Shown: positions 1-50,922 of the stretch, piece by piece
How the letters are laid out: each line of letters starts with the position of its first letter
Position numbering within the stretch: the stretch's first letter is position 1
IMG/VR virus record: IMGVR_UViG_3300037045_000347
Span: 1 to 50,922 of that record
Length of the DNA: 50,922 bases
From: a virus
Taxonomy: Duplodnaviria > Caudoviricetes
Reading direction: 5' to 3' (one strand)
The notes under the pieces: generated by a model
What the model was told of the DNA's origin: nothing
Seen by the model: only the letters and a program-made list of their open reading frames with translations
The model's database searches: none
Position numbers and translations under genes: made by a program

Positions 1-447
1 ATGACAGCTTTATTCAACAATCCATTATTATCTGCACAGTCAATCAGTAAAAGAGCAGTTGAAAGATCCGGCCAAGTTATTTACGATTTCTTCTCCGCAA
101 TGGAGGCTCAGGGTTACATAGAAAGTTTTGAATTCGAGATGAAGCCGTACAACAACGGATATGAGCTTAGATTTGAACCTGACTGCAATCTCGAGAAGCT
201 GGAAAGTATTCCTTCTGGTTTACGGAACTACTGCTTCGGAACTCAAATTATCAACTTCCATCCGGAAAGCTTTTTCAACTCTAACTTCAAAGAAGGAAAT
301 GCCTCAATCACATACCGATTATTCAACGGTGAATATAAAACCATCAAGGTCAACGAAGAAACCAACTGGGATACTCTGATTAAAGATTTTTGGAATGACA
401 ATCATTCAAAACTCATCAGAAAAATGGAGCTGTTAATCTCAAAGTAA
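1..447 (+). CDS. Hypothetical phage protein
   Basis: 148-aa ATG-TAA ORF followed by an intrinsic terminator. Confidence 0.7.
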   Translation: MTALFNNPLLSAQSISKRAVERSGQVIYDFFSAMEAQGYIESFEFEMKPYNNGYELRFEPDCNLEKLESIPSGLRNYCFGTQIINFHPESFFNSNFKEGNASITYRLFNGEYKTIKVNEETNWDTLIKDFWNDNHSKLIRKMELLISK

Positions 448-467
448 TCACAATTTTGAATGCTAAG

Positions 468-495
468 AAGGGGGTGTAAATCACTCCCTTTTTTT
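468..495 (+). terminator. Rho-independent terminator
   Basis: AAGGGGGTG-taaat-CACTCCCTT hairpin followed by a T run. Confidence 0.75.
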
Positions 496-508
496 GTGTA
501 AATTAATT

Positions 509-591
509 AGTTAAACAAATATAAATCAGCTAGTTATATGTGTGTAGCTGCTTGCAAATATTTCCAATCCTTTGTAAGTTTGTATCATAAT
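509..591 (+). promoter_or_regulatory. Bacteroidota sigma-A-type promoter with conserved upstream box (copy 1)
   Basis: TAAGTTTG (-7 consensus TAnnTTTG) at 575-582, TTG at 552-554, AGTTAAACAA at 509; same layout recurs at 29698. Confidence 0.65.
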
Positions 592-616
592 AAGAAACCA
601 CTATAAAACAGCAGTT

Positions 617-952
617 ATGAAGGCGACAAAAGAAGAATTAGTAGCACAAAAATTAGTAGAAGTAAGTTATGTAATAAAAGAGCAGGTAGAAAGATTTATT
701 TCAAAACACCCATCCTTGAAGCAAATAGTAGTTGGATCGAAGAACCTCACCGACTTTTACGATCCAGATTTCTGCAAGTTAAATAATATACCTTTTACAG
801 GATTACTGAAAGATGTATATCAGTACCTTACAGGAGATGTATTGGAAGTTATTATGCAAGATGGATTAACTGTACTGGTTTATACTAAAAGAAACGAATT
901 TATTGATTCTTGTATAGCTTGTGCTACTAGAAACTTAAAATCAATTTATTAA
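617..952 (+). CDS. Hypothetical phage protein
   Basis: 111-aa ORF directly after a promoter, first of a tightly packed cluster. Confidence 0.7.
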   Translation: MKATKEELVAQKLVEVSYVIKEQVERFISKHPSLKQIVVGSKNLTDFYDPDFCKLNNIPFTGLLKDVYQYLTGDVLEVIMQDGLTVLVYTKRNEFIDSCIACATRNLKSIY

Positions 953-964
953 TCCGGCAGCAAC

Positions 965-1237
965 ATGATAACAACAGCAGATATTCAAAAGCGGTACATG
1001 AAACCAATCAACCGGAGCTTCAAGATGCAGATTGAAAAGTACATTTCAGTACCGGAAGTTCAGTACTACATCGAGAAAGCAATGTATTACGCACTCGAAA
1101 AAGAGGATTACCGGAAACTGGGTGAAATTGGTGGACACAACGGCAAATATCAATATCTGTACTGGCTATGTTGTATTTACATTCACCCTCTTACAATAGC
1201 TCAACACATAGTAACAGAAGCATCAAAAATTAAGTAA
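965..1237 (+). CDS. Hypothetical phage protein
   Basis: 90-aa ORF, 12 bp after previous stop. Confidence 0.7.
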   Translation: MITTADIQKRYMKPINRSFKMQIEKYISVPEVQYYIEKAMYYALEKEDYRKLGEIGGHNGKYQYLYWLCCIYIHPLTIAQHIVTEASKIK

Positions 1238-1238
1238 T

Positions 1239-1568
1239 ATGGCAACGAATACAGACATCAAACCTTTCTGCAACCTATATCTTTGGACTGATGTTGAACC
1301 TTATGAAGTTGTGGAAGTAGTCAGCCCGAAAAAAGTAATGATCCGAAAAATGGATGCGGTACTGAAGGTGTCACCTCAAACTTTCCATCAGGGAGGTTTT
1401 GCTGCCCACTGCGAAGATAACGATTCTCAACGTTGGGAGTGTACCAGTAATCCGGAATATCCACTTGAGACTATCACTCATACCAAAAACGGCTGGGGAA
1501 AGCCCGGCAGTCATGGTAGGTATAAAATGAGTGATAAACCAGTGAAGTTTTACGATTATAATTTTTGA
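1239..1568 (+). CDS. Hypothetical phage protein (C-terminal KFYDYNF)
   Basis: 109-aa ORF abutting previous gene; DVEPYEVV and GGFAAHC motifs resemble small phage proteins. Confidence 0.75.
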   Translation: MATNTDIKPFCNLYLWTDVEPYEVVEVVSPKKVMIRKMDAVLKVSPQTFHQGGFAAHCEDNDSQRWECTSNPEYPLETITHTKNGWGKPGSHGRYKMSDKPVKFYDYNF

Positions 1569-1573
1569 AAGCA

Positions 1574-1759
1574 ATGAAAACAGTCAATGTAGTAGTAATG
1601 GATTATTCATGCTGCAAGGTAACACACCTTCAAAACATCATCTTACCCGAAGAAGACGATGAAAGCACCATGATTGAAAATTACCTTTCCGATAACGGAT
1701 TCCACCTTTCCAATTGCAGTTGGATGTCGAGTGAGGATGAAATCGAGTTTGAAATCTAA
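1574..1759 (+). CDS. Small acidic hypothetical phage protein
   Basis: ATG at 1574 (alternative TTG at 1565); closes the small-gene cluster. Confidence 0.65.
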   Translation: MKTVNVVVMDYSCCKVTHLQNIILPEEDDESTMIENYLSDNGFHLSNCSWMSSEDEIEFEI

Positions 1760-1830
1760 ACAGTAATACATGTCAGGCTAATTCAACGGAACTCATTCAA
1801 TATCAATTTGTTGCGTTTACATTTAATTAA

Positions 1831-1872
1831 CAGAAAGTGCTTATCAGATAAGCATTTTCTGTTTTATTTTTG
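1831..1872 (+). promoter_or_regulatory. Putative late promoter: palindromic operator plus -7 box upstream of the head operon
   Basis: CAGAAAGTGCTTATC-A-GATAAGCATTTTCTG (15-bp arms, 1 mismatch), then TATTTTTG at 1865-1872; core repeated before the lysis genes. Confidence 0.7.
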
Positions 1873-1908
1873 TCTGAAAGAATTTATTAAATACTTAATT
1901 AAGTATCC

Positions 1909-2583
1909 ATGAACGAGAAGATTTTAGCGCTGTTGACTAATAAATTCACACAGGCACGAAAAGATGGATTACAGCAGTTGGCACGCTCACTGGCGTTACA
2001 GGTTGCTGACGAATCCGAAGCACAGGCACTCATCGACAAACTATCGGTCGAGAGAGTTACTGATTACATCAAAGAATGGAGACGTGAGGTTGATTCGGAA
2101 GTTTCCAATGCCAACAAAACCTTTGAAAGCACACTTCGCTCGAAGTATGATTTTGTTGACAAGAAAAACCAACCCGAAACACCCAAAACCGACACTCCCA
2201 AACAAGAAACTCCTGACGAAGTAGCCGAGATTATCAAGCAATCCATTCAGGCTGCCGTACAACCCCTTCAGGAAAAAATCTCACTTCTTGAGAACGGAAA
2301 AATCACCGATTCACGTAAGCAAACTCTTGAGCGTAAACTCAAAGCAGCTCCGGAAGCATTTAAGAAAACTGTAATGAGCAGTTTTGGTAAGATGCAATTT
2401 CAGAATGAGGAGGAATTCAACTCTTTCATTTCTGAAACCGAGCAAAACCTTGAAGCATTTACGCAGGAGGCTGCAAACTCCGGATTGGGAAGCTTCCCCC
2501 GCCCTGGCATTCCTGCAGGGACTGTTTCTCAGGAATCGGTTACTGCTGATATTAAAGCATGGGCAGGCACCCGACAGGAATAA
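1909..2583 (+). CDS. Capsid scaffolding protein (putative)
   Basis: Helical/coiled-coil 224-aa protein with a Pro/Thr/Glu linker, two genes upstream of the major capsid gene. Confidence 0.7.
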   Translation: MNEKILALLTNKFTQARKDGLQQLARSLALQVADESEAQALIDKLSVERVTDYIKEWRREVDSEVSNANKTFESTLRSKYDFVDKKNQPETPKTDTPKQETPDEVAEIIKQSIQAAVQPLQEKISLLENGKITDSRKQTLERKLKAAPEAFKKTVMSSFGKMQFQNEEEFNSFISETEQNLEAFTQEAANSGLGSFPRPGIPAGTVSQESVTADIKAWAGTRQE

Positions 2584-2617
2584 CAATCAATCATTTATTC
2601 ACTTTGAAATTTAAGCT

Positions 2618-3190
2618 ATGCAGATTAAAAAAGAATATGCACGGGCTGGAATTCCTATTTGGCAGAGTAAAAACACTCAGGTTGCCCAAGGTGGTTACTT
2701 GCTGCATGATTCAGCATTTAGCACCGAAGGTACTGTTGTTCCTGCCGGAATTCCAATTGGTTTTGACGATACCACACGCAAGGCAAAGGTTGGCAAGTTT
2801 TCAGTAATGCAGGCAAGCGCAACCGCTTCTGCTACTGATTATAAAGTAATCAAAGGTCACAGGCTCAAAGTTGGTATGGCTCTCACTTCGAGTACAGCAT
2901 CAGGATCACAAAACATCACTGAAATCAACACTACCCATCAGGATTACGATGTGGTGAAACTCTCTGCAACGCTGGGAGTTGCTTTTTCGGTTGGAGATGC
3001 TTTGTATGTGAACGATGAGGGTTACACCCAACTCAAAGGCTTGCTTTACGAGGATGTTGTCATTGACTCAAATGGAGTTGCTGATATTGCCGTAGTACTT
3101 CGGGGAACTGTTTACGCACGGAGAATTGTTCCGGTTCCGGAAGCTATTCAGGCAAAACTTCCTCTTATTATTTTCTCACAATCTTACTAA
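2618..3190 (+). CDS. Head decoration / head fibre protein (putative)
   Basis: Between scaffold and capsid; VVPAGIPIG and KGLLYEDV...VVLRGTVYARRI resemble decoration proteins. Confidence 0.65.
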   Translation: MQIKKEYARAGIPIWQSKNTQVAQGGYLLHDSAFSTEGTVVPAGIPIGFDDTTRKAKVGKFSVMQASATASATDYKVIKGHRLKVGMALTSSTASGSQNITEINTTHQDYDVVKLSATLGVAFSVGDALYVNDEGYTQLKGLLYEDVVIDSNGVADIAVVLRGTVYARRIVPVPEAIQAKLPLIIFSQSY

Positions 3191-3205
3191 ACAGGAGGAT
3201 AACAT

Positions 3206-4294
3206 ATGTCTAAAATACAATCCATTTTCGGGGTATATGCAAGCAGTTTGCAGGCTATCATCGATAATAGTCTCGACCGTTTTGCTCCTAACTGGTATCC
3301 TAAATACTTCGGTTGGGCTCCGGCACAACAAACCCTTACCTTCACTTCGGTGGTAGGTGCAAGCCGTATTGAAGCAGCCGCTTCGATTGTCAATCGTTCT
3401 TCGGAAGCACCTTTGAGGGCTCGTTCAGAAATGAGCAAGTATCAGGGTGAAATTCCTGCTATTAAGCAGAAATTCTCCATGCGTGAAGGTGATTACCGTG
3501 ATTTCCTAGCTCTTCAGGCATCGAGTCTGGATGAAGCAGCTAAGAAAGCCCAGCTGTTGGACTTCTTATTCGATGATGTAAAGAAAGCCGGAAGTGCTCC
3601 ACACAAGCGGTTGGACATTATGGTTCTTCAGGCCATCTCTACCGGAAAGATTTCCTTAACGGTTGACAACAACCCTGATGGTATCATCTTAAAAGAGGAT
3701 TTAGACCTGTTGATGCCGTTGGATAACAAGCTTTCGGTTACAACCACTGCTGAACGTAAGTGGCGCAATCCACTCACTTCCACACCACTTACCGACATTA
3801 CCAATGTGGTTACTCAGGCCCGGCTGAAAGGTCACTCGTTTGAAAAAATTCTGATGAGCATGACTCAGGCCATGCAGTTGGCAAAAAGCAAGGAAGTGAT
3901 TGATAGCTTAATCTCTTTCAATCAACTGCAAAAAGGTGCTGCCATTGCCACTATTGCAAAGGTTAACGAGTATTTGCAGGCCAATTTACTTCCACCTATC
4001 GAACTGGTAGATGAAGTGATTGGTATTGAAAAGGATGGTGTAATCAATACTATTCGTCCATGGCAGGAAGGAAACATTTCTTTCATTCCATCGGGTAAAC
4101 TGGGAGTTATCAAAAACGCTGTTTGTCTGGAACAAATGCAGCCAGTTCAGCATGTAAACTATGCAGTTTATAACCGAGCATTGCTCAGCAAATGGCAGGA
4201 GAACGACCCGTGGGCAGAATTCACGGCTGTTGAGCTGAATGCTTTCCCGGCATTTGAAGCCATTGATAAGGTGTACATTCTGAATGTGGATTAA
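3206..4294 (+). CDS. Major capsid protein (HK97 fold, lambda gpE-like family)
   Basis: 362 aa; GEIPAIKQK, LQAISTGKI, PLTDI and AFPAFEAID motifs; position in the head module. Confidence 0.85.
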   Translation: MSKIQSIFGVYASSLQAIIDNSLDRFAPNWYPKYFGWAPAQQTLTFTSVVGASRIEAAASIVNRSSEAPLRARSEMSKYQGEIPAIKQKFSMREGDYRDFLALQASSLDEAAKKAQLLDFLFDDVKKAGSAPHKRLDIMVLQAISTGKISLTVDNNPDGIILKEDLDLLMPLDNKLSVTTTAERKWRNPLTSTPLTDITNVVTQARLKGHSFEKILMSMTQAMQLAKSKEVIDSLISFNQLQKGAAIATIAKVNEYLQANLLPPIELVDEVIGIEKDGVINTIRPWQEGNISFIPSGKLGVIKNAVCLEQMQPVQHVNYAVYNRALLSKWQENDPWAEFTAVELNAFPAFEAIDKVYILNVD

Positions 4295-4297
4295 TCT

Positions 4298-4603
4298 ATG
4301 ACTACAAGGCAATACCTGCAAATAGCTCTTTCAAAATTTGAGGTTGGAGATTCATTGGTTGATTTAATAGTTGTTGAGAACAGCCTTGACCCGGGTTCCG
4401 ATGTGTGTGTTGATGAAGTGAAGCGTGCGATTCATCGGAGCCTGGGCACATGGCTGCCAGTTCAATCAACTGTTTCTGAAGGTGGTGTTTCGATGACATG
4501 GAATTTGGATGCAATAAAACTCTACTATTCTGCTCTTAGTCGGGAACTGGGCTTAGAGGATATTACTCAACCAACCATCAGGGATTTTTCAAACATTTGG
4601 TAG
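4298..4603 (+). CDS. Head-tail connector/adaptor (putative)
   Basis: 101 aa directly after capsid; VSEGGVSMTW motif typical of adaptor beta-hairpins. Confidence 0.65.
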   Translation: MTTRQYLQIALSKFEVGDSLVDLIVVENSLDPGSDVCVDEVKRAIHRSLGTWLPVQSTVSEGGVSMTWNLDAIKLYYSALSRELGLEDITQPTIRDFSNIW

Positions 4604-4604
4604 T

Positions 4605-4913
4605 ATGAAGGGATTTGTTCGGGCGATGTATCAAACCTTAGGTGGTATTAATGAAGATGGTGAACCCATTCCAGCAGGTAAGACATGGGGAGAATATATC
4701 CCCTGTCAATACGCTGCCAATACGCTTTCCAACAAAGGGGTTTACGTGGGTGGAGAGTTTCAGGAATCATCCTTTACCATCACCCTGAAGGATATGTCGT
4801 TCAAAGCAGATTTCATTCAACTTTCCAACTCTCGTAAGGAGCTGGTTTGTGAAAAGCAGGTATTAAGTTTTGAAGTGTTGGAATCCGTAAAGCGCATTAA
4901 AATTACCGTGTGA
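4605..4913 (+). CDS. Head closure protein (putative)
   Basis: 102-aa beta-rich protein; GGINEDGEPI motif; synteny. Confidence 0.6.
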   Translation: MKGFVRAMYQTLGGINEDGEPIPAGKTWGEYIPCQYAANTLSNKGVYVGGEFQESSFTITLKDMSFKADFIQLSNSRKELVCEKQVLSFEVLESVKRIKITV

Positions 4914-5356
4914 TGCCTATTCAACAGAAAACACCACAAACACTCATTGATGAGTATTTAGCCAAACGACTCAAAGAGCGGGAGGCCAAACTCATTAATA
5001 TGCTTGAATATGCAGGTGTTCTTTGTGTTCGGGAAGCAAAACTCAATCCCGGCTACATCGATCAGACGGGTAATTTACGCAGCTCTATCGGATATATGAT
5101 ACTAAAAGAGGGAAGAGTTGTTAGCAGGTCAGGCTTTCATCAGGAAAAAGATGGTGATGATGGTGTAAAAGAGGGAAAGAATTTCCTGAAAAGCCTGATT
5201 GCCAACAACCAAAAAGGTTTGGTTTTGATAGTTGTTGCCGGAATGAACTACGCAGCTTACGTGGAGACCAAACGCAATGTCCTCAAAAAATCAGAATTAC
5301 TGGCAGAGGAGTTAGTGCCTAAATTATTAAGGCAGTTAGGATACAAAGTGCAATGA
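4910..5356 (+). CDS. Neck/tail-completion protein, HK97 gp10-like
   Basis: DQTGNLRSSI and MNYAAYVE motifs. Confidence 0.8.
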   Translation: MMPIQQKTPQTLIDEYLAKRLKEREAKLINMLEYAGVLCVREAKLNPGYIDQTGNLRSSIGYMILKEGRVVSRSGFHQEKDGDDGVKEGKNFLKSLIANNQKGLVLIVVAGMNYAAYVETKRNVLKKSELLAEELVPKLLRQLGYKVQ

Positions 5357-5760
5357 AAAAGACCGGAAGTACATTTGAAAAGGAAGTGTTCCAGCTTATC
5401 AGGGAAAGCCCGCTTAAATCATCTATTTCAGGCGGAATTTACCGTGATGGGATGCGCCCTTTCAACTCTCATCAGGAGGATGCGATTATCTCATTTCTGA
5501 CAGGTATTGATGGCCAGTTCCAGCGTGGGATTGTGAATATCAATATCTTCATTCCTGACATTGAGTTCGGAGGTCAGAACAAGGTAAAAAACATCGCCCG
5601 GTGTAATCAAATTGAGGAGTTGTGTCAGGGGATTATTTCATCCCTTAAGAAGGATGGATATCGCTTTTCGCTGGATTCACTTATCCAGACTTTCAAAGCA
5701 GAAGAAACCGACCAGCACTTTGTAAATGTGAAGTTGAGATTCGATTACGTGACATTTTAA
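5353..5760 (+). CDS. Tail terminator protein (putative)
   Basis: 135 aa immediately before the tail tube gene; ATGA overlap. Confidence 0.65.
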   Translation: MKKTGSTFEKEVFQLIRESPLKSSISGGIYRDGMRPFNSHQEDAIISFLTGIDGQFQRGIVNINIFIPDIEFGGQNKVKNIARCNQIEELCQGIISSLKKDGYRFSLDSLIQTFKAEETDQHFVNVKLRFDYVTF

Positions 5761-5772
5761 AAATTTGAAGTT

Positions 5773-6228
5773 ATGGCATTATCATGGGGAAAACCAAAAA
5801 TAGAAATAGCACCATATGTTGATGGTGCCTTGCCTGCTTCTCCTGCTTACACAGTATTTCCCGAAGTTCGGGAGGATAGTGCACGACTTTCCACTACTAA
5901 GGGAAAGAAACGGGAAGCAAGGGCAGAAGGTGGCGATTTAGTGGATATGTGCTATTCCAAAAACGCTTATTCATTCGAGTGTGAGGTTTTCGTTAAGTCG
6001 GGAGATACCCGGCCTATCGAAGACAACGATGGAGTGATTGCAACCAAACATGCAGTTCGTTTAACACCGGAAGATCCATCAGCAGAAGGATTCATCTTTG
6101 AAAAATCGCTTGTGAGCGTTGAGGAAATATGGAGTGCAGCAGATGGGAAGTTACTCAAATACACTTTTGAAGCACTCAAACCCGCAAACGGTAAGATGTG
6201 CAAACCTTATTCGGGGTCGGCTGTATAG
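5773..6228 (+). CDS. Major tail (tube) protein
   Basis: MALSWGKPKIE start, beta-rich 151 aa, precedes chaperone and tape measure. Confidence 0.75.
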   Translation: MALSWGKPKIEIAPYVDGALPASPAYTVFPEVREDSARLSTTKGKKREARAEGGDLVDMCYSKNAYSFECEVFVKSGDTRPIEDNDGVIATKHAVRLTPEDPSAEGFIFEKSLVSVEEIWSAADGKLLKYTFEALKPANGKMCKPYSGSAV

Positions 6229-6237
6229 CCTTTTTTT

Positions 6238-6314
6238 AGCGGGGGAGAACGACGGTTGTTCGTCTGTTTATCAGTAACAGAAGGTTGGTGGTTCGAGTCC
6301 ACCCCTCGCAACAA
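6238..6314 (+). tRNA. tRNA-like element/pseudo-tRNA resembling initiator tRNA-fMet, with an atypical anticodon arm (apparent UCA)
   Basis: Acceptor GCGGGG/CCTCGC with A1:A72 mismatch; D arm GAAC/GTTC; anticodon arm TCTGTT-TATCAGT-AACAGA; T arm GGTGG-TTCGAGT-CCACC; lacks U8, U33 and encoded CCA. Confidence 0.7.
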
Positions 6315-6334
6315 TTTTTTATTGAAGGGTTGAT

Positions 6335-6808
6335 ATGCGTGTTGAAGAAAAAGTAGCAAGTACAATTTTTCAGGAAGCTGGAAAAATCACTATATGCGGT
6401 AAGGAGTACCCAATGGCTCCACCTACTACTGCCACATTAATTCAGGTGTCGAGATTGATTTCAAAATTACCGGACATCAAGCTCGAAAACGACGAAGTGT
6501 TTTTCGGGTCACTAATGATAGCCAAAGAATGCCAAATTTTGGGCAAAATAGCCGCAATATTAATATTGGGCGTTGATAGGCATATCTTTTATCACTCCAA
6601 AAGAAAAACACTCTTAAATCTCCTTAAAACACGTCATGCCCGAAAAGTTGATGAGCTGGCCGATAAAATTCTTTTTGAATGCCGGCCAAGCGAAGTGAAT
6701 TCTTTCATCGTAAATCAACTTTCAAGGATGGAGATTGGTGATTTTTTCGGGCTTACCACTTCCCTGTGCGAAATAAACATTCTAAGAAAAACAAGGGGGG
6801 TGGTGTAG
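6335..6808 (+). CDS. Tail assembly chaperone (gpG-like)
   Basis: Between tail tube and tape measure; slippery T TTT TTC near the 3' end. Confidence 0.75.
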   Translation: MRVEEKVASTIFQEAGKITICGKEYPMAPPTTATLIQVSRLISKLPDIKLENDEVFFGSLMIAKECQILGKIAAILILGVDRHIFYHSKRKTLLNLLKTRHARKVDELADKILFECRPSEVNSFIVNQLSRMEIGDFFGLTTSLCEINILRKTRGVV

Positions 6809-7011
6809 AAAACGACAGTATCTGGTCACTGGTTGCAGGGATGGCCAAAAACTTTCCACAACTAACTTTCAACGCAATTTTATTTGAATTAAGCTACGCC
6901 AATCTTGTACTGTACAGTGCAGTATTGCCAACGTATGAAGAGGATAACGGTGATATCGATGCCGATGACCCACGAAACAAACATCTGATAAGGAGCATGC
7001 TGTATGATTAA
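6742..7011 (+). CDS. Tail assembly chaperone -1 frameshift extension (gpT-like)
   Basis: -1 frame opens exactly at the heptamer 6742-6748 (TGA at 6739-6741 precedes it) and runs to 7011, overlapping the tape measure start. Confidence 0.7.
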   Translation, partial: FFRAYHFPVRNKHSKKNKGGGVENDSIWSLVAGMAKNFPQLTFNAILFELSYANLVLYSAVLPTYEEDNGDIDADDPRNKHLIRSMLYD

Positions 7012-10000
7012 CGATTCCGGAAAAATATGGTACTCAACAGGTATTGATAATTCCCAATTACAGAAGGATGCTGAAAAAGCCAAAGGGCTTATCGGTGGCA
7101 TCGGCCAAAAGGCGGTTGATGAGGGTAACAGGATTGATAATACCCTTAGCAACCTTAGCCGGGCTGTTGCAACTGTTTTTACCATTCAGCAGGCAACCAA
7201 TTTTGCCCGTGAGATAGCAAACGTCAGAGGAGAATTCCAACAGTTGGAGATCGCTTTTACCACCATGCTCAGAAGCAAGGAGAGGGCAGATAAACTCATG
7301 CTGGAAGTTGTGGACTTTGCAGCGACCACTCCATTCGACCTTCAGGGGGTGGCATCGGGTGCTAAACAGTTATTAGCTTATGGATTTACAGCAGATAGTA
7401 TCCGTGAAAATCTCACCATGTTGGGTAACGTTGCTGCTGGTGTTGGTTCGCAGATTGGAGATATAATCTACCTGTACGGAACACTTAACGCTCAGGGTAA
7501 AGTGATGACCAAAGACCTGATGCAATTTGCAGGTCGAGGAATTCCGATCTACAAAGAGCTTGCAGCCGTACTTCAGGTAACAGAAAAAGAAGTGATGGAC
7601 TTAGCATCATCCGGTCAGCTTTCCTTTCAGCATGTCGAGCAGGCTTTCAAAAACATGGTGAGCTCATCCGGAATGTTTCACAATCTGATGCAGGAGCAAT
7701 CCAAATCCATCACAGGGCAGCTTTCCAACTTAGGGGACTCCATCGATCAGATGTTTAACGAGATGGGTCAATCATCGGAAGGTGTAATTACAAGTGCTAT
7801 TTCGGGTGCTTCGTATTTGGTGGAAAACTACCAAAAGGTGGGAGAAATTATTGCATCCCTTGTTGCCCTTTATGGAACCTACAAGGCTGCTGTAATGGTA
7901 TTCAATGTTGCTCAATCCACATCCATCGCTTTAAGCAAGGGCTGGACAGTTGCTGAGCTGGCAAAGTTCAAAGCGCTGGTAATGGTTGAAGGAGCTCAAA
8001 AACTCCTCAATAAAACCATGCTGGCCAATCCTTATGTTGCAGCAACAATGGCTGTTGTTTCACTAACAACTGCTTTAACCTTTTACGCCCGCAGTGCAAA
8101 GAAAGCCCAATCAGAAACTCAAATGCTGAGCGACATTACAAAGGAAGCGGAGACTAATATCAAAGCGGAGATTACGGAACTTTCAGGCCTTAGAAAGGTG
8201 CTGGATGATTCCACAAAGGGTTATTCCGATAGAAAGAAAGCACTGGATAAAATAAAGGAGGTTGTACCCGATTATCACGCATCACTCACTACTGAAGGGA
8301 CGTTGATCAACAACAATTCCGAAGCTCTCGACAGCTATGTAAAGAAGCTTAAATACACCGAACAGGTAAGGATAGCTGTTGCTAAACAGGCAGAAGCTCA
8401 GGAAACACTCGATAGCTGGAAAGCCAAAAACAGGGATGTTCTTGCCAATGCAGTAGCTAAAAAATACGGTGGACGGGAGAATGAGATGTTTGCCGGAGAA
8501 AAGGCCGCCATGGATATTTACAAGCGACTTTCGGATGAGGCACACAAATACTCACTGGTGATTGATAAGCTTCAGGAAGAAATGCTTAAAGTAACTCCTG
8601 ACAGCACTACTACTTTCACTGCACCTGAAAAGGAGGATAAAAACACTTCTAAACTTCTCGATCAGATTAAGGCTGAGAAAGTAGAAATCCAACGGGCAAA
8701 GGAGGATTTATACTTCAATCGTGTTGAAGCGGAGCTGGAACTGTTGGAGGATGGTTCTGCAAAAGAATTGGCTCAACTGGAACTGAATTTCCGTCGGAAG
8801 ATCACTGAAATCAACCGACAGGAGGAAGAACTTCTTCAGGTATTTCGTAATCACGCCAAAAAGGAATGGGAAGCAAAGGGTGGTCAAGGTGCTTTTAATG
8901 AAAACACCATCACTCTACCTAAAGAGCAAGCCGATGAGTTTGAACGCATGAGAGATGCTGAAAGCAAGTCTTACGACATTGCCCAGGGTGATGTGTATAA
9001 AAAACTTCTTGTCAAATACCAAACCTATTCAGAACAACGGAAAAGTATCGAGGAGAAGTTTCAAAAAGACATTGCGGAACTTTCAACTAAATTCGGTGCT
9101 GACAGTTCGGCTGTGAGGGTTGCCAACGAGCAAATGAAAAAAGCGCTCGATGAGCTGGCCAAAGAAGTGCTTCAGGATAACGGTTCCGGATTGCTGGACT
9201 TATACCTTTTTGGTGATGGAACGGATTTTCTTACTTCCAAAATCAAAGAGGCACTTCCGCTATTCGAGGATATAACCAAACTATCCTACAACGAACTTTC
9301 AAAGGTTAAGGAAATCATCGGTAAAGTGACTTTTACCGACAAGCAGTTATCACTGTTTAAAGAGGCTGGTATCGATGTCGAAAAACTCAAAACGGCACTC
9401 GATGAAGCCAAAGAATCAGCCGAAGGAATGCTGGATGTGCAGGCATGGGAAAAGGTTGTTGAGATGGCCCGAAAACTCACTGATTCACTGGGTGAATTAG
9501 GAGACTCACTCTCTACTTTCTCAGGAGCATTAGGTCAAATCGGGAAAGCTATTTCCGGCATATCAGGTAGTTTGGATGATGTGCTTACTGCATTTGATAA
9601 AAACGCTACTTCAACGGATATCGTCAGTGCTGGTATCTCAGGGCTTTCCACACTTCTTTCCATGGTAGGCAATCAGATTGCAGAAAACAAACAGGCTCAG
9701 GAGGAATGGAACTTAAAGATACTCGAATCGGCTCAAAATATGTCATTGGCTCGCATCGAGATGGAAGCTTACAAGGAATCCAACATCTTCGGTGTGGAGA
9801 ATCCCTATGCAAAGGCCATTGCCGGAGTAAGGCAGTATTCATCTGCTATGTTGGAGCTCAAAGCAACTGCCAACACTCTTTCTCAGGGAAGAGTACAAAT
9901 CGGGACCAAACAGCAGGTAGATGCCGGCAATGTCGCTACCGGAATAGGCGCAGGAGCTGCCATAGGTGCAGCCGTGGGCTCTTTTATCCCTGTGATAGGT

Positions 10001-10861
10001 AACTTGCTGGGAGCAGCCATTGGTGCTGTTGTCGGAGGAATTGCAGGGGCTGTAACCACCAAAACAGTTCCGGTATTTGAGTCATTGGCTAAAACCTATG
10101 GTGAGATATTCGACAAAGATACTTTCGAGCTCAACCCTCAGATACTGGCAGATTATGACAAGCTGGATGATGCTACTAAATCTATCATTGATAACTGGCA
10201 GGAGATAGCCGATAAAGCCCGGGAAGCGCAGGAGCAAATGCGTCAAACCTTCTCTGATTTGGCCGGAGAAATTGGCGGTATGCTTTCTGATGAGTTAGTG
10301 AATGCTTTTCGCAGTGGTGATGTCTTTAAGGCTGTTGATTCCTTCAAAGGTAAAGTGACAACGGTAATAGAGGATATACTTTCACAACTCATTTTTGCTC
10401 AATACTTCGAAGGCTTATTCAAAAATCTCGAAAAGGAGATGATGGATAGCTTTGGCCATGATGGAGACCAAAATATAGTGGATGATATTGTTCGGTTTTC
10501 GGAAAGCTATAAAAATGCTTTGGGAGAATACTCTCAGGCAATGACTACGGTACAGGAAGAACTGGCTAAACAGGGCTTCGATATTTTCACCAACGCCCGT
10601 GCGGGAGCCAGCAAAGGTTTTCAGTCGATGTCGCAGGAGTCTGCCAATGAGCTTAACGGTAGGTTTACCGCAATTCAGGCATATACCTATCAAATTTCTG
10701 AAAGCATTAAAAGCTTGCTGATAAACAGTGCTCAATCGCTGAAATACTTATCGGGAATTGAGCGTCATACTTCAAGGCTGGAAACGATAGAAAAGTTTTT
10801 GGGAAGTTTAAAGTCAGGTATCGATGATATTAATATCAAAGGAGTGTACATAAGAGGATGA
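7004..10861 (+). CDS. Tape measure protein
   Basis: 1285 aa helical; FAATTPFDL...AKQLLAYG tape-measure domain; Gly/Ala-rich hydrophobic segment near the C-terminus. Confidence 0.92.
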   Translation: MINDSGKIWYSTGIDNSQLQKDAEKAKGLIGGIGQKAVDEGNRIDNTLSNLSRAVATVFTIQQATNFAREIANVRGEFQQLEIAFTTMLRSKERADKLMLEVVDFAATTPFDLQGVASGAKQLLAYGFTADSIRENLTMLGNVAAGVGSQIGDIIYLYGTLNAQGKVMTKDLMQFAGRGIPIYKELAAVLQVTEKEVMDLASSGQLSFQHVEQAFKNMVSSSGMFHNLMQEQSKSITGQLSNLGDSIDQMFNEMGQSSEGVITSAISGASYLVENYQKVGEIIASLVALYGTYKAAVMVFNVAQSTSIALSKGWTVAELAKFKALVMVEGAQKLLNKTMLANPYVAATMAVVSLTTALTFYARSAKKAQSETQMLSDITKEAETNIKAEITELSGLRKVLDDSTKGYSDRKKALDKIKEVVPDYHASLTTEGTLINNNSEALDSYVKKLKYTEQVRIAVAKQAEAQETLDSWKAKNRDVLANAVAKKYGGRENEMFAGEKAAMDIYKRLSDEAHKYSLVIDKLQEEMLKVTPDSTTTFTAPEKEDKNTSKLLDQIKAEKVEIQRAKEDLYFNRVEAELELLEDGSAKELAQLELNFRRKITEINRQEEELLQVFRNHAKKEWEAKGGQGAFNENTITLPKEQADEFERMRDAESKSYDIAQGDVYKKLLVKYQTYSEQRKSIEEKFQKDIAELSTKFGADSSAVRVANEQMKKALDELAKEVLQDNGSGLLDLYLFGDGTDFLTSKIKEALPLFEDITKLSYNELSKVKEIIGKVTFTDKQLSLFKEAGIDVEKLKTALDEAKESAEGMLDVQAWEKVVEMARKLTDSLGELGDSLSTFSGALGQIGKAISGISGSLDDVLTAFDKNATSTDIVSAGISGLSTLLSMVGNQIAENKQAQEEWNLKILESAQNMSLARIEMEAYKESNIFGVENPYAKAIAGVRQYSSAMLELKATANTLSQGRVQIGTKQQVDAGNVATGIGAGAAIGAAVGSFIPVIGNLLGAAIGAVVGGIAGAVTTKTVPVFESLAKTYGEIFDKDTFELNPQILADYDKLDDATKSIIDNWQEIADKAREAQEQMRQTFSDLAGEIGGMLSDELVNAFRSGDVFKAVDSFKGKVTTVIEDILSQLIFAQYFEGLFKNLEKEMMDSFGHDGDQNIVDDIVRFSESYKNALGEYSQAMTTVQEELAKQGFDIFTNARAGASKGFQSMSQESANELNGRFTAIQAYTYQISESIKSLLINSAQSLKYLSGIERHTSRLETIEKFLGSLKSGIDDINIKGVYIRG

Positions 10862-11661
10862 ACGGTGTTTTTATTTTTAATGGGATTAGTTCTGAAAGCA
10901 TGGGTGTTTATCTGATGGAGGACAGCCATGCTTCACTGCTTTCTTATCCACCTCTTAAAGAACCACTGCAAAACAGTTGGGCGGAAGAGGATGGACTGGA
11001 AGTTGATTTGTCAGCTCCAAAGCTGGATGCTGCAATCCGCAAGTTAAACTTCGTCTCTCTTTCAGGAAGGATTGATGAGTTCATAGCAACGCTTTTATCC
11101 ACTACTAAATCAGAGTTCATGTTTCCGGATTTGGGGCTTAACATCACTCTTCGATACATGGATTGTGAATTCTTTGAGTATTATTCTGGTGCTGTATTTT
11201 CACTTACCTTTTCTGAAGATGTGCCCTTTGATGGATATACCTACACTTCACCGTACTGGTTGAAAGTAGGCAGTCAGGGCGTTTCGATTGATGGCGTGGA
11301 TTTAAGTTCATACGGTATTCAGGTATTAGAAAACACACTTTCAAGCATAAGAAAAGCTCCGGCAGCAAAGGATGTAACACTCATCAACTCTCTTTCACAT
11401 CATGGACAAAAAGTCGATGAAACAAAACTAAAAAGAAAAGCCCGGGAAGTAACCCTTCATCTTTTTCTCCGTTGTGAGTACGCCTATCAGTTCCTGACAA
11501 ATTACCATGCTTTTCTGCATGACTTAACACTCCCAAAGGAAAGGGATTTAGGTGTTGATGGCCTGACGTGCAAATGCTATTACAAGCGCTCTGAGATAAG
11601 GCACTTCACACTGGAAAACGGTGTGTGGTGTGAATTTGATGTTGTGTTTTGCTTAACGTAG
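10858..11661 (+). CDS. Distal tail (Dit-like) protein
   Basis: Follows tape measure; two internally similar halves (FNGISSESMGV / IDGVDLSSYGI); WAEEDGLEVDL. Confidence 0.7.
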   Translation: MNGVFIFNGISSESMGVYLMEDSHASLLSYPPLKEPLQNSWAEEDGLEVDLSAPKLDAAIRKLNFVSLSGRIDEFIATLLSTTKSEFMFPDLGLNITLRYMDCEFFEYYSGAVFSLTFSEDVPFDGYTYTSPYWLKVGSQGVSIDGVDLSSYGIQVLENTLSSIRKAPAAKDVTLINSLSHHGQKVDETKLKRKAREVTLHLFLRCEYAYQFLTNYHAFLHDLTLPKERDLGVDGLTCKCYYKRSEIRHFTLENGVWCEFDVVFCLT

Positions 11662-11664
11662 GAT

Positions 11665-14103
11665 ATGAAGTTATTTGACAAAGGTGGTGCTGAGTTAGTT
11701 GATTTGATTGTAGGGGATGATAGCTACCGAAATCGAAGAATTATGGGGGAGGATTCCATCACCCTCAAAGTACAGCTATTTGAACATGTGGAAATCCCTG
11801 TTGGTGCATACTGTTTGCATCAGGGGGAAACTTATACCCTTTTACGGCCTCAAAACATCCGAAAAAACCACACCCGCAGTCTGGAATATACGCTTATCTT
11901 AGAGGCTTATGTCGCTAAACTGGGGCTTTATAAGTTCAGGGATACAACAACAGGAAAGCTGAAATTCTCACTCACTGGTAAGCCTTCAGATTTTATGGCC
12001 ATGCTATTGGACAACCTCAATCAAAGGGAGTCGGGCTGGGTGTTGGGCAGTTGTATTGACGCAAGTGAGAAAACCATATCTTTTAATCACAACTACTGTA
12101 ACGAAGCCCTTAAATTCATTGCCGATGCTTTCGAAACAGAATTTGAAATAACCGGAAAAACCCTTTCTCTACACAAGGTTGAATATGGCAAAGAGTCTCC
12201 ACTGGCTCTTTCCTATGGCAAAGGAAATGGCTTTAGAACGGGAGTAAGAAGGGAGAATTTCGAGAACTCACACGCAATAGACATTCTCTTTGTGCAGGGA
12301 GGAACCCGAAACATCGATGCCAGCAAGTATGGCTCAACAGAGCTTTTACTACCTAAGAGCCAAACTCTCACCTACGAAGGTAGAACATACCAAACCGATG
12401 AGTCCGGACTATTCGTTAGTCGGGCGGATAAAGCTATTTCTTTCAACGTGGAAGATAGCCTGGACTGTGCTCACATCTATCCATCACGGGTTGGAAAGGT
12501 TTCTTCAGTGGTTGTGGTAAATGCCTCAAAGAATTTTTACGACTTTATCGATGCTACAATTCCTGAAGAACTGAACTTCAGGGATCACCTGATAGCAGGC
12601 GAAAAAATGACTGTCGTTTTTCAATCCGGAATGCTTGCCGGAAAGGAGTTTGACTGCGACTATTCTCATCAGGATAGAAAATTCCAGATTGTCCCTCAGG
12701 AAATTGATGGGCAGATAATGCCTAATGAAATCTTCAAACCTGTTATCGATGATTCCTATGCTATCTTCGGGATTTCTCTACCTGAAGCATACATATGCAA
12801 TAACTCTGATAAATCGGGCTCTTCGTGGGATATGTTCCGTGAAGCAGTCAGGTACTTGTACGAAAATGAAGATCCTCGTTTTTCCTTCACAGGTGAGCTC
12901 GACCCGATTTGGGCAAAAAGGCAATGGCTGGAAATAGGTTCAAAAATCCGATTGGGTGGATATGTGGCTTTTACCGACGAACAGTTTCAGGCAGAACCAG
13001 TGTTGATACGGATTATTGGCATTAAGGATTACATCAATTCTCCTTACAGTCCTGAGATAGAACTCTCCAATGTGACTATTGGAGGTGGCTTTTCTAATAC
13101 CATTAAAAAGCTGGAAACAACCCAAGTCGTAGTTGAACAAAAACATCAAGAGTCTATCCGCTTTGCAAAAAGAGGTTTCCGTGAAGCTCAGGAAACAACC
13201 GAACTACTCAAAGATGCTTTTTCTAACTTCAACGGCTCTATTTCCCCTGTAACCATCAGTACGATGCAGCTTTTGGTTGGTGATGAAAGCCTGCAATTCC
13301 GCTTTGTTGATTCAGTTGATACTTCCATCGAAGTATACCACCTTATTTTCTTTGATGCAGGAACAAAGATTTTACATTCAGAAGCAGGGGTTATTCAGCA
13401 CATGACTATCGGGGTTGACCAGATTTCTACTTCTCACAACCGAAAAGTATGGTTTATGGAAGCATATCAGTCGCCCTATTTGGATAAACCGGACACGGCA
13501 TACTACTTATACGCCAAAGTTGAGCGGGATGGGGATACGGGCGTTTTCCTGCTTTCAGAACAACCAATAAAGATGGAGGAGTTCACCGGATATTACCATC
13601 TATTGGTGGCCATTGTGAATTCAGAATATCAGGGAGACAGAAGTATCGCCATCTTGTATGGATTTTCAGAAATTCTGCCCGGGAGGATTACAACAAAAAG
13701 GATAGTTTCATCGGATGGAAAAACCTATTTCGATCTTCAAAACAATCAGATTGGAGGGAATATAAAATTCATCTCAACGGATGGGGATTACACCGATATT
13801 AACGACAAGATAACCGATGTAGAAGAAAACGTAACTTATAAAGTAGAGATTTTCAGCACAAACGGAAATACATTTCGTAATGATTTAATTGATACTACTC
13901 TTATAGCGATGGTTTACAGAGGCAAAGAAGAAATTACATCAACTCTACCTCACACAGCCTTTCGATGGGTGCGTCAATCAGATAATCCGGATTCTGATAC
14001 AACATGGAATCAAAGGTATTCAACTTTTCATTCTCATGTGCTCGTAATCAACAGCGATGATGTTGATGGCAGGGCTGTATTTAATTGTCAGGTAAGCATT
14101 TAA
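11665..14103 (+). CDS. Tail tip/baseplate hub protein with a C-terminal Ig-like domain
   Basis: 812 aa; IMGEDSITL, LSYGKGNG, GGTRNID, HIYPSRVG motifs; follows Dit-like gene. Confidence 0.75.
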   Translation: MKLFDKGGAELVDLIVGDDSYRNRRIMGEDSITLKVQLFEHVEIPVGAYCLHQGETYTLLRPQNIRKNHTRSLEYTLILEAYVAKLGLYKFRDTTTGKLKFSLTGKPSDFMAMLLDNLNQRESGWVLGSCIDASEKTISFNHNYCNEALKFIADAFETEFEITGKTLSLHKVEYGKESPLALSYGKGNGFRTGVRRENFENSHAIDILFVQGGTRNIDASKYGSTELLLPKSQTLTYEGRTYQTDESGLFVSRADKAISFNVEDSLDCAHIYPSRVGKVSSVVVVNASKNFYDFIDATIPEELNFRDHLIAGEKMTVVFQSGMLAGKEFDCDYSHQDRKFQIVPQEIDGQIMPNEIFKPVIDDSYAIFGISLPEAYICNNSDKSGSSWDMFREAVRYLYENEDPRFSFTGELDPIWAKRQWLEIGSKIRLGGYVAFTDEQFQAEPVLIRIIGIKDYINSPYSPEIELSNVTIGGGFSNTIKKLETTQVVVEQKHQESIRFAKRGFREAQETTELLKDAFSNFNGSISPVTISTMQLLVGDESLQFRFVDSVDTSIEVYHLIFFDAGTKILHSEAGVIQHMTIGVDQISTSHNRKVWFMEAYQSPYLDKPDTAYYLYAKVERDGDTGVFLLSEQPIKMEEFTGYYHLLVAIVNSEYQGDRSIAILYGFSEILPGRITTKRIVSSDGKTYFDLQNNQIGGNIKFISTDGDYTDINDKITDVEENVTYKVEIFSTNGNTFRNDLIDTTLIAMVYRGKEEITSTLPHTAFRWVRQSDNPDSDTTWNQRYSTFHSHVLVINSDDVDGRAVFNCQVSI

Positions 14104-14128
14104 AAATTTTCAATCATTAAATAAGAAT

Positions 14129-15535
14129 ATGGCAAAATTAGTTTCAACAGGACAAATTACTATCGTTGATAATAACGATGCAAGGCCGATAACGGCATTT
14201 ATCACTGCTAGTCAGGGAACACAACAAATCTACACAAAGGATGAGAGTACGGTTACCTCAGTTCCAAACTGGTCATCGACTCCAAATATATTAAGTGCAA
14301 AGGTTTATGTTGGTGGTACTTCTTCGGCAGTTGATGTAACAGCACAATTAGCAAACAGAAAGTGGTCGAACGATCTTAACACATCCATTGGAAGCGGAAC
14401 AACCCTGACAGTAAACTCAAACATGGACCCGGTTTCTGCTCCTTCAAAAGTGTACTACTTTGAAGCTGACTATACCGATCCTATTACTGGACTGGTTTCT
14501 CATATTATTGCTCAAATCACACTAACAGTTGTCCGTACTGGTACAAATGCTGTTTATCTCTTGCCAAGGGGAACAACAGCTATTCAGCAAGCGGACGGGA
14601 GTGCTAAAAATGTGGCAGTTGTTTGCGTTGACTTGGTTCGTGCAGCAGGAATTGATACTTCGGGTATTACCTACAAATTCTACGAATCAAATGGTACAGC
14701 TCAGGTTACAACCTCCATGAATACGAAATACGGTATGAAAACCACATCAACTTCTTCAGCACCAACTGGAAGTGCTACTGATATTGGTGTGAGCTTACCA
14801 GCTTCTAATGCATGGTCGGCACATAATACACTGGTTATTCACGAAACGGCAGTTGCCGATATTGCTGTGTTCCGTGCTGAAGCTAAAGATGCTGATGGTA
14901 ATATCTATCAGTGTTATTTTACCATTTATGATGTTTCTGATCCATATGAAGTCAAGCTCATATCTACAGCCGGAGAAAAACTTCAAAACGGAGTAGGTAG
15001 TACAAATATCTATCCCATGGTTTGGAACGGAGCAAGTCAACTGAGTTTGGGTGATACTGCCAACTGGTCGTTCACGTGGTTTTTCTACGATGGTGCTGCT
15101 CCTGGCAATCGTGCCGGATTTATTGATACAACCCGAACAGCCGTTGCTGGTGGACGAAGCATAACGTCAAATACCGCAGGAGCAGGTAGTGTGATAACAT
15201 ATTCGGGTGCTGCAATCACTTTTGCTGCTGGTGATATGGTGAAAATTGTAAAGGGAGATGGAACCGCCAAGTACTTCGAAGTAGCAAGTGGAACCACTAC
15301 ATCAAACCTTACATTAAGAGCAGCTACTATTTCTACATTTTTAAATAGTCCATGGCCTGCTGCTTCGATTACATCCAATGAATTTGCGGGAGGTAAACTT
15401 TATGTATGTACAGGTTCGGGAAGTACTGCCGGAACAAGAACAACAACGGGTACTGGTTCTTCCAACTTCATCACGGTAACAGGTGATGAAATTGATGGTA
15501 AAGGAACCATTATCTGTGAAGCAAATCGCCCATAA
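14129..15535 (+). CDS. Ig-like repeat tail fibre protein (candidate polymerising shaft subunit)
   Basis: Thr/Ser/Gly-rich beta protein with three Ig-like units and a free N-terminal strand KLVSTGQITIVD. Confidence 0.7.
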   Translation: MAKLVSTGQITIVDNNDARPITAFITASQGTQQIYTKDESTVTSVPNWSSTPNILSAKVYVGGTSSAVDVTAQLANRKWSNDLNTSIGSGTTLTVNSNMDPVSAPSKVYYFEADYTDPITGLVSHIIAQITLTVVRTGTNAVYLLPRGTTAIQQADGSAKNVAVVCVDLVRAAGIDTSGITYKFYESNGTAQVTTSMNTKYGMKTTSTSSAPTGSATDIGVSLPASNAWSAHNTLVIHETAVADIAVFRAEAKDADGNIYQCYFTIYDVSDPYEVKLISTAGEKLQNGVGSTNIYPMVWNGASQLSLGDTANWSFTWFFYDGAAPGNRAGFIDTTRTAVAGGRSITSNTAGAGSVITYSGAAITFAAGDMVKIVKGDGTAKYFEVASGTTTSNLTLRAATISTFLNSPWPAASITSNEFAGGKLYVCTGSGSTAGTRTTTGTGSSNFITVTGDEIDGKGTIICEANRP

Positions 15536-15544
15536 TTATTCTAC

Positions 15545-15575
15545 GAGGGCTGTTGCGTAGCAGCCCTCTTTTTTT
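15545..15575 (+). terminator. Rho-independent terminator between the two fibre genes
   Basis: GAGGGCTGTT-gcgt-AGCAGCCCTC followed by T7. Confidence 0.8.
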
Positions 15576-15598
15576 ATAAACAGACTTTTTAAGTTGAT

Positions 15599-18514
15599 AT
15601 GTCCAAATTAGTTAGTACTGCACAAATAACACTTACAGATCAGAACGACTACATCTTTACGAGTCCAACTCCCCCAACAAATCCAATTGTAGGATTGACT
15701 TTGTGGATTGATACTTCAATTACTCCTAATCAATTAAAGCGATGGAATGGCTATGATTGGGAGATCGTTAATGATGTGAAGATCGGAGGAACAAACTTAC
15801 TCCCTAATTCCAGCTTTGAGGATAAGTTTAATTTTTGGACTATTCATGGTGCTGAAGTTTCAAGTTGTCTTTCAAATGGATATGACGGAGGATTATGTCT
15901 TTATATCGCTGGTTCAGGTTATTATAATGCTGGAATACACATACCATCCTTCACATGTGAGTCTGGGCAGGTTTATACCTTTAGTTGCATGGTAAAAGTT
16001 GAAAAGGTGGGAACTCGTGTGGTTTTGGGATGGAAAGACAGTGCTACATCCTCTATTCAGCAACAGCTATCCACTTTGCCTTTGAATGTATGGCGTAAAG
16101 TTCAGATAACTTTTATGGGTGATGGTTCTTCAGTACCAGTATTTCTAATTTCAACAGGCTATAATTTATACATTGACCATGTAAAATTAGAGAAGGGAAA
16201 TGCTGCTACTGACTGGTCCCCCTCTCCAAATGACACGGTAAAAATTGCAGGTAGGAACTTGTTGTTAAATAGTGGTGTACCTGTTATAAGCACTGCCTAT
16301 TTTGTTAAGGAGTATCCGGCTTCTTCTTTAACTGCTAATACAAATTACACCTTAGTTGTAAAAGCTATTGTTGCTTCCGGCCAATCTTTAGGTGTTTATT
16401 GGAATGGTGGTTTTAACTTAGCATTAATTTTTAGCAGACAGGAGGGAGAAAGTTTATATTACTCTCATATAACAAGCCCCGGTACTCTTACTAATTACTC
16501 TCTATGGTTATATAACATGCCTAATTCGGGTGCACAAATGACAATCAGGTTTGCTTGTTTGTACGAAGGTCACATTTCACCACCGATTGACTGGTCGCCA
16601 GCACCGGAAGATATGCTTATACAGCTGAATGATATTTCAGATGATAACAAACTGACTCCTGATGAAAAACAAAGGGCTTTAAAGGAATGGGAGTCCATAC
16701 AAAGTGAAGTTAGCCCGATAAGAACACAGGCTGATATTTTTAAAGTGAGTCGTACAATCTATGATGCTGTATATACCACTTTGAATTATTACATATCGCC
16801 TTTATTATCAAATCTCACTACAACAAGTGATATAGTTGGTTCGACATTCAGATCACGGTTTAATGATTATTATACTGCAAGGACAAATTTGTTGTTAGCC
16901 ATCAGCAAGCAGCAAATGGACAATGTTGATAACATTATTGTAGGTGGTGAAAATCTTTATAACGACAATTGTGGTTTGTCCGTTTGGTCTCCCGGTGGCT
17001 CAACACCAACAGTTACAAGAAACACTCTAAACTCACCAAATGGCTTTGAATTTCAAGCTTCAGATGGTGGAAATGGGGTGGATGTTCGTGTGTCACAAGT
17101 AATACATGGCAATGGTTATTATGTTGTTTCATTTTGGGCAAAAGTAGTTTCAGGTACCCATTCTATTAATATAGATTTGGCCGATAATTTTGCAGGATCA
17201 TTTGTTTTGAATACCAGCTGGAAAAGAATTGAAGCTGTTACAAATGTGCAGAATTACACTCAAACAATCTACCATTTTGTGGATATTTCTACCAGTTCAT
17301 TCATGACCTGTTATATAAAGGATTTTCAGGTTCAAAGAGGTAATAAATCTACGGAATACAGAAAATCTACGGAATTTATCACTCAAGCAATACAGGGTAG
17401 CACTGATATTAACGGAGGTCTGGTTGCAACTCATTTGTTGATGCTTAAAAACAGTAGTAATACTATAACAGGTGGAGTATCTGGTTTAAGTTCAGATAAT
17501 ATTGGATTTTGGTCAGGAGGAACTTACAGTGAAGCATTAAATGGATTAGTAAAGGCACTAATTAGAAAGGATGGAAGTGGTCACTTTGCAGGAGGCAATA
17601 TAAACTGGGACATCTTGGGGAATATCTCCCTGCGAGGTTTTGTCGATGCTATTGGAGGTAGAATCGGTGGAATGACAATTCAACACAACTCATTGTCAAG
17701 TAATGGGATTCGCTTTTCGGACACGCCTGTAGAAACTCTCGCAAGTTTATTAACTCCTTCATCTGCATCGTTTTATTACCAGTCAAGTTGGAATGTTGAG
17801 GCGCAAAATCAAACAGCCCGTGCTTATACACAACAAATCTACCTTTCTTTTGAAGCAAGCATTTCATTTGTTGCATCCACATATTCAGATGGAGTTGATA
17901 GTAGATGGAGAGTTGAAATAACAGGTAATGATGGCACAGCTATTTACGTTGATTCAGGTTTAGGAGGATTAAATCAAAAACTTTACACTGTGAGTTTGGG
18001 TGTGGGCACATACATTATTAGCGTTTATTCATTCAGCACAGCAATAATTCATCAGATAGCTACAAATGCGGCAATTATCTCAGGTTCTCTCTCAAGTAAT
18101 GTTATTCAAGCTACCGGATACATGAATCAAACTAAAGTAGGGAATAATGGTTTATACTCTTTTTGGAGCAATCAGCTTTATCTATACTTTTCTAGTCTTG
18201 CCGGATTTGAACTAAAAGGTCCAACGAACATGCCTGGAGTTTTAGCTAGTGGAAGTATATCCAGTGTAGGAGGTCATACAAACTATTGGGGTGCTAAGAT
18301 AAACTCCTCAAACGCAAGTTACAGTGGTACTGGTATTTATGATGTGCCACATAATGCAGGGTCTGTTTATCAGGTAATGATTCAGCCTACAATCGATAAT
18401 GTTCGGGCATCTGTCACATCAAAAGGTTACAATAATTTCAGGGTTCAGATTCGAACTAACTCAGGCACAGCAACAATGGGAAGTTTTGATTATGTGATTG
18501 TTGGGAGTAATTGA
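15599..18514 (+). CDS. Tail fibre / receptor-binding protein with three carbohydrate-binding-like modules
   Basis: 971 aa; repeats opening G(T/R/E)NL(L/Y) and closing KLEKGNAATDWSP / EGHISPPIDWSP / QVQRGNKSTEY; last gene of the tail module. Confidence 0.75.
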   Translation: MSKLVSTAQITLTDQNDYIFTSPTPPTNPIVGLTLWIDTSITPNQLKRWNGYDWEIVNDVKIGGTNLLPNSSFEDKFNFWTIHGAEVSSCLSNGYDGGLCLYIAGSGYYNAGIHIPSFTCESGQVYTFSCMVKVEKVGTRVVLGWKDSATSSIQQQLSTLPLNVWRKVQITFMGDGSSVPVFLISTGYNLYIDHVKLEKGNAATDWSPSPNDTVKIAGRNLLLNSGVPVISTAYFVKEYPASSLTANTNYTLVVKAIVASGQSLGVYWNGGFNLALIFSRQEGESLYYSHITSPGTLTNYSLWLYNMPNSGAQMTIRFACLYEGHISPPIDWSPAPEDMLIQLNDISDDNKLTPDEKQRALKEWESIQSEVSPIRTQADIFKVSRTIYDAVYTTLNYYISPLLSNLTTTSDIVGSTFRSRFNDYYTARTNLLLAISKQQMDNVDNIIVGGENLYNDNCGLSVWSPGGSTPTVTRNTLNSPNGFEFQASDGGNGVDVRVSQVIHGNGYYVVSFWAKVVSGTHSINIDLADNFAGSFVLNTSWKRIEAVTNVQNYTQTIYHFVDISTSSFMTCYIKDFQVQRGNKSTEYRKSTEFITQAIQGSTDINGGLVATHLLMLKNSSNTITGGVSGLSSDNIGFWSGGTYSEALNGLVKALIRKDGSGHFAGGNINWDILGNISLRGFVDAIGGRIGGMTIQHNSLSSNGIRFSDTPVETLASLLTPSSASFYYQSSWNVEAQNQTARAYTQQIYLSFEASISFVASTYSDGVDSRWRVEITGNDGTAIYVDSGLGGLNQKLYTVSLGVGTYIISVYSFSTAIIHQIATNAAIISGSLSSNVIQATGYMNQTKVGNNGLYSFWSNQLYLYFSSLAGFELKGPTNMPGVLASGSISSVGGHTNYWGAKINSSNASYSGTGIYDVPHNAGSVYQVMIQPTIDNVRASVTSKGYNNFRVQIRTNSGTATMGSFDYVIVGSN

Positions 18515-18806
18515 AGAGTTTCAAAATTCTCATTTGACAATTTGATGAATTGTCATGATTTTTTTTCTATGTGCTAACATTAGGGGGATCAGTGATTTTG
18601 AAAAAAAGTTATAGACTTGGATAGTTGAATTAGAATGTTAATTATATTCAAATATAGAATAATATTTAGACTAGCATTCCTGCATTTCATTTATAAACTC
18701 CATGACAAATATCAATTAACATTGCTATGGATGTGAATGGTGTTTTGTATGTGTATGTAACATTAAATTCTTTACTGACAGAGTTTAATTTACAATCTCG
18801 AAAAAT

Positions 18807-19454
18807 TTATATAATGCGTGAAGTCCTTGCAAAGTTTATAAGTGTGCTTACATTATGTGTACCTGTTTTACGCAATATATTTTTTCGGTGAGTATTCACG
18901 GTTTGTTCACTTATAAATAATTTATCAGCTATATTCTTATTCGTAAAACCGTCATTTATCAATTTTATAATTTCAAGCTCTCGATTAGTTAGTGAAATTC
19001 GTTCAACTTCTTTTGATATTTTATTATATTTTTCTATCTCGTCCAAAATTTCAGTTGAGAAATAATCGCCGTCTTCATAAACAACTTTAATAGCATCCAA
19101 TAATTCGTTTTTATTAACGGATTTAGGTAAAAAGCCTTTAATATCTGCTTTTGTAGTTAATTCTGAAATAGTTTTTCCATCAATATTCATGGATAGAATA
19201 ATGATTTTGAGTTCTGGAAAATCATTCTTTAAAATAACAGCCATTTCATAACCACTTATTTCCGGCATCATTAAATCAATCAGTACGATATCAGGCTGTT
19301 CCGGTGCATTTTTAAGTTTTGAAATAAAATCACTTCCGCGTGTTGAATCAAATATTACTTTCCCTTTATTATAACTTTCCAACAACAATTTAAGTCCATC
19401 AATTATTATTTGGTGGTCATCCAGAATTGCTATTTTAATAATCTCACTAACCAT
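18807..19454 (-). CDS. NarL/FixJ (LuxR-family) DNA-binding response regulator
   Basis: LDDH, IDLMMP (phospho-Asp), GFLPK receiver motifs; LTNRELEI...IADKLFISEQTVNTHRKNI helix-turn-helix. Confidence 0.95.
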   Translation of the reverse strand: MVSEIIKIAILDDHQIIIDGLKLLLESYNKGKVIFDSTRGSDFISKLKNAPEQPDIVLIDLMMPEISGYEMAVILKNDFPELKIIILSMNIDGKTISELTTKADIKGFLPKSVNKNELLDAIKVVYEDGDYFSTEILDEIEKYNKISKEVERISLTNRELEIIKLINDGFTNKNIADKLFISEQTVNTHRKNILRKTGTHNVSTLINFARTSRII

Positions 19455-19468
19455 AAATATTTATATAA

Positions 19469-21388
19469 TCAATTAATCGGAATATGGAAGGCAGTAACTG
19501 TACCTTTATCCGGTTCTGAATTAATCTCCAGTTCTCCCTTTAGAAATTCTACTCGTGTTTTAATATTGTGTAATCCTATTCCTTTTTTCATTTCTGAATT
19601 TGTATCAAATCCAATTCCGTTATCTTCAATAAGCCCATGTAAAAAGGTATCATCTGCATCAAGTGTGACAAAAATATGTTTTGCATCAGCGTGCTTGATT
19701 ATATTATTTAAACATTCCTGAATTATTCTGTAAACATTGATTTTAACAGTGCTATTTAAACTGTCCGGTAATTCCGATATATTAACGTCAATTTTGATAT
19801 TTGGATTTTTAAATTTAAAGCATAATTCTTCCAAAGCAACTTTAAGTCCTTTTGAAATAATAAAGCTGGGCAATAACTGGTGCGATACATCACGTATTTC
19901 ATTTATTGATTCGTCTACCAAATCTAATGTTTTAAAATAAATTTCTGAAACTTTTGCGTCTAATGGTCTTACGTGAGTCTGCATAAACTGCAAATTCATT
20001 TTTATAACGCTTAAGAGCTGTCCTAAACCATCATGCAATGAAGCTCCAATTTTGTTTTTTTCATTTTCTTCCGTTTCAAATATAGATTGTGTTAATTTTT
20101 GCTGTTGCTCCAGTTCTAATGATTTTATTTTGGATTCCTGTCTGTATTTAAGTGCTCTGTACAGAAAATAAGCAGTAAGTAATATACCAAAAAGAGAAAT
20201 TAATGTAAACCAGATAATTAAATTTTTATTTTTGATCTCGTCGTTTTGTTGGACTATAGTGATTTCTTTTTGAGCCAGGTTATATTTTGTTTCCATTTCA
20301 GCAATTTTCTCCGCTGAAGCCTTATTATTCAGAGAGTCCTTAAGACTTAAAAGTTCAATTAAAATACTCGAAGCAGTTTTATAGTCTTTTTTACCGAGAT
20401 AATTTTGATATAATCCAGAAAGAATAAAGGCTTTTTTTGCTTCCAGGTTGTTTTTATCAGCAATTTCTAATGCTTCCCTTGCTATTTTTATACCTTCATC
20501 ATATTTTTTATCTGAAGCATAAAGCTGTGAAAGCTGTGCCATATCGGAAATTATATAAAACGGGTCTCCGATTTTTTGTCGCACAAACATAGATTCTTTT
20601 ACAGATTGGATAGCTTTTGGAATTTGATTGGTATTGGCATATATTTCAGCAAGGATATTTAATGAATTTGCTTCCGTTAAAAGTTGCTTGTATTTCCGGG
20701 CAAGGACTAAGTTTTGCAAAATAATTGTTTTTGCTGAATCGAGAGAGTTTAACGCTCCATAAGTAACAGCAAGGTTCAATAGAGATGCAATTTTATTTTC
20801 TTCAATGGAATCAGAAACGTGGCAATTTTTCACCTTCAAAAACCATTTCTTTGCTTCATCATATCTTTGCAACTCCATATTTGCCCAACCTATTCCATTC
20901 AAAGTAGCTAAATAACTAACAGTGTCTCTTTCAATAGTTTTATCATCCATTAGCTTGAAATATTCATCCAATGCATCTTTATGTAGTCCTTTCTTAATGA
21001 AAATAGAACTATTTAATAGTGAAAATTTACGCTTTAGACCGATATCTTTTACACCTTTTGAATTAATTTGATGACCTAAATCAAGTATCATCAAAGCTGA
21101 ATCCAGTTTACTTACCCTGTAATAGTAAGTAGCAAGGTAAAGGTATGATTTGCTCAAATAAAAACTGTTATTTTTCTTTTTTGATAATAAAACGGCTATG
21201 TTAGAGTATTTTTTAAGTGTGTCGTAAGGAAAAGTTCTGTATTCACTGCAAAATTCGAGTAGTGATTGAATTTTCTCTTCTTTATCAGTTGCTGACTTGT
21301 ATTTATTGAAATATAAATCGGCTTTAGGACTATTGCTGTAAGCAACTAAAACCGAAAAAATAAATATTATTGAAACAATTTTTTTCAT
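19469..21388 (-). CDS. TPR-repeat sensor histidine kinase (HisKA_3/NarX type)
   Basis: Signal/TM, periplasmic TPR helices, second TM, LHDGLGQ H-box, QECLNNIIKHA N-box, DNGIGF and GIGL G-boxes. Confidence 0.93.
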   Translation of the reverse strand: MKKIVSIIFIFSVLVAYSNSPKADLYFNKYKSATDKEEKIQSLLEFCSEYRTFPYDTLKKYSNIAVLLSKKKNNSFYLSKSYLYLATYYYRVSKLDSALMILDLGHQINSKGVKDIGLKRKFSLLNSSIFIKKGLHKDALDEYFKLMDDKTIERDTVSYLATLNGIGWANMELQRYDEAKKWFLKVKNCHVSDSIEENKIASLLNLAVTYGALNSLDSAKTIILQNLVLARKYKQLLTEANSLNILAEIYANTNQIPKAIQSVKESMFVRQKIGDPFYIISDMAQLSQLYASDKKYDEGIKIAREALEIADKNNLEAKKAFILSGLYQNYLGKKDYKTASSILIELLSLKDSLNNKASAEKIAEMETKYNLAQKEITIVQQNDEIKNKNLIIWFTLISLFGILLTAYFLYRALKYRQESKIKSLELEQQQKLTQSIFETEENEKNKIGASLHDGLGQLLSVIKMNLQFMQTHVRPLDAKVSEIYFKTLDLVDESINEIRDVSHQLLPSFIISKGLKVALEELCFKFKNPNIKIDVNISELPDSLNSTVKINVYRIIQECLNNIIKHADAKHIFVTLDADDTFLHGLIEDNGIGFDTNSEMKKGIGLHNIKTRVEFLKGELEINSEPDKGTVTAFHIPIN

Positions 21389-21510
21389 AAATCTACAAGA
21401 TCATTTTCTGATAAAACATTTAATATTTCAAATATAATATATTATTTCCCCGATTTTAGCAATCCTGCTTGATTTATAATAAACATTTGGTATAGTACAA
21501 AACCGATAAT

Positions 21511-22845
21511 CTACTTTTGGCGTAAAATAGTAACTTGTCTGTATGCCGTTTCCGGTCTTGTTCCTATAACACCCAAATATACTTTACCATGTAGGTATTT
21601 AAGTTTTTCTATTGTACCATATTTCAGGAAACTGTCTGAACCTATTACTGTATTTACACCACCGGGTGATAGCTTGTAAACCGACGTAGCTGTTTTATCC
21701 GAACCATTTTTACCGTAACCTGTATAGTATAAGTTTCCTTCTTCGTCCAGATCCAAATCAGATTTGTCTTTTTCACCATAAGTAATGCTTACGTTATCTA
21801 ATTTTTGCACAAATGTTTTAGAAGTGAAATTATAGACAAACGTGGAATATTTATCTGTTTTTTCATTGTATATGTAAAAGGACAGAATATTACCATCAAC
21901 AGAGTAATGACGGTATGTTTTTAGAGGTAATTGCAATGGGATTGACAAAGTAAGTTTTGCCACAGAAGTCCGGTGTATCATCCATTTCACTTCTTCATTC
22001 GGACGATTTCCGAAACCTGTTTCCAGCTCCGTAACTTCCAGTTCATTTTCCCTGAATTCTATTGCAACACTTTTACCATTTACGCGTGGTTCGGTTAAAC
22101 CCCCATGAGTAGCGTTTGCTTCCTGATAATAATAATGTGTGTGGATGGTTCCCATAAAATTCATACTTTCATCTGCCATGTTTGCTCCAAATATATAAAA
22201 ACTTCGCGGGTTTAAATTGATTGTCGGATTTCGAAATGCCATATCAAAATCACCACTTTGATATTGGCTGAAATTTACATTGCTGTTCTCATCATTCGAT
22301 GCCTGACCTTTCATTAAATAAGCTTTCAGTCCGTTTTTATAATGCTGGAAACCACTAACAAAATAATTGGTGTATGGCTTAAAGGCTTCCATTTTAAGGT
22401 TATAATACTCACCATTGGAATAGTACTGAGGATTTCTGCTAATAACCTGATTGTACATGGTCATTGCAAATTTATTCAAAGTTAGTTTTGCAGGTGATTT
22501 TGTATTTAAATCAATGCTTTTCCGGTAACAAGTATAAATTCCATCCTGCTGACTTTGCCACCAAGTCCAGAATACAAGATTGAGCTGATTTTTCTCATCC
22601 ACCGTAAAATCAGATATTCCGGCTGTGGAAGTATTTTCCCTTCCAGACAAAGAACCGACATTCATCATAGAGTCATACACACTTTCCCATTCAGCTTTAT
22701 CGTGAAGCAAATTGACAACTGCAAATGGGTCTGCAGGATTATTCGGGTCTTCCGGTGTATTAGTTTCTGTTTCGCAAGATAATATAAATACCGTGGAAAC
22801 TATAAATAGTAAAGTAATACATTTTGTAATTTTCATTATTGTCAT
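21511..22845 (-). CDS. Lipoprotein, paralogue B (beta-rich)
   Basis: Lipobox FILS-C followed by acidic residues; collinear similarity to the 22847-24202 protein. Confidence 0.8.
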   Translation of the reverse strand: MTIMKITKCITLLFIVSTVFILSCETETNTPEDPNNPADPFAVVNLLHDKAEWESVYDSMMNVGSLSGRENTSTAGISDFTVDEKNQLNLVFWTWWQSQQDGIYTCYRKSIDLNTKSPAKLTLNKFAMTMYNQVISRNPQYYSNGEYYNLKMEAFKPYTNYFVSGFQHYKNGLKAYLMKGQASNDENSNVNFSQYQSGDFDMAFRNPTINLNPRSFYIFGANMADESMNFMGTIHTHYYYQEANATHGGLTEPRVNGKSVAIEFRENELEVTELETGFGNRPNEEVKWMIHRTSVAKLTLSIPLQLPLKTYRHYSVDGNILSFYIYNEKTDKYSTFVYNFTSKTFVQKLDNVSITYGEKDKSDLDLDEEGNLYYTGYGKNGSDKTATSVYKLSPGGVNTVIGSDSFLKYGTIEKLKYLHGKVYLGVIGTRPETAYRQVTILRQK

Positions 22846-22846
22846 T

Positions 22847-24202
22847 TTATTTTTGTCTTATAAAAGAAAGCTGGTGAATATCATAACCTGTTTTTTCCCC
22901 TGTAATGCACATGTAAATTTTTCCGTGCAGGAGTTTTAATTTTATAACCTGACCGGATTTCAAAAAGTTATCAGTTCCAACTAACGAAGTAGTGTTTCCA
23001 GAAGAAATTTTATACACTGAAATTCCATCTTTTTTTGTTCCGCTCCGGGCATAACCTGTATAGTACAAGTTGCCTTCTTCATCAATGTCAACATCACTTG
23101 CTGCAGAATCGCCGTATTCAAGAGAAACATCATCTAATACTGTTTTAAATTCCTTGGTGTTGAAATTATATACAAATGTGCTGTATTTGTTCGTTGTGAT
23201 ATTTTTCAATGCAAAGCTCATAATACTGCCATCAGAGTTGTAATGACGTATTGTTTTATATTCATACTTTGGATAAAGGTAAGGCTGTTTAACCCATGAT
23301 ACATATGGATTGTTCCACGGAATTTCGACAATATTAGTTGCTTTGGTTCCAGTTAAAGTTTCTTTTTGAAAATTGCCGGTGTCAGTAAATTCTATCGCCT
23401 GCAATTTATTTTCCTGAGTAAATCCAAAATAGACACTCGGTCCGCTTGTCCTTGCCTCACAGAAAAGTTGATATGTTTGAATATTTGGTTTAACATATTG
23501 AAATATGGCATAATCCACGTGAGCATTGGTTGATTTATAGTTGAATTCTTCATTGTCCTTTTTATTCAAATTCCAAAAAATAACCGCAGTATAGAAACTG
23601 CTCTTTCCCACAGCATTTTCATAACCAAGTTCCAGTGCACCTAATGGATAAAATGCTAAAGCAGGATAAAAACTAATATCTCCCTGAAAAATGGCTCTGT
23701 TATAAGAAATTCCACCACCGCCTTCGTTTGTTAAATAGCCTTCTGCAAAGTAATTTGTATAAGGTTTGTAAGATTCAAAAGCAAGATTGTGATCTGCCTG
23801 ATAATTTAATATATAACGTGTAAATACAGTTTCTTTAGCTGCATTAGGATTCTGCGGGATCATTTTTTTACCTGATAAATCCCAGGTTCTACGATAACTC
23901 TGATATAATGTAGATTGCTGTGAAGGCAATACCTGATAAAATACGAAGTTCATTCGTTGTTTCATATCCACCGTTAAGTCACTGATACCAAGACTTCCCT
24001 TAGCGCCTGAACTCAATACGCGTACTTCCATCACGGTATCCCACACATTTTCGTAAGAGGAATTATCATTCAGTACATTCACAGTTTCGTATCTGTTGGT
24101 AGTGTTATTCGGATCTTCAGGCGGATTAATTTCCGTTTTACAAGAAATAAAAAACACTGCTGTAATTATTATTAAACCAGAGAAAATTTTAGTAGTTTTC
24201 AT
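22847..24202 (-). CDS. Lipoprotein, paralogue A (beta-rich)
   Basis: Lipobox FFIS-C; shares PEDPNN, GISD.TVD, KPYTNYF, KYSTFVYNF, D.DEEGNLYYTGY with paralogue B. Confidence 0.8.
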   Translation of the reverse strand: MKTTKIFSGLIIITAVFFISCKTEINPPEDPNNTTNRYETVNVLNDNSSYENVWDTVMEVRVLSSGAKGSLGISDLTVDMKQRMNFVFYQVLPSQQSTLYQSYRRTWDLSGKKMIPQNPNAAKETVFTRYILNYQADHNLAFESYKPYTNYFAEGYLTNEGGGGISYNRAIFQGDISFYPALAFYPLGALELGYENAVGKSSFYTAVIFWNLNKKDNEEFNYKSTNAHVDYAIFQYVKPNIQTYQLFCEARTSGPSVYFGFTQENKLQAIEFTDTGNFQKETLTGTKATNIVEIPWNNPYVSWVKQPYLYPKYEYKTIRHYNSDGSIMSFALKNITTNKYSTFVYNFNTKEFKTVLDDVSLEYGDSAASDVDIDEEGNLYYTGYARSGTKKDGISVYKISSGNTTSLVGTDNFLKSGQVIKLKLLHGKIYMCITGEKTGYDIHQLSFIRQK

Positions 24203-24247
24203 CAATTATATAAAGAATCACTCTGAACTGCCAGAGATTAATTTGAA

Positions 24248-25033
24248 TTAAATTTTTACAGACCCACCAAATTTAATTTCCAGAATCGGGTGCGCTTTCG
24301 TGTTCTCAATGCCGTTTGTCAGGTCGTTTTCTACGCCCGGAATAAATAAATATCCTAAATCTACTCCACCGAACATTGTTATTCTTTTCCATGGTCGGAT
24401 TTCGTATGTCATTCCGACAACACCACCTAACCCTATCCTTCTCACGTAACTCTCAGAGCCATTGTGATATTCTGCCATACCCATACTGGTAGCCACAGCA
24501 TGTAGTTTAGTAGTCATAATACCATTTCTCATCGCTGGGTATCCATTGTAGTAAGCCCTTGAATGTGTTTGCCATTCCAACCCTCCCTGAAGTCTTGCAT
24601 ATAATCCGGCATCACCAAAAACTCCAGCCATTAAATCCACAGAAGGTCCAAAAACAGAGCGATATTCAGAGGTTCCTTTATAGAAATAAACTTTATCGCC
24701 GGTTTCTGCAACAATAAATCTGGTTTTTCCATCTACAAGCTCATCCTTCATATGATAAGTAGCACCTAATGAAACACCTTTAAAAGTACCCATGTGCCCT
24801 GCTACTCTCACATCAGCAATAGTTCCTAACTCATATGCAGCCTGTACGGTAGCAATGGAAGCTAAATTTATTTCTTTTAATTCTGTGTATGGAATTGGAA
24901 TATCAAGGTAGGCCCGAATACGTAATTTGCTAAAGTCTAAACTTTCCTGTTCTACTTGTGCTTTTGCAGAAAATGTAGTACTTATCAGAGCTACACTGAA
25001 TAAAATTTTCAATAATTGTTTTTTTGTTTTCAT
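24248..25033 (-). CDS. Secreted, probably outer-membrane beta-barrel protein
   Basis: Likely start MKTKKQ at 25033; signal peptide ending AKA-Q; alternating amphipathic Gly/aromatic strands to the C-terminus. Confidence 0.65.
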   Translation of the reverse strand: MKTKKQLLKILFSVALISTTFSAKAQVEQESLDFSKLRIRAYLDIPIPYTELKEINLASIATVQAAYELGTIADVRVAGHMGTFKGVSLGATYHMKDELVDGKTRFIVAETGDKVYFYKGTSEYRSVFGPSVDLMAGVFGDAGLYARLQGGLEWQTHSRAYYNGYPAMRNGIMTTKLHAVATSMGMAEYHNGSESYVRRIGLGGVVGMTYEIRPWKRITMFGGVDLGYLFIPGVENDLTNGIENTKAHPILEIKFGGSVKI

Positions 25034-25160
25034 GTTTGTTAGTTTTAGAATTCGAATTATTTTTTGAAAGACTATCATCACCGGGCGAACTTCAAAGCCC
25101 ATCCGCTAATTCCGATCTCTAACATAATACAGAAAAAATGAAATTCATGAGAAACTATTC

Positions 25161-27014
25161 TTATAAAGTGATTCTGGATACGAGCAGTTTGTCGCCTTTT
25201 GGTGTTTCGCTAAAAAAATAAACGTAATTGCCTATTCTCACGCGGTCATACCTGTCGTACAGGTAAAATTTGTTTTTCTCGTCCTGACCTAATGTTTTAA
25301 ATTCTGTACTATTGCCGTTTTCCAGATTTATTTGACCATACTGAATGCTATAAAACGGCATGTATGAAGTGCTTGTGACATTACTTGTAGCGGTAGAATA
25401 ATGGTCTGTTTCTTTGTCAATAGCTTTGACCATATCCATAACCCATTTTACGGTTTTTCCATCCTTGCTTTCATACACGTAACTGCTGGCTGGAAAATTA
25501 TCAGCCGTCATCGGGGAGTTATTTAAAAATCCTTTTTTGTTTTTCTGGTCAAGATTCACGGTGTAATTTCTTACCAGATTTCCGCTGGGAGAAAATTGCA
25601 AAAGATACATTCCCTGGTATACTTTAGTGTATGCAGGACCTGAAGTGGACGTAGAAATTCCTGTCATAGCTCCCAAAAGTTTGTTACTACCTAAGCCACC
25701 ACCGCCTGCTTTTGTGTCTTTGTAGTCTTGTAAGGCGAGCATCATCATTCCATTAGATAGCACCTGAAAATTGTCTGTAATGAATTTTTTACCATCAAAA
25801 CTCAACGGTTTTTTCATATCAGGCCCTGCTACTGCTTTGTCGTTTAGTTCTTTCATTGGTGTTTCCGTAATCATTTCCATAGCACCGTTTTTCACTTTGG
25901 CAAGAATAAAATCGGTATATTTTTTTGCATCCAGCAAGTCATCAATCTGAGATTGTGACGAAGTCATTTCTTCTTTTCCTGAAAGTATTCCTGCTATTTT
26001 GTTAACTCCACCCAGAATGTTTGAATTCATGTCAGTTTGTGATAGTGAAAGTTCTTCGTCACTCATACTTGTCATCGGAACAGTACTTCCTAAAAGGCTG
26101 AAAGCCGATTTACCGTTTTTTTTAATGGCAGGCCCATACAAGTAGACAGCATCTCCGTTATCATACGCATTTAGAATTCGGTAACCACTTGCAGGCGAAG
26201 CAAATGAGAAATTTTCCTTAATTTTACCATCCGGGCTGATACGTAAATACTGCAATTGTTCCGTATTGTCCTTATTCGGTGCCAGTACTAATACCCAGTC
26301 ACGCGGCATTTCTTCATTGGAGATATCGCCGCTGAGATTATCCTGTAACGGACGAGAGTAAAGCAGTGTCATATAATTGGGAAATTTTACATTTTGGAGA
26401 ACTTGCACATTACCTTCGTTATCAACTTTAATTAAATCATAGTTTCCTTCCCCTTTGATGTTACCTTTACCAGGATCGTAAGCAAGTGCCAGAATAGAAT
26501 TATCACTTTGTACAGCATATGCACCGCTGAAACGGTATTGTTCCCCTTCCGCATTATTCAGTTTTTGGCTTTCGAGCAATTTTACTTTCGTTTTGTAACG
26601 TCCAGCCCACCAATCCCATTTTTTAGTATATTGGCGTTTTTTATAAGTCATTTTTCCGGTTAATCCTGCTGAAACGGCTATGTTCTGACCTAAAACTTCA
26701 TCGCCTTTGTATGTAAATCCCTTGTAATTTTTCTGTGCCTGTTCAATTTCCCATTCATTGTCTGATTTTCCTAACAGGTTACAATCGGCATCAAAGGAAT
26801 AGGTTTGTGTACGTACTTTATTTTTCTTGCCGGGTAGAAAATAAATGAGATCAAATTTACCATTGTCTTTAGTTTCAATTCCACCCAGGTAACCATTGTC
26901 GGCTTCTCGGGAAATAGGATAGTTCTTTTCAAGAATTAATTCCTGCGACATTACATTCATTGTGCCTGTAAATGTGCACAATAAACTAAATAAGAATAGT
27001 TTTGCAGTTTTCAT
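25161..27014 (-). CDS. Secreted beta-rich hypothetical protein (possible beta-propeller)
   Basis: 617 aa, Sec signal ending VMS-Q; first gene of the cargo operon. Confidence 0.75.
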   Translation of the reverse strand: MKTAKLFLFSLLCTFTGTMNVMSQELILEKNYPISREADNGYLGGIETKDNGKFDLIYFLPGKKNKVRTQTYSFDADCNLLGKSDNEWEIEQAQKNYKGFTYKGDEVLGQNIAVSAGLTGKMTYKKRQYTKKWDWWAGRYKTKVKLLESQKLNNAEGEQYRFSGAYAVQSDNSILALAYDPGKGNIKGEGNYDLIKVDNEGNVQVLQNVKFPNYMTLLYSRPLQDNLSGDISNEEMPRDWVLVLAPNKDNTEQLQYLRISPDGKIKENFSFASPASGYRILNAYDNGDAVYLYGPAIKKNGKSAFSLLGSTVPMTSMSDEELSLSQTDMNSNILGGVNKIAGILSGKEEMTSSQSQIDDLLDAKKYTDFILAKVKNGAMEMITETPMKELNDKAVAGPDMKKPLSFDGKKFITDNFQVLSNGMMMLALQDYKDTKAGGGGLGSNKLLGAMTGISTSTSGPAYTKVYQGMYLLQFSPSGNLVRNYTVNLDQKNKKGFLNNSPMTADNFPASSYVYESKDGKTVKWVMDMVKAIDKETDHYSTATSNVTSTSYMPFYSIQYGQINLENGNSTEFKTLGQDEKNKFYLYDRYDRVRIGNYVYFFSETPKGDKLLVSRITL

Positions 27015-27041
27015 AAGTGTTTAATTTGAAATAATCATTTG

Positions 27042-27089
27042 CAAAAATACTTTCTGAGACTGCGCAAGTCAATACCCGAAACTGGGTAT
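27042..27089 (-). promoter_or_regulatory. Promoter of the cargo operon with a NarL-type 7-2-7 inverted repeat
   Basis: Minus-strand TATTTTTG at 27049-27042; TTGAC at 27072-27068; ATACCC-N6-GGGTAT at 27072-27089. Confidence 0.6.
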
Positions 27090-27228
27090 ATTAAAAGTAG
27101 AAAAAGACAGAACAAGTGATTTGCTTTGTCTGGATATTCCGGTCAAAATGACTAGTCTTTTCCGCCAATAATCGACTGTACGACGCCAACGGCAATCAAT
27201 ACGCCGATTTTAACAAAGTGATTACAAT

Positions 27229-27270
27229 AAAAAAGGAAAACCGGAACATCACTGCTCCGGTTTTCTTTTT
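27229..27270 (-). terminator. Rho-independent (possibly bidirectional) terminator
   Basis: GAAAACCGGA...TCCGGTTTTC hairpin with A and T runs on both sides, immediately after the 27271 stop. Confidence 0.8.
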
Positions 27271-27837
27271 CTACTGCAATCCCTGCTTTTTCAATTCCCT
27301 ATATTCAGCCCCTGTTATTGGCCTAAACTTAAATGCGTTGTAAAAGACTCTGTACACTTCATCATAATCCTGTGCTTCAAATGCCAATCGAATTTTCCGT
27401 TCTGCTTCTCTTAACACTGCATTCGGAATGTATGCGATTGTGTCAATGTCATCGTTTGCTCTAAATATTTCAATAACCATATCATACGCTTCAAGTAAGT
27501 CCGGTATAAAATATCCATCAGGATGTAATATATCAGTGGCATATCTCAATAATGCTGGTTCTTCTGAAATGGTGTCTTTTCCGGCAAATCCAATAGATGC
27601 ACCTAGTCCGGTTGTAGCATTCAATGCTGCATTGTAGCATCTGATATTGTTAGCTCGTTTGACGATCTCCAAATGAGTAAGATGTTCCGGGTTTTCGGAG
27701 ACTCTTTGTGAACTTACATTCGAGACCTTCTTTTCTCCTTTAATTTTCAACATTGTTGTTGGGTCTAAATAGAAACCCTTCTCTTGCTCACATGATACGA
27801 GCATAAAAATCAACGAAATAAATAAAATCCTTTTCAT
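27271..27837 (-). CDS. Stand-alone lipoprotein
   Basis: MKRILFISLIFMLVS-C lipobox; divergent from the lysis genes; own terminator. Confidence 0.8.
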   Translation of the reverse strand: MKRILFISLIFMLVSCEQEKGFYLDPTTMLKIKGEKKVSNVSSQRVSENPEHLTHLEIVKRANNIRCYNAALNATTGLGASIGFAGKDTISEEPALLRYATDILHPDGYFIPDLLEAYDMVIEIFRANDDIDTIAYIPNAVLREAERKIRLAFEAQDYDEVYRVFYNAFKFRPITGAEYRELKKQGLQ

Positions 27838-27907
27838 GTCAATAATAATTAGAAATATATTTGCAAATATAGCATATATTATAATATATTACAAATAATT
27901 ATTTATA

Positions 27908-27945
27908 AAAGTGCTTACCACATAAGCACTTTATTGGTAAATTTG
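27908..27945 (+). promoter_or_regulatory. Putative late promoter of the lysis cassette
   Basis: AAAGTGCTTA-ccaca-TAAGCACTTT (perfect arms), then TAAATTTG at 27938-27945. Confidence 0.7.
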
Positions 27946-27963
27946 CGATAAATTTCTAATGGC

Positions 27964-28248
27964 ATGGTTAATCAAAGTGATAAAATTACTTCAAAGACTT
28001 GGATAGGTTGGGCATTGACAATCATTTTGTCGATTGTTGGTGCATGGACATCCATGAGTTCGAGAGTATATTCAACTGAATCCCAAATCCGACTATTGGA
28101 ACTTAGAGTTTCAGCAGTTGAAAAGGGATATGATAAGCAGCTTGAAAATATGGTTAAACTGAATGAGCAATATAATGAAATCAAACAATCGCTTATACGA
28201 ATTGAAGGTGTTCTGAACACCAAAGCAGATAAACAATATAGACAGTAG
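27964..28248 (+). CDS. Single-TM coiled-coil lysis-cassette protein (holin/antiholin-like)
   Basis: N-terminal TM (WIGWALTIILSIVGAW) plus heptad-like tail; first gene of the lysis module. Confidence 0.55.
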   Translation: MVNQSDKITSKTWIGWALTIILSIVGAWTSMSSRVYSTESQIRLLELRVSAVEKGYDKQLENMVKLNEQYNEIKQSLIRIEGVLNTKADKQYRQ

Positions 28249-28251
28249 ATT

Positions 28252-28617
28252 ATGATGAACATTGTGGGGTGGATTAAAGGAAAGCTAAAGTGCTATCCGG
28301 AATTGTATTCAATTCCCATTGCTTTACTGGCATGGGTAATAAGTATTGAGTTTTTGAGGGCATTAGATCAAACGGTTGGTATTTATGATTCAGGGATATT
28401 TCAGATACCGATCTTTTCAACCATTTTGCTTTTCACTTTTCTTTCAGTTGCATGGTTGGCAATGGGTCTTATCTTCGGCTCATTGAGACGATTTCTAAAG
28501 GATGAATTTAAATACGCATTTCAGCAGTTAGATTTATGGGAAAAGGTTCTATTATCGTATATAGTGTTCTTCTCACTTGTATTTTCTCTTGTAGCTCTTT
28601 CCTTCGTGCTGACATAA
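28252..28617 (+). CDS. Putative holin (three TM segments)
   Basis: 121 aa, three hydrophobic segments, directly upstream of the endolysin. Confidence 0.65.
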   Translation: MMNIVGWIKGKLKCYPELYSIPIALLAWVISIEFLRALDQTVGIYDSGIFQIPIFSTILLFTFLSVAWLAMGLIFGSLRRFLKDEFKYAFQQLDLWEKVLLSYIVFFSLVFSLVALSFVLT

Positions 28618-29072
28618 GGCAAAGGGTTGTCGGGATTTATTCAGCAGAAATTGGAGTAAGGGAACGAACCGGAAATAATGATGGTGAAAGGGTGGAGATG
28701 TATTTGAAATCATGTGGTCTGAAAAAAGGCCAGCCATGGTGTGCAGCTTTCGTTACATGGACTTTCCAACAAGCCGGAATTGAAACCGTTATCAGTGCTT
28801 ACTCTCCTTCATGGTTCCCGAATAAAAAGGTTATCTACACAAATGGTTCAAAGCTGAACTTAACTCCCATGCAAGCAGATGTTTTTGGTATCTACTTCAA
28901 CTCAAAAGGTCGGATAGCTCATGTTGGTTTTGTTGATCAATGGGCTGAAAATTCATCTTTCTGTCTGACAGTGGAAGGAAATACGAACGAAGCAGGGAGT
29001 CGGGAAGGGGACGGGGTTTATCGAAAAAGAAGATTAAAAAAACAGATTTATAAAGTTAGCAGATGGATTTGA
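28536..29072 (+). CDS. CHAP-type endolysin with N-terminal hydrophobic signal
   Basis: EIGVRE, PWCAAFVTW (Cys), AHVGFV (His), TVEGNT motifs. Confidence 0.88.
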   Translation: MGKGSIIVYSVLLTCIFSCSSFLRADIRQRVVGIYSAEIGVRERTGNNDGERVEMYLKSCGLKKGQPWCAAFVTWTFQQAGIETVISAYSPSWFPNKKVIYTNGSKLNLTPMQADVFGIYFNSKGRIAHVGFVDQWAENSSFCLTVEGNTNEAGSREGDGVYRKRRLKKQIYKVSRWI

Positions 29073-29623
29073 GGATTACAAAGCTGATGATAGTTAACAT
29101 ACTGTTGTTGAGTGCATGTTCTGTTCACCGGAAACCTTCACAAATTATTTCAAAACTAAGTTCAGGGGAAACTGAGCTGGTAAGGAATATTAGTGTTGAC
29201 TCTGTTATTACTTTATTAAAAGCAGAGAATATCGCTACAGAACAAAGTTCGACTCACAACAATGAATTGATTTCCATAGTTCGGGAATATGATACCGAAA
29301 AACCTGTTTCTGAAATTACTGGTACCCCACCTATCAGAAAAGAGTCCATCACAGCTTCTCTAAGCGAATTAAATTCGCAGCTAAACAATACCCATCAAAT
29401 ATACTCAACTGGTTCTACAAGTAATTCAAAATCCTTTGATGAGCATATTAGAAACAGTTACAATATTGATAGCCTGGTAAAAGTTGAAGTTGCTAGCGTA
29501 TTTTCAAAAAAGAGAGATTATTGTTTTTCATTTATTGTTTTGATTGCCATTGTTGTTTTGTTTTTTTCATTTCGAAATAACATCCATAGGTTGTTTCAAT
29601 TTTTAATCAAAAAGTTGTATTGA
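29063..29623 (+). CDS. Candidate unimolecular spanin-like lipoprotein
   Basis: Lipobox LLLSA-C, Ser/Thr-rich middle, C-terminal TM followed by basic residues; last gene of the lysis cassette. Confidence 0.6.
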   Translation: MDLRITKLMIVNILLLSACSVHRKPSQIISKLSSGETELVRNISVDSVITLLKAENIATEQSSTHNNELISIVREYDTEKPVSEITGTPPIRKESITASLSELNSQLNNTHQIYSTGSTSNSKSFDEHIRNSYNIDSLVKVEVASVFSKKRDYCFSFIVLIAIVVLFFSFRNNIHRLFQFLIKKLY

Positions 29624-29643
29624 CAGATTAGTTTGCAATCTTG

Positions 29644-29678
29644 CAGAGCCTTCGTTGAGAAACGAGGGCTTTGTTTTT
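29644..29678 (+). terminator. Rho-independent terminator after the lysis cassette
   Basis: CAGAGCCTTCGTT-gaga-AACGAGGGCTTTG followed by T5. Confidence 0.8.
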
Positions 29679-29697
29679 AATATGCAGTATGTCAATC

Positions 29698-29780
29698 AGT
29701 TAAACAATATTAAACCACCAGTTAACCAACTGTAAAAGTATTGACAATACAAATATACTAAAGTAAGTTTGCTTTATAAT
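29698..29780 (+). promoter_or_regulatory. Promoter with conserved upstream box (copy 2)
   Basis: AGTTAAACAA at 29698, TTG at 29741, GTAAGTTTG at 29763, ATAAT at 29776; same offsets as the copy at 509. Confidence 0.65.
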
Positions 29781-29804
29781 TAAATAACAGTAAATCAAAT
29801 AGAT

Positions 29805-30212
29805 ATGAGCTTAATAACTAAAAATAAAGAAATCGAATTACTTCTCAACCTACTCGAAGGTAATGGTTACTTCGCAGATAAATTCGGAAAAGATATTCCG
29901 GTGATGATTGAAAACATCAAAAAGGATTATCCGATAGAAAACGGAACCTCAATCATAGCAGACGAAGTTAAGCACATTCGGGAGAAGGAACAGCTTCTTC
30001 AAAATTACGAGAATGAAAACCGCCAGTTGAAGAAAGAACACGAAACCAAGCTTCAGGAACTGTATATCTTCTTTCTAAAATGCGATGATGAAAAGATGTA
30101 CAACAAAGTAGTAGCTGATTTAGGAATTGAAAAAACCATAAAGCTCAAACATCAGCACCAACTTCCTTTTACCGAGAGTGAAATCAATTACATGGTCAAC
30201 AATTTAAAGTAA
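29805..30212 (+). CDS. Hypothetical coiled-coil phage protein
   Basis: 135-aa ORF directly after the promoter. Confidence 0.75.
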   Translation: MSLITKNKEIELLLNLLEGNGYFADKFGKDIPVMIENIKKDYPIENGTSIIADEVKHIREKEQLLQNYENENRQLKKEHETKLQELYIFFLKCDDEKMYNKVVADLGIEKTIKLKHQHQLPFTESEINYMVNNLK

Positions 30213-30218
30213 TCCAAT

Positions 30219-30407
30219 ATGCAACTTTTTAAAGTATACGCAAAGGTCTCATTGCAGGGAACACTGCTTTATAACTCCTACTACTTAGTCCGGGCCGAAA
30301 GCAAACAGAAAGCCAGGGAGAAAGCAAAAGAAATAGCATGGATTGAGCATGCACCTTCAATGCAATCTAAACTTTCAGTTAAAACATCATTTAGTGAACT
30401 TCAATAA
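30219..30407 (+). CDS. Small hypothetical phage protein
   Basis: 62 aa; VRAESKQKAREKA resembles the V.A.s.eeA motif of small phage proteins. Confidence 0.65.
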   Translation: MQLFKVYAKVSLQGTLLYNSYYLVRAESKQKAREKAKEIAWIEHAPSMQSKLSVKTSFSELQ

Positions 30408-30437
30408 TTATCAATACTAATTTTAAATACAACAGTT

Positions 30438-30893
30438 ATGACATTCTACAAAAGCGCAATGCCCGAGATTTCAATCAAATACAAAACGGGGAGCATTAAA
30501 AAAGCATTAGTTTCAAGTTCACAAGAACTCTTTAAGATTTTTAGAGAGATGTTCGATCAGGACACCATCGAGTATAACGAAAGTATGGTTGTCTTATACA
30601 TGAACAATGGGAACAAAACTTTAGGTTGGACCAGGCATTCATCCGGAGGTATGGCACATACAGTTTTAGATATAAAAATAGTTTTAACAGAAGCACTTTT
30701 GTGTGGTGCATCCACCATTGCAATTTGCCACAATCACCCTTCATGTCAGTTATTTCCAAGCAAAGAAGATGAGAATATAACTAAGCGTCTCAAAAATGCA
30801 TGTGAAATCATGCAAATGCGATTACTAGATCATATCATAGTCCCGGGAGATTTAAACGGTTATTATTCATTTTGCGACGAAGGAAAAATCTAA
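30438..30893 (+). CDS. Stand-alone JAB/MPN-domain (RadC-like) protein
   Basis: HNHPS...PSKED and LLDHII JAMM motif; no N-terminal HhH region. Confidence 0.9.
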   Translation: MTFYKSAMPEISIKYKTGSIKKALVSSSQELFKIFREMFDQDTIEYNESMVVLYMNNGNKTLGWTRHSSGGMAHTVLDIKIVLTEALLCGASTIAICHNHPSCQLFPSKEDENITKRLKNACEIMQMRLLDHIIVPGDLNGYYSFCDEGKI

Positions 30894-30911
30894 TCAATAA
30901 AATATCAGGTT

Positions 30912-32024
30912 ATGAAACTTATAGTTCACAATTTCACACCAAACGGGCTGCAAAAAGCGCAGCCCTTAAATGAACTTCCAATTGGAATGAAAGTGTATGC
31001 TTATGGAGCATTCGGTTCAGAAAGTATTTACTGTATTACCGGCCCAATGACAAAACGTGGGCAGGAGATGTGTTTGATTTCCCGCTGGAATCCTAATGCT
31101 TACTTTGCCAGTCCCAAAGATTATCTTGAAACATACAGTAAGCCTGTTTCTAAAAAGTTCGGAATTGGTTACTACTGGGATGATGTCGATAACCATATCT
31201 TCCCTGAATCACGAGTAAAAGCAGCTATCAGGCGTGCTGAATGGATAGAGAGGAAGATTGCCCAAATGAATGAAGAAAAACAACTGGCAGAGCAGAAGGA
31301 GTTTGCAGAACTACCGGGCCGCTATCCTCACTTAACACCGATACCAAATGATTGTAAGGATCGGTACAGGGCAGTCAAGGCAAACATTGTCGCTGAGTTG
31401 AAGCATCACTTTCCCGATCATAAGTTTTCAGTGAACAAAGATGGTGACAGGTCTATCAGAATTAGCTGGTACGATGGATTACTGAGTGAAAAGGTAGATG
31501 ACGTTATGCGCAAGTTTGAAAGCCATAAAAGTGATGTTACAGGCGACTATTGGGATTTTTCACCTTCCTGTTTCAATACTATTTTCGGAGGAATGAAATT
31601 CGTATTCATTAATCGGTACATGTCGGATGAAGTGAAGAAACTCACCAAGCAGCTTAAAGAAATTCTTCCTGACAGGTATAAGGCAGTCGACCAGCAGCTA
31701 CTTCGGGAATACTGGTCAGAAACCGATTTCCCCTTCAATGCTACCAACATAAAGGTAGTAGAAAATCCGGATGCCAAAGGTATCGATGATTTATTCACTT
31801 TTCATTACGACATTCCGGAAAAGCTTACTTCTGTTGCTTCTCCCGAAGGAATAAAAGTCGTAGAATACTCACCAAAAAGCTTTGCTGTAATCGGAGATAC
31901 AAAGCCCTTAAAAGACAAATTAAAAGCCCTCGGAGGCAAGTTTAACTTCCGGCTTACATGCGGAGCTGGATGGATTTTCCCAAACACCATAAAAGAAAAC
32001 GTATTAGAAGCATTACAGTTATGA
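30912..32024 (+). CDS. Multidomain mobile-element protein, LPD29-like
   Basis: NIVAELKHHFPDHKFSV...ISWYDG...FGGMKFVFINR core; C-terminal YSPKSFAVIGDTKPLKDKLKALGGKFN...GWIF module. Confidence 0.65.
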   Translation: MKLIVHNFTPNGLQKAQPLNELPIGMKVYAYGAFGSESIYCITGPMTKRGQEMCLISRWNPNAYFASPKDYLETYSKPVSKKFGIGYYWDDVDNHIFPESRVKAAIRRAEWIERKIAQMNEEKQLAEQKEFAELPGRYPHLTPIPNDCKDRYRAVKANIVAELKHHFPDHKFSVNKDGDRSIRISWYDGLLSEKVDDVMRKFESHKSDVTGDYWDFSPSCFNTIFGGMKFVFINRYMSDEVKKLTKQLKEILPDRYKAVDQQLLREYWSETDFPFNATNIKVVENPDAKGIDDLFTFHYDIPEKLTSVASPEGIKVVEYSPKSFAVIGDTKPLKDKLKALGGKFNFRLTCGAGWIFPNTIKENVLEALQL

Positions 32025-32311
32025 AAGAATTCATCAAAGAAAAGCTGGTTGAAATGTACTCAACCTGCACTACAGACCAGTACGGTCAGGTAGCAAAGTA
32101 TAACCAAGGTCTTAAAGGTTTATTCGGAGATAAAACCGAAGAAGTGTTGGAATACATCAAAACCGACCCGGTGATAAGTTACTCAACCTATGGAAATCGA
32201 TATGGCACCTATAAGGCAGTAATGGACATCCTCGATGAGGAAATAAAAAGTGCTTGTGTTGATGCCCTGAGAAGCAATTTGAACTATCAACGTAATATGA
32301 GGAGCTGGTAA
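32021..32311 (+). CDS. Hypothetical phage protein
   Basis: Start reassigned to ATG 32021 (ATGA overlap with previous stop). Confidence 0.7.
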   Translation: MKEFIKEKLVEMYSTCTTDQYGQVAKYNQGLKGLFGDKTEEVLEYIKTDPVISYSTYGNRYGTYKAVMDILDEEIKSACVDALRSNLNYQRNMRSW

Positions 32312-32313
32312 TC

Positions 32314-32484
32314 ATGACAAAGACCAGGCAAGCCGAAATAACGCTCTACAGCAACGGTTACATCATCGAGTATGTAATCTCTCCCAGAGGAAAGAAATTG
32401 GCAGTAGCTGTCAAAGATGAAAAGCGAACCTATGGAACCACAGTGTTGGAACTGGTGAAAAAGCTGAATTTAATCACTCATTAA
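32314..32484 (+). CDS. 56-aa hypothetical protein (absent from the ORF track)
   Basis: MTKTRQAEITLYSNGYIIEY...LNLITH exactly fills the gap between neighbours. Confidence 0.65.
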   Translation: MTKTRQAEITLYSNGYIIEYVISPRGKKLAVAVKDEKRTYGTTVLELVKKLNLITH

Positions 32485-32493
32485 AACAAAGTT

Positions 32494-32697
32494 ATGTTAG
32501 CAAACAGACGAGACCTTCGCAAACTAAAATCAATCTCCGGAATGGCAGGCAAACTTCGGTCTGCCTACACCGGACTTTCTCAACCCACAAAAGAAATGCT
32601 TCAACGGGAGTTTCGGGGTGGAACTGAAAACCATATTTTCCGGTTTGAAGCGAACATAAATCAAGTAGTTGAATCTATTAAATTACCAAAACCATGA
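32494..32697 (+). CDS. Small basic hypothetical phage protein
   Basis: 67 aa, GTTATG start context shared with neighbours. Confidence 0.65.
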   Translation: MLANRRDLRKLKSISGMAGKLRSAYTGLSQPTKEMLQREFRGGTENHIFRFEANINQVVESIKLPKP

Positions 32698-32873
32698 AAG
32701 TACGTTGTGAAATTTGCAGGGATTTATACATCCTTTCCAATGAAGAAGAAGCCCTTTTTGAAGAGGGGCTTCTTGAAATCAGGATCTGTCCGGATTGTGA
32801 GGAATACGAGGAAATGAGACCGGATGATATTTGTGAGTATACGTCGTATTCGGATGCAGATAGTGGGTTATAG
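32694..32873 (+). CDS. 59-aa acidic zinc-ribbon protein (absent from the ORF track)
   Basis: ATGA overlap; CEIC...CPDC; ends YSDADSGL; followed by a terminator. Confidence 0.75.
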   Translation: MKVRCEICRDLYILSNEEEALFEEGLLEIRICPDCEEYEEMRPDDICEYTSYSDADSGL

Positions 32874-32903
32874 GCAAATTCTAAAGAAATTATAAACAAA
32901 TAT

Positions 32904-32935
32904 AAAATCCCCGATTGTAAAAGTCGGGGATTTTT
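32904..32935 (+). terminator. Rho-independent terminator
   Basis: AAAATCCCCGATT-gtaaa-AGTCGGGGATTTT hairpin with T run. Confidence 0.85.
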
Positions 32936-32982
32936 GTATTTTTGTCCAGATATTAAATATTAACTAAAAAACTTGAATATGT

Positions 32983-33948
32983 ATGTATGAAAAATACCCT
33001 GACATCTTTAGGCCTAAACAAATTGATTCGTATTTAGAATTAAATCAATTTATTACACCTAAACCAGTTAAGCCAGTTTTTGATGATGAGGAACCACAAA
33101 TTAAGAAAGATGGATGTTCAAATGAAATATTAAAAACAATTTTAGGGATTTTGATTTTTCTCATTTCTGCAATGATTTTGTTAGGTTCAATTCCTTCAAT
33201 AATTTCAGGAGAGGGAGATATGAAAGATGCGTTTGTTTATTTGTTATTATCAGGAGCTTCCTGTGGATTTTTACTATGGAAAATTAACTCAGTTAGTGAT
33301 AAAAAAATGGAGAAATATCTAAGTGATTCAAAAAGCTTTAAATCTAATAAACAAACGTATGAAGAAAATTATCAGAATTATTTAAGACTTGTTAGGGAAT
33401 ATGATGAGGAAAATAATACAATAAAAAAACTTAGTAAAGAAGAATTAAGGGCTTATGGTTTAAGAAAGTATTACAGCATATATACTACAGAACCACAGGT
33501 GTATACTGTCAATTATAAAGAGGGGAAGAGTGAGGAGAGTTTTTTTCAGTACCTAAATTCAATTTTTAAAGATAAAGTTTATAAAAATTTAACCATCACA
33601 TGTGAAGATAGAGATATTGAGTTTTATCTGCCTGATATTTGTTTTTATAACAAAGATAGTGGAATTTGTATTGATATAGAGATTGATGAACAATTTGATC
33701 AAGCTTCAGGTAATATCATACACAAGAAATTAAGCCAACATGATTACAAGCGGAATAATTTCTTTGTTAATAACGGATGGTTTGTTATTAGATTTGCTGA
33801 AACTCAAGTTGAGAATGATATGTTAGGTTGTGCAGTAATTATCTTTGGAATAATTCAAAAATATGATCCAGTTATTAACTATATCCAGCCTGTAAATTTA
33901 CATTTGTTGAAGAATTCTTCACCTGTATCAGAAGTACACAGATGGTAA
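32983..33948 (+). CDS. Two-TM membrane protein with C-terminal DUF559/Vsr-like endonuclease domain
   Basis: Two hydrophobic helices; YLPDI...IDIEIDE...H...DYKRNNFFVNNGWFVIRF; own TATTTTTG box at 32937-32944. Confidence 0.75.
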   Translation: MYEKYPDIFRPKQIDSYLELNQFITPKPVKPVFDDEEPQIKKDGCSNEILKTILGILIFLISAMILLGSIPSIISGEGDMKDAFVYLLLSGASCGFLLWKINSVSDKKMEKYLSDSKSFKSNKQTYEENYQNYLRLVREYDEENNTIKKLSKEELRAYGLRKYYSIYTTEPQVYTVNYKEGKSEESFFQYLNSIFKDKVYKNLTITCEDRDIEFYLPDICFYNKDSGICIDIEIDEQFDQASGNIIHKKLSQHDYKRNNFFVNNGWFVIRFAETQVENDMLGCAVIIFGIIQKYDPVINYIQPVNLHLLKNSSPVSEVHRW

Positions 33949-34282
33949 CTTTGATGCCCTATTTTGGTATTTGACTAATTTTGCATTGATAAAATCGAAT
34001 CTACAACAATTACGAATTTTTGGAAACCGAAATTAGATTAACGACCAAAAAGCGATTACTAATACTTAGGCTTACTGCGTTCAACACAAACCAGCAATAA
34101 AAGCACCAATAGAGCGATAATTCTGAAAAGTCCAGTAAACTCCAACGAAACTCCAGCGATTTATGAACTTTTGACCCGAAATTAGCAAGAATCAGCTGAA
34201 AAGTTGCAAAGTTTAGTGTAGTTTATCGGGGGCTAAAAATGGTAAAGGAGATAGAGCCGTTTCGATCAAAAAACAAATTTAA

Positions 34283-35386
34283 ATGTATTTAAAAGCCAAA
34301 AAAATGAAAACACAGCCCGAAAAAGATTACGAAATGTCGGAAGATGATTTAATTAATCAAATGATTAACAGTGCTCAATTAGATGAGGTGTCTGAGGATG
34401 TGGATTATTGGGAAAAAGCCTATTTGGAATCTATGATAGATGCACAACGAGAAGATGCTATGATAGAAGCTCATCTTGAAGCACAGTTCGAAGATAACAT
34501 ATTAGAAGCTCAATTTGAATCTCAGTTAGAAGATGCCATGATTGAGGCTTATTTAGACTCACAGTTTGAAGATGCAATGTTATATCGGGGATATACAGCC
34601 GATTCAAAAGAAAGTCAATTTTACTTATACGACAATAATTTTGAAACAAGTGTTGTACCCAAATTTGAGCCTAATGAAAATATAATTTTCGCAATTTACA
34701 AAAAATTTTGTAAGACATCCGGATCCGGTAAGACAGCATACTTTGAGTATAAAGTTCTTGATAAAAATAAAAGTGAAATACCACTTGTAATTGATGCTTA
34801 CAGATGTAATGGTGCTGATGAAGAACATTGGGTTTCGTGGAAATACTCAGATGATCAGAGAGTTGAAGTTAATCATTACGTTCGCGAATTAACAGGGAGT
34901 CAGGGAGCGCTATATTATCCATTTGAGTATAATTATGCGAAATTAATTGCACTTAATAAGCTTAATCCTTGTAATTTTCATTTTCAGAAGCTTGATTTTT
35001 TTGTTAAAGACAATGCTGTTAATTGTGGTGATAAATTTTCTACATGTAAAATTGAATCATCTACTAATTATCAAAATTTTTACATGAAAGATTTTGCATT
35101 GGACATAGTTAACTTTATGAAATCAGCAACAAAGTATTCATCTTTAAATGAATTCATTTTGGTTTCAATGCTTCGAATTGCAGTGGATCATCTTGAAAAA
35201 TTAGAGTTCATTAGCAATAGTTATAAAGAACAGTCTATAAAAAATATAATTATTTTTACTGATGAGTTGGTTGAAGCACGTTTGAGATATATTAAAAATC
35301 AGGTAAAACTTGATTCTGAGTCAGAGTTGAATCTTTTGTTGGAAAAATATGAATTGATAAAATATCGGGGTATCGGGGCTTCTTAA
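34283..35386 (+). CDS. Hypothetical protein with N-terminal acidic 13-aa repeats
   Basis: 367-aa AT-rich ORF; alternative start at 34304. Confidence 0.7.
   Translation: MYLKAKKMKTQPEKDYEMSEDDLINQMINSAQLDEVSEDVDYWEKAYLESMIDAQREDAMIEAHLEAQFEDNILEAQFESQLEDAMIEAYLDSQFEDAMLYRGYTADSKESQFYLYDNNFETSVVPKFEPNENIIFAIYKKFCKTSGSGKTAYFEYKVLDKNKSEIPLVIDAYRCNGADEEHWVSWKYSDDQRVEVNHYVRELTGSQGALYYPFEYNYAKLIALNKLNPCNFHFQKLDFFVKDNAVNCGDKFSTCKIESSTNYQNFYMKDFALDIVNFMKSATKYSSLNEFILVSMLRIAVDHLEKLEFISNSYKEQSIKNIIIFTDELVEARLRYIKNQVKLDSESELNLLLEKYELIKYRGIGAS
34451..34579 (+). repeat. Degenerate 39-bp coding tandem repeat (about 3.3 copies)
   Basis: Units begin GAAGAT at 34451, 34490, 34529, 34568: EDAMIEAHLEAQF / EDNILEAQFESQL / EDAMIEAYLDSQF / EDAM. 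Confidence 0.8.
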
Positions 35387-35773
35387 CAATTAGTTTCTTC
35401 ATTAGGAATTATACCTCGTATAATAATTTCCAATATTTCTCACTTCAGCTAAATTCTTATAATTTACATATTTAGCCTATTTGCTTTTGGTATATATTAT
35501 TTTCTGAAAACTCATTATCTATTTCAATTCGTTTTTATTGTCGGTAAAGTTAATTTTTTACGCTCTGTAATTGTCAAAAATGCCATTCAAACTGTCCGCT
35601 GTCCGAAAGTCGGGTGGTGGGTGGGCTTGGGATCGTGGGGCAAAATAAAATGTGCTGCAATTTGTGTCGGCTTGTGCGGTTGGTTGCAGCTCTTTTTATT
35701 TTGCGAAGGGTTGGCATTTTGTCTGTCGTTTTACTGTTCGTTTGTTGTCTGTTGTGTCGTCTTTTAGCATGAC

Positions 35774-35905
35774 CGGTAACGGTTGGCGTGTATGTGCAGT
35801 AGCGGATTAGAAGCACGTTCCTGTCCGTTTAGCACAAGATTTCTTAGAAGCATAGACCCTCGATTTACCACCTCACCCGCTATTGCCACATACACGCTGT
35901 TAGGG
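35774..35905 (-). repeat. attC-like recombination site 1 (132 bp)
   Basis: Minus strand CCCTAAC...GTTACCG; arms GCGTGTATGTG-G-CAATAGCGG / CCGCTACTG-CACATACACGC with one unpaired base; about 20 bp after the helicase stop. Confidence 0.8.
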
Positions 35906-35927
35906 CACCGTGCTTTTCGTTTTGTTT

Positions 35928-38900
35928 TCATGTTTGCTTAATTTGAACGTCAACAGCTACCTCTTCACAACGGACTTCATACTTCCGCTCTGGTTTTGAA
36001 TACACATTTACAGTTTGGTGGGAAGTAGCGAAGGAGTTGTCATAAATGTAGGTATCGCTGCCAAACATAATTTCCTCAATCTGGGTGGATTCGTAAACTG
36101 AGTGATTGTTAGGAGCATGGCGATAAATCAATCTTTCTATTTTCTTGATTTTATATAGGTTGTCAATATCCTGCGTGTTGTCGTCTGGCATTATGATGAA
36201 TAAATAATCTCTCGCCCGACTAATGGATACATTGAGGATGTTCTGCTTATTGAGAAACATACCAGGGTGTTTGCTTATCGAGTATGGCGGGTTAAAAATC
36301 GATATGATAATATCACATTCATCTCCTTGGAAGCCGTGAATAGTCCCGATAAGGATTTCTACCTTTTCAGTGTCTTCAAATTGTTGAGCAAGGAGCTTTT
36401 CAATTAGAGTAGCTTGAGCTTTGTAAGGACAAATGATTCCAATCCTGAATTTGTCTTTGTGGCTTGATTGAATCTGAAAAGCAAGTGACTGGGCGAACTC
36501 AACCGTGAACAAAGCTGAATAGACCTGATAGTTTGATTTATTAAGCGTATTTGGCTTGTAAATGCTTTCAAACTTTGCTACTGGAAATTTGATAATGTTA
36601 ATGTCCTTGAAATCAAAGCCGGATATGTTCAATGGCTTTTGCTCTGCACTTGTTCTATGGTGTTCGAGAATGCCATTGTAAGTGAAGTGACTGAAAACAT
36701 TTCCAATGGTGGGAACTGCCCTATATTGCTTGCGAAGGTTTACTATTTCAAATTCATGGGGAACAGTTGTTGGTTCTACGAATCTGTCAAGATTGACCAT
36801 GCTGTAGATATTCATATCCTTCCAATGGTCAATAAGCGTAATTGGTTGAATCTGGAACGGATCTCCTGCAATTACGAATTTTGCATCTGGCTTTTGATAA
36901 AGGACGTAAGCTATACTGGCCAAGTTCACCATTGAAGCTTCATCAATGATAATGTAGTCCCATTCAAGAAATTTCAGGTGTAGTCGTTCATCATGGATTT
37001 CGGGCTGAAAATAGTCGTAAGCAAATCTTGCAATTGTGGTTATTGTAGTATTCTTGGGCTTGGTTCTAATATCGAACGCTTTATCAATTACAACTGAACT
37101 GTTTTCCAGTGATTCATCACTTGTATTTCCAAAGCGGAGAAGCCAATGGTGATAGGTTTCATCATCACCCATTTTTTCAATAATACGCTTTGTAAGAACG
37201 TCTGCTGATTTATTGGTTGGAGTAAGTACAAGCACTTTGAGGTTTTCTTCCTGCTGCATGAGAGGTATAATCTCATTGGTTGCCAAATAGGTTGTTTTAC
37301 CCGTACCGGGAGGGCCAAATATGAATCGAATATCCTCTGGAAGGTTTTGCTGTAGATTATAATCATCCTCAAAGCCAAGTTGATTGAAGGCCTTTCTAAG
37401 TTCTTCAAGGATGAAAACAGGATTCTTTATGTCAATGACTATTCGGTTTACCTTAGATAGGTCAATCTCTGAAATGTCGGCAGACTTTTTCAGCTTTGCC
37501 CGAAGGGTATATTCTTTAACACTCACAACCTCCACGGTTACGGTCTTGGATTCTTCACCATGATATAAGCGAATTTGCAGGTCTCCAATATCCTCAATGG
37601 ATTGAGGGATATATCTGTTCGGATGCTTGAGAATCAATGTCCGTTCTGTACCTGGTTCTTTTTCTGCTTTAGTGAATTGGATTGATATTTCCTTTCCTTG
37701 AGTATTTGATTCTGAACTACTCAGATATTCCAGTTCAAGCAAAGCTTTGAACCAAGCATAGGAATACATTTCAGATTCATTAACAATCTCGTTCAGTTTC
37801 TCAATTCGGGTAAGGTCTTCAATTTGAGCTTCTGTCTGTTCCTTTAGCTTGTCAATCTTCTTTTGAAGGTCAACCGAAGGTTTTGTGTATTCATCCTGAT
37901 CTGCCATTGATTCAGGAGATTCCTGCTCTTCTTTTTGAGTTTCTTCATCTTGATTTTCAGCTCTGGCCTTTCGCTTCTTTTTGATCCCCTTTTTAAGGCG
38001 GTCTAAGGTGTCTTCAATGGCATCATCCATGAAGTCTTCTTCTTCATCAGTATTGGGATTGCCCTGAGCACTTGCGGACTTCTTTTTAGCCTTTATCATG
38101 CTCAATGCCTCTGCTAATTCTTCTTCAGTGATTCCTTCCTCTTGTAGTTTTTTGCCAAGTAGGTAAGCTGCTCGCTGTTCCTCAGAGAGGTCTAATTCAT
38201 CTTCAGGGTTTTCGATTCCTAAAAATTCAAGGAATGCAGAAATGTCAAAATCCTGCGAAGTATAGATTTCGTTCAAGTATTCTCTTTGAATTTCTGATGC
38301 TGATTTTAAATTGCCCTCTGTATCATATAGCCATTTATCATTTTTGAGAATAGATGATAGTGTGGATTCAAATTTTTGGGACTTTTGATATTGGTTCCAT
38401 TTGGGGACGTATCGAAAGTTGCCCATGATGCTTGATTCGAGAGAGTAAGAAGACTTACCGTGTACATGGAATAACATGTACTCCCAAATCAGGGCTGATA
38501 GTTCGGGATTGATGTTTGATACAGCTTCCTCTATACCTTCCAGAATGGTATCTGTAATAGTTTGATTAGAGACATAGGTTTGTGATACTTCAATTTCTTC
38601 AAGACCAAATCTTTCCTTGTTTTCGTAGTTGGATTCTAACTCCCTATCTAACATACGAGGTTGATTGCTGCAACCTAAAGCCGAAAGAAATGAATAGAAC
38701 GAGCTTTTACGAGGACTATGGATAAAGTCCAAGTAGTAATCTTCATCTAAAATATAGACCTCCTTTGCGTGAGCAAAGTATTTGTTGAGCTTTTCACTTG
38801 GAATGTAAACGGACTCAGGAAAGCAAAAGTAAACTGTATCAGGCTCAATGGCTTTTCGGGTTGCTATGAAACAAGTCTCTTGGAGTTTATCGAGATAGTC

Positions 38901-40778
38901 ACTTTGGAGAGAAGCCGGGCAAGCATCATAGTAGGATAAGAAAGAATCAAAGTGGGCTAAGATTTTGTCCTTATCATCATAGTTAAATCCGTCCTTGTAT
39001 TGCGGAATTATGGTCTTGAAGATTTCAGCTCGTAAGTCGGGTTTGCCAATACCCAAACCTTTGAAGAAGTCCAGGGCTTCTTCATCCTCTGTAAATGGTT
39101 TGTAAATGGTATCGTAGCTTGTTGCCCTTTCAGAAGGCAGAAAAATATTAGGTGCTGTTAAATCATCATTGAAAGGTACAACGGCCTTTCTGTATTGGTT
39201 TAGCAGGATTGGTCGCTTTTGAGCAAGCTTCTCTTTATCGTCCCAAAGGGATTTTCTTCCTCCCAAATAACCATAGAATTTCAATAACCATTCATCTGAT
39301 TGTGCTTCCATGAAAGAAGCATCAATTCTCCTCAGAAGTTTTTTAGGGTCTAAGGTGTCGTTAATGATTGAATTGATATAGCTTTCTAAGGTCTTATTCG
39401 CTTGGTTAAGTTGCTTCTGTCCCTTGCTTACGAACACCAATCCTGAATCAGGGTTGCCAATTAGCTTGCTGATTTGTTGGTCGGAAAAGAGTTCTGCTAA
39501 CTCGGGATCTGATGCCCAATATGACTTTGCAGTTTTGTAGTACTTTCCATTTCTGCCAGGCAGTAATTGGTCGGCTTGAAACTTCTTTAGGATTTCGGTG
39601 TAGAAGGGTTTGAATGAAATTTTTGCTTTACTACCTACGTCTGAAAAATCACTTTCCTTGTATGGAATCAGTTCTAAAATACTGTCGTTGAGTAGGTAGG
39701 TTTTATCCCTTTCACCAATGGTTTTGAGTATCGGTAAAGAATTGGCAGCAAGCTTTGCCGCAAGCTGCATGATTTCCACATTCCATTGCTCACCTGCTTT
39801 TATTCCCTCTCTACTATCTGTCAAAAGGAAAGGGGCCTGAATAACAAAGCCTAACTTGGTTTCTTCTTTGGTTGGAAAGAAGCAAAATGCTTCATAGGTA
39901 TATCCGGTTTCCAGTTCCTTTTGATCGAGAACAAAGAAACCTACATAGATGCGGTGGTGGGATTTAAGCTGCTTGTGTGAAACGCCAGTAGAAAATAACC
40001 AAATCAATTCTTTTTTATTGACTTCATTTTCTACGCTTTCAACCTCCATTAACTCAGCTCGGATATTGTCGAACTGTTCTGTTTTTAATGCTTGCTTTGA
40101 ATAGATGCCTTCTTTATCATTTGATTTCCAAGTTATCTTTTGAAGATTGGTAAGGAATAAAATAGGTTGAAAGAGTGAATCTAATTTGTCCTCAATCTCG
40201 GTATAGGCATCTTCTGGCGACTTTGAAATGTGATTAAAAGGGAAGTAGAAAACTGTTTCACCTGCTGCCCTCTGGCCATTCAAGGATTCAATTTCATTGG
40301 GTACTATGTAGTTTTCCAGTTTGAAGTTGAAATTATCATCATAAATGTGCGGAGACATGCTGTAAGCAAAAACCGCTTTGAAGCCTATTCCAAACTTTCC
40401 GATTTTTTGTTCATCAATCTTGGTTGAATTGCCAATGGAAGTAATGGCGTTTATATGACCAAGGTTGCCAGTTTCTGAATCTTCATCTTCATTGTCCGGG
40501 TCTGATATAGAGAAGCGAACAGAGCCATTGTGCTTAAACCAAAGTCCGTCTTCTTCAAGGCGAAAATCAACCCAAGTGGCTTTTGTATCATCTGCGTTCT
40601 GCAGCAATTCATAAACGAAGTGGGCACTGTCGGAATACTTCTTAATTGCTGTTTCCCAAATTCCACGGTACGCCTTTTTAAGCAAGACTTCCACGTCTCT
40701 TTGCTTAATCTCCTGTAGCCTGGTTAAAAATTGTTTCTCTGTTGCCATATCAAAACGGGTCAATGCTAGTTGTTTCAA
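35928..40778 (-). CDS. Sacsin/NO VEIN-like GHKL ATPase fused to a UPF1/DNA2-type SF1 helicase
   Basis: N-terminal YELLQNADD, HNG, GKFGIGFKAVF; C-terminal GPPGTGKT, IIDEAS, GDPFQ, QYR, CPYKAQ, TIHGFQG, NVSISRAR; start TTG 40778 or ATG 40748. Confidence 0.88.
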   Translation of the reverse strand: MKQLALTRFDMATEKQFLTRLQEIKQRDVEVLLKKAYRGIWETAIKKYSDSAHFVYELLQNADDTKATWVDFRLEEDGLWFKHNGSVRFSISDPDNEDEDSETGNLGHINAITSIGNSTKIDEQKIGKFGIGFKAVFAYSMSPHIYDDNFNFKLENYIVPNEIESLNGQRAAGETVFYFPFNHISKSPEDAYTEIEDKLDSLFQPILFLTNLQKITWKSNDKEGIYSKQALKTEQFDNIRAELMEVESVENEVNKKELIWLFSTGVSHKQLKSHHRIYVGFFVLDQKELETGYTYEAFCFFPTKEETKLGFVIQAPFLLTDSREGIKAGEQWNVEIMQLAAKLAANSLPILKTIGERDKTYLLNDSILELIPYKESDFSDVGSKAKISFKPFYTEILKKFQADQLLPGRNGKYYKTAKSYWASDPELAELFSDQQISKLIGNPDSGLVFVSKGQKQLNQANKTLESYINSIINDTLDPKKLLRRIDASFMEAQSDEWLLKFYGYLGGRKSLWDDKEKLAQKRPILLNQYRKAVVPFNDDLTAPNIFLPSERATSYDTIYKPFTEDEEALDFFKGLGIGKPDLRAEIFKTIIPQYKDGFNYDDKDKILAHFDSFLSYYDACPASLQSDYLDKLQETCFIATRKAIEPDTVYFCFPESVYIPSEKLNKYFAHAKEVYILDEDYYLDFIHSPRKSSFYSFLSALGCSNQPRMLDRELESNYENKERFGLEEIEVSQTYVSNQTITDTILEGIEEAVSNINPELSALIWEYMLFHVHGKSSYSLESSIMGNFRYVPKWNQYQKSQKFESTLSSILKNDKWLYDTEGNLKSASEIQREYLNEIYTSQDFDISAFLEFLGIENPEDELDLSEEQRAAYLLGKKLQEEGITEEELAEALSMIKAKKKSASAQGNPNTDEEEDFMDDAIEDTLDRLKKGIKKKRKARAENQDEETQKEEQESPESMADQDEYTKPSVDLQKKIDKLKEQTEAQIEDLTRIEKLNEIVNESEMYSYAWFKALLELEYLSSSESNTQGKEISIQFTKAEKEPGTERTLILKHPNRYIPQSIEDIGDLQIRLYHGEESKTVTVEVVSVKEYTLRAKLKKSADISEIDLSKVNRIVIDIKNPVFILEELRKAFNQLGFEDDYNLQQNLPEDIRFIFGPPGTGKTTYLATNEIIPLMQQEENLKVLVLTPTNKSADVLTKRIIEKMGDDETYHHWLLRFGNTSDESLENSSVVIDKAFDIRTKPKNTTITTIARFAYDYFQPEIHDERLHLKFLEWDYIIIDEASMVNLASIAYVLYQKPDAKFVIAGDPFQIQPITLIDHWKDMNIYSMVNLDRFVEPTTVPHEFEIVNLRKQYRAVPTIGNVFSHFTYNGILEHHRTSAEQKPLNISGFDFKDINIIKFPVAKFESIYKPNTLNKSNYQVYSALFTVEFAQSLAFQIQSSHKDKFRIGIICPYKAQATLIEKLLAQQFEDTEKVEILIGTIHGFQGDECDIIISIFNPPYSISKHPGMFLNKQNILNVSISRARDYLFIIMPDDNTQDIDNLYKIKKIERLIYRHAPNNHSVYESTQIEEIMFGSDTYIYDNSFATSHQTVNVYSKPERKYEVRCEEVAVDVQIKQT

Positions 40779-43537
40779 ACTTTCAAATCACTTACTGAGC
40801 CAACTACACGGTAATTCACATGATCTATCACTTCAAAGTGCTTCTCTGCACATGTTATCTTCAATCGCTCGCTATCTCTTAATAAGGTGCGGTCTTTTGC
40901 TGCTTTAGGGTCTTTGGTTTCAGCTACAAAGTAGATTTTGGTTTCTTCACCATCCTCTTTCTTAATTAATGCCCAATCAGGATTGTATGGACCAATTGGA
41001 GTTTTGACCACAAATGTTCTTGGAAGCTTTACATAGAAAAGTATATCATCCCTGCTTTCGCAATCTTCGGCAAACCTACGTTCCGGTGAACTGAGGGAAT
41101 CAATGGCCACATAGTTGTAAAGCGTTTTGGCTTGTTTCTTAACCTCTATCAGGTTTTCCAAATACTGCTCGATTTCTGCGGATTCGAACAACTTCATTTC
41201 ATAGACCTGTCCGGCAATCTTTTCATATTGGATACCATTGATCTTGATGCGGTCAAATTCATGTTTTATGATGCGTACCACGCTATCCATGAATAACTGA
41301 GGGTTGTTGAAGATTTCGCCCAATCGGTTTGAGTTCAATACGATTTGGGTAATGGTATCTCGGGTAAGCTCTGTTTTAGACTGGATATAAGCAATGAAAT
41401 CAGGGATTTCATAATTGGTGTCTTTTACCATTTTCTCCTTTGAGCCTTTCTGCTCTCCGCCTAATTCTATCAGCTTGCCTTTGGCATCTCTAACGAATTT
41501 TGCTACATTCTTTTCACGGTAGATTACAGGACGTTCGATAGGGGGCATTGCTTGCAATGCAGCCACACAATTTGCAATTAGCTCTTCGGTGCTGTAATCA
41601 ACTTTATATTCTGTTTTGGCTCTTATTTTCTCCCAAAGCTCAAGGAATAGCGCATCCTCCATCCATTTGTTTTTGAGTTTTACGCTTGTTCTTGCTCTTG
41701 CATTTTTGATACGGCCTTCGAACTTCACGCCACAATCTTCCTCTATTTCCTTTTGTAAGGCTTTAGAGAATGATTCATAGGCTTCATTGGCGATGACAGT
41801 AAGCCTATTGATAGCACGGTCAAGGTTTCTTGCTCCGGTTTGGTCAACGCATAAGCGGAGACCTCTCCCGATTTCCTGGCGTTTCTTAATATCCGACTTG
41901 GTTTCGTTAAGCGTACAGATTTGGAATACATTGGGATTGTCCCAACCTTCACGCAATGCGGAGTGACTGAAAATGAAACGGAGCGGTACTTTTTCATCTA
42001 ACAACCTTTCCTTATCACGCATGATTAGGTTGAAGGTATCATCATCTGCTTTTGTGGTTTTGGCCTCTTTGGTGTCTTTGTATTTACCTGCTTTATCTTG
42101 GCTGAAATATCCATCATGTACGTCTTTAGCTTTGAAGCTCATTAAACCCCTGTAAGCAGGCATATTCTGCCATTTGGTATAGCTTTCTTCAAACCATTCG
42201 GCAAACTTCCCCTGTATGGTGTTTCCGCTATCATCATATTCACGATAATTGGCTACACGGTCGATAAAAAAGATTGATAATACCTTGATTCCTTTGCCCT
42301 GCAACTCTTTCTCTTTCTTGAAGTGGTTCTCTACCGTGGCATCTACCATTTCCTTAAGTATCTGGTCGGTTAGACCTCCCACGGCTTGACCCTGATAGAC
42401 AATTTGACCACTTGAAAACTCAATGAACTGATTGTCGGCATCTACCTCATTGATTACATAGCCGTCTTTGTATATGTCCCAATTTTTAGAAAGCTTGTAA
42501 AGGTCGTCTCCAACATTTGCGGAAACCTGTTTCTTCTGTAAGCCTGTTTTTTCATTGACAAATATTGAAACCTTGGCAGTTACTGATTTCTTAGCCATAT
42601 GGAAACCATCTACACTGATAAAGGCTCCTGAACTATCGTTTCGGGCTACAACGGAATCAACCTCAATTTGCTTTACCAAGCCTAAATCATACGCCTTCAC
42701 CGGGTCAAGCTTGTAGACCAGGTTGTAAAGGTTTTTGTGAGTTGCAGAATACCTCAGTGTAAATAGGGGATTGAGATTGGCAATAGCTCGCTTTCGGATA
42801 TCCGTTTCCATATTCTGCGGCTCGTCTATAATCACGATCGGATTGGATTTCTGAATATATTCTATAGGCTTTATGCCTGATTCTCTTACCTGATTGATGA
42901 CGTTGGCATCTTTGGTGAAGGAATCAATATTGATTACTAAAATTTGAATGGCGTTGCTTTTGGCAAAATTGCCCAAGTCTGACAAACGGCCTGAATCATA
43001 CAACTTGTAATCCGCAGGTTGATTTTCATAGATTTCCTGAAAGTGATCGAAGGTGATTTGGAGAGATTTGATAACCCCTTCACGAATAGCCACGGAAGGA
43101 ACTACAATTACAAACTTCTTAAAGCCATACACTTTGTTGAGTTCGTAAATGGAACGGAGATACACATAGGTTTTTCCCGTTCCGGTTTCCATTTCTACGG
43201 AATAATTAGGAAACTCGGTTACTACTGATTTACCTTCCAGAACACCTTTTATGGATGCATCTTCATTGTACCAAAGCTTTTCAATGACAGGCGAGATTTC
43301 GTCTTCTCTTAGCTCATTTTCTCTTTGAACTTTATTGAGATTTGTTAGCAACTCTTCTTCCGTAAGTGCAAGATTGTTGCCCACACCTGCCTCGGTGAAC
43401 TTAATACTGCCGCTATTGGTATCAGCCATAGAGAACTCAAAATCTGAATTGCTCAAAGGCTGGCCGTCAAACAAGTCAATAACTGATTGAATGGCTTGAA
43501 GCTGGTATTCTTGGTTTTTATCGAACTGTAGTTTCAT
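40775..43537 (-). CDS. res: Type III restriction-modification enzyme, restriction subunit
   Basis: METGTGKTYVY, IIDEPQ, RYSATH, SALREGWDNPNVFQIC, QEIGRGLR and C-terminal YNPDWA...VAETK nuclease. Confidence 0.95.
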   Translation of the reverse strand: MKLQFDKNQEYQLQAIQSVIDLFDGQPLSNSDFEFSMADTNSGSIKFTEAGVGNNLALTEEELLTNLNKVQRENELREDEISPVIEKLWYNEDASIKGVLEGKSVVTEFPNYSVEMETGTGKTYVYLRSIYELNKVYGFKKFVIVVPSVAIREGVIKSLQITFDHFQEIYENQPADYKLYDSGRLSDLGNFAKSNAIQILVINIDSFTKDANVINQVRESGIKPIEYIQKSNPIVIIDEPQNMETDIRKRAIANLNPLFTLRYSATHKNLYNLVYKLDPVKAYDLGLVKQIEVDSVVARNDSSGAFISVDGFHMAKKSVTAKVSIFVNEKTGLQKKQVSANVGDDLYKLSKNWDIYKDGYVINEVDADNQFIEFSSGQIVYQGQAVGGLTDQILKEMVDATVENHFKKEKELQGKGIKVLSIFFIDRVANYREYDDSGNTIQGKFAEWFEESYTKWQNMPAYRGLMSFKAKDVHDGYFSQDKAGKYKDTKEAKTTKADDDTFNLIMRDKERLLDEKVPLRFIFSHSALREGWDNPNVFQICTLNETKSDIKKRQEIGRGLRLCVDQTGARNLDRAINRLTVIANEAYESFSKALQKEIEEDCGVKFEGRIKNARARTSVKLKNKWMEDALFLELWEKIRAKTEYKVDYSTEELIANCVAALQAMPPIERPVIYREKNVAKFVRDAKGKLIELGGEQKGSKEKMVKDTNYEIPDFIAYIQSKTELTRDTITQIVLNSNRLGEIFNNPQLFMDSVVRIIKHEFDRIKINGIQYEKIAGQVYEMKLFESAEIEQYLENLIEVKKQAKTLYNYVAIDSLSSPERRFAEDCESRDDILFYVKLPRTFVVKTPIGPYNPDWALIKKEDGEETKIYFVAETKDPKAAKDRTLLRDSERLKITCAEKHFEVIDHVNYRVVGSVSDLKV

Positions 43538-43551
43538 ACTTAATTCAATTT

Positions 43552-44316
43552 TTAAGAGTTTGTCGAAGTAACTCCCTTAATTAGTTTGTAAATTTCATTA
43601 CAATCAAGTGCACGACTAAAGGGTATAACTCTGTAAGTGGATTCAACCTCAACCTCGCTTACTTCATCTTCTGGAATTAAATTCTTTTCAATGGCAATTG
43701 CATCATTGGCCATCATTTCCCATGTAGCTCCTCCGGTTAAATAAACAGTAAATCCGTCCCGTTTATATTCTGTCAAAAAGCTTATGGGACTGGGTACATG
43801 ATACAATGTCCTTAAATAGAAGTCTTTTTGAATCTCATCAGGTTTGTAGTTGTTTTTATATGGGCCAAGAATATCGAACTCGTAATTTTTACTACAAATG
43901 GCAAACTCTACACCGTTGCGTGGGAAAGACGAACGCACTTCAATGGTTTTGTTTAGATGAAGGGTTTCTAGGTCAACTTGGTTAGTTGCGCTCGTATAAT
44001 CTGTTTCCTTCACTAAAAGATTTAGAGAAACAGTATTTAAAAAGTTTTTCCAGCAATATTCGGCTAGAACACCTGCAATTCCATTACTGAGCTTTCTATC
44101 CTTATTTCGTGAAGTAGTTGATGCATTTGCCGCTTTATCGTTTACCGAATTAGCAAGCAATTCACCAGCTTCAGTGATTTTATTTAGAACTGTTTTATCA
44201 AATAGTTCAGATTGATAATAGAACTGATATTTTGCAATGAAAAAAGGCCTTATTCGCTTTGAGTCCGAATATGACGCAATCCTCTGGCATTCAATTTTTT
44301 CAACGGTTACCTTCAT
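43552..44316 (-). CDS. Hypothetical protein, PD-(D/E)XK restriction-endonuclease-like
   Basis: GVLAE helix, VDL and TIEVRSS pattern; inserted between mod and res. Confidence 0.55.
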   Translation of the reverse strand: MKVTVEKIECQRIASYSDSKRIRPFFIAKYQFYYQSELFDKTVLNKITEAGELLANSVNDKAANASTTSRNKDRKLSNGIAGVLAEYCWKNFLNTVSLNLLVKETDYTSATNQVDLETLHLNKTIEVRSSFPRNGVEFAICSKNYEFDILGPYKNNYKPDEIQKDFYLRTLYHVPSPISFLTEYKRDGFTVYLTGGATWEMMANDAIAIEKNLIPEDEVSEVEVESTYRVIPFSRALDCNEIYKLIKGVTSTNS

Positions 44317-44325
44317 GCGTTTTGA

Positions 44326-46221
44326 TTAGATTGATTGGAATGAAATGCCTACTTGCTCCAACTTTAAAATAGTATTTGTTTTCAGGCTGTCCTCACCTTT
44401 AAATAATCTGTCCAAACAAATCACATGTCGAGGCTTTAATTCTATAATCTTTTGTTGTACCTCCATAGAAAATGCTTCAAGAACAAAAACTAATTTTCGG
44501 GTGGGGATATGAAAAATGGTAGTTGAGGAAACCACGATTTCATTAATCGTTTCAGTTAATCCAATGCCATTCTTTATTGATAATTCCCAAAGCATATTTA
44601 TAGACTCCTTTGCTTCGGTGTGTTGATCTTGAAATAGTTTGGTTTGGCTTACCAAATCTTGTTCTGATTTAATTAAGTCGCTTCTCCATATTCTAAAGTT
44701 TGAATCAGAAAGTTTAAAAAAGCGGAATCCTAAGGAGGTTGTGTTTTGATTGAAATTTAAGGCTCCCTGTCTTTTTTCTTCTATCGACTTTATTACGTCC
44801 TTAATTCTCGTCCTTGTAATATCAGAAATAACCCTATGACCTTTTTGATAAGCTTCTTCTTTTGGATCAATTTGTTCTGGAAGTTGAATTGAAATGAATT
44901 TAAGGTTTGAATCTTTTTCTTCATTATATTCTAAAACCGCATGTGCAGTAGAGCCACTTCCGGCAAAGAAATCAAGTACGGTGCCCTCTGTTGAATCACC
45001 AAAAGCAATCTCAAGCAATAACTTGATTAGATCAGGATTCTTTGGGTTATTGAAGGGTATTTCAAAACCTTGTGGGGACTTAGACGCAAAAATATCTTGC
45101 CATAATGTATTTCTAAGGATCTTATCATTTGGTGCAATCCAGTGTTCAACACCTTGATTTAATCCCTTGCCTTCCGGCTTACGCCTAATAAACTTTTTGT
45201 TTGATCCTGTACTTTGCCAGTATTCTTCGAGAGTCATTTTAGAGGCAAACTTTTCTTCGTACTCTTGATAGTTCTTAACTGCTTCTTGTGCAACGTCCTC
45301 TTTCCACTTCCACTGACCTTTTTCGATAGACACACCTAAAAGTTCATACTGCATTGTTTTTCTTTCAGCATCATTCCAAAAGCCTTTCCAGTAACCTTCA
45401 GATTTACGTTTTTCGGAAGCCTCTCTGAATACCGGGTTCATCCTTGTTGATGCGGATTTTGAATAGATCAAAACGTACTCAGCACCTGTATTGAATGATT
45501 TTAGGCCTTCGGAGAGAAATTGAGTATTGATATTCTTATCATATCGTCTAACAAGTAGAATGTTTCTGAAATTTTCTTCTCCGAAAATTTCATCCATTAG
45601 AAGTTTTAAAGAAGAAAGCTCGTTGTCATCTATGGAAACAAATATTAGTCCGTCCTCATGCAATAGATTTCTTCCTAAAATTAAACGTGGCAGCATCATT
45701 GAAAGCCAATTTGAGTGAAATTGGCCATTCTCTTTTCTATTTGGACGAAATAAGCCCTCTTTGGTCATATACCCTTCTTCATCTTTCTCACCTACACGGA
45801 GGAGGTATTCTTCTTTAGATTCAGTGAATTTATCAGGATAAATAAAGTTGTCCGAACCTGTATTGTATGGAGGGTCTATGTATATAGCGTTAATCTGACC
45901 ATAGTAGGATTTCTGCAAAACTTTAAGTGTCTCTAGATTTTCTCCTTCAATCAAAATATGTTCAGCATTATTCCATTTGGTTGATTCTTTTATAAAAGGT
46001 TTTAGGGTTGAGGTTGTGGGAACTTGCAATAATTTGTATGCATCCGTTTTCCCTGCCCAATTCAGTTGATACCTTTCAGAATCGGTATTGATGCTTTCAC
46101 CCAAAATCTGCTTGAGTTGTTCCACATTGATTTTGTCTTCGGTAAAGGCACCTGGAATGATTTCCTTCAATTTGGAGATAAGGTCTTCCGTAATATTCAA
46201 AGATTTGCCGTCCATGCTCAT
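44326..46221 (-). CDS. mod: Type III restriction-modification enzyme, methyltransferase subunit
   Basis: IYIDPPYNTG (motif IV) before LDFFAGSGSTAHA (motif I), beta order; HSNWLSMM; upstream of res. Confidence 0.95.
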   Translation of the reverse strand: MSMDGKSLNITEDLISKLKEIIPGAFTEDKINVEQLKQILGESINTDSERYQLNWAGKTDAYKLLQVPTTSTLKPFIKESTKWNNAEHILIEGENLETLKVLQKSYYGQINAIYIDPPYNTGSDNFIYPDKFTESKEEYLLRVGEKDEEGYMTKEGLFRPNRKENGQFHSNWLSMMLPRLILGRNLLHEDGLIFVSIDDNELSSLKLLMDEIFGEENFRNILLVRRYDKNINTQFLSEGLKSFNTGAEYVLIYSKSASTRMNPVFREASEKRKSEGYWKGFWNDAERKTMQYELLGVSIEKGQWKWKEDVAQEAVKNYQEYEEKFASKMTLEEYWQSTGSNKKFIRRKPEGKGLNQGVEHWIAPNDKILRNTLWQDIFASKSPQGFEIPFNNPKNPDLIKLLLEIAFGDSTEGTVLDFFAGSGSTAHAVLEYNEEKDSNLKFISIQLPEQIDPKEEAYQKGHRVISDITRTRIKDVIKSIEEKRQGALNFNQNTTSLGFRFFKLSDSNFRIWRSDLIKSEQDLVSQTKLFQDQHTEAKESINMLWELSIKNGIGLTETINEIVVSSTTIFHIPTRKLVFVLEAFSMEVQQKIIELKPRHVICLDRLFKGEDSLKTNTILKLEQVGISFQSI

Positions 46222-46280
46222 TTATTTCTTAGTGTTTTCTTATATTAATATCGTTCCTCAAATGCAGTATCTAGCATGTG

Positions 46281-46412
46281 CCCTAACGGTTTGGCGCTTG
46301 GCGCAGTGGCGGATTTCGGAGCACAAAACTGTCAATACACCACAAAAGTTGATGCGAGGTAGAATGTTCAATTAACCACGTCACCCGCCATTGCGGCAAA
46401 CGGCTGTTAGCG
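46281..46412 (-). repeat. attC-like recombination site 2 (132 bp)
   Basis: Minus strand CGCTAAC...GTTAGGG; arms CGCAATGGCGG / CCGCCACTGCG; same length and shared internal blocks with site 1. Confidence 0.8.
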
Positions 46413-47332
46413 GTAGGTTTTCTTTTCTGTCGTTGTGTTTCGATTATTATCATATACAGTAGTGCCAAGTTGTTGTGTCTTTAGAACCTCTAATAATTCT
46501 AAATTGTCCGTTACCGTTAAATGCTACAATTAAATAGTTTCCCCTTTGCCAAAATCCTTTTGCAACTGCAAGAACATTGTTCCAGTTCTTGTTCAGAAGT
46601 GGTTGGTGGTCTGTTGGATTTGGATGTCCAGGCGAAGTAAATTCTTGCTTACTTGTCCCAGTTACATTAGTCCACGATGAAATTTCAAAACTCCCTTTAG
46701 AAATGGAATTTTTTAGTCCAACTGCATAAGCTGGAGTAAGCCCTTGGTAATAACTACTTACTGCCCAAGTTGTCCGTGTAGCGTTGTATGGACTTGTGCC
46801 TCTTGTCAATGCGTTTTGAATAGGAAAAATGAATACGTTATCGTATGGTGTCGTTGGATTAACAAATTCAGCAGCCATTGCATCTAAGTCATCAGGTAAA
46901 AGTCTTGATGAGTTTGGGGGACTAACTTCATTTAATGTTTCTCCATTTTGTGATTCTGATAAACCGTCAAATATTGCAGATTCAATCAAGTCAGCTACAT
47001 TATTGTCTGTCGGTAAGTTATGTGCAAGAATAATCCATTCAACATCTTCATTATTATTCCAAATGTCTAATATACGAATGACTTTACTGCTCATTTGCTT
47101 AAACGGCATTGAAGAATTTATGCAATTGTCTGCTTCATTAAAGTGTTCAAATACTCTGTCATTTATTCCTTGTCCAACATAAAATATTTTTCCGTCCCTC
47201 GGGTCACGCAATGCGTAAACATATTTCCCAAGTTTTTCTTTTTGTAAAATGTCAAAAGTCCGCTGACTATTCATTTCTTTTTTTTATTGTCTGTCACTTA
47301 TTGTTTGAACTGTCTGTTAAACTTACCGCTAA
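46287..47332 (-). mobile_element. Integron-like single-gene cassette, 1046 bp
   Basis: AAACTTACCGCTAAC (47319-47333) and GTTAGCGGTAGGTTT (46406-46420) are reverse complements at 14/15 positions. Confidence 0.75.
46450..47274 (-). CDS. GIY-YIG nuclease-family protein (LEM-3/Ankle1-like)
   Basis: YVYALRDPRDGKIFYVGQG...RVFEH...LIESAI...TLN. Confidence 0.85.
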   Translation of the reverse strand: MNSQRTFDILQKEKLGKYVYALRDPRDGKIFYVGQGINDRVFEHFNEADNCINSSMPFKQMSSKVIRILDIWNNNEDVEWIILAHNLPTDNNVADLIESAIFDGLSESQNGETLNEVSPPNSSRLLPDDLDAMAAEFVNPTTPYDNVFIFPIQNALTRGTSPYNATRTTWAVSSYYQGLTPAYAVGLKNSISKGSFEISSWTNVTGTSKQEFTSPGHPNPTDHQPLLNKNWNNVLAVAKGFWQRGNYLIVAFNGNGQFRIIRGSKDTTTWHYCI

Positions 47333-47370
47333 CATCTCTGTATGCGAAGCCTAAATTTTATATGCGAAGC
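47327..47370 (-). other. attI-like site at the head of the cassette array
   Basis: Core GTTAGCG (minus) has no partner hairpin upstream; instead an exact 10-bp direct repeat TATGCGAAGC at 47341 and 47361. Confidence 0.5.
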
Positions 47371-47800
47371 TCGATTTCGGGTATATTGGCCTTATGAGTC
47401 GAGCCTGAAAGTGCAAACTATTGTAAATTAATATGATGTATAAATTTAGTTTGAAATTATCATTTCGTATACAAGATTTCATAATTAGTTGAAAATTGGG
47501 AGTTAATTTTAATATTTCATATTCATCATAAATAGTTTCTACCAAAGTAACCTGTCAAAAATTGTTTACTTCTTTCTATGTTCATTTATGGTCTGTTTGT
47601 CGTTGTGTTGTCGTCTTTTTACACATGTTGTCACTGTGTTTATAGCCTCTACTCAAATTACTGAACCTTTATTGCAACAGTTTCGATTCATCATTCTATT
47701 TTTATTTCTTTAACTCCCCAAAATTACAAATTATTCCGGTAGCTTGTACCAGTTGAATAAACAATTTTGTACATTTGCCAATAGTATAAACACTAATACT

Positions 47801-48001
47801 ATGCAAGACGAACTCACATCAGCAATGCATTCCGAATTCGAAGTCGATGAAGAAACCGACATCATTCATCGTTGTATATCACTTTGGTGCTTATGGAAAG
47901 CTAATGATACCGACCCGGATTTTGCCAGGCATTGTACCAATTTCGGCTTAACTGTTGAGCAGGCCATGAAGTACAAGGAGTATTGCTTGGGGTTGAAGTG
48001 A
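47801..48001 (+). CDS. Small hypothetical protein
   Basis: ATG 47801 preceded by TACATTTG (-7 box) at 47770-47777. Confidence 0.6.
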   Translation: MQDELTSAMHSEFEVDEETDIIHRCISLWCLWKANDTDPDFARHCTNFGLTVEQAMKYKEYCLGLK

Positions 48002-48068
48002 ATTATTCTAATTAAACAGTTTCACCACCATTGAACACTGGAAGCTACTTTTCACTGTTCATGCGTTA

Positions 48069-48836
48069 TCAAGTCGGGTTTGTATGAAGAATTTCAACTC
48101 CCGATCTTATCGCAACCCTCGTCCTGTCATCTTCAGGGTAAGTCCTCTCAGCAATTTCTGAAACGTCTTCCCAGCTTATATCCGGATTGGCTTTAGCGTC
48201 TCCAAATTTAAATACGGTGTATATTGGTTTCTCAGTAAAACCAAAACTCTCGTATAGTAATTCAGCCCAAACCTGTGCAATATTTTGAGTCCGGGTAATT
48301 TGTTTTTCATCGAATTTTTCGGTGAATTTTGCTTCGCATACCAGCAGTAGGTTATCGATCGTAATTACTAAGTCAGGTTTAGCGTTAAACATACCCTGCA
48401 TAGCCCCATAAACATCTTTCTCACCCTTTGTTAGAGCAATTCCTTTTTCATCTGCTTTCTGCCGGATTTGCTTTGGATGAGTCGAGCTGATGTCATTTAA
48501 TGCTGATGGTAGTTGAGAGTATAAAGTGCATTCTTCAACCTTCTCTTGTTTCATCAACAACTTAGTGAGGTTATCCATAAAGTCGTTTACATCCGGTTTG
48601 GAGTTGTAATATGCATCTCTGATAATTGCAGCTTCACAGTAAATTGCGACGTTTTTATACTTCAACGAGCTGAAATCCGGTGTACCATTAGAGTATTCCA
48701 ACTTTGCTTTTGAAAGTAGGCTCAGAAATTGCCCCAGTGGGCTCCTTTCTTTAAGATGGAGTTGTTCATGCAACAACCGGAAAAGATGAGCGCAGATGGC
48801 TCGTTCTTCTCTGTTGTATGTGTCGTAGTGATTCAT
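48069..48836 (-). CDS. PD-(D/E)XK nuclease-like protein
   Basis: REERAICAHL helix; KPDLVI...VCEAKF catalytic pattern; likely start MNHYDTY. Confidence 0.65.
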   Translation of the reverse strand: MNHYDTYNREERAICAHLFRLLHEQLHLKERSPLGQFLSLLSKAKLEYSNGTPDFSSLKYKNVAIYCEAAIIRDAYYNSKPDVNDFMDNLTKLLMKQEKVEECTLYSQLPSALNDISSTHPKQIRQKADEKGIALTKGEKDVYGAMQGMFNAKPDLVITIDNLLLVCEAKFTEKFDEKQITRTQNIAQVWAELLYESFGFTEKPIYTVFKFGDAKANPDISWEDVSEIAERTYPEDDRTRVAIRSGVEILHTNPT

Positions 48837-48956
48837 AGGGTGCACGATTAGAGTTTTTGTAATTGCGGTTAAATGGTTTTGAGCAAACATGTTGATTTTC
48901 AACTTATATCACCTATATTGCCGATTCAATACTATGTTTGTTTATTCAAATGAGCC

Positions 48957-49469
48957 CTATTTACACATTTCATCAAATTTCACGAGTAACTTCCGTTCAA
49001 ATTCAATCGAAACAAATTTATTTTCCGCCATATCATACTTATATAATTTCTTGTCTGATGTCTTGAATGTAAATCTTGCAATTACAGGTGAATGATCAGG
49101 ATATGTTTCGTGTAAATTAAAATCATAATTTTCAGAGTATTCCAGTGCATTATCTTTTTTAGGATTTGGGCTACCCTCTACTGTAATTCCAAAAGAAGTT
49201 CCTCCATTTTTAACGACAGTCTCATAAAGACCTTTTGTCATTTCCAGATAAGCAGGTGAGGTAGTTAAAATTTTTATTACTATATCTAAACACGGGTTGG
49301 GTCCTGAGTTTCCGTGGTTTGACATAGAGTTTTCAGTTAGATTATCGCTTTCAACATCCAATTCTTTAACAGTTGTATTATTGGTAATAGTTGTACTAGT
49401 GTTGGAATTAGTACATGAAGCGGTGATGATAATTGTCAAAATCCCAATAAGTTGAATTGCTTTTTTCAT
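48957..49469 (-). CDS. Lipoprotein of unknown function
   Basis: IIITAS-C lipobox, Thr/Asn/Ser linker, two further Cys. Confidence 0.75.
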   Translation of the reverse strand: MKKAIQLIGILTIIITASCTNSNTSTTITNNTTVKELDVESDNLTENSMSNHGNSGPNPCLDIVIKILTTSPAYLEMTKGLYETVVKNGGTSFGITVEGSPNPKKDNALEYSENYDFNLHETYPDHSPVIARFTFKTSDKKLYKYDMAENKFVSIEFERKLLVKFDEMCK

Positions 49470-49520
49470 AATGTAATTATCAATATGCTAATTATAACAA
49501 AATCCTAAATGAATAACGTT

Positions 49521-49826
49521 TTATTGAAATTGTGTATTGCCTATCATGTAACCCTCGCTTAAAAGAGTTATAGTTATTTTTTTCTCTTTTGATTTGCTTA
49601 CGTACAAATAGATAGTTGTGAATGGAATATAAATAGCTCCTGAACCTCTCATTTCACATCTGGCTCTTACCTGACAATCAGGAATTAACATTGTTAGGTT
49701 CCCTGCAAAGAATACAATTTCAGTTTTAATTTTTAAAGCTTTCGCTTTTGTATACTGTTTCATAAAAGGCTTCATGGTTCGTAATAATCCCCATAGCTCT
49801 TTTCGATCGATCGTGAATGAATTCAT
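49521..49826 (-). CDS. Hypothetical basic protein
   Basis: 101-aa ORF with ATG start, co-oriented with neighbours. Confidence 0.55.
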   Translation of the reverse strand: MNSFTIDRKELWGLLRTMKPFMKQYTKAKALKIKTEIVFFAGNLTMLIPDCQVRARCEMRGSGAIYIPFTTIYLYVSKSKEKKITITLLSEGYMIGNTQFQ

Positions 49827-50007
49827 AGTTTTTTTATGTTAATCTTTTAAATCATTTAATAGTTCGTTTGCATCCAACTCTGCATCTGATTTCAGACACA
49901 ATAAAAAACCGGCATCGGCAAGATTGTCGAATTTTAAAGCGATATTTCGCCTTTTGAAGGAAATGTAATTCGACATGCCCATAAATATTACAGCAAGGCT
50001 GTTATAT

Positions 50008-50445
50008 TTATTTTCTGATTAATTGACCAGTAACTATCCACCTGTTCGGTGTGTTATCTGTGAACGAAGAAATGAATTCATATTTTAAGTTTATTACTCC
50101 ATTCGCACCTTTTGAGATTGCTTCTTTGTGAAGTTGAGCAAAGGCATCATTTAAATCACAATCTTTCCATTTGCCCTTTCTAATTTTAGGGATTTCTGTA
50201 TATGTGCCATTGGATTTGAATTTCTTTACATATTCAGTACCTTCATTTGCATAACCCGAGAATACACGAACTACAACACTTCCAATAGGGGTATAGTCGA
50301 AACTAACTGAATTCGACTCAGTAATAAAAAATCCTTGTTTGCTGTATTTCTCGTAATCTAAAACTTGTGAAGTTGCCGTGTAAATATGCTTTACTGAGCA
50401 ACTCATTAAAAGTATGGTTGTCAGAAAGAATAGAAATTGTTTCAT
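50008..50445 (-). CDS. Lipoprotein with YbjQ/heavy-metal-binding-like fold
   Basis: LLMS-C lipobox; YTPIGSV...AISKGANGVINL...VTGQLIR pattern. Confidence 0.7.
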   Translation of the reverse strand: MKQFLFFLTTILLMSCSVKHIYTATSQVLDYEKYSKQGFFITESNSVSFDYTPIGSVVVRVFSGYANEGTEYVKKFKSNGTYTEIPKIRKGKWKDCDLNDAFAQLHKEAISKGANGVINLKYEFISSFTDNTPNRWIVTGQLIRK

Positions 50446-50607
50446 ATAGTTTATTTTGTTTTTGCAATATCCATTAAACTAAATACTAAATAATGCAAAT
50501 ATACAAATATGAGAAATTAAAACAATTCAAATCGTATAAATTTTTCATCAAAATCAGGAATTTACGTTTTGACCCGAACCTTTTTGTATGTTTGTCAAAA
50601 AAATACT

Positions 50608-50922
50608 ATGTTACCAAACTATTATGATTATTTAGAAATCGAGGACATATATGAACTGGACGATAATACCAGAACTAAAATTGCCGGGATGCTTGACAAG
50701 CTAACCAAGAATGAAAGCCTGATAAATGTTGCATCCAAAATCGAAACCGGGGTGTATTTGTTAGGTGATCCGTACTTAAAGGAATCATACGATTATCTTT
50801 TAGAGAAAGGTTGGGTGGCTCTATTAACAGACACAATCGAATTCTTATATTTGCTTTCGGTTATTACGTCTAAAAGAATAGAGACAACCATACGATTCAT
50901 CTTTATTTGTATTAAGGCATAA
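50608..50922 (+). CDS. Hypothetical protein
   Basis: ATG 50608 preceded by TATGTTTG (-7 box) at 50587-50594. Confidence 0.55.
   Translation: MLPNYYDYLEIEDIYELDDNTRTKIAGMLDKLTKNESLINVASKIETGVYLLGDPYLKESYDYLLEKGWVALLTDTIEFLYLLSVITSKRIETTIRFIFICIKA

Follow-up and report, generated by a model that had tools for sequence, protein, structure and literature searches.

A recombinase-less pair of cassettes with predicted anti-phage genes in a Bacteroidota provirus, likely part of an integron-like system

A Bacteroidota provirus record of 50.9 kb (IMGVR_UViG_3300037045_000347; all 50,922 nt were analyzed and are here called the window) contained two blocks of predicted anti-phage genes, each bounded by cassette-like hairpin sites of 132 bp: a cassette of 1,046 bp with a GIY-YIG gene, and one of 10,507 bp with genes for Mod, ORF254, Res, and a TmtA-like helicase. 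Every feature mapped in the array lies on the minus strand. We regard it as probable that the locus is part of a Bacteroidota integron-like system and comprises two cassettes but no recombinase of its own. A tyrosine recombinase encoded outside it likely excises and inserts the cassettes at G|TT, and the 10.5-kb cassette likely arose recently, when a restriction-helicase operon of an integrative element acquired cassette ends. What is new here, on comparison of the sequences, is a near-identical Res and helicase operon in an integrative element that lacks such sites (genome G453); the large block was likely cut from another mobile element and, if so, would be a rare snapshot of cassette birth. 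The array had been described as integrase-less in a sequence-only reading, and neither a scan of 34 window ORFs nor tblastn found a tyrosine recombinase in the 50.9-kb record, which therefore combines attC-like sites with the absence of an integrase, as a CALIN does; the blocks also follow the integron pattern of a gene with a downstream hairpin and crossover at G|TT. Profile HMMs (Pfam, PADLOC) assigned defense-type families to the cassette genes, in agreement with the cargo first proposed.

The two sites are imperfect palindromes of equal length, with TAAC and GTTA 118 bp apart in both, as had been noted from the letters. Site A (35774..35905; TAAC at 35777, GTTA at 35899) closes the large cassette, with a probable crossover between G35780 and T35779, and site B (46281..46412; 46284 and 46406) closes the small one, with crossover between G46287 and T46286; a stop codon immediately precedes each. 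Global alignment of A with B scored 120; 1,000 random segments of the window averaged 23.5 (sd 10.3), and their maximum, 162, most likely came from a segment overlapping a site. The two cores match poorly inside each site (6/10 in both A and B) and closely across the intervening segments, at 10/10 for the large cassette (35899-35908 vs 46278-46287) and 14/15 for the small one (46406-46420 vs 47319-47333). In the site family, 3,466 cross-locus core pairs gave 10/10 matches in 0.7% and matches of at least 9/10 in 4.3%; 9/10 was reached by 4 of 61 within-site pairs and, in other arrays, by 22 of 37 adjacent-site pairs. The large-cassette core 10-mer had no partner at 9/10 or better among the other cores of the 122 in the set. 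These end matches, together with the boundaries of the small cassette in other loci, support the proposed cassette architecture, its G|TT crossover, and the junctions predicted from it.

Loose ends of other contigs fell at 35900-35902 in site A and at 46282-46284 in site B, and contig breakpoints at cores were observed in sequencing runs of four studies; the large-cassette ends were examined in four runs, in which the lack of coverage on the small cassette was not counted as evidence. No circle or empty site was seen among the read joints of these runs, whose coverage excluded the flanks. Folding of single sites was modest (z -0.04 to -2.0). Site B proved to be a hybrid of two site subtypes, with broken outer-stem pairs (2/10), and both it and a site in locus L006 are mosaics with a crossover inside the hairpin body (the L007 and L011 rows were left out of this comparison). 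Since site B hybridizes two subtypes, not every junction here need stem from a recombinase.

Cassette 1 (46287..47332; 1,046 bp) encodes a PD-T4-3-like GIY-YIG nuclease of 274 aa at 46450..47274 (Pfam PF22945, E 5.7e-11; PADLOC PD-T4-3, E 9.4e-21, a profile match alone, over residues 7-208). It recurred in five of 10 metagenome loci with other neighbors and the same G|TT homology end; specifically, homology with L005, L006, L007, L011, and L012 ended at 46284-46285, and in L005 and L007 it began at 47333. In these comparisons the hairpin body traveled with its upstream gene and homology broke at G|TT. An intact site was absent from three of the 10 GIY-YIG loci (L008, L010, and L014) and collapsed in another (L013). 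The 401 genomes searched contained one relative (48%), in whose examined flanks no site was seen, and relatives of GIY-YIG and Res were not confirmed among viral contigs. Mobility had been proposed earlier for both cassettes; other contexts were seen for the small one only.

The third boundary (47333) is a half site only; the head site (47333..47400) combines a GTT core with a direct repeat and a correctly spaced attI-like box, and is a candidate degenerate attI, decayed attC, or secondary site that scores below every held-out attI (-2.5 bits vs 7.1-20.3) and ranks 15th of 868 GTT sites in the window. The head region 47325-47500 gave a weak, uninformative match in one of 301 genomes. At the opposite end, 35740..35779 is what remains of the leader of a third cassette, either gene-less or decayed, and matches a cassette leader in L060 at 83% across 41 nt. 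A related prophage (L122; 89% over 27237-32957) stops short of the array position and hence offers no empty site.

Beyond the window, arrays of sites of the same family formed in the fetched regions of matched Bacteroidota genomes. Across 42 sites, 17 of 22 pairs changed on both sides, the structure being drawn from the same sequences, and pairing held in 92% of cells compared with 29-42% when the partners were slid; the family thus keeps its structure with little sequence conservation, in the manner of attC sites, by a structure derived from those 42 sequences. The bottom strand was the better folded in only 34 of 61 sites (p 0.04), and in the place of L boxes, whose extrahelical bases favor the bottom strand in canonical integrons, the sites showed a 1-by-5 loop and a conserved wobble. 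The consensus GTTRRRY fit just five of the 61 oriented sites, bearing out the deviation of the cores seen initially. Rfam returned 0 matches to the sites, a phage collection searched with site B returned none, and exact-pattern scans of viral contigs for the site, head, and tail motifs returned 0 each; the heuristic site finder called one site in a shuffled window and one likely false site at 11450. A literature search found no published description of this site and recombinase system. On a plasmid, lnu(H) and mef(C)-mph(G) were bounded by the same site family, which may therefore be an overlooked route for resistance genes.

Cassette 2 (35780..46286; 10,507 bp), delimited by its 10/10 end match read against the core-pair null, holds four genes. 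Mod (44326..46221; 631 aa; PADLOC MTase_III, E 1.2e-151) and Res (40775..43537; 920 aa; PADLOC REase_III, E 3.2e-282) lie in one operon and constitute a type III restriction-modification system, as predicted from profiles. ORF254 (43552..44316) had no Pfam or PADLOC family, and its atlas score of 0.92 at rank 28 to T4 endonuclease IV-like nucleases is a weak lead only. The fourth gene (35928..40745; 1,605 aa) encodes a sacsin-type ATPase domain and an SF1 helicase; its TmtA match (E 1.1e-56, residues 37-820), the link to Tiamat, is confined to the N-terminal half, and the C-terminal SF1 helicase part matches Mokosh models. Matches to the large-cassette DNA in 401 genomes reached 66-73% only, and restriction-modification relatives in L002 and L003 (∼70% identity) were not bounded by these sites.

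In G453, Res and the helicase aligned with the cassette over 7,611 bp, gap-free, at 96.7% identity, within an mnmE-adjacent element that carries an Arm-type integrase, a primase, an XRE-HTH gene, and pAgo; no hairpin site was found over 44 kb there. The earlier reading had overlooked this near-identity to a non-cassette operon. The common block (35934..46238; 10,305 bp) has sharp ends: homology begins in the final 17 nt of the upstream regulator gene and ends just before the native helicase stop codon, and run X7 has loose ends at 35934 and 46238, with flanks that agree with the G453 context at both. These 17 nt (46222..46238) are identical to the end, stop codon included, of the XRE-HTH gene lying ahead of Mod in G453; the remainder of that regulator gene is absent here. 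Outside the block lie a 48-nt leader (46239..46286), unmatched in G453 and the other fetched loci, and a tail (35899..35933) that, by comparison with G453, supplies a new last codon and stop for the helicase gene and the terminal core complementary to the leader. A regulator ORF remnant in the leader was considered and rejected, as an in-frame stop lies just upstream. Because a near-identical, site-free operon exists with such sharp homology ends, the giant cassette is likely an operon that was captured recently and given cassette ends. The G453 element is a relative of the donor rather than the donor itself, since its Mod is only ∼76% identical over the first 670 nt and ORF254 is replaced by a different gene; helicase C-termini vary among relatives anyway, which weakens the argument from the replaced stop.

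Our belief is evenly divided on the fuller proposition that this is a newborn, still mobile 10.5-kb cassette of a Bacteroidota integron-like system, whose recombinase lacks the IntI insertion and which captures a whole four-gene defense operon at the DNA level, trimming it as far as the first ribosome-binding site at one end and the last codon at the other, and adding leader, tail, and hairpin. Capture would have run from element to cassette, and copying from a single-gene transcript is disfavored by the 10.5-kb size. Alternatively, although we think it unlikely, the system is real and the 10.5-kb unit non-mobile, an integrative element or operon that landed in an older small cassette, was trimmed by two deletions, and persists as a fossil too long to recombine. 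In keeping with this, no second copy with these ends was found in the genomes, viral contigs, or fetched loci searched; matched cassettes elsewhere in the sample measure 0.7-2.9 kb for 116-121-nt sites and at most 5.5 kb with other site lengths; a passage in the preprint by Darracq (10.1101/2024.07.02.601686) states that long cassettes recombine poorly; and both flanks of the array are decayed. However, one breakpoint lies no more than 17 nt from the first start codon and the other at the last stop codon, leader and tail are of ordinary cassette length, no further element sequence remains, and site A retains a long paired stem.

The recombinase of the preferred, integron-like reading was sought in other genomes, where arrays are headed by a tyrosine recombinase co-oriented with the cassettes. 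All four array-head recombinases scanned scored 196-212 bits, whereas the TIGR02249 cut-off is 265; the single protein aligned over its full length was ∼42 residues short at the IntI insertion (two-piece alignment to 2A3V, gap 21 vs 63 residues); the ∼35-residue insertion near patch III of a canonical IntI is thus lacking. The label "IntI-like" given at the outset needs qualifying because of the missing insertion, the sub-cut-off scores, and the co-orientation. Sites were matched in 15 of 21 recombinase-bearing genomes and 40 of 230 others (Fisher p 4.6e-7), with at most eight candidates scored per genome at E 1e-90; 40 of the 55 site-bearing genomes had no recombinase match at that threshold. 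A conserved attI-like site was present 66-112 bp behind the recombinase at 18 of the 21 loci. In 0 of 1,037 attI-attC pairs were the six bases ahead of GTT identical. Given a crossover within the downstream core and no overlap sequence common to attI and attC, a double-strand Xer-type exchange is unlikely and was rejected. Under the proposed mechanism, the recombinase would act in trans on a folded bottom strand, cutting it once at AA|C; the crossover would fall within the downstream core, and replication would resolve the junction as it does in integrons.

That these are instead ordinary cassettes moved by canonical IntI, i.e., a plain CALIN, is improbable: the sites share their AAC/GTT triplets, crossover position, and polarity with integrons, and the linked recombinase retains its matches to 2A3V and TIGR02249, but its low scores and the ∼42 missing residues, the scarcity of GTTRRRY cores, and the very few complete integrons in Bacteroidota per IntegronFinder 2 all argue otherwise. 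Somewhat less probable still, and already largely refuted, is that the hairpins are dispersed REP/MITE-like repeats shuffled by homologous recombination between copies. The body is indeed high-copy (depth 4,761 vs ∼5 on genes in run X4), and the mosaics of site B and L006 crossed over inside it, so homologous recombination is likely a second route, not the main one. Yet the sites do not behave as REP/MITE elements: no target duplication occurs at them, which rejects a MITE with target duplication, and insertion is not independent of the neighboring gene, the body staying with the gene upstream and homology ending at G|TT; moreover, the segment-specific end matches lie far above the null, and a dedicated recombinase and attI-like site stand at array heads. 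An assembly chimera has next to no claim, for although a single contig is the only recorded source of the exact Mod, ORF254, Res, and GIY-YIG proteins, both junctions consist of unique sequence, and a chimera would not produce a 10/10 match involving a core unique among 122.

The mechanism of integron cassette creation is stated as unknown in a section of Cury 2016 (PMC4889954); here a base-by-base comparison of a cassette with its 97% identical non-cassette counterpart makes the question testable, and if the newborn-cassette reading is true, this donor-and-product pair gives the base-level breakpoints of cassette creation. Among known systems, CALIN and SALIN (Cury 2016; Loot preprint, 10.1101/2022.09.11.507474), as outlined in parts of those sources, likewise combine two or more attC-like sites with co-oriented genes, lack a nearby integrase, and may have inserted at a secondary site, whereas the site family here is tied to a non-IntI recombinase and the 10.5-kb cassette exceeds the 4-kb clustering distance that IntegronFinder uses by default. 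Canonical integrons (IntI1, VchIntIA/2A3V) share the G|TT crossover, the gene-plus-hairpin cassette, an attI adjoining the integrase, and close kinship in sequence and fold, and integrases of some Treponema integrons are also co-oriented, according to a passage in PMC4889954. By contrast, the array-head recombinase lacks the ∼35-residue insertion and has an extra N-terminal alpha/beta domain of ∼60 residues, its attI lies behind the integrase stop codon, and the hairpin has a 1-by-5 internal loop beside the core and a conserved T.G pair, with few cores fitting GTTRRRY. Sedentary chromosomal integrons also carry predicted anti-phage genes in cassettes; where the Darracq preprint discusses them, cassette defense systems never exceed two components and type II and IV restriction prevail, unlike the four genes over 10.5 kb with a type III system found here. 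CTXphi, as presented in portions of PMC4792948, likewise integrates through a recombinase that lacks an I2-like domain and acts on folded single-stranded DNA, as would the system here, but it borrows host XerCD at one site, whereas here a dedicated recombinase heads many-cassette arrays. IntegronFinder 2 reports complete integrons as very rare among Bacteroidota; despite this, one site alone matches 55 of 251 Bacteroidota genomes, in a family whose recombinase is without the segment said to set IntI apart.

Classified as a provirus, the record has structural genes at 1-18.5 kb and, at 28.5-29.1 kb, a gene for a CHAP-domain protein; the match to a related prophage (L122) reaches only to 32957 of the window, and L122 ends before the position of the array. 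Between the tail and lysis genes lies an 8-kb minus-strand island (18807-27014) with a two-component pair and lipoprotein-like genes, whose counterpart in L122 consists of different genes, and a 39-nt repeat occurs three times in tandem at 34450-34582, within a 367-aa orphan ORF. Two hairpin sites, A (35774-35905) and B (46281-46412), both on the minus strand, are 132 bp each with the same TAAC-to-GTTA spacing of 118 bp, and a minus-strand stop codon directly precedes each. The ends of the intervening segments agree at 10/10 and 14/15 positions, whereas each site's own ends agree at just 6/10; apart from the strand and the 6/10 count, given there as a poor match, these features had been reported by the sequence-only reading. 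A 10/10 core match occurs in 0.7% of 3,466 cross-locus pairs, an empirical null drawn from the same site family; at ≥9/10, 22 of 37 adjacent-site pairs in other arrays match (some of these pairs skip sites that the heuristic finder overlooked), as do 4 of 61 within-site core pairs. A dispersed REP/MITE element with target duplications, raised originally as an alternative, is disfavored by the absence of target duplication at the hairpin sites. An Rfam search gave 0 matches.

The smaller cassette (cassette 1; 46287-47332, minus strand, 1,046 bp) carries a GIY-YIG gene resembling PD-T4-3 and was compared with relatives at 10 metagenome loci. In five of these (L005, L006, L007, L011, and L012), the match spans the hairpin and homology is lost at 46284-46285, next to the G|TT crossover that had been predicted; the match starts at 47333 in L005 and L007 and at 47341 in L006, and is truncated by the contigs' own ends in L011 and L012. 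Gene neighbors differ wherever contigs extend far enough, so the same boundaries recur beside different neighbors, as proposed for a mobile cassette. The ends also match in L009, with a shorter site; the site is collapsed in L013, and L008, L010, and L014 have no intact site. Contig loose ends from four studies cluster at 46282-46284 and 35900-35902. Judged by the boundaries in the five loci, cassette 1 moves as one unit: its hairpin body goes along with the gene upstream, and crossover takes place at the downstream G|TT, in integron fashion. Site B itself is a hybrid, with the first 22 nt of the L005 type and the remainder 102/104 identical to another type, a make-up that breaks 2 of 10 outer pairs; recombination within hairpin bodies is a likely second shuffling route. 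Upstream of the head site, 47590-47640 resembles a cassette leader, suggesting another decayed cassette. Past site A, 35570-35740 is non-coding and higher in GC, is partly common to a contig from sequencing run X1 that rejoins at 35777, and gave no match in a plasmid search.

When site B was searched by BLAST against 251 genomes of the Bacteroidota, 55 matched, and 20 regions around selected matches contained from 1 to 12 sites apiece by our own finder, many with matched cassette ends. Among sites of 116-121 nt, 61 of 71 were oriented and 42 of these aligned. In the resulting fold, a 1-by-5 internal loop separates a core of 4 bp from a stem of 18 pairs that includes a conserved T.G pair. Changes on both sides were found for 17 of 22 pairs, and 92% of cells pair under a structure drawn from the same sequences; sliding the partners lowered pairing to 29-42%. 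Only 5 of 61 sites conform to GTTRRRY, as anticipated from the two window cores, and the bottom strand is the better fold in 34 of 61, a weak bias (p 0.04). One genome alternates 71-75-nt and 118-nt sites around a repeated ∼354-bp unit (L067:4364-9897), and the array in another (G124; L052, L053) is interrupted by several opposite-strand 324-aa ORFs, one of which was scanned and is an IS110 transposase.

No recombinase gene of the array-head family was found in the window by gene scan and search of the record, consistent with its description as integrase-less. Elsewhere, the array heads of six genomes (G048, G021, G158, G071, G124, and G188) carry a tyrosine recombinase encoded on the same strand as the cassettes and labeled “site-specific tyrosine recombinase/integron integrase” at NCBI. 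The suggested link to a tyrosine recombinase held for these genomes, but an IntI assignment did not: all four scanned recombinases scored 196-212 bits against TIGR02249 (cut-off 265), and for one of them the alignment with VchIntIA is split in two and leaves the protein about 42 residues shorter; its alignment with XerA has no large gap. PMC4889954 gives a domain of ∼35 residues close to patch III as the hallmark of IntI. The structure model, of low predicted confidence (pTM), shows an extra N-terminal alpha/beta domain and is best matched by XerA and 2A3V. The family is present in 21 of 251 genomes, and a site match in 15 of those 21 versus 40 of the 230 others. A conserved, GTT-bearing attI-like site lies 66-112 bp past the recombinase stop codon in 18 of 21 loci, its position chosen via motif and by eye, and the six bases preceding GTT are identical between attI-like sites and hairpins in 0 of 1,037 pairs, which fits single strand exchange. 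The window's head site (47333) has a correctly spaced attI-like box but scores -2.5 bits, compared with 7.1-20.3 for held-out attI sites; hairpin ends score no higher than -5.6. Candidate identities for the head site are a degenerate attI, a hairpin that has decayed, and a secondary site. Sites resembling attI also head genes at L009:2067-2136 (16.5 bits) and L002:16565-16634 (7.3 bits), neither of which has a recombinase directly upstream. The array behaves like an integron cassette array yet fails the IntI test.

Tyrosine-recombinase geometry provides the general basis for placing the strand cut. The folded bottom strand would be cut at AA|C by a recombinase acting in trans, with a single strand exchanged and the junction resolved by replication, by analogy with integron exchange (PMC4792948). 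What the sequences themselves show are the boundaries, the polarity, and the covarying fold, the recombinase and attI-like site of arrays in other genomes, and the donor context. We consider the full account, including capture of the large cassette, probable, with greater confidence in the cassette system than in the capture.

Cassette 2 (35780-46286, minus strand, 10,507 bp) encodes Mod (44326-46221), ORF254 (43552-44316), Res (40775-43537), and a 1,605-aa sacsin-ATPase/SF1-helicase (35928-40745) whose N-terminal half resembles TmtA. The proposed defense content is supported at the level of HMM labels, as predicted type III Mod/Res, TmtA-like, and PD-T4-3-like genes. In a search of 351 genomes, a helicase 99% identical to that of the window came up in one (G453), whose Res and helicase align with the window over 7,611 bp, gap-free, at 96.7% identity. 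This copy lies in an element adjoining mnmE, with an Arm-type integrase and primase-like genes, in which an XRE-HTH gene stands before Mod and a pAgo gene after the helicase; a search of 44 kb there gave no hairpin site. The pAgo gene (L118:674-2773), missing from the cassette, belongs to a cluster of 93 members. Upstream, homology begins abruptly at 46238, with the first 77 nt perfect, and its first 17 nt are the 3′ end of the HTH gene, the rest of which is absent from the window; downstream, it stops just short of the native helicase stop, and the window adds one codon and a new stop. Contigs of run X7 carry the entire block, in which Mod and ORF254 are of the window's allele type (about 97%), depart from the window at the same two edges, and have G453-like flanks. 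The orphan regulator fragment suggests transfer from integrative element to cassette, with the operon presumably captured at the DNA level; against this direction count the other Mod allele and middle gene in G453 and the variable helicase C-termini among relatives. Also counting against it, no second copy of cassette 2 with cassette ends was found among the genomes, viral contigs, and loci searched. Alternatively, the operon may have inserted into a pre-existing cassette and then been trimmed.

Sites of this family accompany resistance genes. On plasmid NZ_CP040909.1 (L126:5075-8681), an lnu(H) cassette has ends matched 10/10 and a 118-nt site, and the following cassette (9/10) carries an inverted mph(G)-mef(C) pair. 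This second cassette (L126:6196-8560) is 99.7-99.9% identical, up to the TAAC core, to mef(C)-mph(G) regions of six plasmids from Vibrio, Photobacterium, and Shewanella, a hint that those regions came from a Bacteroidota cassette. In G158, the product of the first cassette past attI shares 94% identity with Lnu(H), and G006 and G248 have a similar leader after attI (L073:852-1634; L085; L097). Plasmid NZ_CP041688.1 (L125:1100-17075) bears a complete system of recombinase, attI-like site, and array. It also contains palindromic inserts of 134-136 nt, which lie at the cores, as well as a group II intron and IS110.

Among the titles and abstract openings searched, mostly from outside the subscription journals, none describes this system. 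The IntegronFinder 2 preprint lists complete integrons in the group for Chlorobi, Ignavibacteriae, and Salinibacter only; PMC8352920, the attG preprint, and PMC12901181 were also consulted. The Darracq preprint describes defense systems of at most two components in cassettes and poor recombination of long cassettes, and PMC4889954 states that how cassettes arise is unknown. The latter also describes some Treponema integrases as co-oriented with their cassettes, an arrangement shared by the array-head recombinases found here.
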